Shown here one piece after another: positions 1 through 64,000 of a DNA stretch of 64,000 nucleotides. Below the pieces are notes generated by a model. That model did no database searches and had not been told where the DNA came from. It worked only from the letters and a program-made list of their open reading frames with translations. Source of the stretch: a virus. The translations under genes and the position numbers were made by a program. The stretch lies in the IMG/VR virus record IMGVR_UViG_3300046007_007028, positions 1-64,000 of that record, one strand, 5' to 3'. Numbering within the stretch: the stretch's first letter is position 1; each line of letters opens with the position of its first letter.

Positions 1-888
1 GGCGAAGCCGGTCTTGCGACCCATGTTGGTCATGGTCTTTTCCTGAATTGACCACCACTCAGTGATGTCAAAGCGAATTACCTTACCAATCTCATCCTGA
101 CCAATCATGTTCATCTCGTCCCCGTCAAAGCCCATCTCGGTGGACGTTTCAAGGCGGATGAGGGAGTTAAGGGCCTCAGATTCTTTGCCCTTGCGCATGA
201 TGTGGTGGCTTTCGGTAAAGCTGATGCTATCCTTGGTCACCTCCATGGTGTAGCGCATCCACTTGGGAAGCTTCTGAATCGGAATAACAAGGAACTTGCG
301 GAAGTTGGCACGGGACAGCTTTTCATCCGTTGAGGACAAGCCGCAGTTTTGTTCTTCCCTCAGCGTTGCAAACCAGTAGGCGAGGAAGTGCTGAAACATG
401 GTGGCCGAAAGCCGGCGTCCCTTAGCGTAAATCACCCCGTACTCCCGCCAGAATTTATAGCAATTCCAGCAATAAAGCATCACAAGGCGGTCCCGGTTCC
501 GGTACTCCGGAAACCCGTCTTTGGTCTGCACCTTGGGCCTCCAGTAGTTCAGGATTTTGTACTGCCATGGCGTTATCCATGTCAGGTATTTGCCCTGAAT
601 AAAAAACCAATAGCCGTCCCGGTAGTTGCGGTCGTCCTCCTGAATAATGAAGTCGGCCTGAGATTTAGTCGGTGCCTTGGGGTCCACGCCCTTCATGAAG
701 GCGGGTTCGGGCGTTCTCTGAAATTTAGACTTGGGGTCCCCGTAGCCGGGAATCTTGGTCAGGTCTTCGGGAATAGGCGGGGTGCGACACCAGTCTGACC
801 AGATAAACTCAACGATTCTGCCGTCCTTAATAAACTGACCTTCCCGCAAATACGGTACAACATCCGGCCTTGAACCATCATTTTCCAT
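1..888 (-). CDS. terL: Terminase large subunit, N-terminal part (runs off the left edge; absent from the ORF track)
   Basis: Manual translation from ATG 888 is open to position 1: MENDGSRPDVVPYLRE...RDGYWFFIQGKYLTWITPWQYKILNYW...GFPEYRNRDR...YAKGRRLSAT (Walker A-like)...GFDGDEMNMIGQDEIGK (Walker B DE). This motif order is typical of crAss-like/Flavobacteriia phage TerL. Confidence 0.9.
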   Translation of the reverse strand, partial: MENDGSRPDVVPYLREGQFIKDGRIVEFIWSDWCRTPPIPEDLTKIPGYGDPKSKFQRTPEPAFMKGVDPKAPTKSQADFIIQEDDRNYRDGYWFFIQGKYLTWITPWQYKILNYWRPKVQTKDGFPEYRNRDRLVMLYCWNCYKFWREYGVIYAKGRRLSATMFQHFLAYWFATLREEQNCGLSSTDEKLSRANFRKFLVIPIQKLPKWMRYTMEVTKDSISFTESHHIMRKGKESEALNSLIRLETSTEMGFDGDEMNMIGQDEIGKVIRFDITEWWSIQEKTMTNMGRKTGFA

Positions 889-1399
889 TTCGTTTCCGTC
901 TTGCGTCAAGGAAGGTTCCGTTTTCGGATGCGTACTTCTGCTCAGCGAAGTCCTCGGCGGCATCTTCATTACCCCTAAACACCTCCAGCTTGACCTTTTC
1001 GATCAGCGAATATACTTCATTGAGGCTTATGCCGTTCTTAATTTTGGAAGTGTAGCTCTGGTTTTCGTTGGACTTACTCTCCTGCCCTGCCATCTCCGGC
1101 TCCCGCAGGGACTCATTGACGTTGTGGACCATCTGGATTAGGCTCCACAGGTACTCAGCCCTTGCCTGGCCTTGAAAGTGCTTTCTCGACGCCGATTTTA
1201 GCATCTCGTCGGATGGAGTGAAGCCTAAAATTCGAGACGCCTCGTCTCTTCGCTCGCTCCACGTTAAGCTCAAAGAGATTTTCGGCGAATAAACCAGCTC
1301 CGTCCATTGCATTAACAAGTCCTCCGAAATCTGCCCATGACTTTCGCCAGACGTTGAATATCCGTCTAAGGGCGTCGAGGTACCACGCTTCTTGCTCAT
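878..1399 (-). CDS. Hypothetical protein directly upstream of TerL (terminase small subunit candidate)
   Basis: Stop overlaps the TerL start; helical, ~173 aa; assignment is positional. Confidence 0.5.
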   Translation of the reverse strand: MSKKRGTSTPLDGYSTSGESHGQISEDLLMQWTELVYSPKISLSLTWSERRDEASRILGFTPSDEMLKSASRKHFQGQARAEYLWSLIQMVHNVNESLREPEMAGQESKSNENQSYTSKIKNGISLNEVYSLIEKVKLEVFRGNEDAAEDFAEQKYASENGTFLDARRKRNGK

Positions 1400-1844
1400 A
1401 ATCAATACGCTTAAAATTCAGTTCTTTCAAAGTATCAACGGCCATCTGAACGACCACGTTGATGAAAAATATCTCTACCTCACTTTTCCGGCTCAGTTCC
1501 CGGTGGGTCTTTATCAACTCCGAAATTGACTCTCGGCACCGCTCCGAAATAAGGCCCGTTATGTACCGCATCTCCATGCCCTCGTGCCCCTCTGGATAAC
1601 ACGGCAGCCCGTTCTTAAACAAGGGCTTGCCGCTTGTGAAGTAGGGCGTTGGGGTTTTGTAGACAAAGGTTTTGCCTGTGAAAATCTCAACAAACCGATA
1701 GCCAGACGGGGTCTTTTCCTTGCACTCGTACTTGGCAATCACCGTCTCCCCGGCCAAGAAAACATGGTCCCCCACCTTTATGGGGCAGGGGAGCCCGTCT
1801 ATAACTTTGAGCGTGCGGCGGCTGTTGATTTTCTTAAAGGCCAT
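1155..1844 (-). CDS. Hypothetical protein
   Basis: ATG 1 nt after the GroEL stop; 229 aa; 3' end overlaps the next ORF by ~245 nt. Confidence 0.6.
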   Translation of the reverse strand: MAFKKINSRRTLKVIDGLPCPIKVGDHVFLAGETVIAKYECKEKTPSGYRFVEIFTGKTFVYKTPTPYFTSGKPLFKNGLPCYPEGHEGMEMRYITGLISERCRESISELIKTHRELSRKSEVEIFFINVVVQMAVDTLKELNFKRIDYEQEAWYLDALRRIFNVWRKSWADFGGLVNAMDGAGLFAENLFELNVERAKRRGVSNFRLHSIRRDAKIGVEKALSRPGKG

Positions 1845-1845
1845 A

Positions 1846-4470
1846 TCATTTCACAAACGACACCACGTCCGTAGTCAGAAAGGTGGTGGCAACGCTACAC
1901 GCATTCTGAAGGGCAACCCTCAAAACCTTTGCGGGGTCAATAATGCCCCTTTCAATCAGGTTGCAGAACTCATCGTTCAAAGCGTCGTAACCCTTACCAT
2001 ATTCATTGTGGTAAATAATTGGCGGGGCGGCCTCACCGTAGGGCTTCTTGCCGGCGTTGTCAGAGATTTGCTTGCTTATGGCCTGAATAGCCATATACAC
2101 GCAGAAAAGGCCCCGCTGGTAGTCGTTGACTATCGTCTTGGGGTTCTCTGCCGCAAGGCCCTTCACCAGCGGAATGTCAATCGGGATGTTGTAACACGCC
2201 CCATTGAAGGTCGCCCCGCTGCCGGCCACGAAGCCCTCTTCGTTTGCAGCCCGACACGCTTTGATGGCATCGTCCACCCTGTCAATCTTTTCCCGGAGTT
2301 CGGTAACACTACCCGCTCCCACCGAAAGCACGGCAACCCCGCAGGAAATGGATGAAATCCGGTCTTTAATCTCCTGCTTCCGGCTGGGGTCGGTTTCCTC
2401 ATCAGCAAGGACGGTAAGACCCGCAACCCTTGTCTGGATAGCCTCGTCGCTTCCACCGCCTTTGATAATAAGGGTATGCCCCAGCCCGATTTCGGCCCGT
2501 TCAGCGCTACCCAAGTGCTCGATGGTGGCGGCCTCCAGCTTAATGTTGCGCTCCTCGGAAATAACCAAGGCCCCAACGTAGGTGGCAAGGTCGGTGGTGT
2601 AATCCTCCATGGCACGACCCTGTCCGGGGCATTGCACCGCACACATTTGAATAACCCCGTTCACGTGGTTTTGAACCACAAACGCAAGGGCCTGCTCGTC
2701 CACCTCTGGAGCAATGATAAGCACGGGGCGCCTCTCCTTTTTAGCCTCATTTGTCTTAAGGACAAGGTTCAAAATCGGGGCAAGCTGCTTTAGCTGCCGC
2801 AAAGGGCGCTCTGAAATCAGGATGTACGGGTTTTCAAGGATGGCAAGGTTGCGCCTTTCGTGCGTAATGAACTCCTTTGCCAAAAGCCCCCTCTGGTGCT
2901 GCATTCCCTCAACCAAGTTGAAAGAGGTTTCCTTACTAACCGACTCCACCACCGAAACAACCCCGTTCTCCCCGGCGGCGTAAGCGGCCTGAGCAATAAT
3001 GTGCCCCAGCTCTTTGTCGTTGTTGCAGGAAATGGTGGCAATCTTTTTGAGCAAATCGAGGTTGCCGCTTACGGGCTTGCTTTTTGAGGCAATGTAGTCC
3101 ACCACGTAGCGGGTCCCGTCAATGATGCCCCGCTTTAATTCGTTGACGTTGACCGTCCCGGTTTTCAGGTACTTAACCCCGTAGCTTACAAGTTCTTGAA
3201 AGAGGATTGCTGAGGTCGATGTGTTGTGTGTTACAATGTAGTTGTCGGTGATATACAGGTTGTCTGGGTTTGTTACCTGAATACATTGCATTTCGGTAAA
3301 CTGCCCCGTCTTTTCTATGTTATATATTGCTAAACCCTTTTTACGACCTTGCCTCTCAAACAATCTGTAAATAGGCGTGTCAGAATAAGAACCGCCCTTT
3401 CTTTTCATCTTTGCAATCTTTGTTTGCTTGCCAAGACTACGGCACAATTCACAAAAATCTTCTGCCAACTGTGGACTGATTGTAGTGAACTCAAAAAGAC
3501 CTCTATTATTCACGTACCCATCAGTATCCATAAGTCCACAAAAAAGACGCTCTCTGGATTCTCTGCTTGAATACAAATAAGACTTTGGAATAAACTTGTT
3601 CCCGCTCCTAACACCAAAGAGCCCTATTTTTTCTAAAAGGGTTTTTATACGAACTCCATTATCATCAATACCAACAAATTTTACTCTGAAATAATTTTTT
3701 CTTTCCACATAGGACGTATTAAAATAAATCCCTTTTGGAAGAATAATTTTATTTAGAACGTGCTCTTTTTGTAGCCCAAGAGATAATTCGATACTGCCGG
3801 TTCCACTAAGGCTTCCATCCCCAAGGAGAAGCCCAATCAAATATGGGTCTAATGGCATTTCGTTTATGTCTTCAGTAAATTCTACTGGAGTAACTGGAAT
3901 GTAAAAGTTCCTGTTTAAAAAACCTCCTTTTTCCATAGAAACCTTTCCGCTATCAACCATTTGCCTAACGGTCATTACTTCTTTTTCTTTCTTGTCTTTT
4001 TGAGTTATACACCACAAATGATCCTCGCAGCATTCAACTATCCTTCCATCGGAGAAATGAATTTTATATATTTCCTTTTGTCCTTTTGGAAAAATTGCTG
4101 CCACATTTTGAATCGTTCCGTCCGTACCACATATCTCATCGCCAACCTGCAATGACCCCATTTCTACAAACCCGGTCGGAGTTAATACTTTTGAGTATAA
4201 TGGCTGTGGGCCGTCACCTGACGCCATAACTGTCTGAAAAGCAACCTCTTTGACAAGGTCGCCCCCGGCTTTTTCGATGGGGTCCTCAAGGAAAATGCTC
4301 CGGGCTACGGTGACCCCGTCCTTACTAATATGCGACGGGCCGGACTGCTTGACCATCATTACGTTTCTACCCCTTGCTCCCAAGGTCTTTCTCACCGCAT
4401 CCGCTGTTTTGTCGATGCCAGCCTTTACCCTGTCACGGGCTTCGTTTCCAAATAGAATTTGATTTTCCAA
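1846..4470 (-). CDS. groEL: Chaperonin GroEL containing an intein (545 aa extein + 329 aa intein)
   Basis: TLGARGRNV, ISKDGVTVARSI, GDG/TST, VEGMQ, GVAVLSVGAGSVTELREKIDRVDDA, GIIDPAKVLRVALQNACSVA; TTG start. Confidence 0.97.
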   Translation of the reverse strand: MENQILFGNEARDRVKAGIDKTADAVRKTLGARGRNVMMVKQSGPSHISKDGVTVARSIFLEDPIEKAGGDLVKEVAFQTVMASGDGPQPLYSKVLTPTGFVEMGSLQVGDEICGTDGTIQNVAAIFPKGQKEIYKIHFSDGRIVECCEDHLWCITQKDKKEKEVMTVRQMVDSGKVSMEKGGFLNRNFYIPVTPVEFTEDINEMPLDPYLIGLLLGDGSLSGTGSIELSLGLQKEHVLNKIILPKGIYFNTSYVERKNYFRVKFVGIDDNGVRIKTLLEKIGLFGVRSGNKFIPKSYLYSSRESRERLFCGLMDTDGYVNNRGLFEFTTISPQLAEDFCELCRSLGKQTKIAKMKRKGGSYSDTPIYRLFERQGRKKGLAIYNIEKTGQFTEMQCIQVTNPDNLYITDNYIVTHNTSTSAILFQELVSYGVKYLKTGTVNVNELKRGIIDGTRYVVDYIASKSKPVSGNLDLLKKIATISCNNDKELGHIIAQAAYAAGENGVVSVVESVSKETSFNLVEGMQHQRGLLAKEFITHERRNLAILENPYILISERPLRQLKQLAPILNLVLKTNEAKKERRPVLIIAPEVDEQALAFVVQNHVNGVIQMCAVQCPGQGRAMEDYTTDLATYVGALVISEERNIKLEAATIEHLGSAERAEIGLGHTLIIKGGGSDEAIQTRVAGLTVLADEETDPSRKQEIKDRISSISCGVAVLSVGAGSVTELREKIDRVDDAIKACRAANEEGFVAGSGATFNGACYNIPIDIPLVKGLAAENPKTIVNDYQRGLFCVYMAIQAISKQISDNAGKKPYGEAAPPIIYHNEYGKGYDALNDEFCNLIERGIIDPAKVLRVALQNACSVATTFLTTDVVSFVK
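3223..4209 (-). mobile_element. Class 3 intein with LAGLIDADG homing endonuclease, inserted in the GroEL GDG|T ATP-binding motif
   Basis: Starts PQPLYSKVLTPTG (Pro1); block B CCEDHLW; LAGLIDADG blocks YLIGLLLGDGS and LFCGLMDTDG; block F MQCIQV; ends YIVTHN with +1 Thr; AT-richer than the flanks. Confidence 0.93.
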
Positions 4471-4474
4471 TTTT

Positions 4475-5104
4475 TTAAATGTTTAATGATTTCCACTCCA
4501 AAATTTCATCTCCAATCGCCTTTAGCGACCGGTACTTGACCAGAAACCCGTTCTGGTTCTGCCACTCCTGATTCACATACGAAGCACGGCCCCAATACAC
4601 CACCGTCCCAACCGGCAAATGGTCATTAGGCTTGGCCACAATGCCCTTGTCCAAGCAATAATCGTAGGTACTCACCTGCGCTGCCCTTGTCGTGTCAAAG
4701 GACGTTAGCTTCATGGTGGGCTCAATAAGGCCGCTGTGCTTCAGGGGTATTCTTTCGCAAAATATCCATTGCCCCATGGTTCTGCCATCCACTTCAATCA
4801 TGTAGTCCGGGTTGACAAACAGGCACCCGTTCACAAACAGGGAGTCCCGACGGATAGCCGAGTGAGCCTCAAGGAAAGAAAAGATGCCACGTTTTCCCAC
4901 AAGGTCCGGCCAGCGGTCCTGCATGGAAAGTGGGGCTTTGACAATAATCCCCTCTTCGGCAAGCCCCTCTGTTTCCTCGAATAGCTGAGACGGGGAATAA
5001 AGCCTATTCAGCTCCCCCTTGAGAAAGGTGTCGGTCAGGCCGTTCACCTTTACAAGAAAGTGCTTTAAAGGCTGAACCTCGTAGTCAACGTAGCTAATCG
5101 ACAT
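4475..5104 (-). CDS. Putative tandem (two-domain) GroES-like co-chaperonin
   Basis: Lies between groES and groEL; two GroES-like units (VQPLKHFLVKV...EGIIVKAP...VGKRGIF; GQWIFCERIP...SGLI...KGIVAKP...VGTVVYW...FLVKYRSLKAI). Confidence 0.6.
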   Translation of the reverse strand: MSISYVDYEVQPLKHFLVKVNGLTDTFLKGELNRLYSPSQLFEETEGLAEEGIIVKAPLSMQDRWPDLVGKRGIFSFLEAHSAIRRDSLFVNGCLFVNPDYMIEVDGRTMGQWIFCERIPLKHSGLIEPTMKLTSFDTTRAAQVSTYDYCLDKGIVAKPNDHLPVGTVVYWGRASYVNQEWQNQNGFLVKYRSLKAIGDEILEWKSLNI

Positions 5105-5393
5105 CGGGGAGAACGGCGTGAATAACGTCCTGAAATACGATAAAATATGTTACGCCCTCCCGCTCAAACGGGAACACTCGTTCCTTGGAATACAGAACCA
5201 CGTCGCCCGCTTGAACCAGCATCGGGTCGTCGGGGCGTCCGGGTCCGGTGGCAATAACGGTGGCCCGATGGTTGTATTCCTTTGCGTAGTCGGGGATGAT
5301 AAGGGCCCCAATCTTTTCTTCCTGGTCAGGACGAAGCAGGACCCTTGTCCCCAGCAGGAGCTTTGTCGGTGATGATGATGGTGATTTTTCCAA
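5094..5393 (-). CDS. groES: Co-chaperonin GroES
   Basis: LLGTRVLLRP, GALIIPDYAKE, ATVIATGPG, VQAGDVVLYSK, YFIVFQDVIHAVL; TTG start is uncertain. Confidence 0.92.
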   Translation of the reverse strand: MEKSPSSSPTKLLLGTRVLLRPDQEEKIGALIIPDYAKEYNHRATVIATGPGRPDDPMLVQAGDVVLYSKERVFPFEREGVTYFIVFQDVIHAVLPDVD

Positions 5394-5505
5394 TTTTCTT
5401 GTGCTTTATGATTCCTTTCTCAATCCATCGGTACACGGTCATGGTGCTTACCTCTTTGAGCCGGGCAAACTCGGAGACGGTATATTCCGATATGGGATTT
5501 TCCAT
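5326..5505 (-). CDS. Excisionase-type (HTH_17/MerR-like) DNA-binding protein, 59 aa (below the ORF-track cut-off)
   Basis: Manual translation MENPISEYTVSEFARLKEVSTMTVYRWIEKGIIKHKKIGKITIIITD...; TV.EFA...VS..TVYRWI..G.I signature. Confidence 0.8.
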   Translation of the reverse strand: MENPISEYTVSEFARLKEVSTMTVYRWIEKGIIKHKKIGKITIIITDKAPAGDKGPASS

Positions 5506-5546
5506 AGGGCAAAGTTAAACCATAAACATTTGGATTTGCAAATAGC

Positions 5547-5576
5547 AAAAAAGCCCCAAGCAATGCCGGGGCCTTT
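5547..5576 (-). terminator. Intrinsic terminator
   Basis: Minus strand GCCCC...GGGGC stem followed by T6. Confidence 0.7.
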
Positions 5577-5603
5577 CACCTTTCAAAATGAAACACAGTT
5601 TAC

Positions 5604-6374
5604 TTAACGCAATAATAATTCTTTTATCCTTTCCAGCCCCTCCTCAGCTTCCTGTTTTGTCTTGAAGCAATTCCCGATGGCATGGGCATAAATGTCGTCC
5701 TCGGCCCCGGCCCACCACTTCTCCTGCGGACCATGGGATAAATCAATAGCCCAGTAAATGTCAGCTCTTTTGGGGGTGAAGCGGGGTTTGTTTGCATTCT
5801 CAATCTCCTTCAATATCCCCTCAGCGTCGCTTGTCCTAATTACTTGCTGTCGATACATAAGGTATTGAGCGTAAGATATTCGGCCATGGGTCAAATGCTC
5901 GTCAAGGCAATCATAAAAGGATTTAAAAATCTCATATTGCATTGAGGGGTTCAGTGGCTCGTCGAACGGGGTGCCTTGTTCCTTTTTCGCCTGAATATCC
6001 GCTTCGATTTGGTCTTCGAGTTCGGAGAGTTTGCTTTTTTTGGATTCTTTGCAATCGGCAATTACCGTGCCAGGCCACGGAGTAAAAGGGTACGGATTAT
6101 GTTTAGTGTGAAACCGGATAGACTCTTCCCGTAAATCGTTCCTAAGTATTGCTGCCGCCTTATTAAGCGGATCGCCTTGTTCCGCCTCTTTTGCCACCCT
6201 ATCAAACCATGACTCCTCCGTGGATGCCTTGTAAGCGTCCTCCATGTTGGCAAAAAAAGACTCGGCAAGCCGGGAAATCTCGGCTTCCACCTGCTCCCTA
6301 TTTCGGTCCAATGCCTCCCGGACCAAGCTTTTAAGCTCCTCGGTGCGCTTGGCTGCGAATGATTGAAAATCCAT
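5604..6374 (-). CDS. Hypothetical phage protein
   Basis: 256 aa; C-terminal YWAID...GNCFKTKQEAE domain recurrent in phage proteins. Confidence 0.75.
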   Translation of the reverse strand: MDFQSFAAKRTEELKSLVREALDRNREQVEAEISRLAESFFANMEDAYKASTEESWFDRVAKEAEQGDPLNKAAAILRNDLREESIRFHTKHNPYPFTPWPGTVIADCKESKKSKLSELEDQIEADIQAKKEQGTPFDEPLNPSMQYEIFKSFYDCLDEHLTHGRISYAQYLMYRQQVIRTSDAEGILKEIENANKPRFTPKRADIYWAIDLSHGPQEKWWAGAEDDIYAHAIGNCFKTKQEAEEGLERIKELLLR

Positions 6375-6383
6375 ACCCCAATA

Positions 6384-6602
6384 TTAGCGTGTAAATCTGG
6401 TTGTCTTTCTTGGTTTCGACAAAACGTCCATACCCCTCGACCGAATCACATCACGGGTCAACGAAGCGGCCAGCAATTCAATGTCCTCGTCCTCCTCCGT
6501 TCGTATCCGAATGAAAGTATCCGTGGCGATAATCACCTCGGCGTTTACCCATTTTTTGTTGTGGAAGTGGCGGACTTGTTGGGTGCGGTGGAATTTGGTC
6601 AT
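6384..6602 (-). CDS. Hypothetical protein (N-terminus MTKFHRTQQ)
   Basis: ATGA-coupled to the upstream ORF. Confidence 0.65.
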   Translation of the reverse strand: MTKFHRTQQVRHFHNKKWVNAEVIIATDTFIRIRTEEDEDIELLAASLTRDVIRSRGMDVLSKPRKTTRFTR

Positions 6603-6778
6603 CTTCTATCTCGACGTTTTGGTCCGCCCCATTCTTCTGGAGTTGGTATGCTTTTATCAACTCTTCTTAGGAAGTTGATCTCTATTCTGGTTTTTAAATC
6701 AGGACCAATCATGTCCTCTATTTTGGGCAGCTTGATTTCTTGTGCCGTGTCTTGTTGGGTGCGGTGGAATTTTGTCAT
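6575..6778. repeat. 28-bp direct repeat (27/28 identical) at 6575-6602 and 6751-6778
   Basis: cttgttgggtgcggtggaattt(g/t)gtcat; encodes the first 9 codons of two consecutive genes. Confidence 0.9.
6599..6778 (-). CDS. Hypothetical protein, 59 aa (N-terminus MTKFHRTQQ; not in ORF track)
   Basis: Manual translation MTKFHRTQQDTAQEIKLPKIEDMIGPDLKTRIEINFLRRVDKSIPTPEEWGGPKRRDRR; ATGA overlaps at both ends. Confidence 0.65.
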   Translation of the reverse strand: MTKFHRTQQDTAQEIKLPKIEDMIGPDLKTRIEINFLRRVDKSIPTPEEWGGPKRRDRR

Positions 6779-7452
6779 GTATAAAAATTGATTGTCGGCA
6801 CCGGGCCGAATAATGGCAGTTGCTTAACGTGGTTTTCAATCCGCTTTTTTGCAGCGGCAAAGTAGTCGGGGTCTTTCTCCCAGATGTCAATATCAAAGCC
6901 CATTTCAATACAGGCAATCACGATGCTCATGCTTCCTCCATGCGTGTCTAAGATTGCATCTCCGGGCTTTGCGTAGTTCTTTAAAAGCCATTTGTAGAGG
7001 GCGACGGGTTTTTGGGTGGGATGGACCCTTGTTTCCTTGTTTTTCATGTCCTCCTGAAGCATCCCAGCCCACCTAAATTTAAGTCTTCTGACTGCAGTAG
7101 AAAAAGAGGTCCAAGCAAGTTCACAATCCGCAAAGTCCGATTCACCATTCTCTTTATCCCAAACAACCCAACAGCTTGAATCAAAAGGGATTTTACTAAT
7201 AAAATGATTTGCACCCCAAATGATTTGATTTTGCGAATACCTCCTGATGTCATCAAAAAAACCCTTGGCTGGAGGCTCTTTGTCATTCCCAGAAAAAGGC
7301 TTGTAGTCTTTTGCTTTTGCAATTTTACCCCTTGTATGGTTTTTTGAACCATCCTCTCCTATCCCATACGGCGGATCAACAATGGCCAAATCCCATTTCT
7401 TTCCCATCTCGAAAGCCTGCTGGCAATCCCCTAAGTAAATGTTTGCTGTCAT
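6775..7452 (-). CDS. DNA N6-adenine/N4-cytosine methyltransferase (beta class)
   Basis: VDPPYG catalytic motif, HPTQKPVALY, ILDTHGGSMS SAM-binding motif. Confidence 0.93.
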   Translation of the reverse strand: MTANIYLGDCQQAFEMGKKWDLAIVDPPYGIGEDGSKNHTRGKIAKAKDYKPFSGNDKEPPAKGFFDDIRRYSQNQIIWGANHFISKIPFDSSCWVVWDKENGESDFADCELAWTSFSTAVRRLKFRWAGMLQEDMKNKETRVHPTQKPVALYKWLLKNYAKPGDAILDTHGGSMSIVIACIEMGFDIDIWEKDPDYFAAAKKRIENHVKQLPLFGPVPTINFYT

Positions 7453-7691
7453 ACCCCCACCACAATTCTCACATAATTCCCTTCCCGCTTCTCAAATTCG
7501 CCCTTCCATGTTGAAAGCAGCTTCTCATTGTGGGCACGGTGCTGCGGCAAGATATATTCTTCAAAAACCATTACAGGCTTCATATCTCGATAAGATTTAA
7601 CCAGCGTCGCCTTGGGCTTCCATGACGAGGCGAGGGATTGGAGTGCTTCGAGTGGGGTCATTTTAATCTGGCTTGTTTTTAATGCAATCAA
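7449..7691 (-). CDS. Hypothetical protein
   Basis: Fills the gap; stop coupled to the MTase start. Confidence 0.55.
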
Positions 7692-8202
7692 AAATAAAGG
7701 CTTCGTGGGCCTCTCTTGTATCCAAAAGCTCGTTTGTGTCGCACCGACGATACATCATGCGCTCTTGGTCGTAAACAATAAAGCGATGGGCTTTTTTATG
7801 TTCTGGGAAAGAAATCTCAATAAGATCTTTTGCATTTTCTGGTCGATAACTCCAGTGGTGCATATTGTTGCCGACTGTTTTTGGTTTTATACTTTGCGAC
7901 ACAAGCCTTGCCTTTTGTTTTTCTGGGTATTTTTCGTTGTATTTTGCCATATCCCTTCTTTTTTCTTCTCGTGTGGGCTTGTGCAAAGCTTTATACCCAA
8001 GTCTGTGATACTTTTCCCTGCCTCTTGTTTTTTCTTTTTCTTTCCATTCAGGATCAAGAATTAAAACATCTGCACGGTCTTTTGTGTCTTTTTTGGTACA
8101 CGCTTTGCATTTATTTAAATGCCCATCACTCATTCCTTTGTGAGTGTAAAATTCAGAAAGTGGCTTTGTCTCGCCACATTTAAAACAAGCTTTGCTACTC
8201 AT
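7663..8202 (-). CDS. Zn-finger/HNH-like endonuclease
   Basis: [14 protein letters not shown]...CKAC and HHWSY...H..AH; own TAGCTTTG promoter at 8219-8226. Confidence 0.7.
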
Positions 8203-8258
8203 AATTTATTTATTTTCACAAAGCTAATCATTAAAACGGCAAAAACAATACTGCCATT

Positions 8259-8729
8259 TTAAAAGGGCAAACTATCCTCCTGATCCCCTATCGGAGCGCC
8301 GCCGGGAACAGTATTTGGCGCACCAAAAGCATTAAAATCAAGAGGGTTTTGTGCGGCAGCCGGAGCCTGACGTGGCGGCAATGAAGCGCCTTGCGAGGGG
8401 GCGGCATCGTTCCTGCTTCCAAGTAGAACCAGTTCGCTTGCGGTTACTTCCAAGGAAGTTTTCTCCGTTCCGTCCGCAGCGGTATAGCTCCTTTGAGACA
8501 GCCGACCCTCAACCATTACCTGAGATCCTTTGGTAATGTACTTTTGGGCAATTTCGCCTGTTTTGTTCCAAGCAGCAATTTTGTACCAAATAGTCTTTTC
8601 GGGGTCTTGCCCCCGTGCCGGCTGGTTGATAGCGATTGAAAATTCACAAACGCTTCCAGATTGAAGCGCTTTGGTTTCGGGGTCCTTGCCTACATTCCCG
8701 ACAAGGGTTACTTTGCAATAAGATGCCAT
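8259..8729 (-). CDS. ssb: Single-stranded DNA-binding protein
   Basis: KVTLVGNVGKDPE, KGSQVMVEGRL, acidic tail EDSLPF. Confidence 0.96.
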   Translation of the reverse strand: MASYCKVTLVGNVGKDPETKALQSGSVCEFSIAINQPARGQDPEKTIWYKIAAWNKTGEIAQKYITKGSQVMVEGRLSQRSYTAADGTEKTSLEVTASELVLLGSRNDAAPSQGASLPPRQAPAAAQNPLDFNAFGAPNTVPGGAPIGDQEDSLPF

Positions 8730-8800
8730 AAGATTTTTAAATTTCACCAAATATACCACCCCGCAGGGATGGGTGCAACAGGGTTTTCGATGGAATAGCG

Positions 8801-9370
8801 TTATTTCCGGATGAAGTCAAAGGGTACGTATCCATCCTTCTGATCTGGAAAAACCATCGCCGGCATAAAAAAAATCTCAGCCTCGAAATCGCAGTACATT
8901 GGCACAACGCAAATGCCTTTGTTTGGGGAAAAGATTCGCAAAGAACCCATTTTTGCCCCTACTGACCTCAAGCCCCTTGCAAGAATGTTTGGCTCTATTC
9001 CAACCCATTCAATCGGCTGCTGCACCATATTCTCCGGCTTTACAACGGCCCTGTAGTCCGGAAACTTCACATCCCATTCCGACCGGATTTCCAGCTTGCC
9101 GTATGTGGTTACGACCATCGCAGTTTCATTCTCCAGCACAAAGTCAATGCAGTCATCCGAACACCAGAACTTCCATGTTTTTCGATGAATCATCATTCCG
9201 TTGATTTTAGCCAGAATCTCATCCGGAATCATCTCCAGTTTGACTTTGACCAAAACATGAGCGTCCGTCGCAACGGCATATTCGCCGTCAATGAACACGC
9301 AATTATAGGCTGCCAATACTTTTACGTTTGAGCAAGCCAGATGCAGAGGTGGTAGATTCAATTTTTTCAT
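8801..9370 (-). CDS. Sliding-clamp (DnaN)-like protein, truncated
   Basis: AVATDAHVL and KFPDYRAVV resemble DnaN ATDGHRL / FPDY motifs; only 189 aa. Confidence 0.55.
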   Translation of the reverse strand: MKKLNLPPLHLACSNVKVLAAYNCVFIDGEYAVATDAHVLVKVKLEMIPDEILAKINGMMIHRKTWKFWCSDDCIDFVLENETAMVVTTYGKLEIRSEWDVKFPDYRAVVKPENMVQQPIEWVGIEPNILARGLRSVGAKMGSLRIFSPNKGICVVPMYCDFEAEIFFMPAMVFPDQKDGYVPFDFIRK

Positions 9371-9424
9371 GCTACAAAATGAACATGTCTATACCTGTGG
9401 TCAAAAAGCGTTCGATGAGCAAAC

Positions 9425-9456
9425 AAAAAAGCCCGACCAATTACGGACGGGCTTTT
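9425..9456 (-). terminator. Intrinsic terminator (possibly bidirectional)
   Basis: A6-GCCCG...CGGGC-T4. Confidence 0.75.
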
Positions 9457-9474
9457 GAATGGGAAAAGGGGAAC

Positions 9475-9789
9475 CTATTTGCCTTTCAGCTCTGGCTTGC
9501 CAGCAACAGGGTTCAACGAAACCGCTTGCTGGGTATAAACCGAAATGAACAACTTCTTCAATACCTGATCGCCCCTTTCCAGCTTGATTACGCAATCCCC
9601 GAAAGACAAAGCCTTAATCTTTGCCTTCGTGCCCTCTGCCACAATATCGAGAACGCTGTCGTTGTTAAAGAAAAACTCAACAGGCTCCGTTTCTTCCGGC
9701 AGATTGATTGTGAATGCCTCCCCAACAAGAACATCAACCTTCTCAACATCAAAGGCCGTTACGTTGGGGAAAATGAAATTGGCCTTCAT
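9475..9789 (-). CDS. Small beta-rich (Ig-like) protein
   Basis: Alternating beta-strand pattern; C-terminus AVSLNPVAGKPELK resembles that of its neighbour. Confidence 0.6.
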   Translation of the reverse strand: MKANFIFPNVTAFDVEKVDVLVGEAFTINLPEETEPVEFFFNNDSVLDIVAEGTKAKIKALSFGDCVIKLERGDQVLKKLFISVYTQQAVSLNPVAGKPELKGK

Positions 9790-9791
9790 GA

Positions 9792-10109
9792 TTACTTAGG
9801 CTCAGGCGTCCCAACGGTGATTCCCAAAGAAGCCGCAAGCGGAGTGGTCACCGCCAAAGTAATGGTTTCGCCAATCTCAACAATGCCTTCTCCAAGGTCA
9901 GCGTCAGCAACAACGGCAAATTCGGAAATGCCAGGCTCGCCAGAAATCAAGGTTGCAGAGAGTCCGTCTTCGGAAACCTCAAGGGTTGCGTCGCCAGAAA
10001 TTTTTGTCCATACCGGATTCTCAACCTGTGCTGGGTTTTCAGCAGCGGTCTTAGGGGAAAGAACAACAGGAATTTTTTGCTCGGAAGTAATGCTAATTAC
10101 AGATGCCAT
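9792..10109 (-). CDS. Small Ig-like (Big-type) protein
   Basis: PVWTKISGDATLEVSEDGLSATL pattern; C-terminus AASLGITVGTPEPK. Confidence 0.65.
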   Translation of the reverse strand: MASVISITSEQKIPVVLSPKTAAENPAQVENPVWTKISGDATLEVSEDGLSATLISGEPGISEFAVVADADLGEGIVEIGETITLAVTTPLAASLGITVGTPEPK

Positions 10110-10208
10110 GTTTTTGCGTGTGTTAAAAGATTTGGTCCGCAAAATAACCCTTCCACTATTACCCCTAAAATATTTTTATGGCATTGTTTTTAGGTGCGGA
10201 TTGGATAT

Positions 10209-10240
10209 AAAAAAACCGCCTGAATCTCAAGCGGCCTTTT
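10209..10240 (-). terminator. Intrinsic terminator
   Basis: Minus strand GCCGCTTGA...AGGCGG-T7. Confidence 0.75.
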
Positions 10241-10272
10241 AAAAACAATCATAAACCCTAAGCAATCGTTTG

Positions 10273-10491
10273 TCAAAATAAATCCTTCTCCATCCCCGCC
10301 TTCAACCCCTCCCACTTGTCCCCGTACACAATCTTGCCGATTTCATCGAGGTTGCGGGATAGCTCTGCGAAGAGTTCTTTTGCCGTCTTGCCGTCCACAA
10401 ACATATCATTCAAAGTTTTATCCGGCTTGAATAAAGTGTGACAGAGGAACCCAAAGTGGGCCGTGAATATGTCTTTTTGGTCTGGGGTCAT
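10273..10491 (-). CDS. Hypothetical protein
   Basis: ATGA-coupled chain of ORFs. Confidence 0.65.
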   Translation of the reverse strand: MTPDQKDIFTAHFGFLCHTLFKPDKTLNDMFVDGKTAKELFAELSRNLDEIGKIVYGDKWEGLKAGMEKDLF

Positions 10492-10715
10492 TCTCCTTTC
10501 AAAACTTGTTTACAAAAATCAATTACTTTTTTCTCAATGTCCCTTTGAGCCTTCTCCAGACTCCGCCACTTTTTGCCTTCGGGGAAGAAATGAAAAGTGG
10601 GGCTGGTATGGGCGTGCCAATACCCTTGTTCCTGATGAATTTGAAAAAGAACCGTTTGGCCCTGCATAAGCCAAAATTCGGGGTAGGGTTGCAAGGTCAT
10701 GTCGAGCCAAGTCAT
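10488..10715 (-). CDS. Hypothetical protein
   Basis: ATGA-coupled. Confidence 0.65.
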   Translation of the reverse strand: MTWLDMTLQPYPEFWLMQGQTVLFQIHQEQGYWHAHTSPTFHFFPEGKKWRSLEKAQRDIEKKVIDFCKQVLKGE

Positions 10716-11110
10716 AACTCAATCTTTTTCGGGAATGGGTTTTCGAGTGCGATATTTTGCCAATTCGTTGCTTCGTTACTTATATTTTGAACTCTAAAGC
10801 CCCTTTCTTTTGTTTTCCCAATAAAATAACCGCAAGCAGTTACTTTCGGCTTTTCAACCTCCCCATCCCAGCAATAAACAAAAGTGCCCGGTTCCGGCAA
10901 TACTTCCGGCCTACGGACCTCGTAGGGTTCGGGGAAGAGGGTTGGGACGCACTTAGAAGAAATAGCCCCGTTCTCATTATAAGAGAAAAATTCTCCTATA
11001 AAAAATACATGGGTTCGATATTCTTTAATTTCTTTCACCTCCCCTTCCACCCCAGGAAACAGGGCCTCGTCGTAAACCTTTTGGCCGACATAGAATTTTG
11101 TGTGTTCCAT
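10712..11110 (-). CDS. Hypothetical phage protein (start MEHTKFYVGQKV)
   Basis: Internal ATG 11110 is the likely start; the upstream extension covers a structured non-coding segment. Confidence 0.7.
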   Translation of the reverse strand: MEHTKFYVGQKVYDEALFPGVEGEVKEIKEYRTHVFFIGEFFSYNENGAISSKCVPTLFPEPYEVRRPEVLPEPGTFVYCWDGEVEKPKVTACGYFIGKTKERGFRVQNISNEATNWQNIALENPFPKKIEL

Positions 11111-11180
11111 GTGAGCAAACCTACCACCTGTCCGGAAATCCCGGACAACTGTTTCGATGGATGTATCAATTTCCCCGATA

Positions 11181-11315
11181 AACAAAAAACGCCCCCAGTG
11201 GAAGCGTCGTTTGCTCGTTTTCAAACAGTATGAATCTATAAGAACGCTTGCCTTTCGGCATTGTAGGCCACGTCGTCGACAACGTAAGCCCGGCACCACC
11301 TCCGAAAAGGTTCGA
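11181..11315 (-). ncRNA. Structured small RNA or attenuator leader
   Basis: Promoter TACATTTG at 11325-11318; CCUU-UUCG-GAGG hairpin, GGCU.ACGUUG/CGACGUGGCC hairpin, UGCC-GAAA-GGCA hairpin, terminator GACGCUUCC/GGGGGCGUU-U. Confidence 0.55.
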
Positions 11316-11389
11316 GGCAAATGTAGCACATCAAATCTGAAATCAATTACCCCCATTCGACGAAACGACGGGAATGCTCGATGGGTGGG

Positions 11390-11812
11390 TTATACTTCTT
11401 TGATTGAAATGCCATGCACCTGCTTCATCAGTTTTCGCTTGGCAATATAGGTGCTGAGTTTTTTTGTTGCCTCAGACTTAACATCTTCCACCACCAGTTC
11501 CCCAGTTGCTTGTATTCGGTACACAAAATCGGCAAAATAGGACATTTTGCGTTCACCCTTTTGTGCCGGGACCAGCACAAACTCAACCTGTCGCTCAGGC
11601 AAAGTTATTTCGCCAATTTTCACCAAAAGCATAAGCTCCCGATACCGATTGTACTCTTTTTTGGAGTCAAAAGTCATGCCGTCATACAAGACTTTTTCGT
11701 TGTTATACTTCGCTCGCCTTGCCTTGCCCTTCTTAACTTCAAGCAGATGGCTGTTTTCCGGCCTTTTGGCGGCCTCTGACTTGCGAAACGACTCAATGTC
11801 CCATCCTTTCAT
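11390..11812 (-). CDS. DUF1064-family PD-(D/E)xK nuclease
   Basis: KYNNEKVLYDGMTFDSKKEYNRY, YFADFVY, VVEDVKS. Confidence 0.88.
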   Translation of the reverse strand: MKGWDIESFRKSEAAKRPENSHLLEVKKGKARRAKYNNEKVLYDGMTFDSKKEYNRYRELMLLVKIGEITLPERQVEFVLVPAQKGERKMSYFADFVYRIQATGELVVEDVKSEATKKLSTYIAKRKLMKQVHGISIKEV

Positions 11813-12464
11813 TTGCGTTCGTTGTAGGGGCTAATAGAGGCTTTCGTTGGGCAGCGGGATGATATTTGGCTCCAATTGGCTGTACTTCAATTTTCCAAAT
11901 ATACTTGCCTTTATACATTCTGTTGTCTTTTATGCAGTTCATTACTGTTCTTTGGTTTGTTCCCGTTTGTTTATACAATGATTTAAAGGATTCGTATTCC
12001 TCTAATAAAACCCCGCTAGAATCGTATTTAAAGACTTTAGTTCTTCTGCGAGTTTTTTCTAGGCTTTTTGCATTTTCTCTCCCATGCAGATACCCTAGTT
12101 GCCTCATTCTTTCTGCCGCCTTTTTTCTGGAATTATCCATAATCCCCGTATCAAAAGCGTGTCTCATATTTTCGGACAAGGTAGTCCACTCCAAATTGCT
12201 TGCGCAATTATTCTTTTTGTTGCCGTCTTTGTGATTGACCTGTGGCTTGTTTTCTGGGTTCGGAATAAAATGCAACGCCACTAATCTATGAATTGTTCCT
12301 CTTTTGTTTTTGCCGCCAACCCACATATTAAAATATTCATACCCGTTTTTGCCAAAGTTTGTTTTTGAACTTTTTTGATTTGTTGATCTAAAGTTGCCAA
12401 GGTCTGAAATTTCATAAAGACCGTTTGAGTTTTTTACACTTACCCATTTTTCTTGCGTTTCCAT
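11793..12464 (-). CDS. NUMOD4-HNH-NUMOD1 homing endonuclease
   Basis: YEISDLGNFRS; IHRLVALHFIPNPENKPQVNHKDGNKKNNCASNLEW. Confidence 0.92.
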   Translation of the reverse strand: METQEKWVSVKNSNGLYEISDLGNFRSTNQKSSKTNFGKNGYEYFNMWVGGKNKRGTIHRLVALHFIPNPENKPQVNHKDGNKKNNCASNLEWTTLSENMRHAFDTGIMDNSRKKAAERMRQLGYLHGRENAKSLEKTRRRTKVFKYDSSGVLLEEYESFKSLYKQTGTNQRTVMNCIKDNRMYKGKYIWKIEVQPIGAKYHPAAQRKPLLAPTTNANERMGH

Positions 12465-12573
12465 AAAATGAAAGACCCCGAACTCAAACGCTGCTACACA
12501 TTCAAATCCGAGGTCAGTTGTTGGTTGTTAAACCAATATTTTTTTGCTGGTAGCAGACAGCAATACAAAGGTA
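12465..12573 (-). promoter_or_regulatory. Promoter plus kissing-loop leader (copy 1)
   Basis: TACCTTTG; UUGCUG[UCUGCUAC]CAGCAA; 17-bp GU-rich hairpin 12515-12474 with loop UGUAGCAG. Confidence 0.7.
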
Positions 12574-12574
12574 A

Positions 12575-12967
12575 TTAATCTCCTGAATATTCATTGGGAA
12601 GTTTTAAAAGAATTGAATACTCCGAGAGTGCCCACGTCCGGATTGCTTCGTGATAATCTTCGGCTTGTAAGGTGTTAAAGTCTTTTGTTGAACCACCAAA
12701 CACCATTAGTTCGCCTGTTATTTTATTCAACCGCTCCACAGGGTTAAATCGCTTTTTCAGCTCTTCGTGCATCTCCGATGGAAAATATCCGAAACATTCT
12801 GCCAATGGGTTGACAATGCAGGCGAAGTAATAGCCCCGTTGCGAATCACTGCGCTTTTTGCGCCACTTTTTGATCTGAATGACATTGCGGCCTTTCAGGG
12901 CTTTGAGGACAGCGTAGAGCCGGCGCTTGTCCGGCTCTTTGTCGAAATCAATGATTAAATCGACCAT
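12575..12967 (-). CDS. NinB/YbcN-like recombination protein
   Basis: KKRSDSQRGYYF...EMHEELK...STKDFN...YHEAIRTWA. Confidence 0.7.
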   Translation of the reverse strand: MVDLIIDFDKEPDKRRLYAVLKALKGRNVIQIKKWRKKRSDSQRGYYFACIVNPLAECFGYFPSEMHEELKKRFNPVERLNKITGELMVFGGSTKDFNTLQAEDYHEAIRTWALSEYSILLKLPNEYSGD

Positions 12968-13472
12968 GGTGGTATGGAGTAATGATGTTTTTAGCCCCGT
13001 GTTCAAACCGGGCTTGTTTTGAAAGAGACAAAGCGTATTCCATGGCTGGATGATTGTCGGAACCCATATTCCCAAAGTACATAATCCCAAACTTGCCGCG
13101 TATCTCATCAGCAAAAGCCCAGCCTTCCGCGCTCCTTACGTCTCCGTTGTTCCCTTCTCTCCAAAACAGGAAATTGGGGTTTTCGCTTGGCGGCCCGACA
13201 AAAAGCAAGAGGAACTTTCCGCTTTCGTCGACGAAGTCCCGGTGCTTTGAGTCCTTTTCAAAGTTTGATGGCTTTACCTCTCCGAAGGCGTCGTACCTGG
13301 GGAAGTAGAAGTCTGGTAGATACAAATCTCCACTCGAAAGGGCATAGCCCTCAAGTTCGTACTCCCATTTTACCCCAAGGGCGTCAAAATAGATTGCCCA
13401 ACGGGCCTCGGTCCTACTTCGGAAACGGTAGCCCCTGTATTGCGTTTCGATGGCTTTGATTTGCTGTTCCAT
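12948..13472 (-). CDS. Restriction-fold nuclease-like phage protein
   Basis: YRGYRFRSRTEARWAIYFD, WEYE.EGY, YLPDFY, EVKP. Confidence 0.75.
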   Translation of the reverse strand: MEQQIKAIETQYRGYRFRSRTEARWAIYFDALGVKWEYELEGYALSSGDLYLPDFYFPRYDAFGEVKPSNFEKDSKHRDFVDESGKFLLLFVGPPSENPNFLFWREGNNGDVRSAEGWAFADEIRGKFGIMYFGNMGSDNHPAMEYALSLSKQARFEHGAKNIITPYHHGRFNH

Positions 13473-13477
13473 GGTTT

Positions 13478-15451
13478 TTAGAAAGGTGCTTTTTCGTTGG
13501 AATTAAAATCAATCTTGCCCATATCGGGCACCACGGGCATAAATAGCGGCTGCGATTCAAAATTCAAGGTTCGCTCCATGGCACTGACCGCGTTCATGGC
13601 ACTGACTTTTTGCTCCGGAATGCTTACGTCGTAGTCCTCGTGTTCAAACTTGAAGGATATGCCACGTAGCTTCATTGCGTCTGCCATCGGGTCCCGGTCC
13701 CCATCAAAAATGTACCTACGCTTGCTATTGTGGTAATGAAACTCCGAATACCCAAGCTTGCCAACCACGTATTGCCGTTTGATTTTTTTAGCATGGAACT
13801 CGCAAAGGGTGTTGTTTGGTTCTTCCTGGTGTAATGGTCGGTGGTAAATCAGAATGTTATCCATCTTGTTTGCCCACATAGACCCTCCGGTGATGGAATA
13901 GTGGTCAGGGCACGGGAAATTGTTCCTCCCGTTCTTTTGCGGCTTTGTTGGGTGGGCCACAATAATGACCGAAATGTTGTTGTCCTGAGCAAACCGGGTC
14001 ATGTTGCCCAAAAATCCCTCCAAATACCGGTGATCCTGATCCCCGGAATACTGGTGGGCAAGTTGATTGTAGGGGTCAATAATGCAGGCGCAAACCTTTT
14101 CCTTCATAATCACCTGAAGAAAAATGCCCTTTATGTGGTCGGGAGTAGGCATTGCTTCTTTGGGGTAGACAAAGAAGATGTATTGGTTTAAGAACATGAT
14201 TGCGGCCCTGTATTCGTCCTCCGTAGGTCCTCCGGGCACGTTTGGCGTACAAATCTTGCCAATCAACATCTCGGCAAGGTGGTGGTAAAACTCCTCGGCG
14301 GGGCAATCTTCGGGCGGGAACAGGGCAAATTTGCGCTTATACAAAATCACCTGCATAAGCATATACCACTTCAAAAACTGGCTTTTACCGTAGTTGGCAT
14401 ACCCCGACAAAAGCGTAAGTTCCTTCATTTTGAGCTTAAAGTGGCGGTCTACTTCCGGAACATTTATCCCCGAAACCGATTCAAAGCCGTTTCTCCAAAT
14501 GTTGACGGCATCCTCAATAACATCTTCGGCATAAATTACGTCTTTGATTTTCTCTTGAAGGTCAATTTCATCCGGAATTTGCTGTACGGGGGCCTCCGCG
14601 CCAGTTGTTTTGTTTTGAAGGCGGTTGTTTACAAAGTGGCAGGTTCCAAAGTCTTTTTGAGCCACCTTCCAAGCCTTTGCCGTAATGTCATTGGCTATTT
14701 CGGGGTCAGAGGGCAGGTAGTTGACGGTGATGTAGTAGGCAACGTCCGATTCTGGCAGCCCAAACCGGCAGCAGGAGCAGGCAAGGCGGAAAAGAAAGTT
14801 GTTTCTGTTGCCGTCGACGTATTGCTGACTTCGCTGATTCCAGATCAAAAGGTTCTTGAATATCTTTTCCTGCTCGGTAATGGGCTCGCCCATCATCATT
14901 TGCGACACTTGTTCTGGCACTTTATACACCTTCACCTTTGTGAACACCTTGGCGTTTGGATTCACGTAAATCTTGCTGTCGCAGCTTTCGTAGCACACCC
15001 TTGCCACATTGCGGCACATCTTGTCCATATCAGGGAAAACGGACAAAAGGGCGTCAAAATGGGCTGTATGCTTGTCTGGGTCGGAAATCTTAACCAAAGC
15101 TTTGAGCCCGTTGCCGGACGGGGACAGCCAAAGGGCGTAAATAATTTCATTTCGCTGAAGCTCCTGTTTTTTTTCTTCCAGAGCTGGGCCTTCAAGGCGG
15201 TCAAAATCAAGGCAAATAAGCCCTGAGTGCTTTTTCACCAACAAATTCTTGCGTCTACCCTCAAAAACGCCTGAAAACATGACGCAGGGCAGCCGGCGCT
15301 TTATTTCGTTTTGCTCAACCTTGGTTTTTGCCTCCCTCACCCGCTTTATGAGCGGCCAGCTTTTGCCGGTTTTTATGCGCTCGAAAGCTTCTTCGGGCGT
15401 TATGGTGTGGCTTACGGCGTCCTCGACCCCGTTGTAGTAGATGGAAATCAT
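13478..15451 (-). CDS. Primase-helicase (BT4734/VirE-N primase, PriCT, SF4 helicase)
   Basis: HSGLICLDFD, SPSGNGLKALV, GNRNNFLF, Walker A SGYANYGKS, IIDPYNQL, IIVAHPTK. Confidence 0.9.
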   Translation of the reverse strand: MISIYYNGVEDAVSHTITPEEAFERIKTGKSWPLIKRVREAKTKVEQNEIKRRLPCVMFSGVFEGRRKNLLVKKHSGLICLDFDRLEGPALEEKKQELQRNEIIYALWLSPSGNGLKALVKISDPDKHTAHFDALLSVFPDMDKMCRNVARVCYESCDSKIYVNPNAKVFTKVKVYKVPEQVSQMMMGEPITEQEKIFKNLLIWNQRSQQYVDGNRNNFLFRLACSCCRFGLPESDVAYYITVNYLPSDPEIANDITAKAWKVAQKDFGTCHFVNNRLQNKTTGAEAPVQQIPDEIDLQEKIKDVIYAEDVIEDAVNIWRNGFESVSGINVPEVDRHFKLKMKELTLLSGYANYGKSQFLKWYMLMQVILYKRKFALFPPEDCPAEEFYHHLAEMLIGKICTPNVPGGPTEDEYRAAIMFLNQYIFFVYPKEAMPTPDHIKGIFLQVIMKEKVCACIIDPYNQLAHQYSGDQDHRYLEGFLGNMTRFAQDNNISVIIVAHPTKPQKNGRNNFPCPDHYSITGGSMWANKMDNILIYHRPLHQEEPNNTLCEFHAKKIKRQYVVGKLGYSEFHYHNSKRRYIFDGDRDPMADAMKLRGISFKFEHEDYDVSIPEQKVSAMNAVSAMERTLNFESQPLFMPVVPDMGKIDFNSNEKAPF

Positions 15452-15455
15452 GAGT

Positions 15456-16274
15456 TTAAATTTCGGCTAAGATTTCGAGGTTGTGGGTCCGGCAATACTG
15501 CTCGTACTCTTGGTAGGAGTCAAAGGTCATTTGAATTTCACGTGGTTTGAGGTTTTGAAGGGGGTGTTTTTTGGGTAAAGCCGGAATATCGGATTCTTTT
15601 GATTGATACGTCCCGTTACGGCTTTTTTCATTTCTATGCCACGTAGCAAGTCTTTTTGGCAAGTCCCAGAACTTTTCTTTTTCATACCGGAATGCAGTGG
15701 CGGATTTGTTTTGCTCGGTCCAATAAGCAAAAAACGCATTAAGCATTTCACGCCCATAGGTCTCTACAAACGGAACCAGTGTTTCTTTGAACTTATCCTT
15801 TCGCTCATTCAAACTTGGCTTTGCCTTGGGTGTGGAAGCAACCGCCGGTTGCGGTGCAATCACTATAGGTTCTAAGGTTATAGGTTCTAAGGTTATAGGT
15901 TTATCTATACTACTACTGCTTTCGCCTGTGCTTTCTATCTGCTTTATCAAGTGCTTTGCAAGTGCTTTCGTATGTGCTTTGTCAAATTTTAACAAAGCAA
16001 TTATGTTTGCAGTGTATTGATTTTTGCTTTCCTGAATCATTTCTATTGCCCCCAATTCCACCAATTCAGAGAGGGCTTTTTTGTAGGTGTTATAGGACTT
16101 TATCCCAATAGCCTCCATTGCTTCGGATGCCGGGAATCCAAACTTTGGCTTTTGGCTCATCCGGTTCCACTTTTCAATGGCCCACATATAAAGGGCCGTG
16201 GTTGTCGGGGAGTTTAGGTCCGGGTTTTCAAACGCCCAGTCGAACCAGTTCTTTGATAGTTCGTATCCAGTCAT
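15456..16274 (-). CDS. Phage replication initiator-like protein (wHTH, lambda O/DnaD-like)
   Basis: N-terminal wHTH (YNTYKKALSELVELGAIE), internal repeat region, C-terminal FFAYW...RLATW domain. Confidence 0.75.
   Translation of the reverse strand: MTGYELSKNWFDWAFENPDLNSPTTTALYMWAIEKWNRMSQKPKFGFPASEAMEAIGIKSYNTYKKALSELVELGAIEMIQESKNQYTANIIALLKFDKAHTKALAKHLIKQIESTGESSSSIDKPITLEPITLEPIVIAPQPAVASTPKAKPSLNERKDKFKETLVPFVETYGREMLNAFFAYWTEQNKSATAFRYEKEKFWDLPKRLATWHRNEKSRNGTYQSKESDIPALPKKHPLQNLKPREIQMTFDSYQEYEQYCRTHNLEILAEI
15864..15982. repeat. Iteron-like array (candidate origin) inside the initiator gene
   Basis: 15-bp tandem tataggttctaaggt x2.5 (15864-15900); TGCTTT at 15917, 15929, 15940, 15952, 15963 and 15975 (period 11-12). 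Confidence 0.7.
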
Positions 16275-16489
16275 TTCGATTCGGCTGATTTAATAACCCG
16301 GTTCAATTCTTCTACAAACGCCTTTGCCGTATCAACATCCAGCGGCATATAGGTCTTGCTGTATGGTGGTTCGGCGTCATCTGTTTCAATTTTTATAACC
16401 ACTTGGGCTTTGTTATTGACAAAGGCGGAAAGCTCGTATTCGTCGAACCCTTTACTGTTGCTAAAAAATACCCTTATTGAATTTGCCAT
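16271..16489 (-). CDS. Hypothetical protein
   Basis: Coupled to the initiator start. Confidence 0.7.
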   Translation of the reverse strand: MANSIRVFFSNSKGFDEYELSAFVNNKAQVVIKIETDDAEPPYSKTYMPLDVDTAKAFVEELNRVIKSAESK

Positions 16490-16537
16490 TGTTGTAAACT
16501 TTTGTTAACGGAAACGTTTCTTTTAGGAGCCAAAAAA

Positions 16538-16696
16538 TCAACCCTTGAACTGTTTTTTAAGAGCCTCTTGTATGTGAATAGGCATATCCCGGTGCTTGTG
16601 TAGGTAAATCGAAAGCAGGGGCCTTGAAATTCCTACCCGTTTGGCAACCCAGCTTATTTTGAGGCCACGGTTCTTAATTTCTTCTTTGAAATCCAT
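16538..16696 (-). CDS. Cro/XRE-type HTH regulator, 52 aa (not in ORF track)
   Basis: MDFKEEIKNRGLKISWVAKRVGISRPLLSIYL...; TAGATTTG promoter immediately upstream; GTTAACAAAA inverted copies flank the gene. Confidence 0.8.
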   Translation of the reverse strand: MDFKEEIKNRGLKISWVAKRVGISRPLLSIYLHKHRDMPIHIQEALKKQFKG

Positions 16697-16740
16697 GCTG
16701 CAAATCTAATGTTAACAAAATTGTTTATCCAAATTTATTT

Positions 16741-16962
16741 TCACTTCTCCAATCCAACCCCAATCTCCACCCTAACCCCATCATCCACAACCTCAGTGAT
16801 GGTGACGCATCTGGGAGTCATTTCCAGAAAGTCGCTGAATCGCTTTGATCCGGGCAGAAGATCCTCTCCAAATGCCCGAATAGCCCTCACAGGGTACATT
16901 TTCCCCGTTACCCGGCTTTCAACAACACGTCCAAGGCGAATGGTTCCGATGGTGGGTTTCAT
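16741..16962 (-). CDS. Hypothetical protein
   Basis: ATGA-coupled to the RepL stop. Confidence 0.55.
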   Translation of the reverse strand: MKPTIGTIRLGRVVESRVTGKMYPVRAIRAFGEDLLPGSKRFSDFLEMTPRCVTITEVVDDGVRVEIGVGLEK

Positions 16963-17465
16963 GGCTTTTGATTTTCAAAATCATCAATGTCGTTGTCCCT
17001 TGCTTGCTCGAAAGAAACCAAAACGCTTTTGGCCTCCAGCTTCTTTTTGCCCATAGCAGCCCGTTCGTCCGTACCGCCTTTCCAGAATATCTCGTGCGAA
17101 ACGCAATAAGACCCGCCTTCGCCACGAATCAAATCCAGGCCCTTTAACCGACGCAAACTCCGGCTAATCTGCTCCTTGGTCATAACCAAGTCCTCCATCA
17201 TCTTCTTGCGCTTTAAAGCCGTCAAATCAACCTCGCCGGTATTCATTTGAGCCCAGCTACACATCTTAGCCAGCACCTTAAAATCATCGGCATACCGAAT
17301 CTCATAAAACGGGCCCATAAACTGAATGAACGTCATAAAAAACTCATCGGTCCTCACCGGAATGCTATACCGCTTCCGGGTAACCACCTCCCTGACCTCA
17401 CCCGTAAGACGGTCGGTATCCGTCACCGTTTCCTCATTAACCAGCTTTATTCTTGTTCTTGGCAT
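16959..17465 (-). CDS. repL: RepL-like replication protein
   Basis: D.LTGEV N-terminus, wHTH ISRSLRRLK..DLI, GSYCVSHEIFWKG signature; TATCTTTG promoter. Confidence 0.75.
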   Translation of the reverse strand: MPRTRIKLVNEETVTDTDRLTGEVREVVTRKRYSIPVRTDEFFMTFIQFMGPFYEIRYADDFKVLAKMCSWAQMNTGEVDLTALKRKKMMEDLVMTKEQISRSLRRLKGLDLIRGEGGSYCVSHEIFWKGGTDERAAMGKKKLEAKSVLVSFEQARDNDIDDFENQKP

Positions 17466-17467
17466 CT

Positions 17468-17591
17468 GTTGACTAAATAATGCAACAAAGATAATAAATC
17501 CGGAAACAAGTTGTACCGAAAATGTCAACCTGTTGCAATAGAGCGCAAGCGGGATGCGTTCTAATGCAAAACACTCGGTATCCTATTGCAA
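17468..17591. repeat. Degenerate 21-22 bp spaced repeats upstream of repL
   Basis: GTTG...(T/C)G(T)CAA units; tgcaa-like cores at ~17481, 17523, 17544, 17565 and 17587. Confidence 0.55.
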
Positions 17592-17699
17592 TTGTAACAC
17601 TACATACACCATTGAAAATCAATCATGTAACCATTGTTACACCTCTTATCTTGTAGTATACACTTTTTATCACGCTACCATGTCATGAACTACCTGCAT

Positions 17700-18560
17700 T
17701 TTCTCTTGGTTTTTACCCTCTTTTCGACCCATACCCCCCCCATCAAACCACCTACAAAACAAATCCATTTCAAGCCCGGTGGGGTGGCTAAACACATAGG
17801 ACAGACAGCCGGGACAGAAAAGACAGGGTTCGGGTGGCCAAAAAGACGGAGATGCAGGTTTGGGGGTTAAACAGGGAGGATGGTTGAAAACAGCAACGTT
17901 TGAGTACAGAGGCGATTGGCCGAGACTAAGGGGAAGGGTTGATCGGTGAGATTGACCGGAGAGACGATTGGCAGAGAATGCGGCAGTAAAGACGGGCCAG
18001 AAAGAGACGTTACAGGATTGGGATTAGATGCAGAGTGGATTGATAGATGGGCATGGCCGAGAAAAGAACGGGACAGATAAGACAGGGGATTATGACCGGA
18101 GAGACGATTGGTTACTCCCCCTCCACCCCGGCCTCTTCCCTCACCACAAAACCGAAACCATTTCGACCCGGTACCCTCGAAAATCCATCGCAAACCGGAC
18201 CGCAACCAGCAAGAAACCCGATTGAGACAACGCAATACGGGAAACAGAAACCAAACCTAAGCTATCCCTTCGCGTGCTTTACGTGGCGTTTGTGTTTGTT
18301 GTGCTTCGCGTTGTGGCGTTGTGGGAAACCAAGTCAGGACCGAAGCAAGGGAACCGGAACCGGAACCGAAACCGAAACCCGGAACCCGGAACCGGAACCC
18401 ATGCGGAAGATGTGTACCAGGTAAAGCATACCAATTCAGTCAGGGCAGAACATACCAATTCAGGGAAACCGGACCGAAGCAAGGGAAACCATACCAATTT
18501 AGACCAAACCCGCAGACCAATTTCGCGCAAAATCTCAGGACCGAAGACGGGAAAAGGTGC
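17700..18560. repeat. Repeat-rich non-coding strand-switch region (candidate genome terminus or origin)
   Basis: 19-bp perfect repeat at 17953/18093; gggacaga.aagacaggg at 17811/18070; (G/A)AACCG tandem 18351-18400; ggaccgaagcaagggaa at 18337/18471; cataccaatt x3. Confidence 0.75.
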
Positions 18561-18770
18561 TTGGAAAGGTCAGGATTGAGGGGGAAACGGGAAGGTTTGG
18601 AGGGGAGGAAACCCACCTTCCTTTCGCCCAATTTCACCCTCAAAACGCCTAACCTCTTCATTTTCACCCCTATTTCTTTGGTCCTTCGATTCGCGTCAAT
18701 CAACCCTCAAAACGCTTGTTTGGTCGAATGAATAGCGAATATTTGCTTTTTTTGTACTTTAAATTGCGTT

Positions 18771-18953
18771 ATGGAAAATCAAATCAAAGCAAAGAAGGGG
18801 AGAAAAAAACTTCCGGAAGGGGAGCGAAAAGTTCCGATTCGCATATACGTTTGTGAAAAAGATGTAAAAGATTTCGGCGGGGAACTCGCTGTAATGGAGC
18901 AACTTATAAATTATTTTAATTTCTTGCTAAAAAAACGCTTGGAAATTAAATAA
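18771..18953 (+). CDS. Small basic DNA-binding protein (RHH-like)
   Basis: KKGRKKLPEGERKVPIRIYV pattern. Confidence 0.6.
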   Translation: MENQIKAKKGRKKLPEGERKVPIRIYVCEKDVKDFGGELAVMEQLINYFNFLLKKRLEIK

Positions 18954-18960
18954 TTCATTC

Positions 18961-18968
18961 TACATTTG
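18961..18968 (+). promoter_or_regulatory. Bacteroidota-type -7 promoter for the early cluster
   Basis: TACATTTG matches TAnnTTTG. Confidence 0.7.
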
Positions 18969-19011
18969 TCCTAACAATTCAACGGAAGCCCACGGAACGG
19001 GCAAAATAACC

Positions 19012-19308
19012 ATGTTTACAGAACCAGCCTTATTAGTATCAGATGCACACGGTGTATTTATGATGCAATTATTGATTGACGAAAATAAGAAGTCCAATTC
19101 CTTATTTTTCCGTCAATTGTCTGAAAAATTATCTTCTGAGGACCTTGCCATTTTATTGGAAGGTCCGGATAATAAGTTTCATTTCGAGGTTTGTGACGAC
19201 GTTTGCAGCCTGACGTTTACGGAAGAGGACGGACAAGAATATTTTCTCAGTTATGAGGAAGGTGGAATTTTCGCTATTCCTTCAGGTTATGAATTTGAAA
19301 ACAACTAA
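19012..19308 (+). CDS. Early hypothetical protein (acidic)
   Basis: A-rich start; ED..ILLEGPD motif. Confidence 0.75.
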   Translation: MFTEPALLVSDAHGVFMMQLLIDENKKSNSLFFRQLSEKLSSEDLAILLEGPDNKFHFEVCDDVCSLTFTEEDGQEYFLSYEEGGIFAIPSGYEFENN

Positions 19309-19337
19309 CGCTGCCCGCGTCAAAGGCAAAAAAAAGT

Positions 19338-19616
19338 ATGTCAAAAAAAGCATTCCTTCATTTCGGCGGTTCTTTTGTCGGAACTCCCAACGGACCATTT
19401 TTCACAACGGAAACAGATTTTATTGAGGCTCCGCTTTGGTGGCACAAACAAGGCTTATCCTTTACCAAATCAGGCTATGGTTCGCGCATTCCCATGCCTT
19501 ACAAGGTCCGCATGGGAAACAGATTTCACCGTGTTTATTGCTGTATTTATGGCAATTCAGGTACCTGCTTTATTGAGCAAAAAAGAAAGCCTGTTGCAAC
19601 GGTTGATATTTATTAA
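19338..19616 (+). CDS. Early hypothetical protein
   Basis: SGYGSRIP...RVYCCIYGNSGT motif recurrent in phage early genes. Confidence 0.75.
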   Translation: MSKKAFLHFGGSFVGTPNGPFFTTETDFIEAPLWWHKQGLSFTKSGYGSRIPMPYKVRMGNRFHRVYCCIYGNSGTCFIEQKRKPVATVDIY

Positions 19617-19636
19617 AATCTTAATTCAAAAACAGT

Positions 19637-20077
19637 ATGAAAACAGTAAATGCAATCAATTCAGTTTCTGAAATTCAGGAGCTTGAAAAAATGGGAGTTG
19701 AAATAGAGTTCACTCCAGAAAATGAAGATATTTCTCCCTTTGGTCAGTTCGATGACGACGAAACGGCGCAAAAGATTTGTGACAAATACGAAAGGGGTAA
19801 TGAGGCTGCATGGTTTTGTGCAAAAGTTTCCGTAAGGTTTCGCGGTTTTGAGGGGACCAATTATTTAGGTTGCTGTTCTTACAAGTCCTTCAAAGAGTTT
19901 TGCAGCGATGAATCCGGATATTATGTTGATATGGTTAATCAGTGTATTTCCCAAGTCAATACAGAAATTCAGGCCCGCAATTATGAAACCCAAAAGGCTT
20001 GGGACATTCGCCGGGCTGTAAATTTGATTCAGTCTTACGGATATGAAATTTTCCAATCAATCAGAAAAACAGCATGA
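19637..20077 (+). CDS. Early hypothetical protein
   Basis: AWFCAKV...YLGCCSY motif. Confidence 0.75.
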   Translation: MKTVNAINSVSEIQELEKMGVEIEFTPENEDISPFGQFDDDETAQKICDKYERGNEAAWFCAKVSVRFRGFEGTNYLGCCSYKSFKEFCSDESGYYVDMVNQCISQVNTEIQARNYETQKAWDIRRAVNLIQSYGYEIFQSIRKTA

Positions 20078-20216
20078 AACCCACAACATACCAAACCATC
20101 TCAATCCCCGGCTACCTTTTCCCTGTAAGGGTTGAGGTAGTTATGGGAGCCGGATTTATTGCCTACCGTAGGGCAGGAAGGGAGATTTTTAGGGAAACCA
20201 TTAAACCATGCGACAA

Positions 20217-20450
20217 ATGAAAACAATCGACAAAATACTTTGCGAAGTATCAACAAAATATGGGGCGCCAATGGGACGCCCAAATGTAAACCCCACAACG
20301 CCGCAAGGCCACAAAACAATATTTGACTGTCGCGTAGTATTGGACCGCGGAGGTTATGACAAGGGCGGGGCATATTGGGGCATTGGCAAGGAATTGCGGG
20401 TTAGTTACACAAAGGACCTTTCGTACATAAATTTTTATCGCAGACCATGA
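20217..20450 (+). CDS. Early hypothetical protein
   Basis: YGAPMGR and GGYDKGGAYWG motifs. Confidence 0.75.
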   Translation: MKTIDKILCEVSTKYGAPMGRPNVNPTTPQGHKTIFDCRVVLDRGGYDKGGAYWGIGKELRVSYTKDLSYINFYRRP

Positions 20451-20641
20451 AAACACCTCAAATATTAGCACTCAAAAAACAAGCTCAAGAACAACGGGAA
20501 AGGCTGCCCTCATACCATCCATGGCAGAAACTAAGCGAAAGCGCGTTGATTTCTGAGCTTATGTATCTGGAAAACCAAAGGATAAAGGCCGAAAGGGAGA
20601 AAATGGAAAGCGACAAATCTCACTTTTATTTCAATGATTAA
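20447..20641 (+). CDS. Hypothetical protein
   Basis: ATGA-coupled. Confidence 0.6.
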   Translation: MKTPQILALKKQAQEQRERLPSYHPWQKLSESALISELMYLENQRIKAEREKMESDKSHFYFND

Positions 20642-20819
20642 CCCCATAAAACCCTTACCCATTGCCCGAATCCTGTTTGCCCTATCCTTTTGTTTCCTGA
20701 TTTTAAGCCTTCATTTCTTAATGATCGGGTCAAAGGTTTGGGGGTATGGATTGATTTTTCCAGCGTTTACTCACATGATCGGGGCCCTTTATTTATTCAG
20801 GAAACACAAATAAAAATCC

Positions 20820-20868
20820 CCTCCCTTGCCCCTGAAATATGGGGGCCGCGTATCGGATACGGGGGAGG
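20820..20868 (+). other. Three-way-junction structured element A
   Basis: P1 CCTCCCT/GGGGAGG, P2 GCCCCT/GGGGGC, P3 CGTA[TCGGA]TACG. Confidence 0.55.
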
Positions 20869-20955
20869 TGGGCAAAGACTTAATCCCTGAAAGGTCGATA
20901 AATGTAGAGGGGGAAAAAACCCGTCCTAAGCCCGGACGCAAAACAGGGGAATTTT

Positions 20956-21363
20956 ATGAACATAGTTGAAATGTTGGTTTCATTCGTAAACCAAAGGCCC
21001 GGATTAGATTTTGAAAATTATGGGGACATATCTGCGTACCGGAAAGAAAGCCGCGAAATAACGGCGGATAAACACGATTTCTTTGAATTGCTTTCACTTG
21101 CCCAACGCAGGATTGACAATTTCCCGGCAAAGCTGGAAACCTACCTGACAAACACCGATGGAAGGCTTCAGTATTGCACCGGACAATATTTCCCGACTGA
21201 ATATCGGCCCGCGGCAAATGGCGTCCTCAAATCGTTTATTTGGAACTCATACCGGGACGAAAAGCACCCGGACGGGACATCCGTTTATACTACGGGTCCG
21301 GAAATCCGCAAGGCTATCAAACGGAATCTTTCTACAAGGGTTGGGAAATTGTATTTTAATTGA
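20956..21363 (+). CDS. Early hypothetical protein
   Basis: QRPGLDFENYG and YCTGQYFPTEYR motifs. Confidence 0.75.
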   Translation: MNIVEMLVSFVNQRPGLDFENYGDISAYRKESREITADKHDFFELLSLAQRRIDNFPAKLETYLTNTDGRLQYCTGQYFPTEYRPAANGVLKSFIWNSYRDEKHPDGTSVYTTGPEIRKAIKRNLSTRVGKLYFN

Positions 21364-21608
21364 TTACTGAAATGGAACGCGAAATAATCAACGGAATGAA
21401 AAGAGGCATCCAATACTCGCACTATGTTGGAGGCTATTTATTAGAAATACAAAACTCGCTATTTCTTGCACTTGATCCAGAACTTTCCAAATATATGGAA
21501 GGGGAAGAGGGGAAAAATGAATATTGGGCCAAACGTGCCACCGATATGGTAACACAATTACGCGATAAAATTGCGGAATTGGATAAGCTCAACAAAATGG
21601 ATTATTAA
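21360..21608 (+). CDS. Hypothetical protein
   Basis: Fills the gap; start uncertain. Confidence 0.6.
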   Translation: MITEMEREIINGMKRGIQYSHYVGGYLLEIQNSLFLALDPELSKYMEGEEGKNEYWAKRATDMVTQLRDKIAELDKLNKMDY

Positions 21609-21621
21609 CTGATTGTAAGCC

Positions 21622-21996
21622 ATGAAAATTGATTTTTCAACTATTGCATACGTCCGGCATTCGCTTGCCGGACCTGTTTCAAACCTTCGCGGATTTGCCA
21701 AAGACGTAAACGACTATCTAAGCGAAACGCACCCCGCAATTTTGGCGGAGAAAACAAATCCCAAAGGGCTTTTTACTATCGGGCACAAATTAGAGTGTTT
21801 GGTACGCGATGCGGACAATATAATAAGCGAAATCGACCGCATTCGCGATGCGGCAACGCCGGAGGCTTATGAAATAATCCGCGCCCTTGTGGATGAACTG
21901 AACAGGCAAATAGAGAACACCCCGACGGCAAGAGAACGAACGGCCCCGGCAATTTTAGACAAAGCAGAATCTTTTTTAACCAACTGGAATCCATGA
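21622..21996 (+). CDS. Hypothetical protein
   Basis: 124 aa; stop coupled to the next start. Confidence 0.7.
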   Translation: MKIDFSTIAYVRHSLAGPVSNLRGFAKDVNDYLSETHPAILAEKTNPKGLFTIGHKLECLVRDADNIISEIDRIRDAATPEAYEIIRALVDELNRQIENTPTARERTAPAILDKAESFLTNWNP

Positions 21997-22214
21997 CAAT
22001 CTATCAAATTAAGCACGCAACCCGGCATACAGCACCGGAATATTTTACCCGTAGAACCATGCGTTTTTTCGGGCAAACATTAAAGGATTTTTCAGTCCGA
22101 AAACAGGCTGATGGACGTTTTAGAATTGCGGCCCCTATGCGAAACTTTGAAGGCAAGAAAATAGGGGTTAGTGTTCGGTTTTTTAATCCTGAGAACAACA
22201 AATTAGAGGCATAA
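21993..22214 (+). CDS. Early hypothetical protein
   Basis: YFTRRTMRFFGQTLKDF motif. Confidence 0.7.
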   Translation: MTIYQIKHATRHTAPEYFTRRTMRFFGQTLKDFSVRKQADGRFRIAAPMRNFEGKKIGVSVRFFNPENNKLEA

Positions 22215-22220
22215 AAACAT

Positions 22221-22264
22221 CCCCTGCCTGCCTTTCGGGGGCTGCGGTCGAACCGGGGCAGGGG
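22221..22264 (+). other. Three-way-junction structured element B
   Basis: P1 CCCCTGCCT/GGGCAGGGG, P2 GCCT-TTCG-GGGGC, P3 CGG[TCGAA]CCG. Confidence 0.6.
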
Positions 22265-22291
22265 AACCAATTTTTAAAACAAACAAACAGT

Positions 22292-22909
22292 ATGCAGACA
22301 AAACAATTTAATGGGCTTATTCAAATTGTAACAGGTCGGGACCTGACAATTAAAACCAATGATTTGGAATTGGAATTTGAAAAAGAATATTATGTTTTCA
22401 GGAAGCTACCCATAACAGGGAGAACGGTTTCTTTTTACTGGAAAACGCCCAAATCCGACGAAAAAATGCTACGGTCTTTTATTACGGCTTTTTGTTCCAA
22501 ATACCGGGAACCGAACCCTGCAAAATATGGCCCTTGCAGCATTTACACCGAGGCAAAAACATGGGACCAAAAAACAGAAGAAGAAAGGGAGCATTGCTAT
22601 ATGCACCACAGTACCAATATGTACTCCAAAGAAAGACTATTGGAACAAGTGCAAGCCAATTTCAATAGCCCCGAAATTACAGACGGGCTTATTAAGTACG
22701 GGTTCTACCCGACCGAATACGGGGTAGGTATTTTTGTAGTCTTTGAAACCGACTATGTAAAAAGGGCGGTCAATGCAATGTATAATTTTCTCAAAAAGAA
22801 AGGCATACCATTTTCAAACGAATACTCCGACGCCCGGTGGGTATTCAGGTTTAAACTCAACCTTACAAAACAAGTGCATCAAAACCTTTTAACGGGCTTT
22901 GTAGCTTAA
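22292..22909 (+). CDS. Hypothetical protein
   Basis: 205 aa ORF with A-rich start. Confidence 0.75.
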   Translation: MQTKQFNGLIQIVTGRDLTIKTNDLELEFEKEYYVFRKLPITGRTVSFYWKTPKSDEKMLRSFITAFCSKYREPNPAKYGPCSIYTEAKTWDQKTEEEREHCYMHHSTNMYSKERLLEQVQANFNSPEITDGLIKYGFYPTEYGVGIFVVFETDYVKRAVNAMYNFLKKKGIPFSNEYSDARWVFRFKLNLTKQVHQNLLTGFVA

Positions 22910-23003
22910 TCCACCCTTCCCGCATTGCCTGAAATGATACACGGCAATAGCAACCCTTTAAACATCGGAACAGGGGCGGGAACCAAACCAAAATGCGGCC
23001 ACC

Positions 23004-23228
23004 GTGTCAGAGTGGCAAGGGAAAATGACACAAAAGGAAAAACAAAGATGCCGGGATCAATTCGACCAAGTGAACGACTTTTACCGGATTAACCACAGGG
23101 AGCCACGTTTAGACGGGCCGCCCATTGAAAAGATGTTGTATTTCAGACTTGAGGCATTCCGGAAAAATCCGGCATTTGCGCAAGCCGCAAGCGATGAATT
23201 TCAGCTATTGATTGACGTAAACAAGTAA
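23004..23228 (+). CDS. Hypothetical protein
   Basis: Fits the gap; start uncertain. Confidence 0.55.
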   Translation: MSEWQGKMTQKEKQRCRDQFDQVNDFYRINHREPRLDGPPIEKMLYFRLEAFRKNPAFAQAASDEFQLLIDVNK

Positions 23229-23232
23229 CAAA

Positions 23233-23460
23233 ATGCAAACCTTATCCACCCGCTTTGCCACCCTGGCCGCAGCGCAGCAAATGGGATACTTTCCCAATTT
23301 CGACACACAATTTTTTGATTCCTTCAAAAAGGTTCCGAAAAAATACGTTCGGACCACATCCGAACAAACAGCCTTGAAAATGGCCGACCGCCTTGGCAAA
23401 CCAACGGCGGCAAAGAAAGAGGGGCAGAATATTTTTATCATTTGGACAAAAAACAATTAA
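23233..23460 (+). CDS. Hypothetical protein
   Basis: A-rich start. Confidence 0.65.
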   Translation: MQTLSTRFATLAAAQQMGYFPNFDTQFFDSFKKVPKKYVRTTSEQTALKMADRLGKPTAAKKEGQNIFIIWTKNN

Positions 23461-23464
23461 AACC

Positions 23465-23926
23465 ATGCACGCCAAAAAATATTTCATCCGCGAAAAACCC
23501 GTAGCAATCCTGCCGGCCTTCAGCGGAAAATGGGGCACGTATGCCAAAGTAGAGCGGGGCCTGAATTTGAGTGAGAAAAAGCTGGAAGAAAGGGGGTATG
23601 TCCTCAAATACCTGACCCCGGAGGAAGCGCAAGGCTACTATCAGAGGGTGAACGCTGAACTCCACGAACAACGGGCCATGGAATTATTGGACAGGGCCGA
23701 ACAAGTGGCCTTGTGTTTGACCTGCCCGCCTGTGCCAATATTTGATGGGATTGCCAAATTGAAAGGCGAACCCATGCGGGATGCTTACCATGGATGTGGT
23801 AAGGGGACGGCCTACATACAGGATGGTTTTGTGGTGGCCTTTCATTACGGATATGCAAGGCCGGAGAATGCACCGGGGGAAGGGTGTAAGGTGATGTTAT
23901 CAGGGAATGAGATTGTTTTTGTATGA
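23465..23926 (+). CDS. Hypothetical protein
   Basis: ATG 23465 just after the previous stop. Confidence 0.65.
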   Translation: MHAKKYFIREKPVAILPAFSGKWGTYAKVERGLNLSEKKLEERGYVLKYLTPEEAQGYYQRVNAELHEQRAMELLDRAEQVALCLTCPPVPIFDGIAKLKGEPMRDAYHGCGKGTAYIQDGFVVAFHYGYARPENAPGEGCKVMLSGNEIVFV

Positions 23927-24207
23927 GAACGACAATACACGACAACGGGCAGGAATTTACCTTCCCCAATGGCTTTGAAAGCTGGCACGAAACGCATTAC
24001 CAAATTTCCGCAGCAATACATTCCAGACAACAAAGCCACCCTATTTCCGGCCTTGTGCATGATACGCAAAAAGGGATGGGACTTGCCGGACTTCCGGCCC
24101 TTGCCGTCCATTTAACAAATGAATTTGAGCAAGCGAATGAGGGGCGTGAATGGGACGGGGAATATTTTGAAGCAATCGAAACTTTTGTTGACTCTAAAAA
24201 CTTATGA
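23923..24207 (+). CDS. Hypothetical protein
   Basis: FPNGFESWHETHY motif; coupled. Confidence 0.7.
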   Translation: MRTTIHDNGQEFTFPNGFESWHETHYQISAAIHSRQQSHPISGLVHDTQKGMGLAGLPALAVHLTNEFEQANEGREWDGEYFEAIETFVDSKNL

Positions 24208-24500
24208 AAACAAATTTCACACCGGGACCTTGGATTTATCAACAAGGCCACTCCCCAGCATTTCAGGGCCATGTTTGGTCTGAAGAAACGGGTAAATACA
24301 TAGCCGTAACGCATGAAGACGAAGGCGGACACAACGCCGCCTTAATCGCCGCCGCCCCTGTTATGTACGAACAGCTTGTAAAAGCCCTTGAATGGCTGGA
24401 CGCCCTCGAATCGGGGGTAAGTATGCCTGAGATGCGACGGGCCTCAATACAGGCATTTTTGCAAGAAATACGGGGGACCTTAAACAAGGTTGGATCATGA
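24204..24500 (+). CDS. Hypothetical phage protein (TPGPW...NAALIAAAP family)
   Basis: Motif recurrent in phage accessory genes. Confidence 0.75.
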   Translation: MKTNFTPGPWIYQQGHSPAFQGHVWSEETGKYIAVTHEDEGGHNAALIAAAPVMYEQLVKALEWLDALESGVSMPEMRRASIQAFLQEIRGTLNKVGS

Positions 24501-24742
24501 GAATCACCCTAACCATCCAAACCTGCGACCGTCCCCGCTTTGATGCGGCGGTAAAGGTGGCATTGAAGGGCTCCAGTCCTTTGATTGATTGGGGCAAGCC
24601 TTTGGGCAACGCTTCTGGATTTGCTCCGGTGCATATTGTGTGTGATGGGTACACGGAGGGGGAATTGGGTTTTAAAATTGGGCAGGAGTATGGCAAACAT
24701 TTTTTCAAATTCAAACAAATAAAACAATGGGATACAATTTAG
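24497..24742 (+). CDS. Hypothetical protein
   Basis: Coupled. Confidence 0.6.
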   Translation: MRITLTIQTCDRPRFDAAVKVALKGSSPLIDWGKPLGNASGFAPVHIVCDGYTEGELGFKIGQEYGKHFFKFKQIKQWDTI

Positions 24743-25203
24743 CAATCGGTCAACTAAAGACCACAATCGAATCAGAAGGACTCCATACAAGAATTGTTAA
24801 TGATGTCGAGCCGATGCGATTAGACGAAGCACCTGCGTACGGAGAACCTACCGATGGGACCAACCAAAGATGGCCGTCATATACCGTATGGCGCAACGCA
24901 ATGGATTTTATCGGTCTTTCTGATCTTATGTACAACAATGAACACGGTCTTTTAAGGAGTCATCCCGGATGCTTTCCATTAACAAAAGCACACAAAAAAG
25001 CGATTGACGAAGCACGCAAAAATTTTTACAAGAAATATCCAAACTGCAAGCCCGGATACGAACCCGGAAAGGATATTTTCTTAACCGATCCGGACCCAAG
25101 TTGGCCGATTCAAAACAGTTATGCCACACGATTAGAATGGCTTAAATTCTGGGTTGATTGGGCCTTAAAAAATTGCTCACAGCCTGTTTTTTATAATTCG
25201 TAG
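24727..25203 (+). CDS. Hypothetical protein
   Basis: 158 aa; RLEWLKFWVDWAL motif. Confidence 0.7.
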   Translation: MGYNLAIGQLKTTIESEGLHTRIVNDVEPMRLDEAPAYGEPTDGTNQRWPSYTVWRNAMDFIGLSDLMYNNEHGLLRSHPGCFPLTKAHKKAIDEARKNFYKKYPNCKPGYEPGKDIFLTDPDPSWPIQNSYATRLEWLKFWVDWALKNCSQPVFYNS

Positions 25204-25208
25204 CATTT

Positions 25209-25391
25209 ATGACCACCACCCTCCTTCCACCTCGCACCCTCCGCCAACTAATGGCCGGGGATTTGCTCGCACAACCTGATTATCTGAATACCTTGCACCT
25301 CATCCAGATCATTTTGGACAAGAAAAACACGGATTCCGTCGTAAAATGGACGGCAGCCAAGATATTGGGGGATAGATTGCAGGAGAATTAA
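25209..25391 (+). CDS. Hypothetical protein
   Basis: Fits the gap. Confidence 0.55.
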   Translation: MTTTLLPPRTLRQLMAGDLLAQPDYLNTLHLIQIILDKKNTDSVVKWTAAKILGDRLQEN

Positions 25392-25392
25392 C

Positions 25393-25683
25393 ATGGATAT
25401 GGGTATGAAATCATCTTACATGGGCACGGCAATGTTTATGGCTTTGTTGGCCACTCAGGACAATTTTGGCAGCCTACCAGAAATTGACGACCACGAATCC
25501 GACGAGGACCGAATAGAACGGCTGGAAAGGGACGCTCGGCATAAGAAACGGATACTTGCCCAACAAGAGGCCGACCGCAACAAAGCCAAAGGGCTGCGCC
25601 AATTCTTCTACGGGCCAAATAGCCTTTGGGCCCTGAATCAAAAGTCGGCAGACAAAAAGGCAAAAAGGAATAACTGGATTTAA
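25393..25683 (+). CDS. Hypothetical protein
   Basis: WALNQKSADKKA motif. Confidence 0.65.
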   Translation: MDMGMKSSYMGTAMFMALLATQDNFGSLPEIDDHESDEDRIERLERDARHKKRILAQQEADRNKAKGLRQFFYGPNSLWALNQKSADKKAKRNNWI

Positions 25684-25698
25684 TCAACAAAAACAAAA

Positions 25699-26085
25699 AT
25701 GAAAACAGTAAAACAATGGCTTGAGCAGCTTCCGGACGGATACCGGGAGAGGGCGTTGGAGAATTTGGTCCAAGACGGGAGGGAGAAAAACTCTGTCGGG
25801 CTTATATATTTGGCAATCCACAGGGCTTTTACATGGCAGGAAACAAAAGAGGGTTTTAGTTTTTGGGCCGCGGTGTACTCCCACTATGCAGCCAAAAGCG
25901 TGCCTCTCCCGCAACTTGCCCCACTCCCACCGCCACCATCAAAACCCCTCCCCTACCGCCTTATCCTTGCCATGTTGGGGGTACTGGTTGCGGCTGCCGG
26001 CTTCTTTATGGACCTCCAGTATTTCGTCGGCTTCGGGACCGCCATCGTATCATTTGCCATATTTTTTAAAATTGAGAAAGCATGA
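25699..26085 (+). CDS. Hypothetical membrane protein
   Basis: KTVKQWLEQLPDGYRERAL domain, Pro linker, two C-terminal TM segments. Confidence 0.7.
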   Translation: MKTVKQWLEQLPDGYRERALENLVQDGREKNSVGLIYLAIHRAFTWQETKEGFSFWAAVYSHYAAKSVPLPQLAPLPPPPSKPLPYRLILAMLGVLVAAAGFFMDLQYFVGFGTAIVSFAIFFKIEKA

Positions 26086-26276
26086 AAACCCCTAAAGAAA
26101 TCAAACCTCACCCCGTAGCCATCGGGCTGTTTTTTGTGGCGGTGGCCCTTTTGATTGGTGGCTGGATTGCGGCCATATACACACCCCTTGAATCCAGATT
26201 GCCACACGCTTTGTCATATACCGGGATTGCGGTCATGGGCCTATGTCTACTCATTTTAATCTTTCAGAAATCATGA
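26082..26276 (+). CDS. Small two-TM membrane protein
   Basis: Two hydrophobic segments; coupled. Confidence 0.65.
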   Translation: MKTPKEIKPHPVAIGLFFVAVALLIGGWIAAIYTPLESRLPHALSYTGIAVMGLCLLILIFQKS

Positions 26277-26590
26277 TGCCACACCATATCATAACGGCCT
26301 GCCACGTGCTGGCTCAAACGGGGGTAAGATCCCGGCTTTTAATTCACTCCTTCCAGAAGGAGGTGATTGTTGAGATGCTCGATGCCTTTGGTGGGACGCT
26401 GGAGGTGACGGCCTACGGGCTCAAGTATTCGCAAGATGTCAAAGACATGGTGCAGGTAGAGGCGTTTGTCCCCATGTCAGAGGTCAAACAAAACGAACAG
26501 ATTGCCGCATGGGGTTGTTCCTTGAATTTTTACAGCCCGATGCAAGAGGGGCCGAAACCAGAATGGAGGGATGGGATATTGATATTATGA
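26273..26590 (+). CDS. Hypothetical protein
   Basis: Coupled. Confidence 0.6.
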   Translation: MMPHHIITACHVLAQTGVRSRLLIHSFQKEVIVEMLDAFGGTLEVTAYGLKYSQDVKDMVQVEAFVPMSEVKQNEQIAAWGCSLNFYSPMQEGPKPEWRDGILIL

Positions 26591-26698
26591 AACGAGAACT
26601 GCTTGAAAAATTCAAAGGATGGGCTTGTATAGCCCTTCTTTTTGCCTTTTCGATTTACGTCTGGGCACAGTTGATAGCGACTTTAATTTTGAAATAAA

Positions 26699-26947
26699 AT
26701 GTTTGACAACGACACCCCACCAACCTACCCTGTCACCGTCCAGGACTACATTGATAACAATTATCAAAAGCCTTGGTCTGATGTTTTAAGCTGGTTTTTG
26801 ACAAGCTATTTGGAAGAGGAATGCGAAACCAAAACAGACCTGCTGATTTATTTGGGATATGCAGATGCCCCGGAATCATTGATTGATATGGTTCGGAATG
26901 ATACGTTCCCGGAGCAACTAACCGAAGAATACGAGGGGTTGGTCTAA
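26699..26947 (+). CDS. Acidic hypothetical protein
   Basis: 82 aa, D/E-rich. Confidence 0.65.
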   Translation: MFDNDTPPTYPVTVQDYIDNNYQKPWSDVLSWFLTSYLEEECETKTDLLIYLGYADAPESLIDMVRNDTFPEQLTEEYEGLV

Positions 26948-27057
26948 GATTTTTATTCACCCGACAAAACATCATTTACTTTGAAAAGTACAATCAAACA
27001 AGCGTTGCGGCTGCTTATCCTTGCCGCTATCATTTACATCTCATTTTTTTAAAACCT

Positions 27058-27924
27058 ATGCAATTACAGAAAGCAACCCGGAAGAAGACGAAGCTACGGC
27101 TAAATCTTTCGGCCCCTTCAGGTGCGGGAAAGACCTATTCAGCCCTTCTTATGGCCAAAGGATTGGTCGGGGATTGGGACAAAATTGCCGTTATTGATAC
27201 CGAAAACGGTTCGGCATCTCTGTACGAACACCTCGGCCCGTTCAACGTCATTGACCTTGCCCCACCATTTTCCCCGGAGCGATACATACAAGCCATTGAC
27301 GCTTGTGTTGCCGCTGGGATGGAGTGCATTATCATTGACTCCAGTTCACACGAATGGAGCGGCCCCGGAGGGTGTCTGGAGTCAAACGACGCACTTGCCG
27401 CTGCAAAGTTTAAAGGAAACAATTGGGCCGCCTGGAACGAAACGACGCCCCGCCACGAACGCTTTGTGAGCAAGGTGCTTCACTGCGACGCTCACGTAAT
27501 TACCTGCACCCGTTCCAAGATGGAGACCGTTCAGGAAGGGGGAAAGATAAAGAAGTTGGGTATGAAGGACATCCAAAGGGAAAACTGGGAGTACGAATTA
27601 ACCGTATCGCTATCAATTGATAGAGATACCCACATGGCGGTCCCAAGCAAGGACCGTACGCAACTGTTTGAGGGCACAGCTCCATTTGTCATCACCGAAG
27701 AAACCGGTAAACTGATAAAGGCATGGTGCGAAACCGGCGTGGTGGACCCGGTCAATGAGTTCCGGGACAAGTTGCGCAAGGTTATTGACAACCCGCTTAT
27801 CACTCCAGAGGAACGGGCTAAGTGGGAGAACTGGATGCCGTCTGGCACGGCAGAAACCCTTCAGGGACAGATTGCAAAAGCACAGGAAATGATTAACCAA
27901 CGCACCAATGAACCTCAACCGTGA
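27058..27924 (+). CDS. AAA_24/Sak4-like ATPase (recombination)
   Basis: APSGAGKTYSAL, IAVIDTENGSA, IIIDSSSHEW, EYELT. Confidence 0.88.
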   Translation: MQLQKATRKKTKLRLNLSAPSGAGKTYSALLMAKGLVGDWDKIAVIDTENGSASLYEHLGPFNVIDLAPPFSPERYIQAIDACVAAGMECIIIDSSSHEWSGPGGCLESNDALAAAKFKGNNWAAWNETTPRHERFVSKVLHCDAHVITCTRSKMETVQEGGKIKKLGMKDIQRENWEYELTVSLSIDRDTHMAVPSKDRTQLFEGTAPFVITEETGKLIKAWCETGVVDPVNEFRDKLRKVIDNPLITPEERAKWENWMPSGTAETLQGQIAKAQEMINQRTNEPQP

Positions 27925-28096
27925 ACTGACCTGCATCATTTCCGACGCCCGGTTGTTTAGCGACGCTGACCGCACCCGATTCAGGGAGCGGACGGCTCGC
28001 AGGCCGGTGGAACAGGTTGTTGCCGTGGCCCGTCGGGTGGAAGCGGCAAGGTGGAAGAAGTGGAAAGAAGAGCATCGTAATTTTTTGATAGGATGA
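27908..28096 (+). CDS. Hypothetical protein
   Basis: Coupled on both sides. Confidence 0.55.
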   Translation: MNLNRELTCIISDARLFSDADRTRFRERTARRPVEQVVAVARRVEAARWKKWKEEHRNFLIG

Positions 28097-28605
28097 ATTT
28101 ATTCAACATTACACACGAACGCAAGCTGCTTATGCAGCAGTTGGAAGCCGCAGACGGGGAGGCGTCAGAGGAGCTTCTGGAAGAACTTGCAATCAATCGG
28201 TCAAACTTTGAAGAAAAGGCCGAAGGATACGCCTACATGATGCGCAAACTCGAAACGGATGTGAATGCCGTCAAAAGCGAAATCGACCGCCTGACGGCCC
28301 TAAAAACGGCAAAAGAAAGGGCATACGAACGCCTTGAAAAGACTTTGCTTGATGCCGTTGTTCAATACGGGGAGAAAGGCAAGGACGACGTGGCAAGGGC
28401 CGAGGTTGGGACTTTCCGGTTTTCAACCCGTCGCAATCCCGCTTCGGTTGAGATTTTGGATGAAGAGGCTATTCCAGAGGAGTACAAGGTGAGCAAGACG
28501 ACGGTGAGCGTAAGCAAGACGACGATCAAAAACGCCTTGTCTTTGGGGCAGTCCGTTCCGGGGGCGCAGATGAAGGAGGGGGACTTGAGGCTGGTTGTGA
28601 AGTAA
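28093..28605 (+). CDS. Siphovirus Gp157-family protein
   Basis: EEKAEGYA...EIDRL...RRNPASVEILDEEAIPEEY...IKNAL..G..VPGA. Confidence 0.9.
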   Translation: MNLFNITHERKLLMQQLEAADGEASEELLEELAINRSNFEEKAEGYAYMMRKLETDVNAVKSEIDRLTALKTAKERAYERLEKTLLDAVVQYGEKGKDDVARAEVGTFRFSTRRNPASVEILDEEAIPEEYKVSKTTVSVSKTTIKNALSLGQSVPGAQMKEGDLRLVVK

Positions 28606-28616
28606 AAAAATGTTTT

Positions 28617-28765
28617 TACATTTGCAGCGGATAGAAAACCAAGCTGAACCGGTTTATTGCCCAACCAACCCCTCATAGGGCAAAAGTGTGCATCCTAATT
28701 ACCGGTTCAGCCATAGTTTAGCAATAAGCTATGCGGTTTTTGGGGTGCACACTTTTGTTTTGCCC
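28617..28765 (+). promoter_or_regulatory. Promoter plus kissing-loop leader (copy 2)
   Basis: TACATTTG; AAACC[AAGCUGAACC]GGUUU; long stem 28681-28757 presenting GUUCAGC beside a GCAA-tetraloop hairpin. Confidence 0.7.
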
Positions 28766-29090
28766 CTCTTTGGTTTTGACTTTCTACCATAGTCCAAAGA
28801 CAAAAAGAAAGGCCGTTTGATCCGGCTGGGAGTAATCCTGAAAACTCGACCACACACAGGCTTGCGATTAAGTCCTGCTCTGACCCAAGGTGTCAACAGG
28901 CAACTGGTGCCGGAAGGTAGTAAGTCTGATGAACGAAACACCCAAAGCTGTTAAAGCTGAAGTTAATAAGAATTGGGACAGGACGGAAGTGGTGGTTTGG
29001 GTTGAAGTGTTAATAGGAGACACTTAAATCTTGGTACATGGGGAACCTATACACCAGGATAAAAACCTTCCTATGATTAAAAACCAATAA
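28766..29090 (+). ncRNA. Candidate large structured non-coding RNA
   Basis: No convincing ORF; consecutive hairpins including GGGA-GUAA-UCCU. Confidence 0.35.
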
Positions 29091-29093
29091 TTT

Positions 29094-29414
29094 ATGCTAC
29101 TCCACACAATCGAACGAGGCAAGTATGCGAGGGTGGTCGCTGAAAGGGTGGTTTACATTGAAGCATCCGGTCAGGACCAAACAACCCTGCACATGACAGA
29201 CAAACGGATGATTGCGGTACGTGGTGCATTGGGATTGATTGCGGCCAAATTCCCGACCTTTTCTCAGGCTGCCAAATATTGCTATGTGAATCCGGACCAT
29301 GTTTATTCCGTTCGGGTAATTGGTATGAGGGTTCATATTAAGTTTGGGAATGGGGAGAAGCTGGAGGTGGGCCGGAGCAAAAAATTCTACAAACAATTTT
29401 TGTCGTCCCTTTGA
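29094..29414 (+). CDS. Stand-alone LytTR DNA-binding domain protein
   Basis: VVYIEASG...LH...R.AL...F...YVNPDHV...NGEKLEVGR matches the LytTR layout. Confidence 0.8.
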   Translation: MLLHTIERGKYARVVAERVVYIEASGQDQTTLHMTDKRMIAVRGALGLIAAKFPTFSQAAKYCYVNPDHVYSVRVIGMRVHIKFGNGEKLEVGRSKKFYKQFLSSL

Positions 29415-29468
29415 GGGGTTTGGTCGAAGAATTTATATCTGATTGAGAGGGTGAAATATTTTTGAAAC

Positions 29469-29729
29469 ATGGAAGCAACAAAACCAACAAAACAACAAAT
29501 CAACGCTGCGGCACTGGAGGTGATTGCTCGTATTTCTGAAGGTAAGGAACGTGAGAGGCTGGAGAGGGAGGTAGGGGAGGTTCTAAATAAACCAAGAAAC
29601 ATAATTGGAAATGCTTTATGGAATAACGATAATCTAGCATTTTCTTTTTGGCCTACTTGGATAGACTGTTGTAATTCAAATGGATACCTTGTCGCCACCT
29701 TCAAACTCAAATCCCGCAAAACCGTTTAA
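29469..29729 (+). CDS. Hypothetical protein
   Basis: TATTTTTG promoter just upstream. Confidence 0.65.
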   Translation: MEATKPTKQQINAAALEVIARISEGKERERLEREVGEVLNKPRNIIGNALWNNDNLAFSFWPTWIDCCNSNGYLVATFKLKSRKTV

Positions 29730-29762
29730 GAACATCCAAAACAAAACTTTAACAAAAAACAA

Positions 29763-29966
29763 ATGGAAGCAAAAGAATTTTACGACAAAAGATTAAAAGA
29801 AGATGGCACTATTGGTAGTGTTCAGCTTATGGAAGAGTATGCAAAACACATTATTGAAATAAATTTTTGCGATGGAATCTCAATTGAATTTAATAAGCTG
29901 TCAGTAGAAGATTTAAAACGTATGCATAGGGCGGTAAGCTTATGTGTCATGTGGGTCAACACTTAA
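29763..29966 (+). CDS. Hypothetical protein (AT-rich)
   Basis: A-rich start. Confidence 0.6.
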   Translation: MEAKEFYDKRLKEDGTIGSVQLMEEYAKHIIEINFCDGISIEFNKLSVEDLKRMHRAVSLCVMWVNT

Positions 29967-29987
29967 TTACTTAACCAAACCATTCAA

Positions 29988-30491
29988 ATGATCTTCCTGC
30001 AAACCTCCGCCACGACCTTCCACCAGATTGATGCTGGGGAGGTGGTATTTATTAACACAACAATCAATACAATCTTGCACAAGGATAATATTATCAATTA
30101 TTCCGATGACTTTGAGGGCAGGATTGTTCAGGAATTGGTTCGGGCCAATCCAATGATTTCTAAAGTGAACGAATCGGAGTATCTGAATCGGAACAAGATT
30201 GACCGGATTGAAAGGATTGGATACGACTACCATGCCTACATTTCCGGAAGTCCATTTAGACTCGACCCCAACTGCCTTCTGGTCCACCTTACATTCAAAA
30301 AAAGCTATGTGAAAACAGCAAAGCAATACATCAATAACTTGGACAACCAGGGCATCATTGATTCAATAATCCTTGGTCCGGGAACCGTGGAACACAAAAT
30401 ACGGAGGATTGCAAAAGAGGACATTGGCGAAACGGTCAATACCTACTACATCAACAAAAGGAAGAGGGAATTGAAAGCGAAAAACAAATAA
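29988..30491 (+). CDS. Divergent LytTR-like protein
   Basis: IDAGEVVFI...ISKVNESEYLNRNKIDRIE resembles LytTR. Confidence 0.5.
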   Translation: MIFLQTSATTFHQIDAGEVVFINTTINTILHKDNIINYSDDFEGRIVQELVRANPMISKVNESEYLNRNKIDRIERIGYDYHAYISGSPFRLDPNCLLVHLTFKKSYVKTAKQYINNLDNQGIIDSIILGPGTVEHKIRRIAKEDIGETVNTYYINKRKRELKAKNK

Positions 30492-30495
30492 GAGC

Positions 30496-30756
30496 ATGAA
30501 AACCAAAAACATCCGGGACTTTGTAATCGTCCCAACAACGCCCGAAGAGGCGCAAAAGGTAGCAGATCGGCTGGTGGAGATGGGGGAGCCTGTATTTGAG
30601 CCGGAGGAGTTTGCTAAATGTTTTAATCGTTTCCGATGGGTGACGTTTGATGGGGATGATTGGGTCCAAAATAAGCCAAATTTTGAAAACCGCCCCCGCA
30701 TCTCAGCAGCCGATTTTTTGGCGGGGGATACTCAAAAGATTTTGGAGGTGGAGTAA
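30496..30756 (+). CDS. Hypothetical protein
   Basis: 86 aa ORF. Confidence 0.65.
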   Translation: MKTKNIRDFVIVPTTPEEAQKVADRLVEMGEPVFEPEEFAKCFNRFRWVTFDGDDWVQNKPNFENRPRISAADFLAGDTQKILEVE

Positions 30757-30821
30757 GTATTCAACCAAAACCAATCCAGAGCCGTAAAAAGCAACAAAAT
30801 AAAAACCTTTAATTTTACGAC

Positions 30822-32078
30822 ATGAAAAACCTCTTTCTCCTCGCAGCCTTCCTGATGGTATTGGGAAGCTGCACACGCAAACTTATCACGCCACAAACCG
30901 ACGAATTGGTTGTAACCTCCGACGAAGTTCCTGGACCACAAGAACTGTCAATGTTCCGCACCGCAAGTGAACCGGATTTCTGGGAACCAACTTACCGAAG
31001 CTACCGGATTGTTCCGTTCTACATCGAAGTTGATTCAATCTACAACGCTCACTGGCGACCTTTTACCGAAGACACGGTAAGAGCCAGATTTGCCAGGATT
31101 GCATGGAACATGGAACGCCAGACGGGACTAAGGTTTACAATTAGCCAAATCAAAATCCTAACCCGCCACGACATTGTAAGCCGTCAGACAAACGGAAATA
31201 ATATGCTGTTTCAGTTTTCATCAACGGTTCCAAGGGTAGGCAACAACTTTATGCTAAGGATCTCAGGACGTTCTGGATTAGGTGGTTCGGCCTTCATATC
31301 CAGAGGAAGCCTGACAACTGCACCATACGCCATTTCTGGCTTCGGCAAAGCGATTGCAGGAGGGTTTGATAAGCCCGGAAACGACGAGTACGCCATTGGC
31401 CACGAAATCCTGCATAACTTGGGAATCTCACATTCCCATAACTGTTGCGAGTGGTACACCAAGGACGGCAGACCATTGGGCAGACTTGATTCAGCAGCAG
31501 CCGGGGAAACAACTTGTTCACCTGTTCCGATCCGTTGTAACAGGACGACCATACGCCAATCGGGAGGCTGGAATAGTTATGCTCATATTTGGGGACAGGC
31601 AACCTACACCCTGCATCCATCGGTATTGGCTAAGCTACATCGGGCCGTGTTTTATTCAAGCCTTCAGACTTATACCCCGACACAACCACCATTACCACCC
31701 GTTACTACTTGCAGCACTCAGGTAGCCCACACATCAGCCACAGGAAGTCATCCGGGCTTTGATAAGGCATTGGATGGTATTGACAACACAAACGCTTCCA
31801 GATGGGTTGTAAATGCCCCACAAACAAGCCTGACCTTGACCTACAACAATGCCAGCGTGGATTGCATCCGGATATGGACAGGGTACTTGTCTGGCTCAAC
31901 ATGGGGCAGCCCAATCAGGCAAGCAATCGTATCGGTAAACGGCACTCAGTTATTAGCCGTTCCTGGTGCTTTGGAGATCAACATTCCGGTTAATCGGGCT
32001 GGGGTGAATACCATTAAGATTGATTTCTTTGCGTTGGATAGCCATGTAAGAATTAGAGAGGTTAGGGTTTTGGATTAG
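30822..32078 (+). CDS. Lipoprotein metzincin (reprolysin/M12-like) metallopeptidase with C-terminal discoidin/F5-8-like domain
   Basis: Lipobox VLGSC; HEILHNLGISH (HExxHxxGxxH, 31401-31433); KALDG...SRW and VRIREVRV. Confidence 0.85.
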   Translation: MKNLFLLAAFLMVLGSCTRKLITPQTDELVVTSDEVPGPQELSMFRTASEPDFWEPTYRSYRIVPFYIEVDSIYNAHWRPFTEDTVRARFARIAWNMERQTGLRFTISQIKILTRHDIVSRQTNGNNMLFQFSSTVPRVGNNFMLRISGRSGLGGSAFISRGSLTTAPYAISGFGKAIAGGFDKPGNDEYAIGHEILHNLGISHSHNCCEWYTKDGRPLGRLDSAAAGETTCSPVPIRCNRTTIRQSGGWNSYAHIWGQATYTLHPSVLAKLHRAVFYSSLQTYTPTQPPLPPVTTCSTQVAHTSATGSHPGFDKALDGIDNTNASRWVVNAPQTSLTLTYNNASVDCIRIWTGYLSGSTWGSPIRQAIVSVNGTQLLAVPGALEINIPVNRAGVNTIKIDFFALDSHVRIREVRVLD

Positions 32079-32496
32079 GTTGCATAAAGTTCCGCAGATA
32101 AGCGAAGGCACAAATAGCGTTGGCTTTAGCAAGGGATTTGGGCTTTTGCTTATGTGCTGTTAGCAGAAGTACGGTCAATTTTAAACGAATTTTTAACTTA
32201 AATAAATAACAAAATGAAAGTAACAGTAACAGAGGATTTAGGTATCCAATTAGAAGAAGTTTTTAGCGGTTTAACTTTAAAAACCGAAAGTGGGGAAACA
32301 ATGTCAATTTGTATGCGAGATAGTGGCTTTGAGTTTAATTATCAAGGCGAGTGGTATTTTGCAAAAGAAGGATATGTTGAGCCATTTCACAAGTCAGTTA
32401 GAGATAACTATTTAGTTTCTGAATTGCAAAGACACGACCATAATTTAGATGCAGATGCAATGCCTGTTAGTAACGGTCAGTAGTATTTCTGCTAAC
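32079..32496 (+). mobile_element. Integron-like gene cassette (degenerate attC, ORF, inverse core)
   Basis: Imperfect palindrome GCAGATAAGCGAAG/TTTTGCTTATGTGC ending in GTTAGCAGAAGTAC (32159-32172); complementary GTATTTCTGCTAAC (32483-32496) at the ORF stop. Confidence 0.6.
32214..32483 (+). CDS. Hypothetical cassette protein
   Basis: AT-rich 89 aa ORF inside attC-like borders. Confidence 0.75.
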   Translation: MKVTVTEDLGIQLEEVFSGLTLKTESGETMSICMRDSGFEFNYQGEWYFAKEGYVEPFHKSVRDNYLVSELQRHDHNLDADAMPVSNGQ

Positions 32497-32540
32497 TCGT
32501 AAATATCCGCAATCAACCTAACCAACAAAACCAGCGAAAG

Positions 32541-32897
32541 ATGAACTACGAAAAGCTATTTAATTATTTCCATGAGCAACATGGGATAAGTCTGTTGCTA
32601 ACAGATATGCAGGAGGTTGCCCGTATTGTTAAGGAAGTGGAAGAGCCGGGAAGCACGAAGCCAACTTGTCCGATAATTGACGTTTGTGGGTTTACTATTG
32701 ACTTGCGAAAAGTTGAGCGTGTTACTCCGGTCGGTGGCGATAAAAACCATTTGTCATATATGGTTTATTTTACAGGCGGCAATAAAATAGAAATTCCTCA
32801 TGCACAGCAATTTGCCAACGGGAAGAAATTTGACCACATGGAACGGGAAAAGTTTGTTGAATTATGGAAATCTTTTAATCTGAGTATCCATGCTTGA
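32541..32897 (+). CDS. Hypothetical protein
   Basis: 118 aa ORF. Confidence 0.7.
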   Translation: MNYEKLFNYFHEQHGISLLLTDMQEVARIVKEVEEPGSTKPTCPIIDVCGFTIDLRKVERVTPVGGDKNHLSYMVYFTGGNKIEIPHAQQFANGKKFDHMEREKFVELWKSFNLSIHA

Positions 32898-33099
32898 AAT
32901 CCTCATAACCGGCTTCCTTCTGTTTGTGGCTTATGTCATCTATCACCACAACCGCTACACCTACGGCCACTGCAACGGCATACCGGCGCGGAAGCATTGG
33001 GCATCTGGAGTGGTTGAGATGAAGTTGGAGCAGGAATGGGTCGTGATGTCCCGGAAATATTGGAAGGAGTTTACAGCGTATAAAGACCTTGAAAAGTGA
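32890..33099 (+). CDS. Small membrane-anchored protein
   Basis: N-terminal TM segment. Confidence 0.6.
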   Translation: MLEILITGFLLFVAYVIYHHNRYTYGHCNGIPARKHWASGVVEMKLEQEWVVMSRKYWKEFTAYKDLEK

Positions 33100-33120
33100 G
33101 AATTTGGTTAAATGACTGGA

Positions 33121-33150
33121 AAGGCCGCTTGAATTTTGAGCGGTTTTTTT
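33121..33150 (+). terminator. Intrinsic terminator ending the plus-strand arm
   Basis: GCCGCTT...GAGCGG-T7. Confidence 0.8.
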
Positions 33151-33162
33151 ATTTCCCTTCCA

Positions 33163-33372
33163 TTATTTCTCTGGCATATCCACCTTGTTATACTTGCTAA
33201 CCAATCGCCTAAACTGGTCCACAAATTGACCTAAAATATAGATCAGGATTGCATCGGTTGTGTCTATCTTCCCAAATTTGTAAAGCCATCCAACTCCAAT
33301 AAGAAGCCCGACAAGGATTGCGCTTGTTAAAAGGAAGGAGATAAACTGAATTGTTCTTTGCCAATCCCACAT
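33163..33372 (-). CDS. Two-TM membrane protein, holin candidate
   Basis: 69 aa, two hydrophobic segments, charged C-terminus, near the endolysin. Confidence 0.5.
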   Translation of the reverse strand: MWDWQRTIQFISFLLTSAILVGLLIGVGWLYKFGKIDTTDAILIYILGQFVDQFRRLVSKYNKVDMPEK

Positions 33373-33387
33373 TCCACAAAAATATCT

Positions 33388-33515
33388 TATATTTGCATGG
33401 CTTCCAATAGGAAGCAACCAACGGACTAGGTTGGACAAGAAACTGGGAGAAATCCCATAACACGGCCCTGAATTGGCGTAGCTAGTCCCTGCGTTGATTT
33501 GGGGCTTTTGTTTTT
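33388..33515 (+). promoter_or_regulatory. Promoter plus kissing-loop leader (copy 3)
   Basis: TATATTTG; CCAAC[GGACUAG]GUUGG; GAAA-tetraloop hairpin; 18-bp GU-rich hairpin with loop CUAGUCC; U tract. Confidence 0.75.
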
Positions 33516-33518
33516 AAG

Positions 33519-34031
33519 ATGGATAAGTATTTAAAATTTGTTGAAGCAGGGCTAAGAGTTTCTAAGGATGGAGTAGTCTACGGCAAAAGAGGGAAAGAAA
33601 GAGTATTATTCACCAACAATTCAGGTTATTCAATAACCCATTTTCTATATAAGGGGAATCCCATAAACGTCTTGGTGCATCGACTTGTCGCAATGGCATT
33701 TATCCAAAATCCATTGGGTCTTTCTCAGGTAAACCATATCAACGGGATAAAATCCGACAATCGAGTGGAAAATTTAGAATGGTGCTCTGTGAGCCAAAAC
33801 ATACGTCACAGATTTTCATCTGGCATAACATCTTTGCAATCGCAATCTCGTCCTTCTTTACAAAATGGAAGATGCAGGAAGGTGCACCAAATTAAAAATG
33901 GGGTAATTATTGATACATTCCCTTACATGGTGGCTGCCGCACAAGCTGTTGGCGGCACAGCCTCGTGCATTAGAAATGTTTGTGCTGGTAGGGCTTCATC
34001 GCACAAGGGCTTTCAATGGGAGTACGCTTGA
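33519..34031 (+). CDS. HNH homing endonuclease with NUMOD1
   Basis: VHRLVAMAFIQNP...VNHINGIKSDNRVENLEW; C-terminal NUMOD1. Confidence 0.92.
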   Translation: MDKYLKFVEAGLRVSKDGVVYGKRGKERVLFTNNSGYSITHFLYKGNPINVLVHRLVAMAFIQNPLGLSQVNHINGIKSDNRVENLEWCSVSQNIRHRFSSGITSLQSQSRPSLQNGRCRKVHQIKNGVIIDTFPYMVAAAQAVGGTASCIRNVCAGRASSHKGFQWEYA

Positions 34032-34061
34032 TCCTTTTGCCTGTTATGTCGGAGTTGAATT

Positions 34062-34505
34062 TCATGGCTTCACAATCAACAATCCTTTTGCATTTGGGAC
34101 CCACCTTGAGTCTGCATGAAGCCATCGCGGGGTCGCAGAAATGTCCTCTACGGCCCTGATAGACGTTTTGGCAATTACCTCTTCCTGGTTATCCAAAAGC
34201 CACTTGTATAGCTCCTCAACAGTCATATCCGGACTATCAAAGTCGGTGGCGTTCATTTTGTAGGAATGCTGGCTCCACGGATTGAAAGACGGTGCGTCGG
34301 GCGTTCTCAGGCCCCGCCAGAAATGTACGGGGTTCTTGGTGTGCCAGTTGTTTACAACAAGGCGCACTCCTGTCCGGGTCCGGAGCCACTGCATTGCCTC
34401 AACTTGCTCCCTGACCAGAAACCACGTAGAATTTGCGCCCCACTTTTGATAGGTGGACCGGCTTACAAATTCTTGGATGTCAAAGTTGGTTGTGAGATTG
34501 CCCAT
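34062..34505 (-). CDS. Endolysin, peptidase M15-like
   Basis: NFDIQEF, RGLR, SQH...ATDF, WLHAD Zn-peptidase motifs. Confidence 0.82.
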   Translation of the reverse strand: MGNLTTNFDIQEFVSRSTYQKWGANSTWFLVREQVEAMQWLRTRTGVRLVVNNWHTKNPVHFWRGLRTPDAPSFNPWSQHSYKMNATDFDSPDMTVEELYKWLLDNQEEVIAKTSIRAVEDISATPRWLHADSRWVPNAKGLLIVKP

Positions 34506-34575
34506 TAGTCCACAAAATAATGGGTTTGGTCGAAAACTGCAAAATGGATTTATTGGGAAGGGGTAGGTTTGGGGA

Positions 34576-34764
34576 ATGGAAAATACTTATACTCCAATCA
34601 TTGTAGACCTTGTTTACACCAATTTTGAATCCAATCTTTTAAAGCAAGATGGGAAGAAAATAGATATGGGGAAATTATCTATCACCGCAATTTTGGCAAC
34701 CCAAAAGGACGTTGAGGGAATAATCAATCAACTGGAAATCATCAAACATTGTTTTAAGAAGTAA
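34576..34764 (+). CDS. Hypothetical protein
   Basis: TAGGTTTG promoter upstream. Confidence 0.6.
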   Translation: MENTYTPIIVDLVYTNFESNLLKQDGKKIDMGKLSITAILATQKDVEGIINQLEIIKHCFKK

Positions 34765-34934
34765 TGAAACAAATCCTTCTAACCCTAATCGACCGCCTAT
34801 TCCCCGCCAAGTGCAAGCATGAGTGGGAGGATAAATATATGGTTTCGGTAAAAAATGAGATTGGTCAAGTATATAAGACAAGAGTAACTTTGGCTTGCAA
34901 ACATTGTGGTGAGATTAAACAGATGAGTTTATGA
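34764..34934 (+). CDS. Small Zn-ribbon protein, 56 aa (not in ORF track)
   Basis: Manual translation: CKHEW...CKHCG; coupled on both sides. Confidence 0.65.
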   Translation: MKQILLTLIDRLFPAKCKHEWEDKYMVSVKNEIGQVYKTRVTLACKHCGEIKQMSL

Positions 34935-35185
34935 CAAAAATCAAATTTATTGCTGTCCCAATCCGTATCGGGAAAGCAGCAGCCCTAAATCAATGGCTTG
35001 ACGGCTTTTGTGAAATCCACGACATTGATAGAGACAAAGTCAATGTCGTAATGGCTGGGAAATCTGCTGTGCTAAGAATTACGATTGCCAGTTTAGAGCA
35101 TATCAAACTTTTGTCGGACGGGTTGAAGGATGTGGTGGAGAAGGCGCCTACCTCAACCCCGCAAAATACTCAACCGACCTCCTGA
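34931..35185 (+). CDS. Hypothetical protein
   Basis: Coupled; converges on the lipoprotein gene. Confidence 0.55.
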   Translation: MTKIKFIAVPIRIGKAAALNQWLDGFCEIHDIDRDKVNVVMAGKSAVLRITIASLEHIKLLSDGLKDVVEKAPTSTPQNTQPTS

Positions 35186-35447
35186 CCCTTTTCCATCGTC
35201 CCCGCCTTCCTTCTTCGACAAACAAAAAGCTGTCCGCCTGTATAGCCACCGGAAAAACATAGTTCATGTCCCGGATTAGATATGCCTGTTCCCGTTCCTG
35301 GGCCCGGAGCCTGTCCTGAAGCTGTAATGTCAGCAACGCAAGCGAATCAAACTCCGCACGAGATACGGGCCTTTCAGATGGGATATGAACCGTCGGGCCG
35401 GTGCAGGCGGTGGTTAATAATAATAATACGAACGCAATCTTTTTCAT
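35148..35447 (-). CDS. Lipoprotein with coiled coil, spanin candidate
   Basis: MKKIAFVLLLLTTAC lipobox; heptad region. Confidence 0.55.
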   Translation of the reverse strand: MKKIAFVLLLLTTACTGPTVHIPSERPVSRAEFDSLALLTLQLQDRLRAQEREQAYLIRDMNYVFPVAIQADSFLFVEEGRRGRWKRVRRSVEYFAGLR

Positions 35448-35788
35448 TTTTTGAACCCTAAATAAACCCCAACAATATGCCAAACTTTTGCCCATCCCTT
35501 CCTTTTGAGGCCCTCCACGGCCTCCCGCTTCAACACGGGCTTGACCTGCGTGTCCCATTCGGGTTTACGAACGTCCCTGAGTCGCTTGTAGGTGTCGAGC
35601 ATGGCATTTAAGATACGCCAGCCGAGAAGCAATAGCCATCCATGGGTGAATAGCCATTGCTCCCAATCGGGGAAGTCCGGTTTGATCTGAAGAAAAACGG
35701 CCCCGGCTCTAATTCCCCAGAAAACAGACTGATCCTGAAGGGTATGAATGTAGTCTTCTTTTAGGTTACAAAAAAACCGGGTCGGCAT
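35444..35788 (-). CDS. Membrane protein (lysis-associated candidate)
   Basis: Hydrophobic WLFTHGWLLLLGW segment; coupled. Confidence 0.5.
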   Translation of the reverse strand: MPTRFFCNLKEDYIHTLQDQSVFWGIRAGAVFLQIKPDFPDWEQWLFTHGWLLLLGWRILNAMLDTYKRLRDVRKPEWDTQVKPVLKREAVEGLKRKGWAKVWHIVGVYLGFKK

Positions 35789-36186
35789 TACTCCTCTGTC
35801 TTGCGGTGGTAGTACAAGGTGTCGGGTGTCGCAGTTTTCCATCCGGGTAGTCCGAAGATGTAGGCGATGGCTTGGGCTCCGGTGATTTCATGTCCCTGAA
35901 CTCTTTTGTTTCCAAGCAAGCCAGTCAGCCTTTCTTCCATGGCAAAACCATTAATTCGGAAAGTTGTTTCAATTTTCCAGCCTTTTGAGGACATTTCCCC
36001 TGGTAATTGCCGGTTATCCATCCCGATTGCAAACCCCTCTGAGGTCATCAGGGCGTGGCACAAAGAATCCCCGTGCTTAACCAGCAAACACGGAATCCGC
36101 TCGATACGGGTATAAAGTCCGAAAAAGGACCTGACGGGCCGCTGGATAATGCGCACATCCCACGGCTTTGGGCTGTTATGCTTCAT
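35788..36186 (-). CDS. Hypothetical protein (weak permuted NlpC/P60-like resemblance)
   Basis: AIAYIFGLPGWKTATPDTLY; catalytic Cys not evident. Confidence 0.5.
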   Translation of the reverse strand: MKHNSPKPWDVRIIQRPVRSFFGLYTRIERIPCLLVKHGDSLCHALMTSEGFAIGMDNRQLPGEMSSKGWKIETTFRINGFAMEERLTGLLGNKRVQGHEITGAQAIAYIFGLPGWKTATPDTLYYHRKTEE

Positions 36187-36556
36187 TTTCGTTTGGCTCA
36201 ATAAGGACGACAATAATCTTTTCCAGCAAAGCGGGTGCAATCGTTCCGGTTTCGTTGGAGATGTCAATCATTTTCAGATCGAGGTCCTCTGTTTCCTGCA
36301 AGGCTTCCCAGCGGGTCGAAACGGCGGCATCGGCTTTTTGGGACATTGCCACAAACTCTTGGTAGGCGATGTCTTTGGCCCCGTCTTTCAAGGCATCCAT
36401 CTCCTTTTGAACTTCTTCGGAAAACCTCTTCCCGATCCATTTAAGCCTATCAAGATTGCGGGCAACCCGGTAAGCGGTAGTGTGCGACAGCTCCTTAGCT
36501 GCAAGCTCTCTGAGGCCAAAATACAACTTGGCGGCTTCTAAAATCTGTAACTTCAT
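36176..36556 (-). CDS. Hypothetical tail-associated protein
   Basis: Helical; follows the tail genes. Confidence 0.6.
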   Translation of the reverse strand: MKLQILEAAKLYFGLRELAAKELSHTTAYRVARNLDRLKWIGKRFSEEVQKEMDALKDGAKDIAYQEFVAMSQKADAAVSTRWEALQETEDLDLKMIDISNETGTIAPALLEKIIVVLIEPNENEA

Positions 36557-36575
36557 GTGTAAAAAATTTCTGCAA

Positions 36576-36938
36576 TTATACATTAAATCTTCCAAGGTTG
36601 TCAGCCCACTCAATCTTGGCCTCGACGAATTGATTGATAACAACCGGCTGCCCCATCAGCATAATGAAGAAGTCAAATTCAGACATTATCCCGCCCTCAT
36701 CAACAAGCTGGCCCTGCTGGTTCACCATCTGGTCTTTGGTGGCCCTTAGCGTGTACCATTTGGCCGGCATGGGATGGGCGGTTTTGACCTCGTCTTTGAT
36801 GAAGTAGTGGTCAATCCGGATGCGAAGTCCGACCCCGAATCCGAACTCTGGATCAGCGTCGACAACAAGGCCGGAAAAAGAGGCTTCCCGAAGGATATTG
36901 CTATCAATGGGGTGTATGGAGATTTCGATTGGAGTCAT
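36576..36938 (-). CDS. Hypothetical tail-associated protein
   Basis: 120 aa; position. Confidence 0.6.
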   Translation of the reverse strand: MTPIEISIHPIDSNILREASFSGLVVDADPEFGFGVGLRIRIDHYFIKDEVKTAHPMPAKWYTLRATKDQMVNQQGQLVDEGGIMSEFDFFIMLMGQPVVINQFVEAKIEWADNLGRFNV

Positions 36939-36943
36939 AGTTT

Positions 36944-37780
36944 TTATACGTTTCTACCTAAAGCAGTTTGAAATGCGTTCACTAAAATCAAGGCTATACG
37001 GGCCTGTTCGTCGGTAAGGCCTTTCCCGCCAGCACCGAAAGAGATTTGCTGAGTTGAAGCAAAATCCCTGCCCGTAGCCCCGTTTCTTGTCCCGTAGTAG
37101 AGGTTTCGGTTTGGCCTCGTAGTTGATGCCACGGTTATTGTTCTGTTAAGCCGATCCCGAATCCACAACTGCATAATGTTGGATGCCTGCCTGTTTGCAA
37201 GCCATGCCCCTTGGGTATTGGTTATCCCCAAAGCAAAAGCCGCTCCCGCAGCGGTCGCATTCAGGGTTCCGTTCCCGTTAAAAGCTGTGCGTGAAGCATT
37301 TATCTGGTGGAGATTGGTCCCGTCGCCCGCTCCAAATAATACGGTTGCGGCGCCAGAATCCGTCCGGGTGTAAACCATTAGACTTGCATCATTGAGAAGC
37401 CCTGCCGTTGATGGGTTGTATCCAAAGTCGGCATAATTGGGCGTAGGATTTGATGCAAATGCGGGTGTCATTCCCGTCGAAGCGTGCGTCCATGTGCCAA
37501 AAAAAGTGGTATTGTATGCGTTCTTCATATCCAAGGCATGAGTCGCCGACAAGCCGCCGACTATCGGGTGTATAAAGTCCCATTCATCCCAAATCCCATT
37601 CACCACCAGTCCCCATGTAAGGGCGTTGAGAGCATTGATAACAGGAACAGTCGGCTCGTATCCAGCAACGTCAAGCCGGTTTAGAAAAGACAGGCAAAAA
37701 GGATGAATGTTATCCGGAATAAACGTCGAGGTGGTCCCCACGACTACCGTTCCTGATCCGCTTATGGCTGTGAGTGGCAT
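36944..37780 (-). CDS. Virion lectin/ConA-like domain protein
   Basis: Beta-rich; ends FQTALGRNV; adjacent to the tail fibre. Confidence 0.65.
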   Translation of the reverse strand: MPLTAISGSGTVVVGTTSTFIPDNIHPFCLSFLNRLDVAGYEPTVPVINALNALTWGLVVNGIWDEWDFIHPIVGGLSATHALDMKNAYNTTFFGTWTHASTGMTPAFASNPTPNYADFGYNPSTAGLLNDASLMVYTRTDSGAATVLFGAGDGTNLHQINASRTAFNGNGTLNATAAGAAFALGITNTQGAWLANRQASNIMQLWIRDRLNRTITVASTTRPNRNLYYGTRNGATGRDFASTQQISFGAGGKGLTDEQARIALILVNAFQTALGRNV

Positions 37781-37787
37781 GATTTTA

Positions 37788-40700
37788 TCAATTCAAATAA
37801 TGCGCATAAACCTGAGTTGCCGTAATGGTATTTGAGGCGCTTGCTGACCCCCATTCGGCCTGAACATCAAACGAAACAGTTGAAGTCATGTTGATGGCAC
37901 CGGGAACGGCAGGAATATCAAAGCCAGAATCATGCCCGCTTGTAGTCTCAAAATAAGCCGAACCGCCCGCCCGAACCGTTCCGGAAGCCCCGGTAGTGAT
38001 GCAAACTATCGTGGCGTTAATTTCCCAATATTTTGAGGACATGGACCCTGAATGGAGGAGAGGAATAGTCGCCACCGTAACGCCCCCAATGATAATAAGA
38101 ATATCGACGTTGTTTGATCCACTATTTGTCCCCCATTCCCCAGATGCAAATACTTTGATGGTTTTCCCAACCCCAAAGAATCCGGACGGCAGGGTGGTTG
38201 AGCCTGTGACTGAGCCGATGATGGAAGTGGGGTCCGTATCATTTGTTACCGCCGCAGCAGGAGTAGTGACAGAAAATATCCCCAAAGCCGTCAGGTCCGA
38301 GGACTTGGTTAGGTTCCCGGATGAATCCGATACCACCACGCCAGAAGAAGACCCGGTGGCAAAGTCAGGGTTGCGGTCAAGGGTAATGAATTTGGTTACC
38401 GCTGAGTCTTTGTAGAAAAGCAGGGATGTATTGGTGGGAGAACCAGTATTCATCCACATTGCCCCGTTTGTTGTCAGGGTTGGCGTAACCCCGGACATTG
38501 GAACAAAGATGGCGTGAGGAATAGATGCCGTCGCCCCGGAAATGTGCATTAAAGCCGTTGGCGTTGTAAGGCCGATACCCACCAGTCCCGCCGTTACCAG
38601 CAAGGCATAGTTGTTTGTTCCGCCCGATGCCGTTAGGGACAAGGCGATGTTGGTGGTCCCTCCAGTAGCCGTCGAAGAAAGCCCGACATTAGTAGAAGTT
38701 CCGCCCGTATGGGTATTAGAAAAAGACCCAGCAGTCGTAGTTTGGCCTGCCGTCCCATTCGCCCCCGACAATCCCACCGAAAAAAGCGTCTGAGCGTTTG
38801 ATGCCGCAGCGGTCGACGTTGAGGATAACCGGAAGGCCGTCGCCCCCGCCAAGGTGTTCCATTGCCATTCCTGAGCGAAATTCCCGTTCCCGGTGATGGT
38901 ATTGCTTCCTGTTGCAGAGGTCAAAGCCGACAACGCCGTAGAACCGCCTCCTCCGCCCGTTACCCAACTCAGCACTCCAGACCCGTTCGTTTGAAGCACC
39001 TGTCCGGAAGTCCCGTCTGCCGTTGGCAGCGTGTACGTTACCGATGCCGAGGCCACTCCGGATTGGATGGTGGTGGTATTGGCGTTGGTTCCGTTGCGAA
39101 AAACAATCGCCCCCGCAATCGAAGAGGCCGTACCCAAAGTCAGGGCCGATGCCCCCGTGGCGACAAGGCCGACGAAAGTACCGACGCCGGAATCATTTAG
39201 GGTAGCGGCGGAGTTTTGAATAAGCTTCCCAGTGGTGCCATCAAACCTCGTAAAAGCATTGTCAGTAGCCGATCCTGGCCCCACCACATCCCCCGTTCCC
39301 GCTACGTTGGCCCACGAAGGAAGTCCGGACGCCAAAGTCAATACCTGACCATTCGAGCCAACCCCAAGCCTTGTGAACAGGCCGCCAGAATTTCGGTAGT
39401 AAATATCCCCCGTCGCATCCGAGCCTACGTTAATTACGGGGGAAGTCAGGGTTTTGTTTGTTAATGCCTGAGTGGTGGCCTCCCCAACGAATGTGTCGCT
39501 CGAATCAGGAACAATCCACGAAACAGCACCGGTCAGTAAAGAAATATCAAAGACAAGGCTCGATGAGGGCGATGTAGCGTCGTCGGCTATAAAGAAATTC
39601 GCAGCCGTAACCCACAGGTCCGACCCGTCAGTTATCATGCGGGCAAACCCGTCAAAAGCCCCAGCGTTGTTCCACTGAATTTCCCCGCTTGAACCTCCCG
39701 GAGTTCCGCCACCGCCACTTGATGTAAGCACCCCAGACCCAGACAAAGAAAGGCCAGAGCCAATCGTTATTTGCTGAATATCCCCTGAGCCCGCACCCCA
39801 ACGACCAAGTAAGATTGCCGTTGATACATTCTGCATCTTAGCAAATGATACGGCATCGTTGGCTATGGTCATTACCCCGTCCTTATCCAAAGACCCGTCA
39901 CCGGACATTGGAACCCCCACAGCCGCATTGGCGTCGCTTCCAACAAAGATGTAGGCTTCTGTCAGGGTATCATCAAGCTTATTTGCCAAAGCATCTGTAA
40001 GCCCAAAGACCTGACTCTGCGCAATCGTCGGAATATCTCCCGCAACCAGAGTGTCCCAGACGGGGGCCGTTGCCGTGCCCAATGTTGACAAAGACCGTAG
40101 AAATTTGCGGGTATTGGTGGTGTCCCCGGCAAGCCTTGTTGGCGACCCTAATGCTGCCCCGTAGATAATGTCCCCCAAAGTAGTCATCGGGTTTGTCAGG
40201 GAACTGATGGTGGCGTATTCAAGCTCTGTTCCGCCAGCATTTACCCTCAAAACCTGCAAGGCCGACCCAAGCGTGGTAAGGCCCGTACCACCATAAGCAA
40301 TCTGAATCGTATTCCCCTGCCATGTGGTTGATGTAATTGGCGAGGTTACCCTTATGCGGGATGTGGCATCGTCGTAGCTTAGATTCGTCCCAAGGGTTAC
40401 AAACCTTGCCGCTGCCGAGCTCTGGTCCCAAAAGAAAAAGGCATCTGCCGCCGGGGCAGATAAAACCGTTTGAGTGCCACCATAGGCCAGTGCCACGGGA
40501 TCAGCCTCCCATGCACCCTGCACCACCGACCCAACGATCAGATCAGACCCAATCGTTACATCCGTTGCCGTCCCGCCAATAAGCAAAGACCCCGCAGAAT
40601 CAATACCAAAACCCGTCGAGAAATTCAGGGTTCCGGTCATTGTGTCCCCGGCCTTTAGCACATACAAAGACAGATCCGGAGCCGATGGAAGGGTCGCCCA

Positions 40701-41336
40701 TTCCAAAGCCGTAGCCCCGGCGTTCACCCTCAAATATTGCAGGGCCGTACCGATGGCAGTCAGGCCCGTGCCGCCTTTTGTAGTTGATATGGCCGTGGCG
40801 TTCCAGACTCCGGTGGTAAAGGCATTGCCCGTAAGCACGGCCTGACCAATATTTACCTGAGTGGCCCCCGTGCCAAGGTTTAGGACCCCCGTTGAGGTAA
40901 GGCCCAGTCCGGTGCCGAAAGTAATGTTGCCCGTCATTGTGCCTCCCGCAAGCAAGAGGTAGGTATTGAACTTGGCAATCAGGTCGGTTTGGTCGTTGAT
41001 GTTGCCAACCCCGCCACCCCATAGCCACGAAGTCGCCGTCCCAGAGGGTGCGGTTTCAAACAGGAATGGTTGGTACAAGTTGATGATTTCAACCGGGACG
41101 TTGGTGTTTAGCTGCGCATTGTCAACCAGAAGAGTGAGCAGGCGAAGGCGTAGTTCCTCGGTTTGGTTGGTGTCTGCCGATCCCTCTAAAAGCTGGTTGT
41201 ACCAGACTATGTTGTTGATCTGCTGCTGACCAGAGCGACCCGCAGCCCTTTCGGTGCGCAGGAGTGCCCTTTGCTCGGCAATCTTCTCGATTGCGGCATT
41301 GGTGTAGGCTTCAAGGTTGTCTAAGTAATTTGCCAT
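37788..41336 (-). CDS. Tail fibre protein
   Basis: G/T/S-rich; internal repeats GGTGLT..G.ALQ.LRVNAG.T.LE and L.AG.TMTG.; LPTADGTSGQVLQTNGSGVLSW. Confidence 0.88.
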   Translation of the reverse strand: MANYLDNLEAYTNAAIEKIAEQRALLRTERAAGRSGQQQINNIVWYNQLLEGSADTNQTEELRLRLLTLLVDNAQLNTNVPVEIINLYQPFLFETAPSGTATSWLWGGGVGNINDQTDLIAKFNTYLLLAGGTMTGNITFGTGLGLTSTGVLNLGTGATQVNIGQAVLTGNAFTTGVWNATAISTTKGGTGLTAIGTALQYLRVNAGATALEWATLPSAPDLSLYVLKAGDTMTGTLNFSTGFGIDSAGSLLIGGTATDVTIGSDLIVGSVVQGAWEADPVALAYGGTQTVLSAPAADAFFFWDQSSAAARFVTLGTNLSYDDATSRIRVTSPITSTTWQGNTIQIAYGGTGLTTLGSALQVLRVNAGGTELEYATISSLTNPMTTLGDIIYGAALGSPTRLAGDTTNTRKFLRSLSTLGTATAPVWDTLVAGDIPTIAQSQVFGLTDALANKLDDTLTEAYIFVGSDANAAVGVPMSGDGSLDKDGVMTIANDAVSFAKMQNVSTAILLGRWGAGSGDIQQITIGSGLSLSGSGVLTSSGGGGTPGGSSGEIQWNNAGAFDGFARMITDGSDLWVTAANFFIADDATSPSSSLVFDISLLTGAVSWIVPDSSDTFVGEATTQALTNKTLTSPVINVGSDATGDIYYRNSGGLFTRLGVGSNGQVLTLASGLPSWANVAGTGDVVGPGSATDNAFTRFDGTTGKLIQNSAATLNDSGVGTFVGLVATGASALTLGTASSIAGAIVFRNGTNANTTTIQSGVASASVTYTLPTADGTSGQVLQTNGSGVLSWVTGGGGGSTALSALTSATGSNTITGNGNFAQEWQWNTLAGATAFRLSSTSTAAASNAQTLFSVGLSGANGTAGQTTTAGSFSNTHTGGTSTNVGLSSTATGGTTNIALSLTASGGTNNYALLVTAGLVGIGLTTPTALMHISGATASIPHAIFVPMSGVTPTLTTNGAMWMNTGSPTNTSLLFYKDSAVTKFITLDRNPDFATGSSSGVVVSDSSGNLTKSSDLTALGIFSVTTPAAAVTNDTDPTSIIGSVTGSTTLPSGFFGVGKTIKVFASGEWGTNSGSNNVDILIIIGGVTVATIPLLHSGSMSSKYWEINATIVCITTGASGTVRAGGSAYFETTSGHDSGFDIPAVPGAINMTSTVSFDVQAEWGSASASNTITATQVYAHYLN

Positions 41337-41337
41337 A

Positions 41338-41997
41338 TCAACAGTTACATAGGCATGAAGGATCATTGCATAGCGTCACAAGCTCGTCAATCTGAGCCTG
41401 CGCCTCCGTGTAAATATCCTCCGTGGATTCAACATTAGGAACAAGGGATGGAATGCACGTACTGAGCGTTGCTGCCGTCCCTATAAACATTGCATTCTTT
41501 TCAAGCCACTCCTCCTGAGAACAATTGCTTGGAAACTTGTTATTTAGCCGCCTCAAAGCATCGTAAACACAATTGGATTCGTTTACGTTCATCCATACCG
41601 GAAGCTGCCCCAGTGCCCCGCTTGACTGAGCAAGGTCAATGAAAGCGTCCCAGTCGTAGCCTTCATCCAAAAGCTCCACCCAATTAAGGGAATTATCCAC
41701 CACAAGTTCCACAAGCTGAATAACTCTGTCTGCCCCACCACTTAGGTTGGCAAACGTGCGTGTGGACTGAGAGGGCGGAACGCGGATAAGGGAAATGTCT
41801 GAAAACGGCAAAAACCGGTACATAAACCAGATATTCACCTCGCTTTCTTCGGGCCTGGTCAGTGTTCCAGAGCCCGGAGGCGCAAAACCACCCGGACTTT
41901 CTGGATATGTTCCGGTGGCGTCGGCGACGGTGAAAGCCGTGTTGTCGGCAGAAATTGAAGTGACAGAAGGAATAATGCGAAGGTCAGAATACGGCAT
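41338..41997 (-). CDS. Structural protein (tail/neck candidate)
   Basis: Position; C-terminal CxxxxCxCxC. Confidence 0.6.
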   Translation of the reverse strand: MPYSDLRIIPSVTSISADNTAFTVADATGTYPESPGGFAPPGSGTLTRPEESEVNIWFMYRFLPFSDISLIRVPPSQSTRTFANLSGGADRVIQLVELVVDNSLNWVELLDEGYDWDAFIDLAQSSGALGQLPVWMNVNESNCVYDALRRLNNKFPSNCSQEEWLEKNAMFIGTAATLSTCIPSLVPNVESTEDIYTEAQAQIDELVTLCNDPSCLCNC

Positions 41998-42191
41998 CAG
42001 CTTCCAAAGTTATTTTGTGCTTTCTCCAAAAGTTGCTCCACCCTGACTCCGTCGTTTAGGGCCTCGCTCACCACAATATCGGCATAAATAGCCAGCATTT
42101 GCGTTGCCGTCCGGTCCGGACCGCTGTTGGTCCGCTCCCCGGCCTGAGCCACGGCAAGATAAGCGTTTGTCAAAAGTTCTGCGGCAGTCAT
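41997..42191 (-). CDS. Hypothetical protein
   Basis: TACATTTG promoter at 42218-42211. Confidence 0.55.
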   Translation of the reverse strand: MTAAELLTNAYLAVAQAGERTNSGPDRTATQMLAIYADIVVSEALNDGVRVEQLLEKAQNNFGS

Positions 42192-42221
42192 GGGCAAAGT
42201 CTATTGGCTACAAATGTAAAG

Positions 42222-42251
42222 AAAAAAGCCGCGTATTATTACACGGCTTTT
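42222..42251 (-). terminator. Intrinsic terminator
   Basis: A6-GCCG...CGGC-T4. Confidence 0.6.
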
Positions 42252-42568
42252 ATCAACTTATCGACGATTTCCTGTCGCTCGCAGCACGAGGCTATCAACT
42301 CGTCTATTTCTTTTGGGACAACAGCCCTTTCATCTCCCACCTCCACAATATCGGGGTTCAGTGGTTCATTGATATGGGGCAGGATGTCAACCCAGCACTC
42401 GTCAAATCCCCCGTCAATAATGGCCTGAGCCAAGACGGGTCCACAGAACAGGATAATAGGCCCTTTGTTCTCTGCCCACCATAAAGCCCTCCCGACAAGG
42501 TCGGAAAGACTTTCTTTGGTGATGACAAAGTTGTTTGGGACGGTTTGGTGTCCGGTGGTATCAAGCAT
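42239..42568 (-). CDS. Hypothetical protein
   Basis: Coupled to the upstream gene. Confidence 0.6.
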   Translation of the reverse strand: MLDTTGHQTVPNNFVITKESLSDLVGRALWWAENKGPIILFCGPVLAQAIIDGGFDECWVDILPHINEPLNPDIVEVGDERAVVPKEIDELIASCCERQEIVDKLIKAV

Positions 42569-43611
42569 TATTCCCCAACTTTAGCGGATTTTGCCCCGGA
42601 CTTACTCGTCTTGGAAAGCTCATCAAGGTAGGTGGCAAGGGCTTTGTAGCCGTCGCTGCCATCAATCTTTTTCTTGATATACAACACGCGCTCCTCTTCG
42701 TTTACAAACGTCGGGATTGGCTCCTCAAACTTGAAAAACACCTTCCCGTTGTCGGTCCGGATTGCCTCAAAGTCTGTCAGCTTCACCTTACCGCTTTTGA
42801 TGGCGCCAACAAACTGGTCAACCTCAATGGCATTGTCAAGGTCTGCAAAGATTTTGCGCATCCTGTCGTAGCCACCAACTTCTTTGACCTTGTTGACAAG
42901 GTAAGCCCGTGCCCCTGGTGTGGACTTGGCAAGCGTTGGTTGATTGAAGAATTTGTACCCGCGGAAATTGTCGGACATCAAAATTTGCAGATGGCCCTCC
43001 TGAACTTCGCGAATCTTGTCGTTGACCTCCTGTTCCCGCTCCCACGCATCGTACACATCCACGCCCTGAAGATCAGGGTTCTTGAACTCAAATGTCCAAT
43101 TCCTGCGCAGCACCATATTAGCAATAACATTCTTGCGGGTCACTTCCTTCCCGTCCTGCCTTAGCTTTGATATTGTGGCAAGGATGTCCTGACGGCATTG
43201 TGGGTGCAACTGAAGCACCAGCCAATCAATTTGGTCCTCTTGGTTGTCGCCACGAAAGGTCTGAACGCCAAAGTTGTTGAACTGGCGACGACGGAACCTT
43301 GGCATATTGTTTCCGTGCCAGCCCGCATGAAAGCCAAGCAATACCTTTTGAGCATTCCATGTAATGTCCCATGATTTTATCAGTCCGATAACGCCGAGCC
43401 TTTGCTCCACGCCGGAAGATATAACCTTGTTTTTGTCAAGGGACGAGCCTTTCTGAACGTGAACCTTCGTAAAAAAGGTTGGGTTGATCGTCACTTGCTT
43501 TACTTCTCCCGGACTTAAAATGTCAAGGAGGCTTTTGTCTGTCGCTTTCGCATCGTACAATTCCGATGGGAGGTCATTGACCTTTACCACCATGGTAGTT
43601 AAGCTTTGCAT
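42568..43611 (-). CDS. Conserved protein downstream of the major capsid gene
   Basis: 347 aa; LQLHPQC motif; position typical of crAss-like head modules. Confidence 0.65.
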   Translation of the reverse strand: MQSLTTMVVKVNDLPSELYDAKATDKSLLDILSPGEVKQVTINPTFFTKVHVQKGSSLDKNKVISSGVEQRLGVIGLIKSWDITWNAQKVLLGFHAGWHGNNMPRFRRRQFNNFGVQTFRGDNQEDQIDWLVLQLHPQCRQDILATISKLRQDGKEVTRKNVIANMVLRRNWTFEFKNPDLQGVDVYDAWEREQEVNDKIREVQEGHLQILMSDNFRGYKFFNQPTLAKSTPGARAYLVNKVKEVGGYDRMRKIFADLDNAIEVDQFVGAIKSGKVKLTDFEAIRTDNGKVFFKFEEPIPTFVNEEERVLYIKKKIDGSDGYKALATYLDELSKTSKSGAKSAKVGE

Positions 43612-43635
43612 TTTTTTGTTTGTTAAAAGGTAAAT

Positions 43636-43667
43636 AAAAAAGCAGGGGACACCGCGCCCCCTGCTTT
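43636..43667 (-). terminator. Terminator after the major capsid gene
   Basis: AGCAGGGG/CCCCTGCT stem with A/T tails. Confidence 0.8.
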
Positions 43668-43680
43668 GAAGAAAACATTT

Positions 43681-45111
43681 TTAGGCAGGTGCCCCAAAGT
43701 AGAGCTTGTTTGCAAGCATCGTTTGAACGGCAATGTCCTTACCCATGGTCATGTAGAACTCTTCTTTTTGAAGGTTCTCAGGATTGACGTTATAAACCCT
43801 TGTTTTGAGTTTCTGACCGCCAATCATTTGAGGAGATTCCTTCTGAAGAATCCGTACCATCGGAGCAGTAACGGAGAAAGAAGTGTTGGACATTCCTTTC
43901 TGCAAAGCATACTGCTGGTCAGGGATAATGATGAAGGCATTATTCCAGTAGGCAGCGGTTTGCACGCCGTCAGAGTTCAATGGCGAATACATTTCCTTGT
44001 GTGACCACTCAGAGGCATTCATCAAATCAAACTCCCTTACGCCCAAGATAAACCGGCCCAAAGTCCGCTTAATCTGGTTGCGCTCACTGTTTTGGATGCC
44101 CTCCCCGGAGATATACTGGATAGCCCCGTTGGTAAGAGCGGCAAAGTTGTTGCGCTGCAAGGTATTGACCGCGTTTGCACCACCCCAGAAATTGACCTTA
44201 GACCCCGCCTGAACAGCGTCAAGCTGATCGGAGATGTCATAAAAGTCATCAAAGGTCATTGTGCCAGCGGCAAAAGTGTCGCTGATGCCGTATGTCTGAG
44301 CGGCGGAAACGTACCCTTGAGTAGTCGCCTTCCCGTTCAAAGTTTCGCCCCGGCTAACGGTGGCAATGGCAGAAGTTTCAAGGTAAGAAGTCAGGATTGC
44401 ATCCGAGAAAATCTTGGCGGCAAGGTAGGTCTGACCCTCAAACTTGAACTCAAAAGACTGGTTGTAAGCAGCCGGATTGATTGTGGCCGAGCTGGTCAGT
44501 TGGTACTGCCATGTTACGCCATAACGGGACCAGCCACGAACCGATCCACCAGGAAAGCTGTCGCCATACGCAAACGCAGAGGCTTGTGGCTTCAAAACGT
44601 CACCAGAGGCCACCAGCGTATTCAGCACCGCAGTTGATGTGGATTTGAATTTGATGGTGTGTGTGCTTGAGGCGGGGTCAAATACGGGAGCCTCGGAAAC
44701 AATCAACTGAGTGGACGGAACCGCCCCTTCAAAGATTTTACCGATAGTACCGTAGTTGTAGAAGTAGTCTGACCCGTTGTTGTCAAAGGAATTGGCAACA
44801 ACAGTAACAGTGATTTCAGCACCGGCAGATGCACCACCAGTAGTGGAAACAACCGTAAGGGTGTTGAGGACAGAGTTTTGCTCTGTATGGAAGATGTTGT
44901 TGGTATCGACGGCAACGCCTACGAATCCACCATTATCAACCTGATTAGCCATGAACCCATTTTCGATGGGGGCACGGTCTTCGTACTGGTCCAGAAGGAC
45001 TGGCCAGAACTGACGGGTTTGCGACGTTGAGTCAGCAAAACCAGCAAGAACCTGAGAGATGTCGGGGGTTGAACCACTACCGGCACCAACAGGACCAAAT
45101 AATGCAGCCAT
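43681..45111 (-). CDS. Major capsid protein
   Basis: 476 aa; follows portal and acidic scaffold and precedes a strong terminator; TTQGYVS motif. Confidence 0.75.
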   Translation of the reverse strand: MAALFGPVGAGSGSTPDISQVLAGFADSTSQTRQFWPVLLDQYEDRAPIENGFMANQVDNGGFVGVAVDTNNIFHTEQNSVLNTLTVVSTTGGASAGAEITVTVVANSFDNNGSDYFYNYGTIGKIFEGAVPSTQLIVSEAPVFDPASSTHTIKFKSTSTAVLNTLVASGDVLKPQASAFAYGDSFPGGSVRGWSRYGVTWQYQLTSSATINPAAYNQSFEFKFEGQTYLAAKIFSDAILTSYLETSAIATVSRGETLNGKATTQGYVSAAQTYGISDTFAAGTMTFDDFYDISDQLDAVQAGSKVNFWGGANAVNTLQRNNFAALTNGAIQYISGEGIQNSERNQIKRTLGRFILGVREFDLMNASEWSHKEMYSPLNSDGVQTAAYWNNAFIIIPDQQYALQKGMSNTSFSVTAPMVRILQKESPQMIGGQKLKTRVYNVNPENLQKEEFYMTMGKDIAVQTMLANKLYFGAPA

Positions 45112-45131
45112 TGTTGTGTAAAAGTTTTTTA

Positions 45132-46127
45132 TTATTGAACCATTCGGACATCACTGAAAGGAGAGACATAGACCTGTTTTGCATTTGGGTCCTCACTCCT
45201 TACCCCTCCATTGTCCTTATTATGAAGAGTTTTGTTGGCAAGACTCGCTTCCAAAGCCTCCCGTGCTTCTTTTGGAGCCACCCTTTTTGCCGCTTCAACC
45301 ATCGGTTTTAGCGCCTCAAGGGTTTTCTTCAAAAGAAGAGCGTCGTGCATCGCCTGAACGTCGGGCACGAAACCTTTTTCACCGTCAACCTTGAAAATGG
45401 CATTGCCATTATTAAACATTTCCGTCACCTCAGCATCGCTTACAACAGGTAGCTGAAACCCCTCTAAAGGGATGTCAACTTGTGGAACCACTTTCCCGGC
45501 AAGTCCGGCGTTGAGTTCTTCCGTGAGGAAAGCTATTTGAGCCTCCACATCCGGCGCCGACTGTTCTTGCCCCTTACTTTGCAAAGCGCTCTGCTTGGCC
45601 GCTTCAATCTTAGCCTCCAAATCAGACTTCTGTTGCGAAATTTCAGCCCTTCGGCCATCGGCCTTGAACTTAATCTCGCCCCATTCGTCTTCGGGTAACC
45701 CCAGATTTTCGGGTATATCAAAATCCGCGTCAGGGAATTGTTTAATAATTTCTTTCCTCAACAAGCTTTCGCTGTTAAGCCATGGTTTTTCAGCCTGCAA
45801 CGTCTCCTTAAACAAGTCAACGTCGGACAGAGATGCGGGGTCTGTATCCAGCAAACGCCTGTTTTCAGGGTTCTCCATAATGGATACATAGTCCTCTGGA
45901 AGCTGATACACTACCTCCTTAACCGGCTCCCGGCTTTCAAGGTCGGTGACTTTCTGCTTCCACTCCTCAAGCTCCTTTGCAAGAGATTCGGGGTCAACGG
46001 TTTGCGCCCCCTCCGCTGCTGCTTCCTGCCCCACTTCGGCAGGCTTGTCAGGGTCTACAAATGCCACGTCCGAAAACGGGCTTTGATATTCCTGGCCTTT
46101 CTCGACTACTTCTTCGTTATTCTCCAT
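45132..46127 (-). CDS. Scaffolding-like protein
   Basis: Acidic, coiled-coil; between portal and MCP. Confidence 0.65.
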   Translation of the reverse strand: MENNEEVVEKGQEYQSPFSDVAFVDPDKPAEVGQEAAAEGAQTVDPESLAKELEEWKQKVTDLESREPVKEVVYQLPEDYVSIMENPENRRLLDTDPASLSDVDLFKETLQAEKPWLNSESLLRKEIIKQFPDADFDIPENLGLPEDEWGEIKFKADGRRAEISQQKSDLEAKIEAAKQSALQSKGQEQSAPDVEAQIAFLTEELNAGLAGKVVPQVDIPLEGFQLPVVSDAEVTEMFNNGNAIFKVDGEKGFVPDVQAMHDALLLKKTLEALKPMVEAAKRVAPKEAREALEASLANKTLHNKDNGGVRSEDPNAKQVYVSPFSDVRMVQ

Positions 46128-48417
46128 AAATCAATGCTAATTCTCGTTGAATCTTTGGCAAAGCTACATCAGGGGATTCTTTTTCCAAAACCTTCTCAGC
46201 CCATTTCTCCATGATGGCCCCGACGGTCTTTAGTTTCTCCAGATTCTCTTTGCCCTTTTGTGCCTGTTCATTGCTTGCCTGTTGCTGCATGGCATTGGCC
46301 TCAATGTCGGCTTGCTTGGCCTTGGCCGCCCGAATTTCGCCCCGACGTTCCTTAATTGCCAGATACGCTTGCGCCTGTTTTAAGTTGTCAATCCATTGCA
46401 GGTAAACGTAGTCTGACATGGTGATGGTCTTGGCCTGCATGGCCGTGTCAGCAATAGCGTATAGCTTCTGCCACATTTCATCGGTAGGCAATACCTCCGC
46501 TTGCAGGTTAGGAATAAGGCGGGTGGTGATGTATTCTCCGTCAAGGTCTCCTTCCCTTTCCGGATTGCCCGAAAGCACGTCAAACGGCCTTCCTTCAACA
46601 ACGCCCGAAGCCCCGTTGATAAGAATGTCGTACATGAGGTTCTCCCATAGCCTTTCAATCAGGTCCACCTTAGCCGAAACAAGTCCGGACAAAATGTTGT
46701 CGCTTCCCGCCAAAGCAAGCTGGGTAAGCCCTTTGCCCTGGTCGGCGGTGGGTGCCATGCCTGACTCGACGTTGACAATACCCAAGGTATCCCGAATCAG
46801 GTTGAGTTGCTGAAGAAGCATGGTCCAGAGCATCTGAAGGTTTGCGGCCCCTTCGTTGCCCACAATCTTAAACGCATCTCCAAAGCTGGATTGAAATAGC
46901 CCTTGCAGATTTGAGCTGTCCCCAATAATCTGTCCCTTCTGAATAGCGGTGGTAAGGAAGTCATCGGCGGATATGGGGTCGCCTCCGTCCTTGGTAATAA
47001 TTTCAGCAAGAGCCTTTTGGTCAATAACAACGAGCCACGGAATAAACTCCCTTGTGTATGTTTTGATTTTCTTAAAGGTATCCTCAGCAGCGTCGATATG
47101 AGGACGGGCCACGTCGATAAAGGACTTGGTTAAGCCCTGAATCATATTGGGGGTGGTCCAAAGGAAGCTGCCATACACCTTTGCGGCGTTCACCTTTGCG
47201 GCATCCTTCTTGTTTGTTACCAGCGGTTGAGAAATCCTGTCCTTTATGCCGTAGTCAAAAATAACGTCGGTTCCGCATACATACGAGCCGCCAATAAGGT
47301 TTTGCACGTCTGCCCTGCGCACTACGTCCGGGTCGCCGTCCTTTGGCTTAAAGCCGTAGTATTGCTTGCCGTTGCGGATGTTGGTGTAGTGGGTGTCAGT
47401 GGTGTAAAACTCAAAGTCCATCAAAAGGACGTAGTTTGAAAACACCGCATTAAGACCCATGGTGGAAAGGCCAAACTGGTCAACATTCCAAAAGAAAATG
47501 GAGTTGAAAAACAGGTTGAACATCCCGCCTCTCAGGTTCTTTAGTTTCTCTTCATCCACCTGCCCCTGAGCCATATAGCGCACGTCCTCAACACTCACCA
47601 TCCTAATGCGGTAAGACCACCAAATATCCCTGCCATCTTCGTAGAACGACGGGGAGTGGCCGGCATTGAGCGGATTGATGTATTCAATCTGACGGCGGTT
47701 AAGATTGCGGTTGATGTAATACCCTGACGTTCCGGCAATTACAAGGTCGGTGTCTGAATGTCGTGTCACCACCTCCATTCCGGACTGATTAGAAATATCC
47801 GTCAAGGCCATTTCCAGATTCATTTCGGTGGTGAACTGTGGCATCATTCCAGCCTTGATTTCAAGTTCGGTGGTGTCAAGTGGCACGTCCTCTTCTGTGA
47901 ATCCGAATTGCTCCAGAATCGGCTGAATCTCCGCCCCTTGTTGGGCCATGGACATAAGGTAGGCAAGACGTGCCTTGTATTCACCCCGGTCCTTTTGGGA
48001 GAGGCTATCCACCATCGTGATGGACGGCTTTAGCTTGACCCTTTGCAATTTGCCCACAAGGGTTCTTACCACCTGCGGGAGTAGCTGCATATTGGTCTGG
48101 TCCGAGCCGGGGATGGTTTGTTGGTCGTTGCCCGTCATCGTGTCGATGGGGGCAATGGAAGACCGGTAGGCTTGGTTTCCCAATGCGTACTGGTAGTTGA
48201 CGGCGAGTCGGTTGTTTTGCACCCCGCCTACGTTCGTGTATTGGGCAAGGTGTCGGGCCTGAAATTGTCTGGCAATAGCAAGTCCGAAAGAGGAGTCAAT
48301 CTTTTTCTCCAAAGGGGCAGTCAGGTCCACTTCGGCCATGAAGTCCCCTCCGCCTACGCTGTTGGTTGACGGCCTTGGTGGATTAACTTCTGAAAATTCC
48401 CGGTTTGGTGTTGACAT
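46117..48417 (-). CDS. Portal protein
   Basis: 766 aa; YALGNQ, LLPQVV..LVGK, IRDTLGI...G, C-terminal Q-rich helix, as in crAss-like portals. Confidence 0.85.
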   Translation of the reverse strand: MSTPNREFSEVNPPRPSTNSVGGGDFMAEVDLTAPLEKKIDSSFGLAIARQFQARHLAQYTNVGGVQNNRLAVNYQYALGNQAYRSSIAPIDTMTGNDQQTIPGSDQTNMQLLPQVVRTLVGKLQRVKLKPSITMVDSLSQKDRGEYKARLAYLMSMAQQGAEIQPILEQFGFTEEDVPLDTTELEIKAGMMPQFTTEMNLEMALTDISNQSGMEVVTRHSDTDLVIAGTSGYYINRNLNRRQIEYINPLNAGHSPSFYEDGRDIWWSYRIRMVSVEDVRYMAQGQVDEEKLKNLRGGMFNLFFNSIFFWNVDQFGLSTMGLNAVFSNYVLLMDFEFYTTDTHYTNIRNGKQYYGFKPKDGDPDVVRRADVQNLIGGSYVCGTDVIFDYGIKDRISQPLVTNKKDAAKVNAAKVYGSFLWTTPNMIQGLTKSFIDVARPHIDAAEDTFKKIKTYTREFIPWLVVIDQKALAEIITKDGGDPISADDFLTTAIQKGQIIGDSSNLQGLFQSSFGDAFKIVGNEGAANLQMLWTMLLQQLNLIRDTLGIVNVESGMAPTADQGKGLTQLALAGSDNILSGLVSAKVDLIERLWENLMYDILINGASGVVEGRPFDVLSGNPEREGDLDGEYITTRLIPNLQAEVLPTDEMWQKLYAIADTAMQAKTITMSDYVYLQWIDNLKQAQAYLAIKERRGEIRAAKAKQADIEANAMQQQASNEQAQKGKENLEKLKTVGAIMEKWAEKVLEKESPDVALPKIQRELALIYGE

Positions 48418-48420
48418 GGA

Positions 48421-49251
48421 TTATCTGAAAGTATCTCCGGTGTATCGTTTTCTTGCGAGAATGTTATTATAGGCATCTGACTGATAGGTCCCATAACCAC
48501 TTCCATATCCAGAAAGAATAGAAGGGCTCCCCCCTTGAGGCTGGACGTTATAGAATTGATAGGAAGGCGTCATTCCCTCTAATGTTTGCGTTCTTTCAGT
48601 ATCAAGCCTATCTGGAAGTTGATTTATCAGAGAATCGGGAATATCATCTAAGGTTCTTCCTCCTAAGTCAGAATCGGTATTATATCCCTTTTTTGCCAAA
48701 GCGTTTGTTTTGTTTTTTAGGCTATTTTCAGAAAGTCCCTGCATCCCATACCCCAATGCTCCGATGCCGCTGGTAAAGGCGTTGTAGTAGTTCTGCATTC
48801 CAGCACCCCTTAGCGCCCCAATAGCCTCCTCCTGTTCCTGACGGGCTTGTTCATCCATCCTTGCCTTACCCATCAAGCCCGTGTTGTAGGTGCCCAAACG
48901 CCTTTCCTGAGCCTCTTGTCCGGCGGCGTACAACCGACGCTTCTGAGCCCCCTTCTGCTGGTTTAGGCGGGAAAGGATGTTGTATAGGTTAGACGGGCTT
49001 ACACCCGCTCTTTTGGCTTCCCCAAGGGTTGTGGCAGCGTCTTGATTGATTTCGTCAATGGCTTGGCCGTACCCCGCTACCTGAGCGTTGTTGGCTTGGT
49101 TTTGCTGATTAGCCAGCATTTGCTTGTAAGCAAGCGGGACAATGTCGGCAGGACCACCTTTGGCAAGCTCTTTTGCCTGTTTGTTCTGCTGGTATCCCCG
49201 ATACGCTTGGTATCCGGTTTGGGCAAGTGCTAATGCGGTAATCGGGTCCAT
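48421..49251 (-). CDS. Internal virion/ejection protein candidate
   Basis: MDPITALALAQTG start; Q/A/G-rich. Confidence 0.6.
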   Translation of the reverse strand: MDPITALALAQTGYQAYRGYQQNKQAKELAKGGPADIVPLAYKQMLANQQNQANNAQVAGYGQAIDEINQDAATTLGEAKRAGVSPSNLYNILSRLNQQKGAQKRRLYAAGQEAQERRLGTYNTGLMGKARMDEQARQEQEEAIGALRGAGMQNYYNAFTSGIGALGYGMQGLSENSLKNKTNALAKKGYNTDSDLGGRTLDDIPDSLINQLPDRLDTERTQTLEGMTPSYQFYNVQPQGGSPSILSGYGSGYGTYQSDAYNNILARKRYTGDTFR

Positions 49252-49258
49252 ATTATTA

Positions 49259-52200
49259 TCATTGAACGGGTGAACGGGTTGCTTTAACTTCGATATAGTT
49301 CAACTTGACGAAATTACTTGTACTCCAGACAAAAGTAGATATAAGTAATCGACTTTCCATAATTCTGCCATTCATTACTTCTGCATCGTCGTCTACGCTT
49401 GTTTTTATAGCCGCTTCGTAACTCCATTTGCGGGGTATCCACCAGCCCGGCAAGATATAGCTTGAAAGAACGTCGTCGTCTGTACCCTCTGGGGCTTCGG
49501 AAGAAAGTTCGGTCTCTATCGGGCTCGGTCCAAATATGACAATCTGATTCCACCGCTTTACCACGGTAGGCTCTACGTTGGTGATTATCGTTAATTCGGG
49601 ATTTTTAACCTCATCAAAAAACCTATTTGGTTGTGCGCTTAATCCGGAGCCCATCTGCCAAACACGCCCTTGGAGAAAGAAAAACGTCCGGGTCGCAAGG
49701 GTGGCACCCCGCTCCGGCCTGATGCTTGGCTCGCCCTGAGCGTAGTCCCGTGCCGGCTGAAAGGTTTTGAACCGCTCCGAAAATACATACCCGCTTGAAT
49801 TGTTCCCCACCAAAATGGCCTCGTCGGTCACTTGGTCGTAGGTGACAAATACGCTGTCTGAATTGGATAGCTGGTTGCGCAAAAAGTTCATGAACTGATA
49901 CGTCTCTCCAAGCTGCTCAAGGCCCGCATTGGTGTAGCGAATCCAGTCCCGGATGCCTTCGCTCCAGTAGTACACCGTACCCAAGGGTGTGGCGCAAATG
50001 TTCCGTAGCTTTTCTGCCCCGTAATTACCCACCAATGGGCGCTGGGAAGCAAGGTACTTGTCCGACGTGGATACGTTGGCAGACCCGTCCACGTTGGTAA
50101 GCTGAATACCGTCGTAGTAGAAGCTGGAAACCCCGTTCTTTCCGATGGCAAGCAACACCCCTGGTTCCCGCTGCGTGGCGCTCGTTCGCACCAGTGCAGT
50201 GATGGGGCCGTTTTCCAATGGGGCTTGTCGCAGGTCCAAAGAATTGAACTTGGATAGCCCGTTGATTTGCGTGCCTTGGATAAGGGCGGAAGAGAAAGCA
50301 ATGCCGTTTTCAACCCTGACCTGCTCCTGCCTTTCATTCACCACGCTTTCCTGACCCTGTTGCGGGTTCCAGTCTTGAGAGTAAATGTCGGTTGGGTTCA
50401 TTGCAACATACACCCCAAATGTCAGGTTTCCCCTAAACGGGAAAGAAGCGTTGGGGTCGGTTATGTACGAGATGTAGTCTGTTGTGTTTTGAGGCTGGAA
50501 GTTGTCAATGTATGGGGTGAACCATGGATTGAAAATCTTCTTAAATCTTGTCAGGTAGGCATCCCCATACAAAGTTCCCGTTGCTGATATTGCCCCGCCT
50601 GTGATGTCGGTAAATACGTTTTCGTTCTGATAGTAAATTTCAGAAGCCGTTGTTGTCTTTGTTGTAACCTCGATGCCAAAGTACATCGGGTCCTGATTGA
50701 GCGAACTTGCCAGCCCGTAGTTGACCGAAAACGGGAAGTCGGGCTCGTCAAGAATATCCCCCTGAAGTTTGATATACAAGGCATTGTTGACCTGTTTGTC
50801 CACCTTGTATTCCCGGCCCTCCCCGTAGTTTGCAAAGTCAAACGGGGCCAGCACCGTACCAAGTTCATAGGCATAGCTGCCAATAATGGTAACATAGGTT
50901 TCGTCGCCCTTGACAAAGTTTATGGGGCTTTCTGTGGGAAGAAAAATGGCATACCCCTTGTGAAAAAAGTCAAGGGCTTCGGTGAACGGGCCGCCCGTGT
51001 CGGATTGCCGGTAGACCTCCCCCAAGTAGAACCGGGACAAGTAGTCCTGCCCGTTTTCACCTTGATACCAGTACAGAAGTATAGTGGTCATCCTGTGAAA
51101 CCTAACTACCCTTACCGCCGTGCTTTCCACCACCCGATAATATTTCACCCACGAAGGAACCGTGCCGGTAAGCTCCCAGTCAATCCAATAACTATTGTCC
51201 TCCCAGTCCCGGTTTTCATTCTCAGGAACGTCGTTTCCTTCAGATTGGACGGCAAAGTTTTCATAGGTCGGAATAGTGACGGGGACCTGATTGACAACGC
51301 CAATGCGCCGGCCCCACTCGTCAAGCAACTCCACCCCAACATTGTAGGTCCCTCCGGGCTTGTGTATCTTATTGACCACCTGCGCATTGATGTTTGCGTC
51401 GTAAGTGGCCGCCACCGCTGTTGCCGTAAGGGTCAGGGTGTCCACCGTTGGGTAGTCGATAAGGTAGTTGGACAGGGTTATCCGGTTTTGAGCAATTTCG
51501 TTGGACGTTGCCAGAAGCGGGACCGCATCAAAAGGCCGGTCGACAATATCGGAAGATACCGCAACCTTTGGGATAGTAAGCAGGTCGTCAACGACTATGG
51601 AGTAGCTGTTCACATCCACGTTGTCAACCGACTTAATAACATACCAAACCCCGTCGTTGCCCTGCCGGTAGAGATACACTATTTGCTTAACAAGATTGAG
51701 GTTAAGCAGGTATGCGTTGTATTCGTCCTCTGGAATAGAGATTTGAATTTGCTTGGTGTAATAGCACTCGGTAGAAAACGGGGCTATGGTAGACTCTTCG
51801 TCGTTGTCGTAAATGTAGTAGTAGCTGAACTGAAAGGGGATGCCGGTAAAGGTGGTGATGCCGGAATCGGAAAAGTCATTGCTTATGTCTGTTTTGCTCC
51901 AGATGTCAACGGTGAGATAGCCTATGCCGTTAAAGAATTTGGCGGCAAGCGGGAGTCCAGGCTGCCGCTTTATCTGCGTTATCATCCACTCCTCAAGCGG
52001 ACTTGGATAATCCCCGGCGATACCCTTGGCGATGTTGACCATGCGGGGTTGGTTGATGTTGTCGGTCCAATACAGCTTGCCATCAATAATGGCCATGGAA
52101 ACGTCCGAGTCCTCCTCGAAAGCAAGAATAGACCCCTCGATTACAAGGTCAATGCTTTCGCCTTGTATGCGGTAAATGCCGTGGTCGTCGTTTGAGTTCC

Positions 52201-52444
52201 ATAAGGCAAAGAATACGCTCTGACTCTCGAAATCTTCACGAACACCGATGACAAGGTTATCGCCGGCGGGCAACGGATGGGCTATGGGATATTCAATTTC
52301 TAACATCCCATTCACCAAGGTCGTAGCCAAATTGGTGTCCCCCACGGAAGCACCTAAGCGCAGGTTACGCCCTGCCCGTGCCGCGTTAGGCGGAAGGAGG
52401 CGGTTATCGAGATCCGGGAGTATGCGATCAATTCTGTGGACCAT
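49259..52444 (-). CDS. Tail stabilisation/muzzle protein (P22 gp10-like, crAss-type)
   Basis: DLDNRLLP...RNLR, LYWTDNINQPRMVNI, FSYYYIYDNDEESTIAPFS, NGLSKFN, GNYG; beta-propeller pattern. Confidence 0.8.
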   Translation of the reverse strand: MVHRIDRILPDLDNRLLPPNAARAGRNLRLGASVGDTNLATTLVNGMLEIEYPIAHPLPAGDNLVIGVREDFESQSVFFALWNSNDDHGIYRIQGESIDLVIEGSILAFEEDSDVSMAIIDGKLYWTDNINQPRMVNIAKGIAGDYPSPLEEWMITQIKRQPGLPLAAKFFNGIGYLTVDIWSKTDISNDFSDSGITTFTGIPFQFSYYYIYDNDEESTIAPFSTECYYTKQIQISIPEDEYNAYLLNLNLVKQIVYLYRQGNDGVWYVIKSVDNVDVNSYSIVVDDLLTIPKVAVSSDIVDRPFDAVPLLATSNEIAQNRITLSNYLIDYPTVDTLTLTATAVAATYDANINAQVVNKIHKPGGTYNVGVELLDEWGRRIGVVNQVPVTIPTYENFAVQSEGNDVPENENRDWEDNSYWIDWELTGTVPSWVKYYRVVESTAVRVVRFHRMTTILLYWYQGENGQDYLSRFYLGEVYRQSDTGGPFTEALDFFHKGYAIFLPTESPINFVKGDETYVTIIGSYAYELGTVLAPFDFANYGEGREYKVDKQVNNALYIKLQGDILDEPDFPFSVNYGLASSLNQDPMYFGIEVTTKTTTASEIYYQNENVFTDITGGAISATGTLYGDAYLTRFKKIFNPWFTPYIDNFQPQNTTDYISYITDPNASFPFRGNLTFGVYVAMNPTDIYSQDWNPQQGQESVVNERQEQVRVENGIAFSSALIQGTQINGLSKFNSLDLRQAPLENGPITALVRTSATQREPGVLLAIGKNGVSSFYYDGIQLTNVDGSANVSTSDKYLASQRPLVGNYGAEKLRNICATPLGTVYYWSEGIRDWIRYTNAGLEQLGETYQFMNFLRNQLSNSDSVFVTYDQVTDEAILVGNNSSGYVFSERFKTFQPARDYAQGEPSIRPERGATLATRTFFFLQGRVWQMGSGLSAQPNRFFDEVKNPELTIITNVEPTVVKRWNQIVIFGPSPIETELSSEAPEGTDDDVLSSYILPGWWIPRKWSYEAAIKTSVDDDAEVMNGRIMESRLLISTFVWSTSNFVKLNYIEVKATRSPVQ

Positions 52445-55400
52445 AAAGCATTTTTCTTTCATACGTCCGCATCCAGCGCGGGCGCATACGTTCAACATCT
52501 TCCTTGTCGTACAGCCCCGTGCTTTTCAAGAACTCCATGGCTTTGAGGGCCTGCTGGTATTCGGCCTTGTAGGTCTGCATAATGCTTTCGGTAAGTTCCC
52601 GGTTGTTATACAGTTGCCTGATTCTATCAAGCTGCTTTTTACTGTACTCGCTCTGAGCGGCCCGCATCTGTCCGGTTTTGTATATGGTAAAGAACTCATC
52701 CAAGTAGGACTGTTCAAGCCCAATCTTCTCTGTAAGCGTCCCCTCCGACAAGGCTTTCTTTGCGACCTCTTTCAAGACCTTGCGCTTCTCAAAGCCCGTC
52801 TCGTAGGTGCCTTTTAGCGTTTCAACGGCGTCCACGAAGGTCTTGACATCGCCGGTCTGAATGGCAGCGTCTATCACTTCGTTTGCCCGCTTGCGGCTTT
52901 CTTCTTCGGGCTTTAGCAGGGCGCGGGCCTGCTGGATTTTAGCCTTACCCTCTCGCTCCTTGTCTGTAATATTCTTTCTCTTTGCGCTTAGGTATTTATC
53001 CAAAGAAGGGGTTATTGGATTGCGAATTGCCATAGAGGCAAGAATATTCAGCATTTGTAGCGCTAAAAGCCTGTCCTTTTCTTCCGGGTCTTTACCCTGC
53101 AATAACTCATTGGACACCTTAGCTGTTGAATATGTGCCCCGTAGCAATGTCGCTCCAGTTGAACCAATTGCCGGCACAAGTCGTAGCCAATCTGTCCCCG
53201 TGCTTTTGTCTGTAACCGGATTCGTATAAAGCCCCTCATTTGCATATTGGGCCAACTTCTCAACATTCTCTTTTTGCTCAGAATCTTTTAAAGCTGTTTT
53301 TGCAATTCCAAGGGACACGGCAATTAAAGCCCTAAAAATAGGCCCATACCTTCCTGTTAGTAACGACAAATTATTCCCAACAAACATACTCCCCAAGTCG
53401 TCTGTCCATGTGGACAAAACCTTTTTCGCCTCTTCATCCCAAGGCTCATCATCGTCGTCCGAAATTTCCTTAAATGCTTGGGCAAGCATACTCATACCCA
53501 CCATATAAACGGCGTTCGATATTTGAACAGATGCAATTCTTTGAGCAGCCTTTACGCGCCCCTCATTTGTCCCCAATGCAAGGTCTTTAAATGCTTGTGC
53601 GGTCTTAGTAGCCTCATGAATTGTGTAAGACTGAAGAAACCCAAACATTTTTGCAACCCACTTCTTCTTTGATAATAAAGACTTAGTCCCCTCTGTAAAA
53701 GGTACTAATTTGGTATGGCTACTCTGAGCAAACGCAGACGAGGGAACAAACTCTTTACTTAATTCGAGTTGCGAATCCTGTTTGGCAGACAAAATTGCTT
53801 TGGCATTGTCGTCTCTGTATGTATTGTCAGGGTCTAAGAAAGCGTCAATATCAAAGTCTTTCCCGGTTTGCTTTTTGAAGGCTTTTTCAAACAAAGTTAT
53901 CGCGGATACTTTCATCGGCCCAGCATCTCCAAGCCCAATCAATCTGTCGGAAAACTTGCTTAAAGCATCCTTGGAGGATGTAATACTTTCCTGCCCAAGA
54001 ATGCCTGAAAAGTCCGAAACCGAAGTGAATAATTGCTCTAAAAGATGGTCGTACTTTTGGTCTTTATCAATAAGAATCTCAGTTGCTCTTGTGTATGCAG
54101 CCGGGTTCTCAATTGCAAGTCTGGAAAGGTTTGATACAAAATCTGCCAAGAATCTAACCGTGCTAAGTTTTAGGGTTCTGTTAGCCCTAAGAATAGCATC
54201 CACCGTTCTTGATACTTGGTCCGACCCTTCTTGTTGAAGGTCGAGCGTCGTAATTAGCCCTTGCTTTATGGCTTCTTCCATAGCCACAAGAAAACGCTGT
54301 TGATCGCTGTTTTTCTGACTTCTTGTTGCAAGCCGCGACATTGCTCCGATAGTCGTGCGGACCGGATCTGTAAGATAGTAGTCCCGGAATGTGTCTCTGA
54401 TATGCGACAATATCATGTTGTCCAAATTGTAGGAAACGTAGTATCTGTCGCCAGTTCGTTTGTTTGTTGCCGCCTGCTTTAATCGGATTGCAGCAGGCGT
54501 TTTGCCGCCCAAAATATCCTCAATAAACTGAGCATTAGAAGCATCCTCTACTTCGGATTTTTGACGTACCATCCGATTAGCATATTCCTGCCGAAGCTGA
54601 AATATGTCGCCTCTTTTTTCGGTGTTTATACGAACGTAATCTTCTGATTTTGAATAAATCTCGCGAACCGCATCAAGTATCTGCTTTTCTTTTTTCGATA
54701 AAGAAGCGACATAGGCTTTGATGTCGACATTGCCATTTCCGTCTTTTGGCATAGACTTCCACGCCCTCTTTATTCTGGCTTTCTCTTTGTCATCAACACG
54801 GGCAAAAGAGTCAAGATTCTCGGTAATGTACCGATAGTAGTCTTTCTCTTCGGTTGGCAAATCTTTGTGGTCAATTGTTTCTCCCTTAATAATAGAAGGG
54901 TTGGCTTCATAATCCATTTGAATCAAAGCCAATGCTACCCTATCTTTTTGAATTTCATCTGCCCCGGATACGGCTTTGTAGTAATTCGAGGAAAGCACTT
55001 TGGCTTGATGAAGCGCCTTGTCAACCGCGTCAATAATTGGCGAAAGAATCTTTTTCCAAATTGGCTTTTTCTTTCCAACGCCAAAAAAGTCATCCCAATA
55101 ATCTTTATTTTTCAAAAGCAATTGAGCGGTCATTTTGTCTACACTCTTCCACATTGGGCCGCCAAATTTACCTACCAGTTGGTGTAACTGGCTGCGCTTC
55201 TCTGTATCGGCCTTGGCTTGCACTACGTCTTTAGAAGCTTCAGCAATGCTTCGGGCTTTTTCAATTAACCCCGCTTGCTTGATAAGGTCGTAAGTAGTGG
55301 TATTCAAAAATCCGTTTGACAGCCCAATGATGGCTTTTTGATAAGCATCCAGTTGTCCCGGCGTAAAATCCTGTAAAATAGAAATCGGGATGCGCATCAA

Positions 55401-57044
55401 GGCATTCCCTGTTTCTTTCTGCAAATCGGTAAGGCCGTCCATGTCAACGTCTGCGGATAGTTGTTTCGCATCGTTAATCATTTTGGTCTTTAATGCCGTT
55501 ACTTGTTTTTGAACATCTATCTTAGTCCCGTCAAGCAAAGTAGTCTCAGCCTTGTTATAGGACTCTCGAACAAATTCCGCATCGGCTTCTGATATTTCAC
55601 CTTGCGCAATTAACTTGTTAAGAGTTTTTTCAAGTCCCGAAAGAGCCGTAGACAACTCAAAATAATCTTCAAGAGATTCGATTTTATTTTCCGACAATGA
55701 AGCTACCTCTCTAACAAGCTTATCCAACTGATTCCTTGTCGCAGGAGGGTCGATCAGGTCCATAATATCATTATAGACCGCATTCATAACCTTTACGTCG
55801 GGAACTCTTTTTTGAGCCAAACCATTTAGCGCTTGTTCGTAGTCTGAAAGCAGATTGGCCGGTATTGCACGGGGATTTATGGCAAGAAACTGCTTGACAA
55901 GAGAAGTGTGATTCCCATAGTCTTTGTTGCGCAACTTTCGCTGCATAGAATTTATATCCGATACGCGATCAACATAATTCGCGTCGTCAATAATGTTGTT
56001 TACCAATTCAGAAAACTTCTCGTGAGACGCTTTAGTAAACACCTTTGGAATACCATTAAGGATTTGCTGGACCTGCTTAGGAGAAAGTTCGCCTTTTAAT
56101 GTGGCAATGGCTTCTGAAATAATGTCCTTGATTTTAGTTCGGGTTACATCAGCTCCCGCTACAAACCCAGCTTTCATGCCCTGCGTGGCTCCCTTCTGAA
56201 ATCCCTCTTGTTTTCCAAAGCCCATACCAATATCAAACGCCTTATTGATAGCCTTTTGAATACGGGCTTTGGTGCTTTGATTTTTTGCCCCAGTTGTACG
56301 GTTTATGTCGGCCTTAACGGTCCCTTTTTCATAAGACAAAATTGCATTGGCCGCATCCTCTAACTCCTTGTCGCTATATTCCCCTTTCGCTTTTAACGCT
56401 TGTCGGGCCTCATACATGGCGTGCGCACGGGTAATGGCCTTTCCAGCCTCGCGTGCAGCCTTTAATATCCCCGCATAAATATCAAGAAGCAGCAGTGTTG
56501 TTGAGTTAAATAAAAAGGGGTCGTTTAATGTTCGTTTTTTTAAGGCGTCCCGAAGCTTGTCTACCGCGTCAATATGACTGTCCAGAATACTATCCTCCAT
56601 TATGCGGCTTTCCACCGATACAGGCTTAATGCCATATTCGTTTTGTTGCGCCCTGACGTATTCCGCCATTTTAGCCGCTATGGGACTATCGGTATCAAGA
56701 AGTTCCGCTTGAGGGCGGGACAAAAGGTCTTGATAGATTTGATTGGCTTGCGTTGCTTTAGTCTTTTCATTTAATGGGGGTAGTCCCATTTGATTAAGAT
56801 AGTAGGGAAGCTCTTCTTCCAGCGTTTCTTTTGAAAGACCAGCCCCTTCTTCTATTCTTGAAAATACTTCTGCATAGGATGTGATCTTAGGGGCCTCTAC
56901 CCCTTTTTTTCCCACCACACCCCCCTCCTCCTTCCTCCCCTCCATCCACACCTCCGGGTTGTCAATAAGGTACTGCCGGGCCTCGTCGTAAGACAAGACC
57001 TTGCCGGAGGAAACGATGGTGAATTTACATGGGGTTAAGCTCAT
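52428..57044 (-). CDS. Large helical internal virion protein
   Basis: 1538 aa, helical, in the structural module. Confidence 0.7.
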   Translation of the reverse strand: MSLTPCKFTIVSSGKVLSYDEARQYLIDNPEVWMEGRKEEGGVVGKKGVEAPKITSYAEVFSRIEEGAGLSKETLEEELPYYLNQMGLPPLNEKTKATQANQIYQDLLSRPQAELLDTDSPIAAKMAEYVRAQQNEYGIKPVSVESRIMEDSILDSHIDAVDKLRDALKKRTLNDPFLFNSTTLLLLDIYAGILKAAREAGKAITRAHAMYEARQALKAKGEYSDKELEDAANAILSYEKGTVKADINRTTGAKNQSTKARIQKAINKAFDIGMGFGKQEGFQKGATQGMKAGFVAGADVTRTKIKDIISEAIATLKGELSPKQVQQILNGIPKVFTKASHEKFSELVNNIIDDANYVDRVSDINSMQRKLRNKDYGNHTSLVKQFLAINPRAIPANLLSDYEQALNGLAQKRVPDVKVMNAVYNDIMDLIDPPATRNQLDKLVREVASLSENKIESLEDYFELSTALSGLEKTLNKLIAQGEISEADAEFVRESYNKAETTLLDGTKIDVQKQVTALKTKMINDAKQLSADVDMDGLTDLQKETGNALMRIPISILQDFTPGQLDAYQKAIIGLSNGFLNTTTYDLIKQAGLIEKARSIAEASKDVVQAKADTEKRSQLHQLVGKFGGPMWKSVDKMTAQLLLKNKDYWDDFFGVGKKKPIWKKILSPIIDAVDKALHQAKVLSSNYYKAVSGADEIQKDRVALALIQMDYEANPSIIKGETIDHKDLPTEEKDYYRYITENLDSFARVDDKEKARIKRAWKSMPKDGNGNVDIKAYVASLSKKEKQILDAVREIYSKSEDYVRINTEKRGDIFQLRQEYANRMVRQKSEVEDASNAQFIEDILGGKTPAAIRLKQAATNKRTGDRYYVSYNLDNMILSHIRDTFRDYYLTDPVRTTIGAMSRLATRSQKNSDQQRFLVAMEEAIKQGLITTLDLQQEGSDQVSRTVDAILRANRTLKLSTVRFLADFVSNLSRLAIENPAAYTRATEILIDKDQKYDHLLEQLFTSVSDFSGILGQESITSSKDALSKFSDRLIGLGDAGPMKVSAITLFEKAFKKQTGKDFDIDAFLDPDNTYRDDNAKAILSAKQDSQLELSKEFVPSSAFAQSSHTKLVPFTEGTKSLLSKKKWVAKMFGFLQSYTIHEATKTAQAFKDLALGTNEGRVKAAQRIASVQISNAVYMVGMSMLAQAFKEISDDDDEPWDEEAKKVLSTWTDDLGSMFVGNNLSLLTGRYGPIFRALIAVSLGIAKTALKDSEQKENVEKLAQYANEGLYTNPVTDKSTGTDWLRLVPAIGSTGATLLRGTYSTAKVSNELLQGKDPEEKDRLLALQMLNILASMAIRNPITPSLDKYLSAKRKNITDKEREGKAKIQQARALLKPEEESRKRANEVIDAAIQTGDVKTFVDAVETLKGTYETGFEKRKVLKEVAKKALSEGTLTEKIGLEQSYLDEFFTIYKTGQMRAAQSEYSKKQLDRIRQLYNNRELTESIMQTYKAEYQQALKAMEFLKSTGLYDKEDVERMRPRWMRTYERKMLYGPQN

Positions 57045-58066
57045 TTTTTCAGCCTTTGGATTGCTTTTAACATTGACCTAACTTTCTCGTCTTTTATCGA
57101 ATACCTCTGCCCCGGACCCCATAAAGTATCTGACTTGGAGGGCTCAGGCTGCGGTATGGGCATTGTTCTTAGCGTTTGCTCCGGAACAGCAGGGGCCACA
57201 TTTGTCGAAGGCTGCATGGGTGCGATGGACTGCGGGACCGGGGTAGGTGCGGGCTGAAACTTGCCCTCTTCTTGCGGCGTGGCAAAGAATGGTTTTTTTT
57301 CTGCTTGCCTCTGTCTTGCAAAATCAATAGCCTTCCTACTTATCACATCATCCACGCCTTGCCTCGCAGACGGATTGTATTTGCCAGAAAGTAAGTATGC
57401 CACCTCTGATTTTGTCAGGGTCGGCACCATAGTAGGAATCAAAACTTCTTTCCCGCCAATATTCACTCCGATTGATAATTCGGTGGATACCTTGCCGTCA
57501 GGCCGCTTAATTTCCCCAAAGAATCCTTTTCCCTTTGGAGTGCCGTCGGGGCGTAGGTTGCCGTTGTTGCGAACTTGCACCAAATTTTCTTGTAAATGAA
57601 ATCCCGGCCTTTTGGCTACCGTTTTCCAATTAGCCGAATTATTGCCATAGTCTCGTTTTTCTTGGTTTAGCACTACTGGCTGTTGCGGAGCAGGAAATGG
57701 TAATGGTTTATGATGCCTTATTCCGGGCGAATCAATATACTGATTCGTCCCCTTCATCTCTAATTGATTTTCTGGAATGTTTAGCCTATATCTTGCCTTG
57801 AATTGATTATCCCTAACCCTGTTAGGGTCCGTCGCCCTTTCAATATAATCTTTTTCATAAAAAGCATTTCTTTGGGCCGGCGTCATTTTGACCAACTCAT
57901 TCCACTTTCCTATTTCATATTTTTGATATTCATGCAACGCCAAACTATCCTGATACGCCCTGAGTCGCGGGTCGTTCGGATTTGAAACGACAATAGGCTT
58001 CCTTTGCCGGTCTTGGAGGACCCGCATTGCAGCAAGTGTCGTAGGGTCGGCTGGCGGATAGAGCAT
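57041..58066 (-). CDS. Hypothetical protein with a compact uncharacterised domain
   Basis: RPDGTPKGKGFFG...STELSIGV...IPTMVPTL domain between low-complexity linkers. Confidence 0.65.
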   Translation of the reverse strand: MLYPPADPTTLAAMRVLQDRQRKPIVVSNPNDPRLRAYQDSLALHEYQKYEIGKWNELVKMTPAQRNAFYEKDYIERATDPNRVRDNQFKARYRLNIPENQLEMKGTNQYIDSPGIRHHKPLPFPAPQQPVVLNQEKRDYGNNSANWKTVAKRPGFHLQENLVQVRNNGNLRPDGTPKGKGFFGEIKRPDGKVSTELSIGVNIGGKEVLIPTMVPTLTKSEVAYLLSGKYNPSARQGVDDVISRKAIDFARQRQAEKKPFFATPQEEGKFQPAPTPVPQSIAPMQPSTNVAPAVPEQTLRTMPIPQPEPSKSDTLWGPGQRYSIKDEKVRSMLKAIQRLKK

Positions 58067-58536
58067 TATTTCAAAAGCCTTTGATTAACAAGCCCCACTC
58101 CAACGCTGTCGATTTCGGCGATTAGGTCAGCAATTTCTCCCACCGCCTCAAGCTGTGCCTTTGCAAAGTCTTGAAACACGGTTTTGAGCGCCACGCTATC
58201 GGCCTTCTGATACGCTTTTTCGTATTGCTTCATCAGGCTCACTTCGGCCTTATATGCCCCGTTTAGCGCATCCTGAATGGTTTCTCCATCAAATTCCACT
58301 TCGTCGATTGCCTCCATTTCAAGTTCAAAACCGCAATCATTGGCTATGTTCCTTAGCTTTCGCCAATGGGCCAACTCATTATTAGCTTCGTCGTCAAAGT
58401 AGGCGACAAATCCGGTAAGATGCTTTGCGAGGGCGCAAGATGCAGCGTAAAGGTAGAGGTGGTTAGCCGTCAATTCCGCATTGGCAAGTTCTTGTATCAA
58501 GTCCCTGTCCGTTTTTCCGACAATAGGCTCTTTCAT
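58066..58536 (-). CDS. Ferritin-like protein
   Basis: AELTANHLY, FDDEANNELAH, AYKAE, AQLEAV ferroxidase-type spacing; own TATATTTG promoter at 58549-58542. Confidence 0.85.
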   Translation of the reverse strand: MKEPIVGKTDRDLIQELANAELTANHLYLYAASCALAKHLTGFVAYFDDEANNELAHWRKLRNIANDCGFELEMEAIDEVEFDGETIQDALNGAYKAEVSLMKQYEKAYQKADSVALKTVFQDFAKAQLEAVGEIADLIAEIDSVGVGLVNQRLLK

Positions 58537-58622
58537 GGGTTCAAATATACATGAAATTTCATTTGTCGATAAAATGTTGGGAGTGGTCGAAATCCTGCCC
58601 TCCACGTGGAACGGGGGCTTGC

Positions 58623-61600
58623 CTACGGACAATCAATCTCGATAGCCCCTTTCTTTTGCAACCCCCTGAGTATCTTCTCGGCGTTCTTTGCCACCTGCTC
58701 GATAACATCAAACTTCTCCGGACCCACCTGTTCTTTCAACGCCGCCCGTGCTTTGCGGCCTTCCTGTCCTTTGGTCTCGAATGCGGCAAGGGGAGAGGGG
58801 GCTGGCTGCTGCGCCTTTGTTTGATCGGGGGATTCGGGAGTGGGGGTTAATGGCGATTGGTCAGACTCTCCAGATTCTCGAAGACGAGTAAATCCTTCTT
58901 GCTGCTCACGATACGCCCTTTGCCCCTCAGAGACTCTCTCTTGAACGGCTTCCTTCGTTTTTTTAACGCCTTCAAATCCAGCTTTACTACCTTCAAGGTA
59001 GATAAATGTTTCAAATCCTTCAGGGGCATCTTCATTGGTATAAGCAATTTTATCTCCGTTAAAATAATCTTCTTTTAATGGCTTTCTTGTGTCTGCGTTG
59101 GCATCTAAAAAAGCAACCAAATTCTTTGCATTCGCAATAGCATCGGCACGTGCTTTGCCTGTAAGGTCTTTGTTGTTTACAATTCCCCTTAGCAAATCCT
59201 TAGCAGCCTCCAGTCTGTCTATCCCTTTTTGCGTCACCTTCCTTTTGCTGGAAAACTTACCCGATGATGTTGTTTGTGTCAGAACTTTATCCTCCACCTC
59301 CCCCACCTCCTGTTGTGTTTCGGGGAGGGGTTGGGGTTCTGGTACGACAAACCCTCGTTCTTCTCTTAATAATTTAATTGCGTTTTCGCTTGTGAGTTCT
59401 TGTAGTTTTTTGTTTGAAACTGCCTTTTCAAATGTTTCCAAAGAGGAGTTTGGATTATTTGCAATGGACCAAGTAATATTACTTTCTTCTGGAAGTCCAT
59501 TTACCCTATCCAAAACTTCTTGAAGTTCAGTATTTGATTTTGAGCCGTCCGCAATAGTTCTTAAAACTTTTGCTTTTAGGCTAATATCTTCTGTATTGTC
59601 AAATACTTCTTTCCAGTTTTTGCCTTTGCCAAATGTTGATTTTCTGCTTTTCCAAAAAGATTTTCCCTCTTCTGTTAGGCTTTCCGTTGGCACCAATGGG
59701 TGTCCTTCGCTTTGTGCAAAATCATACATAGCGGTCATAATCCCTTTCCTTCGATTCGCCTTGCTTACCTCAATATCATTCCCACTCCAAACCTTCCCGT
59801 TTCTTGTTTCAAACAAGGCGCTCCCAACCTCATTGCCACTACTGTCGGCTGCTTTAATATAAAAGTGGCCGGTTTTTTTATCCTTATCTATTACAAGCGT
59901 AATTTCATTTCCGTCTTTATCGGTTATTTTCTTTTCTGCCTTATACCACTTTTTGCCGTCTTCTTTAACTTGTACTTCTTGATTCATTTCTGGTTCTACT
60001 TCCCCCACAACTTGCTCCTCCTCCACAACCACGCCCTCTTCTTGGTTAAGGCTGGGGGTGGGTTCCTCATCCAACTGCCTTTGCATTTCAGCAAACCTTT
60101 CCTGCTTTGCGTTTTCTTTTACCGCATCCACCTTTGCAGAACTTTCCGCTCTTGCAGGCTCGGTCTTGTTGATTGCAATATCCTGCTTTTGCTCCATTGT
60201 CATACCAGCCAATTCCTCTTCGGTATATCCAAGTTTCAAAAGAGCTGCATCAAATGGGTTTTGAATTTGGAAGTCCACTTCCGAGACGGACATAGTTGGC
60301 ATTGGTGCACTCTCCTCCACCATCTGCCTTAATTCGGCTCCCTCCACGGAAACCGGTTCAGACACATCAGCCTGTACTCTTGCCTCGCCCACAGGTAGCT
60401 GAGTTCCAGTAGCGCCTGGCGATGGGGATTGAGTAGGTGTTTCATTGGTCCCGATTCTAAACTCCGAAAATGGTCTATTTTCCGTCCCGTTAATTCTGTT
60501 TTTAATATAATTTACTACCGTTGTTTGGTCGGCTCCAAAATCAAAAACATGACCATTTGCCCTTAACATATCAGCAATTTGCTCAAATGTTAATCCCCTT
60601 TTTATACCAGAGGAAATCGTTCTTTCAATAGATTGCTCTTGAAATTCAGCATCTTCACCTTCTAATAAAATATTAGAGCCATCTGGGTTGTATTTTTTAA
60701 CTAAAAAAACATTTGAAAAATACGGCTGCTTTCCATTTTCCGCTTGTGCCGTCCCGCCATCTTGGGTTTCAACAGGTGTTTCATAACTCTCAACCGCCAA
60801 TCTAACCATTTCCCGGTAATTTGGGTCGTCGGGCAGGTCTTCCAAGGTCTGCTGCCCTTCAATTATTTTCCTTGCATCATCCTCAACCGACGCCAGTCGT
60901 GCCTCGTCCTGCAACGTACCGTCTTTAAAGGCTTGCAGTTCCTCGTCGGTGGTGGTGACGTATTCGGTGTCTTCCGCCACTGGGGCCGCTTGCTCCTGCT
61001 TTGACTTAGCCGCAAATTCTTGCATAAAAGTCCCGCCATCTCTTTTTGAAATGTATTCACCAAGCAAGCCTAAAGTGTTCTCATAATCCGAAATGCCTTG
61101 TGCAATTTGATCCTGAGTCAAAACTCGGTTTGTAGATTGTTGTTGATTCCTAAATATTTTGTATTCATTGTAAATCCCTTCCATCAAATCTTTCACCGAC
61201 TGAACTCCGACCATTTTTCCTTGAGAAACCGACTGGATAAGACTTTTAGCTTCTTGTGGAAGCGCCTGAATGGGGGATACGAATTGGAAGCCCGACCTTT
61301 CTTGACCGGCTTTTATTGCATCGTCGCTTTGTTTCGCCTGCTGTTTAACATCCTCTTCTTGTCTTACAGGAACTTCCGGCTTAAACTCAGGTGCTCCTTC
61401 TGGTACGTCCTGCGTCGGAATGCCGCCAAGCTGGGTTGGGGGCTGCTGTGGACCCGCATCTTTCTTGCCGCCACCAAAGGCCCTGTTCAACAACCGTCCG
61501 CCAGCAACCAGACCAGTACCACCAACAGTGCCACTTACAAAAGACTCTTTCAGCCTTTCCTGCCCTTCGGGACTTGAAAAAATGCGCTCTACATTCTGGC

Positions 61601-62705
61601 TAAATTGGTCTAAGTTTTTCGACGGGGCAGCCGCCTGAGCAAACATTGAAGTTGCTTCCTGAGCCTGTTCTATGGCGCCTTCGTAAATTCCAACACCTGT
61701 GGTAGCAAGACCGCCACGGGCCGCCCTCTGCCAGCTTTTATTGCCAAGTCCTTTCAGTACATTGTCCCTGAGCCACTTATACCCACCCTTGGTTTTGATG
61801 GCTTTTGAAATTACTCCGCCCTCAAACTTTTCAAGCAAACCCGTAACCCCGGCAGACAAATATGCAATAACATCCGCATCGTCTCCATCGGCAATAACTT
61901 GTTCGGGAGTTCGGTTTGTTTGTTTAGCAATTTCCTCTACCCCCTGAGCGTATTCGCTTGGAAGGGTCTGGGCAAACATGGAATACCCACCTGTCCACGC
62001 GGCAGGAAGCATCTGCATACCGGCATCAAGGATAGTGGAAATCGTTGCTTCCGGAACTCTATTCCAGTCGCCCCGCTTAACGGCCTGATATACACTTGGT
62101 TCGATGTTGTATATCTCTCTTTCTTTTTGCAGCTTTTCATCAAGGGCGCTGTTCCACCGCATGACGCTTTGCTTGACCTTTTTTTCGTTTTCCTTCGCCT
62201 CTTTTTCGCCTTCCCCAAACGTCAACAAGCTCCTTTGCTTTGCGGCCAAAAGCCGTTCGCCTTGGACAATCTTGCTATACATATTGTCAAAGGCAGCACC
62301 AGCTTGTTTGCCGAGGTCCTTGGTCTTTTCCCACCACCCACGGCCTTCGTCTCTGCGATCCTGTGCATCCTGGCGGGCCATCTGTTGCTTTTCAGGCGGG
62401 AGGTTCATAACCATCCCCCTCGCCACATCGCTTACCGACTGCGCCTTCGGAGGGGCCGTAACCAGCGGAACGGGGGAAACGGGTTTTGGCGGGGCCATGT
62501 ATTGCTCAAAGAATAGGTCCACCGTGGGAACCACTCCCTTCTCAACCATCTGGTTGGCCACCGCCATAGCGGCCTTCTCGTCGCTCAATAAGCGGCTTTC
62601 AAACTCCTTGAAAGAGTATTGCTTAAACGTCCCCGCAGTCTTGGGGTCGGTAATCAACGCCCGATAAATGTCCCGACGGTCGCCCGGTTTTATTTCTTCT
62701 TCCAT
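58623..62705 (-). CDS. Large modular (polyvalent-type) virion protein with GNAT domain
   Basis: 1360 aa; IEVSKANRRKGIMTAMYD...LTEEGKSFW GNAT motif at ~59640-59870. Confidence 0.75.
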   Translation of the reverse strand: MEEEIKPGDRRDIYRALITDPKTAGTFKQYSFKEFESRLLSDEKAAMAVANQMVEKGVVPTVDLFFEQYMAPPKPVSPVPLVTAPPKAQSVSDVARGMVMNLPPEKQQMARQDAQDRRDEGRGWWEKTKDLGKQAGAAFDNMYSKIVQGERLLAAKQRSLLTFGEGEKEAKENEKKVKQSVMRWNSALDEKLQKEREIYNIEPSVYQAVKRGDWNRVPEATISTILDAGMQMLPAAWTGGYSMFAQTLPSEYAQGVEEIAKQTNRTPEQVIADGDDADVIAYLSAGVTGLLEKFEGGVISKAIKTKGGYKWLRDNVLKGLGNKSWQRAARGGLATTGVGIYEGAIEQAQEATSMFAQAAAPSKNLDQFSQNVERIFSSPEGQERLKESFVSGTVGGTGLVAGGRLLNRAFGGGKKDAGPQQPPTQLGGIPTQDVPEGAPEFKPEVPVRQEEDVKQQAKQSDDAIKAGQERSGFQFVSPIQALPQEAKSLIQSVSQGKMVGVQSVKDLMEGIYNEYKIFRNQQQSTNRVLTQDQIAQGISDYENTLGLLGEYISKRDGGTFMQEFAAKSKQEQAAPVAEDTEYVTTTDEELQAFKDGTLQDEARLASVEDDARKIIEGQQTLEDLPDDPNYREMVRLAVESYETPVETQDGGTAQAENGKQPYFSNVFLVKKYNPDGSNILLEGEDAEFQEQSIERTISSGIKRGLTFEQIADMLRANGHVFDFGADQTTVVNYIKNRINGTENRPFSEFRIGTNETPTQSPSPGATGTQLPVGEARVQADVSEPVSVEGAELRQMVEESAPMPTMSVSEVDFQIQNPFDAALLKLGYTEEELAGMTMEQKQDIAINKTEPARAESSAKVDAVKENAKQERFAEMQRQLDEEPTPSLNQEEGVVVEEEQVVGEVEPEMNQEVQVKEDGKKWYKAEKKITDKDGNEITLVIDKDKKTGHFYIKAADSSGNEVGSALFETRNGKVWSGNDIEVSKANRRKGIMTAMYDFAQSEGHPLVPTESLTEEGKSFWKSRKSTFGKGKNWKEVFDNTEDISLKAKVLRTIADGSKSNTELQEVLDRVNGLPEESNITWSIANNPNSSLETFEKAVSNKKLQELTSENAIKLLREERGFVVPEPQPLPETQQEVGEVEDKVLTQTTSSGKFSSKRKVTQKGIDRLEAAKDLLRGIVNNKDLTGKARADAIANAKNLVAFLDANADTRKPLKEDYFNGDKIAYTNEDAPEGFETFIYLEGSKAGFEGVKKTKEAVQERVSEGQRAYREQQEGFTRLRESGESDQSPLTPTPESPDQTKAQQPAPSPLAAFETKGQEGRKARAALKEQVGPEKFDVIEQVAKNAEKILRGLQKKGAIEIDCP

Positions 62706-64000
62706 ATATCAAGAATGCCTTGCGTTTTTTGAGGTCCACTTCCTGCGTCGCTATCCCGGTCGATAGCAGTCTGAATATCTACGCCATCCTCCTCCGGAAT
62801 AAAAAGCTTAATTGATGGGTATCTACCCCCTTTTAATTGCTTGCCGTCGGAATCAATCGGGTTGCCATACTCATCGGTATTGGGATACACCACGTCCGCC
62901 GTTACTTCATACCCGCTAAGGAATTGGGTCTTGGCAAGTTTGGCCTTATCATTTTTGATGTTCTGGTAAACAACATCGTCAAGTGGCGTATTGGCCGGAA
63001 CGGTGTAAATAACTTTGCCATTACGGGTAAAGTCAATGGGTTCTTTGGTGAACGGCCTGCGCTGCTTAGAGGCAAGGCGATATTGGAATCCCTGATTGAT
63101 TGTGTACCCGCCGCGATTGTTTGCTTGGACAAGCCCTGCCGCCTCAGCAACACCGGGGTCGGATAGCAGGAACGCCCGTGTACCAGCATTAGCAACTTGC
63201 GGCCTGTCAAATATGTGATTTTCTGCCTTTGGGTCAGTAAAAGTCCCGTTCATTTTAAGGTCTTTAACAACTTTTCCCTTGGCATCTTTGAGCGGCACAG
63301 AAAAGACAAAGTTGCTGCGGGTTCCCGTGCTGGTGGCGTACTTCTTGTCCTTCTCGTCGCCTCCCTTGTCCTTCTTCTCATAATCATTAACCACCTCAAA
63401 CCCAAGGCGACCACCGATATAGCGGTCCACGGCCTTGTCTGTAACTTTGAGCAAAATACCCTTCTCTGCGTCGGTTAGGTCCTCGTAGGCTTTGGATAAG
63501 ATGTTTTTGTCGTATCCGAACTGATTGAAAAGCTCCTCATAAACAAATGGCAGTTGCTCCTTAATTACGGGGTCCTGCTTCAAATACTTTAGGCCGTCCC
63601 CCGTCTTAACCTGCATCTTCCCCGTTTTGCGGTTGTAGGTAGCGAATACCGGAATGTTGGTTTCTGTTTCGTTGCCATCAATGTCAATTACCTTGGCTTT
63701 TTTCACCCCCGCATCTTTAGCCGCCTTGTCGCCAAGTTGAGCGTAATTGAAGTAGGCGGGGTTGCGTTTCACCTTTTCTTCCATCTTGATATTCAGCGAC
63801 GGGTCAAGGTAGTTGTCGCCCTTTTGAGTCAACTCATGCGCCACTTTGTCGGGGTTGAAGGCGTAGCCGGTCTTGTTGAGTTCCTCAGCCCTTTTGTAAA
63901 ATCGCTCTTGTTGCTGGTCAAGCATTACTCCCCTTCCCATCTTTTTTGCCTTGGCGGCTCTGGTAACTTGCGCCGTTATATACGGATCTCCATTCGCCCG
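62690..64000 (-). CDS. Putative internal virion protein (5' end beyond the window)
   Basis: Frame stays open from 63940 to 64000. Confidence 0.65.
   Translation of the reverse strand, partial: RANGDPYITAQVTRAAKAKKMGRGVMLDQQQERFYKRAEELNKTGYAFNPDKVAHELTQKGDNYLDPSLNIKMEEKVKRNPAYFNYAQLGDKAAKDAGVKKAKVIDIDGNETETNIPVFATYNRKTGKMQVKTGDGLKYLKQDPVIKEQLPFVYEELFNQFGYDKNILSKAYEDLTDAEKGILLKVTDKAVDRYIGGRLGFEVVNDYEKKDKGGDEKDKKYATSTGTRSNFVFSVPLKDAKGKVVKDLKMNGTFTDPKAENHIFDRPQVANAGTRAFLLSDPGVAEAAGLVQANNRGGYTINQGFQYRLASKQRRPFTKEPIDFTRNGKVIYTVPANTPLDDVVYQNIKNDKAKLAKTQFLSGYEVTADVVYPNTDEYGNPIDSDGKQLKGGRYPSIKLFIPEEDGVDIQTAIDRDSDAGSGPQKTQGILDIWKKK

What the first reader, a model, noticed from the sequence alone, without database searches (positions are those of the whole stretch)
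28617..28765. Third kissing-loop leader, heading a long non-coding region
Seen: TACATTTG promoter; AAACC[AAGCUGAACC]GGUUU; a ~24-bp stem (28681-28757) whose multiloop exposes (G)GUUCAGC (28704-28711), complementary to GCUGAACC (28643-28650), next to a CAUAGUUUA-GCAA-UAAGCUAUG GNRA hairpin; U tract after the stem. No ORF follows for ~330 nt, so here the element may gate an RNA or the LytTR operon.
Basis: partly seen in the sequence, partly recalled or inferred. Interest (0 to 1): 0.7.

Follow-up and report, generated by a model that had tools for sequence, protein, structure and literature searches.

The report
Phage leader RNA with terminator switch
A lake-water phage places a folded RNA leader between a promoter-like site and a regulator gene; the start of this leader can pair with the upper part of its own transcription-stop hairpin, so it probably sets how much transcription runs on, and it is an elaborate copy of an uncatalogued leader design seen in related phages.

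Summary
A TACATTTG promoter-like motif (28617-24) is followed by a weak hairpin and then a long terminator-like hairpin (28681-28757) with a U-rich tail. The complementarity is stronger than reported. It is 11 exact bases (28643-53 with 28701-11), and a second 7-base box (28654-60) matches the apical GCAA loop region (28721-27). In 20,000 dinucleotide shuffles, 1 gave 11 or more bases and 4 gave both sites.

New here: before the terminator's 3' strand is made, the RNA is predicted to fold into a three-way junction built on that 11-bp helix (-39.6 kcal/mol, z -5.45). This fold and the complete terminator (-52.0 against -44.1) exclude each other. My reading is a promoter-proximal attenuator, not just a loop-loop kiss.

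The 329 nt behind it show no coding signal and only modest structure. In lake contigs the gap shows 0 differences over 488 nt, while flanking third codon positions differ by 4-16%. Recombination could explain this as well as selection.

I found no diverged homologue, so there is no covariation evidence for this copy. I have no RNA data. This scan has reported the same leader design before, on other phage DNA and twice in this genome.

The parts
28617..28624 (+). Promoter-like -7 motif TACATTTG (Bacteroidota type TAnnTTTG), 12 nt after the stop codon of the upstream gene
   Evidence: In the whole record the motif lies in intergenic DNA 18 of 54 times, although intergenic DNA is 7,780 of 72,439 nt (odds ratio 4.2, p 7.6e-6, crude gene calls). 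Use as a promoter is inferred, not shown.
28636..28655 (+). Hairpin 1: stem 28636-40/28651-55, 10-nt loop 28641-50 that presents box A
   Evidence: -2.8 kcal/mol alone. Present in the MFE of nascent RNA ending at 28700 and of the full leader.
28643..28653 (+). Box A, 11 nt exactly complementary to 28701-28711
   Evidence: I6. Duplex -12.3 kcal/mol for 8 bp and -19.7 for 11 bp. A match of 11 nt or more arose in 1 of 20,000 shuffles.
28654..28660 (+). Box B, 7 nt complementary to the apical-loop region 28721-28727
   Evidence: I7. Duplex -5.2 kcal/mol. Both boxes matched together in 4 of 20,000 shuffles.
28634..28741 (+). Alternative three-way junction. P1 28634-40/28735-41. P2 28643-53/28701-11 plus 28654-56/28696-98. 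P3 28712-20/28725-33.
   Evidence: MFE of every nascent transcript ending between 28712 and 28748. 28628-28741 folds at -39.6 kcal/mol, z -5.45, with 0 of 200 shuffles as good.
28681..28757 (+). Terminator-like hairpin: lower stem 28681-98/28740-57, 4-bp helix 28701-04/28734-37, 7-nt bulge 28705-11, upper hairpin 28712-33 with GCAA loop
   Evidence: (I1). The 100-nt window 28650-28749 has z -3.28 on the + strand and +0.07 on the - strand.
28753..28777 (+). U-rich tail (CUUUUGUUUUG, then CUCUUUGGUUUUG)
   Evidence: Direct repeat D1.
28766..29093 (+). Untranslated stretch between the terminator and the LytTR start codon
   Evidence: No HNH remnant. No homologue of the longest small frame. No Pfam or PHROG family for 6 stop-to-stop frames. 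Fold z -2.75 on + against -0.12 on -. No TAnnTTTG motif inside it.
29094..29414 (+). First gene downstream: 106-aa LytTR DNA-binding domain protein
   Evidence: Pfam PF04397, E 2.1e-6, 28.3 bits against a cut-off of 22.6.
28093..28605 (+). Upstream gene: Sipho_Gp157 / Gam-like protein
   Evidence: Pfam PF05565, E 8.9e-31. PHROG 253, E 2.3e-34.

Best explanation
This is a promoter-proximal transcription attenuator of a lake-water phage of Bacteroidota type. It is built on the same plan as the leaders of the phage's two HNH genes.

Proposed sequence of events:
1. RNA starts a few bases after TACATTTG.
2. Box A is first displayed in a weak hairpin.
3. When the 5' half of the upper terminator emerges, box A captures it in an 11-14 bp helix. 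Together with a 7-bp closing helix and the GCAA hairpin, this makes a three-way junction.
4. The junction occupies the top of the terminator stem and encloses its 5' strand.
5. Only when the last ~10 nt of the 3' strand are out does the terminator become the more stable fold.

The fraction of polymerases that stop at about 28760 or read on into the 329-nt untranslated stretch and the LytTR operon would then depend on the race between the two folds.

Shown: the sequences, the complementarities and their rarity by chance, and both predicted folds.

Inferred: the start site, termination itself, the direction of the effect, and any factor that tips the balance.
For: - Complementarity far beyond chance and unique in the genome.
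- Two mutually exclusive folds, each very unlikely for shuffled sequence. Full leader: z -5.15. Truncated RNA forming the junction: z -5.45.
- Order of folding. Hairpin 1 is the MFE at 28700. The junction is the MFE for ends from 28712 to 28748. The terminator is the MFE from 28757. At full length the terminator is -52.0 and the forced box-A helix -44.1 kcal/mol.
- The other two leaders also show the box-loop helix as a transient MFE state.
- G.U pairs make the terminator strand-specific: z -3.28 on + and +0.07 on -.
- The promoter motif is enriched in intergenic DNA. The only intergenic motifs more than 100 nt from a same-strand gene start that truly head non-coding DNA are the three leaders.
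- Enrichment of box-loop complements at promoter-proximal terminator-like hairpins: 5 of 25 against 0.89 expected. Further examples head a helicase (L015), an HNH gene (L020) and an AAA_24 gene (L010).
- No TAnnTTTG lies between the terminator and the LytTR start, so LytTR expression would depend on read-through.
Against: - No RNA data: no listed run holding this DNA is on record as RNA.
- No diverged homologue of this copy was found, so there is no covariation test for it.
- Hairpin 1 is weak (-2.8 kcal/mol).
- Unlike the other family members I examined, the next start codon is 329 nt from the terminator, not 8-26 nt.
- The junction helices are mostly Watson-Crick, so the opposite strand of 28628-28741 also folds well (z -3.25).
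- The family examples were picked by the complementarity itself. One of the 5 hits (25902-26001) looks like noise.
- MFE folding ignores pseudoknots and kinetics.
- The hairpin could also simply end the upstream operon, because no other terminator lies between the Gp157 stop codon and this hairpin.
Confidence: 0.5

Rival explanations
1. A free-standing small RNA gene. Promoter plus terminator make an RNA of about 130 nt that acts in trans, for example on co-infecting relatives or on host RNA. The internal pairing only gives it a compact, nuclease-resistant shape. The 329 nt behind it would be unrelated.
For: A promoter-like motif and a strong terminator-like hairpin bracket about 135 nt. No gene starts behind the terminator. 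The core of box A is a palindrome (AACCGGUU), so two molecules could pair.
Against: The same architecture elsewhere sits directly in front of start codons, which fits a cis-acting leader. No complementary target beyond chance-length matches (13 nt or less) was found in the phage genome. No RNA data.
Confidence: 0.15
2. An ordinary intrinsic terminator that closes the upstream recombination operon (AAA_24 ... Gp157). The promoter-like motif would be a chance match, and the upstream complementarity would have no regulatory role.
For: The hairpin begins 76 nt after the Gp157 stop codon, with no other terminator between them. In the one syntenic relative, L029, a plain terminator-like hairpin with a 3-nt loop precedes the LytTR homologue. 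TAnnTTTG is not more frequent in the window than in shuffles: 52 against 48.8.
Against: An 11-nt complement plus a second 7-nt complement arose in 1 and 4 of 20,000 shuffles respectively. The alternative fold has z -5.45. The motif is enriched in intergenic DNA. The same three-part arrangement recurs.
Confidence: 0.15
3. The leader is only the 5' domain of one long (~470 nt) non-coding RNA or structured 5' UTR. Its body (28766-29093) would carry the real function, and the unit may move between phages as a cassette.
For: The + strand of 28606-29100 folds at z -4.20, against -0.74 for the - strand. 28770-29093 alone gives z -2.75 against -0.12. Lake contigs show 0 differences in 28592-29098, while one contig has 11 differences in 28302-28591 and 22 in 29099-29372. 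Under uniform spread P is 4e-7. In L029 the slot between Gp157 and LytTR holds unrelated DNA, a 68-aa ORF.
Against: Local 100-nt windows between 28750 and 28999 have z near 0. There is no Rfam match and no homologue anywhere searched. The invariant block rests on one independent haplotype: X10 and X23 share their differences, and X5 is identical over 1.2 kb including coding DNA. Recombination therefore explains it equally well.
Confidence: 0.12
4. A DNA-level element, such as an operator pair for a DNA-binding protein, an origin, or a recombination site. It would be read as double-stranded or single-stranded DNA rather than as RNA.
For: The repeat arms contain the palindrome ACCGGT. The block lies next to recombination genes and a DNA-binding regulator. 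The block is invariant in lake contigs. Direct repeats GTTAATAAGA/GTTAATAGGA and 2 x TAAAAACC lie further downstream.
Against: The long hairpin relies on G.U pairs and folds far better on the + strand. There are no iteron arrays. The same plan occurs with unrelated box sequences at other genes, which fits pairing within one RNA and not one protein's site.
Confidence: 0.06

Closest known systems
Kissing-loop terminator leaders of Bacteroidota phages (uncatalogued; reported repeatedly by this scan, including leaders at 12573-12469(-) and 33388-33518(+) of this window)
   Same: TAnnTTTG motif, a 5' box shown in a small hairpin, a long terminator-like hairpin with a U tail, and 7 nt or more of exact complement between the box and an unpaired part of that hairpin. 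Each copy has a different box sequence.
   Different: Here the partner is a bulge rather than the apical loop. The complement is 11-14 bp and runs into stems. A second box matches the apical loop. A 7-bp closing helix completes a stable alternative three-way junction. The next start codon is 329 nt away, not 8-26 nt.
Guanidine-IV riboswitch (mepA motif)
   Same: The loop of a 5' hairpin pairs with the loop of a second hairpin whose extension is an intrinsic terminator. That pairing opposes completion of the terminator stem and favours read-through (passages of PMC11611296).
   Different: There is no Rfam match in the window at gathering scores, and no guanidine family among the 7 weak matches. 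Box sequences differ between copies, so there is no conserved ligand pocket. The context is a phage rather than an efflux gene.
Classical terminator/antiterminator attenuators (trp, pyr, bgl/sac RAT-type leaders; recalled, not from a call)
   Same: Two exclusive folds, in which the one transcribed first takes bases the terminator needs.
   Different: No effector (leader peptide, protein, tRNA or metabolite) is identified. There is no sequence likeness to any such family in Rfam. The lower 15 bp of the terminator stem are not sequestered and could close as a pseudoknot.
Phage P4 CI RNA with seqA/seqC, and P1/P7 c4 RNA (recalled, not from a call; also named as closest known in the scan notes)
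   Same: Short boxes in a phage leader pair with complementary sites near a promoter and decide premature termination or expression.
   Different: Those RNAs act on separate sites and partly in trans as immunity factors. Here both partners lie within about 70 nt of one transcript. There was no match to the C4 family.

Membership tests
Kissing-loop terminator leader of Bacteroidota phages (scan's uncatalogued family) | TAnnTTTG promoter motif directly upstream | tested here: met
   TACATTTG at 28617-24. The motif is enriched in intergenic DNA.
Kissing-loop terminator leader of Bacteroidota phages (scan's uncatalogued family) | Terminator-like hairpin followed by a U-rich tail | tested here: met
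   28681-28757 plus UUUUGUUUUG. Termination itself was not tested.
Kissing-loop terminator leader of Bacteroidota phages (scan's uncatalogued family) | 7 nt or more of exact complement between an upstream box and an unpaired stretch of the terminator hairpin | tested here: met
   8 nt against the bulge plus one flanking base, 11 nt in all. The partner is a bulge, not the apical loop.
Kissing-loop terminator leader of Bacteroidota phages (scan's uncatalogued family) | Box presented in the loop of a stable 5' hairpin | tested here: inconclusive
   The hairpin is only -2.8 kcal/mol. It is in the MFE when folding starts at 28628 but not when folding starts at 28625 or 28606.
Kissing-loop terminator leader of Bacteroidota phages (scan's uncatalogued family) | Start codon of the controlled gene within about 8-26 nt of the U tail | tested here: not met
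   The next gene starts at 29094, 329 nt after 28765. The other copies have distances of 8-26 nt.
Kissing-loop terminator leader of Bacteroidota phages (scan's uncatalogued family) | Box-loop pairing kept by compensatory change among homologues of the same locus | not testable with these tools
   No diverged homologue was found. Lake contigs are identical over the leader.
Guanidine-IV riboswitch (mepA motif) | Match to the curated covariance model with its conserved loop nucleotides | tested here: not met
   0 matches at gathering score in the window. It is not among the 7 matches at E up to 10 in 28400-29300.
Intrinsic (factor-independent) terminator | G+C-containing stem directly followed by a U-rich tract | tested here: met
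   Stem GUGUGCAUCC/GGGGUGCACAC, then UUUUGUUUUG. The consensus scan did not list it, because that scan allows loops of 3-8 nt only.
Intrinsic (factor-independent) terminator | Transcripts end in the U tract | not testable with these tools
   No RNA run holds this DNA.
C4 / P4 CI-type phage antisense RNA | Match to the Rfam model | tested here: not met
   No match.

The most novel reading that the evidence does not exclude
The element is a self-timed RNA switch. A three-way-junction antiterminator forms first and is then either overtaken by the terminator or locked by a phage or host factor. This would decide when the phage's LytTR regulator operon is switched on. The whole invariant 488-nt block (promoter, switch and 329-nt RNA) would be a mobile regulatory cassette occupying a variable slot between Gp157 and LytTR. 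That would show that the scan's kissing-loop leaders are a general class of kinetic antiterminators of Bacteroidota phages.
Probability: 0.2. Interest if true: 0.75.

Novelty: new variant of a known kind. Interest (0 to 1): 0.55.

Why it matters
Little is known about how phages of Bacteroidota time their early genes. A recurring, uncatalogued leader RNA that couples a promoter to a terminator through programmable box-loop pairing would be a new regulatory device of these abundant phages.

This copy is useful because its pairing is long enough to predict two clear-cut, testable states. Compensatory mutations in an ordinary in vitro transcription assay can therefore settle the direction of the effect. 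It also extends the design from selfish nuclease genes to a regulator operon.

Tried and rejected
- **Rfam.** 0 matches in the whole window at gathering scores. 28400-29300 at E up to 10 gave 7 matches, all far below gathering and judged chance (SNORA40, CpoB thermometer, CRISPR-DR35, CopA and others).
- **tRNA/tmRNA.** None.
- **Decayed HNH gene in 28766-29093.** tblastn with both HNH proteins of the window gave a best E of 0.21 over 12 residues. Rejected.
- **Small protein.** The 45-aa frame 28890-29024 has no homologue. Six stop-to-stop frames have no Pfam family and only PHROG E-values of 0.18-0.19.
- **Paralogue of the block elsewhere in the genome.** Only 11-13-nt chance matches.
- **Homologue searches that found nothing useful.**
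  - blastn against phage records.
  - LytTR protein in viral and metagenome contigs and in phage records.
  - Gp157 protein: only a 34% relative, L002, from a G+C-rich phage, and two Firmicutes phages.
  - 24 loci found through the AAA_24 protein hold neither the block nor Gp157 nor LytTR.
  - Exact pattern scans. The two metagenome hits, L027 and L028, are chance matches with G+C of 0.62 and 0.77.
  - Gp157 alignment in GTDB genomes.
  - LytTR alignment in viral contigs returned only the record of L029 again.
  - L030 and L031 are uninformative.
- **RNA evidence.** No RNA holder is listed.
- **Laid contigs.** The 37-nt pieces at 28558-28594 with 7 differences and unlike flanks, in X5, X10, X21 and X23, belong to other organisms. 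X21 covered nothing else.
- **Descriptor scan.** The loose version is noise: 123 hits against 100.8 expected. Only the promoter-proximal subset is enriched.
- **Promoter motif at 34942(-).** The 437-nt gap behind it is not a leader. It holds small + strand ORFs and folds at z +0.38.
- **L019(-) 2080-1950.** It has an 8-nt box-loop complement, but it lies in DNA that looks like a tRNA gene region on the other strand. Not counted.
- **Papers.** Searches (listings only) returned no description of such a phage leader. From PMC11611296 I read passages only. Supplements are closed and I did not consult them; I do not expect them to bear on this.

Full report
**Setting.** The window is the first 64 kb of a 72,439-nt IMG/VR virus record (CheckV completeness 64). 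Public runs that hold it are lake-water metagenomes. Genes from about 18.9 to 34 kb run on the + strand. The finding lies in a 488-nt gap (28606-29093) between a Sipho_Gp157/Gam-like gene (28093-28605) and a 106-aa LytTR-domain gene (29094-29414). An AAA_24 gene lies further upstream.

**Observation.**
- The long hairpin is real. The inverted repeat 28681-28704/28734-28757 is 83% complementary. The leader 28625-28765 folds at -53.7 kcal/mol with z -5.15, and 0 of 200 shuffles did as well.
- GUUCAGC lies in a 7-nt bulge, not a multiloop.
- The complementarity was understated. It is 11 exact bases (28643-53 with 28701-11).
- A directly adjoining second box (28654-60) complements the apical GCAA loop region (28721-27).
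- In 20,000 dinucleotide shuffles of the 56 upstream bases, 8 nt or more arose 393 times, 11 nt or more once, and both sites together 4 times.
- The 8-bp and 11-bp duplexes are worth -12.3 and -19.7 kcal/mol. The hairpin said to present box A is worth only -2.8.

**Family context.**
- The two other leaders of this window, 12573-12469(-) before a NUMOD4-HNH gene and 33388-33518(+) before an HNH gene, fold as described. Their 7-nt loop complements are exact.
- I scanned this record plus 24 related loci found through the AAA_24 protein, 268,633 nt on both strands.
- Among 25 compact terminator-like hairpins with a TAnnTTTG motif 20-120 nt upstream, 5 had 7 nt or more of complement between an unpaired stretch and the RNA upstream. 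Shuffles predicted 0.89. By my own arithmetic the Poisson P is about 0.002.
- Among 396 hairpins without the motif, the count was 18 against 14.5 expected.
- Three of the five are the leaders of this window. One (25902-26001) looks like noise. One is L015.
- Looser scanning added L020, L004 and L010.
- These leaders head a helicase, an HNH gene and an AAA_24 gene, so the design is not tied to nucleases. That agrees with earlier notes of this scan.
- TAnnTTTG is enriched in intergenic DNA of this record: 18 of 54 motifs lie in 10.7% of the bases, p 7.6e-6, using crude gene calls.
- Most intergenic motifs lie 4-43 nt from a start codon. The ones more than 100 nt away are the three leaders and one false case.

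**What is new in this copy.**
- I folded transcripts of growing length from 28628.
- Up to 28700, hairpin 1 and a UUGCCC/GGGCAA hairpin form.
- For 3' ends from 28712 to 28748, the MFE is a three-way junction:
  - P1: 28634-40/28735-41.
  - P2: box A helix 28643-53/28701-11, extended by 28654-56/28696-98.
  - P3: the GCAA hairpin.
- The terminator becomes the MFE only at 28757.
- At full length the terminator fold is -52.0 kcal/mol and the fold with the box A helix enforced is -44.1.
- The truncated RNA 28628-28741 folds at -39.6 kcal/mol with z -5.45, and 0 of 200 shuffles did as well. This is as unusual as the terminator itself.
- The two folds compete for 28696-98, 28701-04 and 28734-41.
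- Leaders 1 and 2 show the same box-loop helix as a brief MFE state before their terminators close. There it is only 7 bp.
- I therefore read the kiss as a capture helix that forms first. In this copy it has grown into a full antiterminator-like fold. Whether it lowers or raises termination, and whether the lower stem closes around it as a pseudoknot, cannot be decided by these tools.

**Strand.** The terminator depends on G.U pairs. The window 28650-28749 has z -3.28 on the + strand and +0.07 on the - strand. The junction helices are mostly Watson-Crick, so the opposite strand of 28628-28741 also folds well (z -3.25). This weakens strand evidence for the junction alone.

**The 329 nt behind it.**
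- There is no coding signal, no promoter motif and no Rfam match.
- Structure is modest. 28770-29093 has z -2.75 on + (1 of 100 shuffles as good) against -0.12 on -.
- In 100-nt windows only 29000-29099 stands out (z -2.82). 28750-28999 is near 0.

**Population data.**
- Contigs of three lake runs cover the gap.
  - X10 record 2 (28129-29490) has 33 differences: 11 in 28302-28591, 22 in 29099-29372, and none in between.
  - X23 carries the same differences.
  - X5 record 12 (27900-29572) has 20 differences, all at 29099 or beyond.
- Third-codon-position divergence is 4.4% in Gp157 and 15-16% in LytTR.
- P(no difference in the 488 nt) is 4e-7 for X10 under uniform spread.
- This amounts to one independent haplotype. 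X5's identity over 1.2 kb that includes coding DNA shows recombination blocks of this size exist. Selection on the whole block and a recent exchange of the block are both open.

**Synteny.**
- The only relative with both flanking genes is L029 (Gp157 63% identical, LytTR 44%).
- It holds a 68-aa Cys-rich ORF and a plain terminator-like hairpin where this phage has the 488-nt block.
- The slot is therefore variable, and the block has no homologue there.

**Verdict.**
- The element belongs by architecture to the uncatalogued kissing-loop leader design of Bacteroidota phages. It fails one common feature, a start codon next to the U tail, and lacks a covariation test of its own.
- The best reading is a promoter-proximal attenuator with competing junction and terminator folds ahead of the LytTR operon (confidence 0.5).
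- Rivals are a free-standing small RNA, a plain operon terminator, a long non-coding RNA, and a DNA-level site.
- I found no paper describing it in four searches. The nearest published analogue I read about is the guanidine-IV riboswitch (passages).

Noticed in passing
window 28592-29098: The whole intergenic block shows 0 differences in contigs from three lake runs. The flanking genes differ at 11 and 22 places in one contig, and the boundaries fall within 15 nt of the Gp157 stop codon and 5 nt of the LytTR start codon.
   Followed up: partly
window 28962-28971 and 29009-29018; 29060-29067 and 29078-29085: Direct repeats GTTAATAAGA/GTTAATAGGA (47 nt apart) and TAAAAACC x2 (18 nt apart) lie upstream of the LytTR gene. 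From memory, LytTR regulators bind paired direct repeats, so these could be autoregulatory sites.
   Followed up: no
window 28635-28642, 28770-28777, 29080-29087: AAAACCAA occurs at the start of the leader and again 7 nt before the LytTR start codon. Both copies complement UUGGUUUU just after the terminator (I9, I12, D2). An 8-nt match is within chance for this length.
   Followed up: no
window 12520-12526(-), 28663-28669(+), 33416-33422(+): All three leaders of this phage carry AACCAAC between the box and the terminator, on the leader strand. The window has 16 copies on both strands against 13.2 expected. I picked the motif after seeing it, and it is absent from the leaders in the related loci shown.
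   Followed up: partly
L029 3519-3725 and 3740-3795: In the one syntenic relative, the slot between Gp157 and LytTR holds a 68-aa Trp/Cys-rich ORF ending in a CxxC motif, then a plain terminator-like hairpin 18 nt before the LytTR start codon.
   Followed up: partly
L010 4150-4300; L015 6825-6960; L020 9410-9600; L004 270-120(-): Further promoter / box / terminator leaders with 7-9-nt box-loop complements. They head an AAA_24 gene, a helicase-like gene, an HNH gene and a short ORF cut by the contig end. In L020 the partner loop sits on a side branch inside the terminator.
   Followed up: partly
L019 1300-2200(-): About 900 nt without sizeable ORFs. The stretch holds repeated hairpin-plus-UAUUUUAAAAGGC modules and what looks like a tRNA gene on the opposite strand.
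   Followed up: no
window 28647-28654: The core of box A is the palindrome AACCGGTT, so two copies of the RNA could in principle pair loop to loop.
   Followed up: no
window 34506-34950: A TAAATTTG motif on the - strand lies 437 nt from the next - strand gene, but the stretch holds three small + strand ORFs and has no fold signal (z +0.38). It is not a leader.
   Followed up: yes

What the first reader, a model, noticed from the sequence alone, without database searches (positions are those of the whole stretch)
33388..33518. Kissing-loop leader RNA family: clearest copy, upstream of an HNH endonuclease
Seen: after a TATATTTG promoter, hairpin CCAAC[GGACUAG]GUUGG (loop 33423-33429) and an 18-bp GU-rich hairpin with loop CUAGUCC (33482-33488) have perfectly complementary 7-nt loops. 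A U tract and the HNH ATG follow. The same architecture, with entirely different loop sequences, occurs at 12465-12573 and 28617-28765, which amounts to within-genome covariation. The many G-U pairs point to a strand-specific RNA fold. Inference: a cis-regulatory loop-loop attenuator or antisense-sensing switch controlling potentially toxic genes. I cannot match it to a named RNA family.
Basis: partly seen in the sequence, partly recalled or inferred. Interest (0 to 1): 0.82.

Follow-up and report, generated by a model that had tools for sequence, protein, structure and literature searches.

The report
Kissing-loop leader RNA before homing endonucleases
Both selfish DNA-cutting (HNH) genes of this lake-water phage sit behind their own promoter-like box and a folded RNA leader of about 105-120 bases, in which two hairpin tips pair with each other; the leader ends in a terminator-like hairpin, matches no catalogued RNA family, and probably keeps nuclease production low.

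Summary
At 33397-33515 (+) four hairpins fold on the + strand only. The 7-nt loops GGACUAG and CUAGUCC are perfect complements, and an 18-bp hairpin with 7 G.U pairs is followed by a U tract and the HNH start codon.

A covariance model built from copy A alone finds it as the only other hit in the window (E 5e-6). Four of the 7 loop-loop pairs differ on both sides.

Models built here found three more distinct leaders in other phage records. Each has its own 7-nt loop pair. They precede a MUG113/T5orf172 nuclease gene, an HNH-like gene and, in one case, a replication-type gene.

The third "copy" (28617-28765) is only an analogue: no model hit, and no ORF follows.

Lake metagenome contigs show an HNH-less allele, and the same leader joined to a different ORF, so the leader is a portable module.

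Rfam and three paper searches gave nothing. This scan has already noted the same kind of leader on other DNA (43 notes, at least 35 genomes).

Best reading: a cis-acting attenuator and insulator for the nuclease gene. The function is inferred, not shown.

The parts
33388..33395 (+). Bacteroidota-type -7 promoter box TATATTTG of leader A
   Evidence: Read. The same box type (TATATTTG or TACCTTTG) stands before all 5 distinct leaders. The motif alone is not enriched in the window.
33400..33415 (+). P1 hairpin GCUUCC[AAUA]GGAAGC, probably at the 5' end of the transcript
   Evidence: MFE fold. L101 has an equivalent hairpin. Copy C lacks it.
33418..33434 (+). P2 (X hairpin) CCAAC[GGACUAG]GUUGG; loop X is 33423-33429
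   Evidence: All 5 stem pairs are changed on both sides relative to copy C.
33444..33458 (+). P3 hairpin UGGGA[GAAA]UCCCA
   Evidence: The same 14 nt (UGGGAGAAAUCCCA) occur in L101.
33464..33506 (+). P4, an 18-bp G.U-rich terminator-like hairpin; loop X' CUAGUCC is 33482-33488
   Evidence: Sense -23.4 against antisense -8.3 kcal/mol. The X/X' duplex is 7 bp, -9.3 kcal/mol.
33507..33518 (+). U tract UUUUGUUUUU plus AAG spacer before the start codon
   Evidence: The AUG lies 9-14 nt after P4 in all 5 leaders.
33519..34031 (+). HNH homing endonuclease gene A (170 aa)
   Evidence: Pfam HNH_3 1.3e-8; phrog_59 7e-36.
33158..34056 (.). Segment replaced by about 220 other letters in the HNH-less allele; it holds leader A and HNH A
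   Evidence: A contig joint 33157->34057 in run X12. Relatives L015 and L016 align only to 33100-33160 and 34028-34079.
12566..12573 (-). -7 box TACCTTTG of leader C
12544..12563 (-). Leader C X hairpin UUGCUG[UCUGCUAC]CAGCAA
12521..12536 (-). Leader C middle hairpin UUGGUU[UAAC]AACCAA
12474..12515 (-). Leader C 18-bp G.U-rich hairpin with loop GUAGCA(G), followed by UUUCAUUUU
   Evidence: 7 G.U pairs; sense -22.7 against antisense -3.9 kcal/mol.
11793..12464 (-). HNH homing endonuclease gene C (223 aa)
   Evidence: Pfam HNH_3 1.7e-8 and NUMOD4 9.2e-7; phrog_59 1.2e-45.
28617..28765 (+). Analogue B, not shown to be a family member: TACATTTG, an 11-nt long-range complement (28643-28653 with 28701-28711), a long branched hairpin and a U-rich tail
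   Evidence: No model hit. No ORF of 50 aa or more follows on the + strand before 29094.

Best explanation
This is a member of an undescribed family of structured 5' leader RNAs that travels with phage homing-endonuclease cassettes as one portable unit.

The unit consists of:
- a Bacteroidota -7 promoter box;
- a 5' hairpin that displays loop X;
- a small tetraloop hairpin;
- a long G.U-rich hairpin that displays the complementary loop X', with a G-C-rich base;
- a U tract, and the start codon 9-14 nt later.

Shown here: the fold, its strand specificity, the homology of the copies, the covariation of the stems and of the loop-loop pairing, its position before the genes, and its presence inside a segment that HNH-less alleles lack.

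Inferred: the long hairpin plus U tract acts as a one-directional intrinsic terminator. Most transcripts from the cassette promoter, and from upstream host-phage genes, would stop before the nuclease ORF, so only read-through makes nuclease. The X/X' kissing contact would lock the leader into one compact fold whatever the neighbouring sequence, which makes the module work the same way at any insertion site. The G.U pairs would remove the hairpin from the opposite strand, so a cassette inserted antisense to host genes (as copy A is) does not stop their transcription.
For: Fold and strand specificity:
- z is -4.40 (A), -4.19 (C) and -5.25 (L101), with 0-1 of 200 shuffles as good.
- The reverse strands give z -1.53 and -0.79.
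- P4 sense energies are -23.4, -22.7 and -20.8 kcal/mol. Antisense energies are -8.3, -3.9 and -9.2.

Homology:
- Model R1, built from A alone, finds C as the only other hit in 64 kb (32.8 bits, E 5e-6, full length).
- R2 and R3 find L101 (41 bits), L128 (36 bits), and L129 with its identical copy L130 (25 bits).

Covariation:
- In the A/C alignment, 69 of 69 cells pair and 16 of 35 pairs are changed on both sides.
- In the 5-sequence alignment, 92.7% of 137 cells pair and 21 of 28 pairs are changed on both sides. 0 of 500 shuffles reach these values, and the slid controls pair at 52% or less.

Kissing loops: the cognate X/X' complement is 7 nt in 5 of 5 leaders. Non-cognate pairs reach at most 5 nt in 19 of 20 comparisons.

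Terminator features: P4 heads the list of terminator-like sites in the region scanned. All 5 leaders have a G-C-rich stem base followed by a U-rich run.

Association with nuclease genes:
- The record has 2 HNH_3 genes and both carry the leader.
- The L101 leader precedes a MUG113/T5orf172 gene.
- The L128 leader precedes a phrog_959 HNH gene.

Portability:
- An HNH-less allele coexists in the lake populations.
- In contigs of two runs, 106 nt and 88 nt of leader A are identical but are joined to a different upstream box and a different ORF start.

Precedent: in T4, the terminators of mobE and segF limit endonuclease transcripts (passages of PMC2790892 and PMC2988022).
Against: - There are no RNA data. 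No listed sequencing run is RNA, so neither the transcript ends nor termination have been observed.
- The promoter motif alone is at chance frequency in the window.
- Copy C lies inside a same-strand operon, where an efficient terminator would be polar on downstream genes. Only a weak candidate for a compensating promoter was seen (TATATTTG at 11896-11903 on the - strand).
- P4 is unlike the phage's ordinary terminator at 33117-33151, which has a short G-C stem and T7. It may therefore do more than terminate, or something else.
- The U-rich run could equally be the A/U-rich translation start region.
- I saw no alternative antiterminator pairing, so nothing suggests a switch.
- One member (L129 and L130) precedes a replication-type gene, not a nuclease.
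- None of the 93 loci fetched through HNH similarity has the leader before the matched HNH gene. The leader is therefore not a general trait of HNH_3 genes.
- The alignments were fitted to the model's structure. The E-values come from shortened calibration.
Confidence: 0.5

Rival explanations
1. A post-transcriptional element. The leader stays on the full-length mRNA. There it acts as a 5' stabiliser, as an RNase III-type processing site that separates the nuclease mRNA from upstream transcripts, or as a structure that tunes ribosome loading in a host without Shine-Dalgarno use. Termination would be incidental.
For: - The AUG always lies 9-14 nt after P4, which ties the element to the start codon.
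- The first hairpin begins a few nt after the -7 box, as 5' stabilisers do.
- An 18-20 bp duplex is long for a terminator and is unlike the phage's ordinary terminator.
- A stable hairpin just upstream of a homing-endonuclease start that does not cover it is reported for seg43(25) of Aeromonas phage 25 (passage of PMC2988022).
Against: - The G-C-rich stem base plus U tract is conserved in 5 of 5 leaders, as expected of terminators.
- Nothing here shows processing or any effect on stability.
- The kissing contact has no obvious role in RNase III cutting.
Confidence: 0.2
2. A stand-alone small RNA gene. The terminated RNA of about 105-120 nt is itself the product, for example a decoy or an antisense regulator. 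The nuclease gene merely lies downstream.
For: - It has a promoter-like box, a compact fold and a terminator-like end, which is the anatomy of an sRNA gene.
- Copy A is antisense to the minus-strand lysis-region transcript.
- Analogue B has no ORF behind it.
Against: - The fixed 9-14 nt spacing to an AUG holds in 5 of 5 leaders, and also in the contig variant in which a different ORF starts right after the U tract.
- X and X' are mutually complementary, so both loops would be occupied in cis.
- The loop sequences differ in every copy, so there is no common target.
Confidence: 0.12
3. A promoter-proximal RNA that modifies RNA polymerase, in the manner of a put-like or Q-type late-leader system. 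The fold, or a phage protein bound to it, would make polymerase read through P4 and later terminators at a set time of infection.
For: - The position is directly after a promoter.
- It has a multi-hairpin compact fold.
- It occurs before a replication-type gene in L129 and before a long non-coding region in analogue B.
Against: - No candidate antiterminator protein is shared between the phages that carry it (not searched for systematically).
- put RNAs are recalled as carrying no terminator of their own.
- It mostly occurs before single selfish genes.
Confidence: 0.06
4. Chance, or a DNA-level feature such as an inverted repeat used in recombination or as a nuclease site, with no RNA function.
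For: My loose descriptor gives 2 or more loci in 5 of 40 shuffled genomes. The promoter motif is at chance frequency.
Against: - Seven G.U pairs in each 18-bp stem make the fold strand-specific.
- The model hits have E-values of 5e-6 and below.
- Compensatory changes occur in 21 of 28 pairs.
- Five different 7-nt loop pairs are all perfectly complementary.
Confidence: 0.02

Closest known systems
Intrinsic terminators in the 5' part of the free-standing homing endonuclease genes mobE and segF of phage T4 (PMC2790892 and PMC2988022; passages read)
   Same: A Rho-independent terminator lies at the very start of a free-standing HNH endonuclease unit and lowers endonuclease transcript levels. A promoter further on restores expression of the downstream host-phage gene.
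   Different: - In T4 the terminator lies inside the coding region, 27 nt after the AUG. It has a 9-bp stem and a 4-nt loop, and the gene has no promoter of its own.
- Here the terminator-like hairpin lies before the AUG and is 18-20 bp long and G.U-rich. It is part of a multi-hairpin leader with a covarying loop-loop contact, and it follows its own promoter-like box.
RBS-sequestering hairpins with an embedded late promoter before I-TevI, I-TevII, I-TevIII, segB and Aeh1 mobE (PMC2988022; passages read)
   Same: Stable RNA structure directly upstream of homing endonuclease genes restricts their expression.
   Different: Those hairpins cover the Shine-Dalgarno site, and the late promoter lies inside the hairpin. 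Here the start codon lies 9-14 nt outside the hairpin, no Shine-Dalgarno site is involved, and the promoter-like box precedes the whole structure.
Hairpin immediately upstream of seg43(25) in Aeromonas phage 25 (PMC2988022; passage read)
   Same: A very stable hairpin ends just before the translation start of a homing endonuclease without covering it. Its function is untested.
   Different: That case is a single hairpin in a T4-like phage with a Shine-Dalgarno site. No kissing partner or family is described.
Intramolecular loop-loop contacts of riboswitch aptamers, such as the L2-L3 contact of purine riboswitches (recalled, not from a call)
   Same: Two hairpin loops of one leader pair to make a compact fold upstream of an expression platform.
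   Different: Riboswitch loops are conserved in sequence and build a ligand pocket. Here the loop letters differ in every copy and only the complementarity is kept. No ligand pocket or switch helix is evident.
Countertranscript-driven attenuation of plasmids pT181 and pIP501 (recalled, not from a call)
   Same: Loop-loop (kissing) pairing is linked to a terminator just upstream of a gene whose dose must stay low.
   Different: In those plasmids the partner loop is on a separate antisense RNA and the pairing decides between two folds. Here both loops lie on the same RNA and no countertranscript promoter lies within the leader.

Membership tests
Kissing-loop leader of phage homing-endonuclease cassettes (the unnamed family noted by this scan; not in Rfam) | A TAnnTTTG box, then an X hairpin, a small middle hairpin and a long hairpin bearing X', then a U tract and an AUG within about 15 nt | tested here: met
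   Met by A, C, L101, L128 and L129. B does not meet it.
Kissing-loop leader of phage homing-endonuclease cassettes (the unnamed family noted by this scan; not in Rfam) | Loop X and loop X' stay complementary while their letters change | tested here: met
   The cognate complement is 7 nt in 5 of 5 leaders, with five different sequences. 19 of 20 non-cognate pairs reach at most 5 nt.
Kissing-loop leader of phage homing-endonuclease cassettes (the unnamed family noted by this scan; not in Rfam) | Detectable homology of sequence plus structure between copies | tested here: met
   R1 links A to C (E 5e-6). R2 and R3 hit L101, L128 and L129.
Any Rfam 15 family | A score at or above the family's gathering threshold | tested here: not met
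   0 matches in the whole window. 0 matches at E up to 10 in 33050-34150. Only noise around C, L101 and B: best E 1.1, 0.27 and 0.069, all far below gathering scores.
Intrinsic (Rho-independent) terminator | A stable hairpin with a G-C-rich base, directly followed by a U-rich tract | tested here: met
   First-listed site of the scan. The same layout is seen in all 5 leaders.
Intrinsic (Rho-independent) terminator | Transcripts actually end at the U tract | not testable with these tools
   No RNA run is listed for this DNA.
T-even type RBS-sequestering hairpin of homing endonuclease genes | The hairpin covers the ribosome binding site or start codon, and the late promoter lies inside the hairpin | tested here: not met
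   The AUG lies 9-14 nt outside P4, and the promoter-like box precedes the whole leader.
T4 mobE/segF-type internal terminator | The terminator lies within the 5' coding region of a promoterless endonuclease gene | tested here: not met
   P4 lies upstream of the AUG, and a -7 box stands about 105-120 nt upstream. The T4 features come from passages of PMC2790892.
Group I intron carrying the HNH gene | A group I core fold around the endonuclease ORF, interrupting a host gene on the same strand | tested here: not met
   No Intron_gpI or any other match at E up to 10 on either strand of 33050-34150. The structured part folds on the strand opposite to the possibly interrupted gene.
Riboswitch with loop-loop tertiary contact | Conserved loop and junction nucleotides that form a ligand pocket, plus mutually exclusive terminator and antiterminator helices | tested here: inconclusive
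   The loop letters are not conserved. No alternative helix was seen by eye. No systematic search for alternative folds was run.

The most novel reading that the evidence does not exclude
The leader may be an addressable switch rather than a fixed brake. Each cassette would carry its own 7-nt 'code' (X/X'). A trans-acting RNA, or the invading strand of a co-infecting genome's transcript bearing the same code, would open the kissing contact and change termination or translation. Individual selfish nuclease genes would then be turned on only in particular infection states, such as co-infection with a nuclease-less relative. The different codes in copies A and C of one phage would keep the two cassettes from cross-talking.
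Probability: 0.1. Interest if true: 0.85.

Novelty: new variant of a known kind. Interest (0 to 1): 0.6.

Why it matters
Homing endonucleases spread by cutting DNA, and they have to be expressed at tolerable levels wherever they land. In T-even phages this is done with gene-specific hairpins and terminators.

Here a ready-made, transferable expression module (promoter box, folded leader, one-directional terminator-like hairpin) precedes unrelated nuclease families in different Bacteroidota-type phages. It forms a structured RNA family that is not in Rfam.

If the function is confirmed, three things follow:
- It would explain how such genes insert in either orientation without harming neighbouring genes.
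- It would give a natural set of orthogonal kissing-loop pairs.
- It would add a widespread phage RNA class to annotation pipelines.

Tried and rejected
- **Group I intron.** The first 13 codons of a minus-strand ORF (34065->34027) match the start of an 82-aa ORF in relative L016. I therefore asked whether the HNH segment is an intron in that gene. Rfam gives no match at E up to 10 on either strand. The structured part folds on the opposite strand. The distal ORF (33166-33372) is not detectably similar to the rest of the L016 protein (BLASTP E 0.23). Rejected as an intron. Whether the gene is split remains open.
- **tRNA or tmRNA.** None found.
- **Leader as a general feature of HNH_3 genes.** Rejected.
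  - Fetched through HNH A were 13 loci, and through HNH C 80 loci.
  - My two descriptor scans and models R2 and R3 find no leader before the matched HNH genes.
  - L075-L078 looked similar in the descriptor scan, but there the promoter box stands directly before the ATG.
  - L063 (E 0.0015 to 0.0066) is an ordinary terminator before a Shine-Dalgarno gene, with no loop complementarity.
- **Pattern scans.** A degenerate pattern built from copies A and C gave 0 hits in viral contigs. In metagenome contigs it gave one false hit inside a permease ORF. A 27-nt exact stretch of leader A gave 0 hits in viral contigs. A P3-based pattern in genome contigs gave 22 loci, none convincing with R3 (best E 0.015).
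- **Relatives fetched through neighbouring genes.** The endolysin-like gene gave none. The NinB-like gene gave two distant relatives; one of them, L101, happened to hold a true leader elsewhere in the locus. The Gam-like gene gave one unrelated high-GC phage.
- **RNA evidence.** No RNA holder is listed among the 24 runs, so expression could not be examined.
- **Papers.** Searches returned no paper that describes a kissing-loop leader of homing endonuclease genes. Supplementary files were not consulted.

Full report
**What is there.** The window is part of a 72,439-base IMG/VR virus record.

At 33388-33395 stands TATATTTG, which has the form of the Bacteroidota -7 promoter box; that consensus is recalled, not taken from a call. 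The next 120 nt fold into four hairpins on the + strand:
- P1, 33400-33415.
- P2, CCAAC[GGACUAG]GUUGG, 33418-33434.
- P3, UGGGA[GAAA]UCCCA, 33444-33458.
- P4, an 18-bp hairpin at 33464-33506 with loop CUAGUCC.

UUUUGUUUUU follows P4, and then the ATG of a 170-aa ORF at 33519.

The + strand folds at -47.8 kcal/mol (z -4.40, 0 of 200 shuffles as good). The reverse strand reaches only z -1.53. P4 has 7 G.U, 7 G-C and 4 A-U pairs, so it folds at -23.4 kcal/mol in the sense direction and only -8.3 in antisense. It heads the list of 34 terminator-like sites in 17000-36000. The two 7-nt loops are perfect complements (duplex -9.3 kcal/mol). The ORF is an HNH_3 endonuclease (Pfam 1.3e-8; phrog_59).

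**The second copy.** The stretch 12465-12573 does not fold notably on the + strand (z -0.79). On the minus strand it does (z -4.19). The order there is:
- TACCTTTG at 12573->12566.
- UUGCUG[UCUGCUAC]CAGCAA.
- UUGGUU[UAAC]AACCAA.
- An 18-bp hairpin with 7 G.U pairs and loop GUAGCA(G).
- UUUCAUUUU, then the ATG at 12464.

The gene behind it (11793-12464) is also an HNH_3 endonuclease, with a NUMOD4 motif. A profile search of the whole record finds exactly two HNH_3 genes. Both are therefore preceded by this leader. The two proteins share 43% identity over 69 residues.

**Is it more than chance?** My loose descriptor asked for a stem of 10 bp or more and an upstream hairpin whose loop has a 6-nt or longer Watson-Crick complement. 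It finds exactly these two loci on both strands of the record. However, 5 of 40 dinucleotide shuffles also give two or more loci, so that count alone proves little.

The stronger tests are the following.
- A covariance model built from copy A alone (R1) finds copy C as the only other hit in the 64-kb window. The hit is full length, 32.8 bits, E 5e-6.
- In the resulting structural alignment, all 69 cells are standard pairs and 16 of 35 pairs are changed on both sides. Within the kissing helix, the table counts 3 changed pairs and my reading by eye gives 4.
They share a CUA/UAG core.

**More members.** Models R2 (A and C) and R3 (A, C and L101) were run over 98-99 held loci. They were then run over the whole records behind 48 and 42 of my loci. 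Three further distinct leaders emerged:
- L101 4454-4561: 41 bits, z -5.25.
- L128: 36 bits.
- L129, with the identical L130: 25 bits.

That makes 1 of 5 records, 3 of 48 and 0 of 42.

Each new leader has a TATATTTG or TACCTTTG box and the same order of hairpins. Each has a U-rich tail and an AUG 9-14 nt after the long stem. Each also has its own 7-nt loop pair:
- CUGGAGG/CCUCCAG in L101.
- UGUCUAC/GUAGACA in L128.
- CUACCAC/GUGGUAG in L129.

Cognate loops are complementary over 7 nt in 5 of 5 leaders. Non-cognate combinations reach at most 5 nt in 19 of 20 cases. The one exception uses stem-flanking letters.

In the five-sequence alignment, 92.7% of 137 cells pair and 21 of 28 pairs are changed on both sides. 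No shuffle out of 500 reaches these values, and the slid controls pair at 52% or less. Two caveats apply. The alignment was fitted to the model's structure, and the E-values come from shortened calibration.

**What the leaders precede.**
- A and C precede HNH_3 genes.
- L101 precedes an ORF cut by the contig end. It is 97% identical to a 217-aa protein with MUG113 and T5orf172 domains. I recall these domains as GIY-YIG-related.
- L128 precedes a 120-aa phrog_959 HNH protein, which has no Pfam hit.
- L129 and L130 precede an 85-aa winged-helix protein like the N-terminus of replication initiators.

So 4 of 5 distinct leaders precede nuclease genes and one does not.

Conversely, none of the 93 loci fetched by HNH similarity has the leader before the matched HNH gene. 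The leader is a module that some cassettes carry. It is not a property of the enzyme family.

**Mobility.**
- Close relatives L015 and L016 (97% identity in a neighbouring gene) align to the window only at 33100-33160 and 34028-34079. In between they have a short minus-strand ORF.
- In lake-water metagenome contigs, one contig joins 33157 to 34057 with about 220 other letters between. This shows that an HNH-less allele coexists with the cassette allele.
- The summed contig depth is 13-153 on the left flank and 3-6 on the cassette. This is a rough figure for contigs.
- One contig carries 33427-33514 unchanged and then runs into a different ORF start. Another carries 33409-33514 unchanged behind a different upstream sequence with a TATCTTTG box.

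The leader is therefore exchanged as a module.

**The third 'copy'.** 28617-28765 has a TACATTTG box and an 11-nt long-range complement, 28643-28653 with 28701-28711, of -19.7 kcal/mol. It also has a long branched hairpin with a U-rich tail, and it folds well (z -4.73). It differs from the family in these ways:
- The downstream partner sits in an internal loop.
- No ORF follows on the + strand before 29094.
- No model detects it.
- Perfect 11-nt inverted repeats at this spacing are expected about 1.5 times per shuffled genome.

I treat it as a possible analogue inside a roughly 480-nt non-coding region, not as a member.

**Known families.**
- Rfam gives nothing at gathering thresholds for the window. 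It gives nothing at E up to 10 around copy A, and only noise around C, L101 and B.
- Three full-text searches returned no description of such a leader.
- The nearest published cases are in T-even phages. An intrinsic terminator lies 27 nt inside T4 mobE and stops 30-50% of transcripts. A promoter further on serves the next gene (passages of PMC2790892).
- Terminators are also reported in mobE and segF, and RBS-sequestering hairpins with embedded late promoters before I-TevI, I-TevII, I-TevIII, segB and Aeh1 mobE. An untested hairpin lies just upstream of seg43(25) (passages of PMC2988022).

The present element shares the logic of those cases but not their anatomy.

**Mechanism.** I commit to a cis-acting attenuator and insulator (confidence 0.5).

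Shown: the fold, the strand specificity, the homology, the covariation, the position and the portability.

Inferred:
- P4 plus the U tract terminates most transcripts before the ORF.
- The kissing contact fixes the fold independently of the insertion context.
- The G.U pairs make the terminator one-directional. This fits copy A, which lies antisense to the surrounding lysis-region genes.

Against this reading:
- There are no RNA data.
- Copy C would be polar within its operon.
- P4 is unlike the phage's usual terminator.
- No alternative helix suggests a switch.
- One member precedes a gene that is not a nuclease.

The rivals, in order of weight, are a post-transcriptional stabiliser, processing site or translation tuner (0.2), a stand-alone small RNA (0.12), a polymerase-modifying leader (0.06), and chance or a DNA-level feature (0.02).

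**Earlier notes of this scan.** A word search returned 43 notes in at least 35 genomes that describe kissing-loop leaders before homing endonuclease genes in Bacteroidota-type phages. First-reader notes also exist on copies C and B of this same genome.
- I had established the minus-strand fold and the HNH association before reading them.
- They gave me the pointer to the mobE paper, which I checked.
- They claim that the family is widespread and sometimes precedes other genes. My own models confirm this only on a small scale: three further distinct leaders in four other records, one of them before a gene that is not a nuclease.

Noticed in passing
window 34027-34065 (- strand) and 33163-33372 (- strand); L016 3679-3924 (-): The first 13 codons after the endolysin-like gene (MKFNSDITGKRIK) match the start of an 82-aa ORF in relative L016. 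Homology then stops at the HNH stop codon. A 69-aa ORF with its own ATG resumes at 33372 and ends at the same terminator as the L016 ORF. The rest is not detectably similar (BLASTP E 0.23). It may be a small lysis-region gene split or replaced by the cassette.
   Followed up: partly
window 33376-33399: There are back-to-back promoter-like boxes in a near-palindrome: TATATTTG on the + strand (33388-33395) and TATTTTTG on the - strand (33377-33384). The - strand box ends 4 nt before the ATG at 33372. The cassette may supply an outward promoter for the ORF it displaced.
   Followed up: no
window 11896-11903 (- strand): TATATTTG lies inside the 3' part of HNH gene C, 84 nt before the start of the next gene (11812). 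It could compensate for a terminator in leader C, as the promoter near the mobE 3' end does in T4. A single motif match is weak evidence.
   Followed up: no
window 28606-29093: A non-coding, highly structured stretch of about 480 nt lies between a Gam-like gene and a LytTR-domain gene. It holds the only perfect inverted repeats of 11 nt or longer at 10-100 nt spacing in the whole record. There is no Rfam match above noise.
   Followed up: partly
run X15 contig over window 33427-33514; run X19 contig over window 33409-33514: Leader A occurs unchanged in lake metagenome contigs that continue into a different ORF start and a different upstream promoter-like box. The other gene could not be identified from the 30 letters shown.
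   Followed up: partly
L010 about 840-944: A distant HNH homologue has a TACCTTTG box and a leader of about 95 nt. A hairpin loop in it (GUCAAC) is complementary to two GUUGAC sites, one directly before the AUG. This may be a variant that masks the start region instead of kissing a terminator loop. R2 and R3 do not hit it.
   Followed up: partly
window 30622-30664 (+): A 19-bp G.U-rich hairpin with one mismatch and a 3-nt loop lies in the gap before the metallopeptidase-like gene at 30822. It has no U tract.
   Followed up: no
window 442-475 and record 72131-72164 (- strand): Nearly identical 34-nt hairpin-forming stretches lie near both ends of the 72-kb record. This may reflect a terminal repeat or a duplicated gene end.
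   Followed up: no
window 33117-33151: An ordinary terminator (G-C stem, 3-nt loop, T7) closes the + strand gene block and lies directly beside the stop of the minus-strand ORF at 33163. Because of that position it may also end minus-strand transcripts, which was not tested. It is conserved at 98% in L015 and L016.
   Followed up: no
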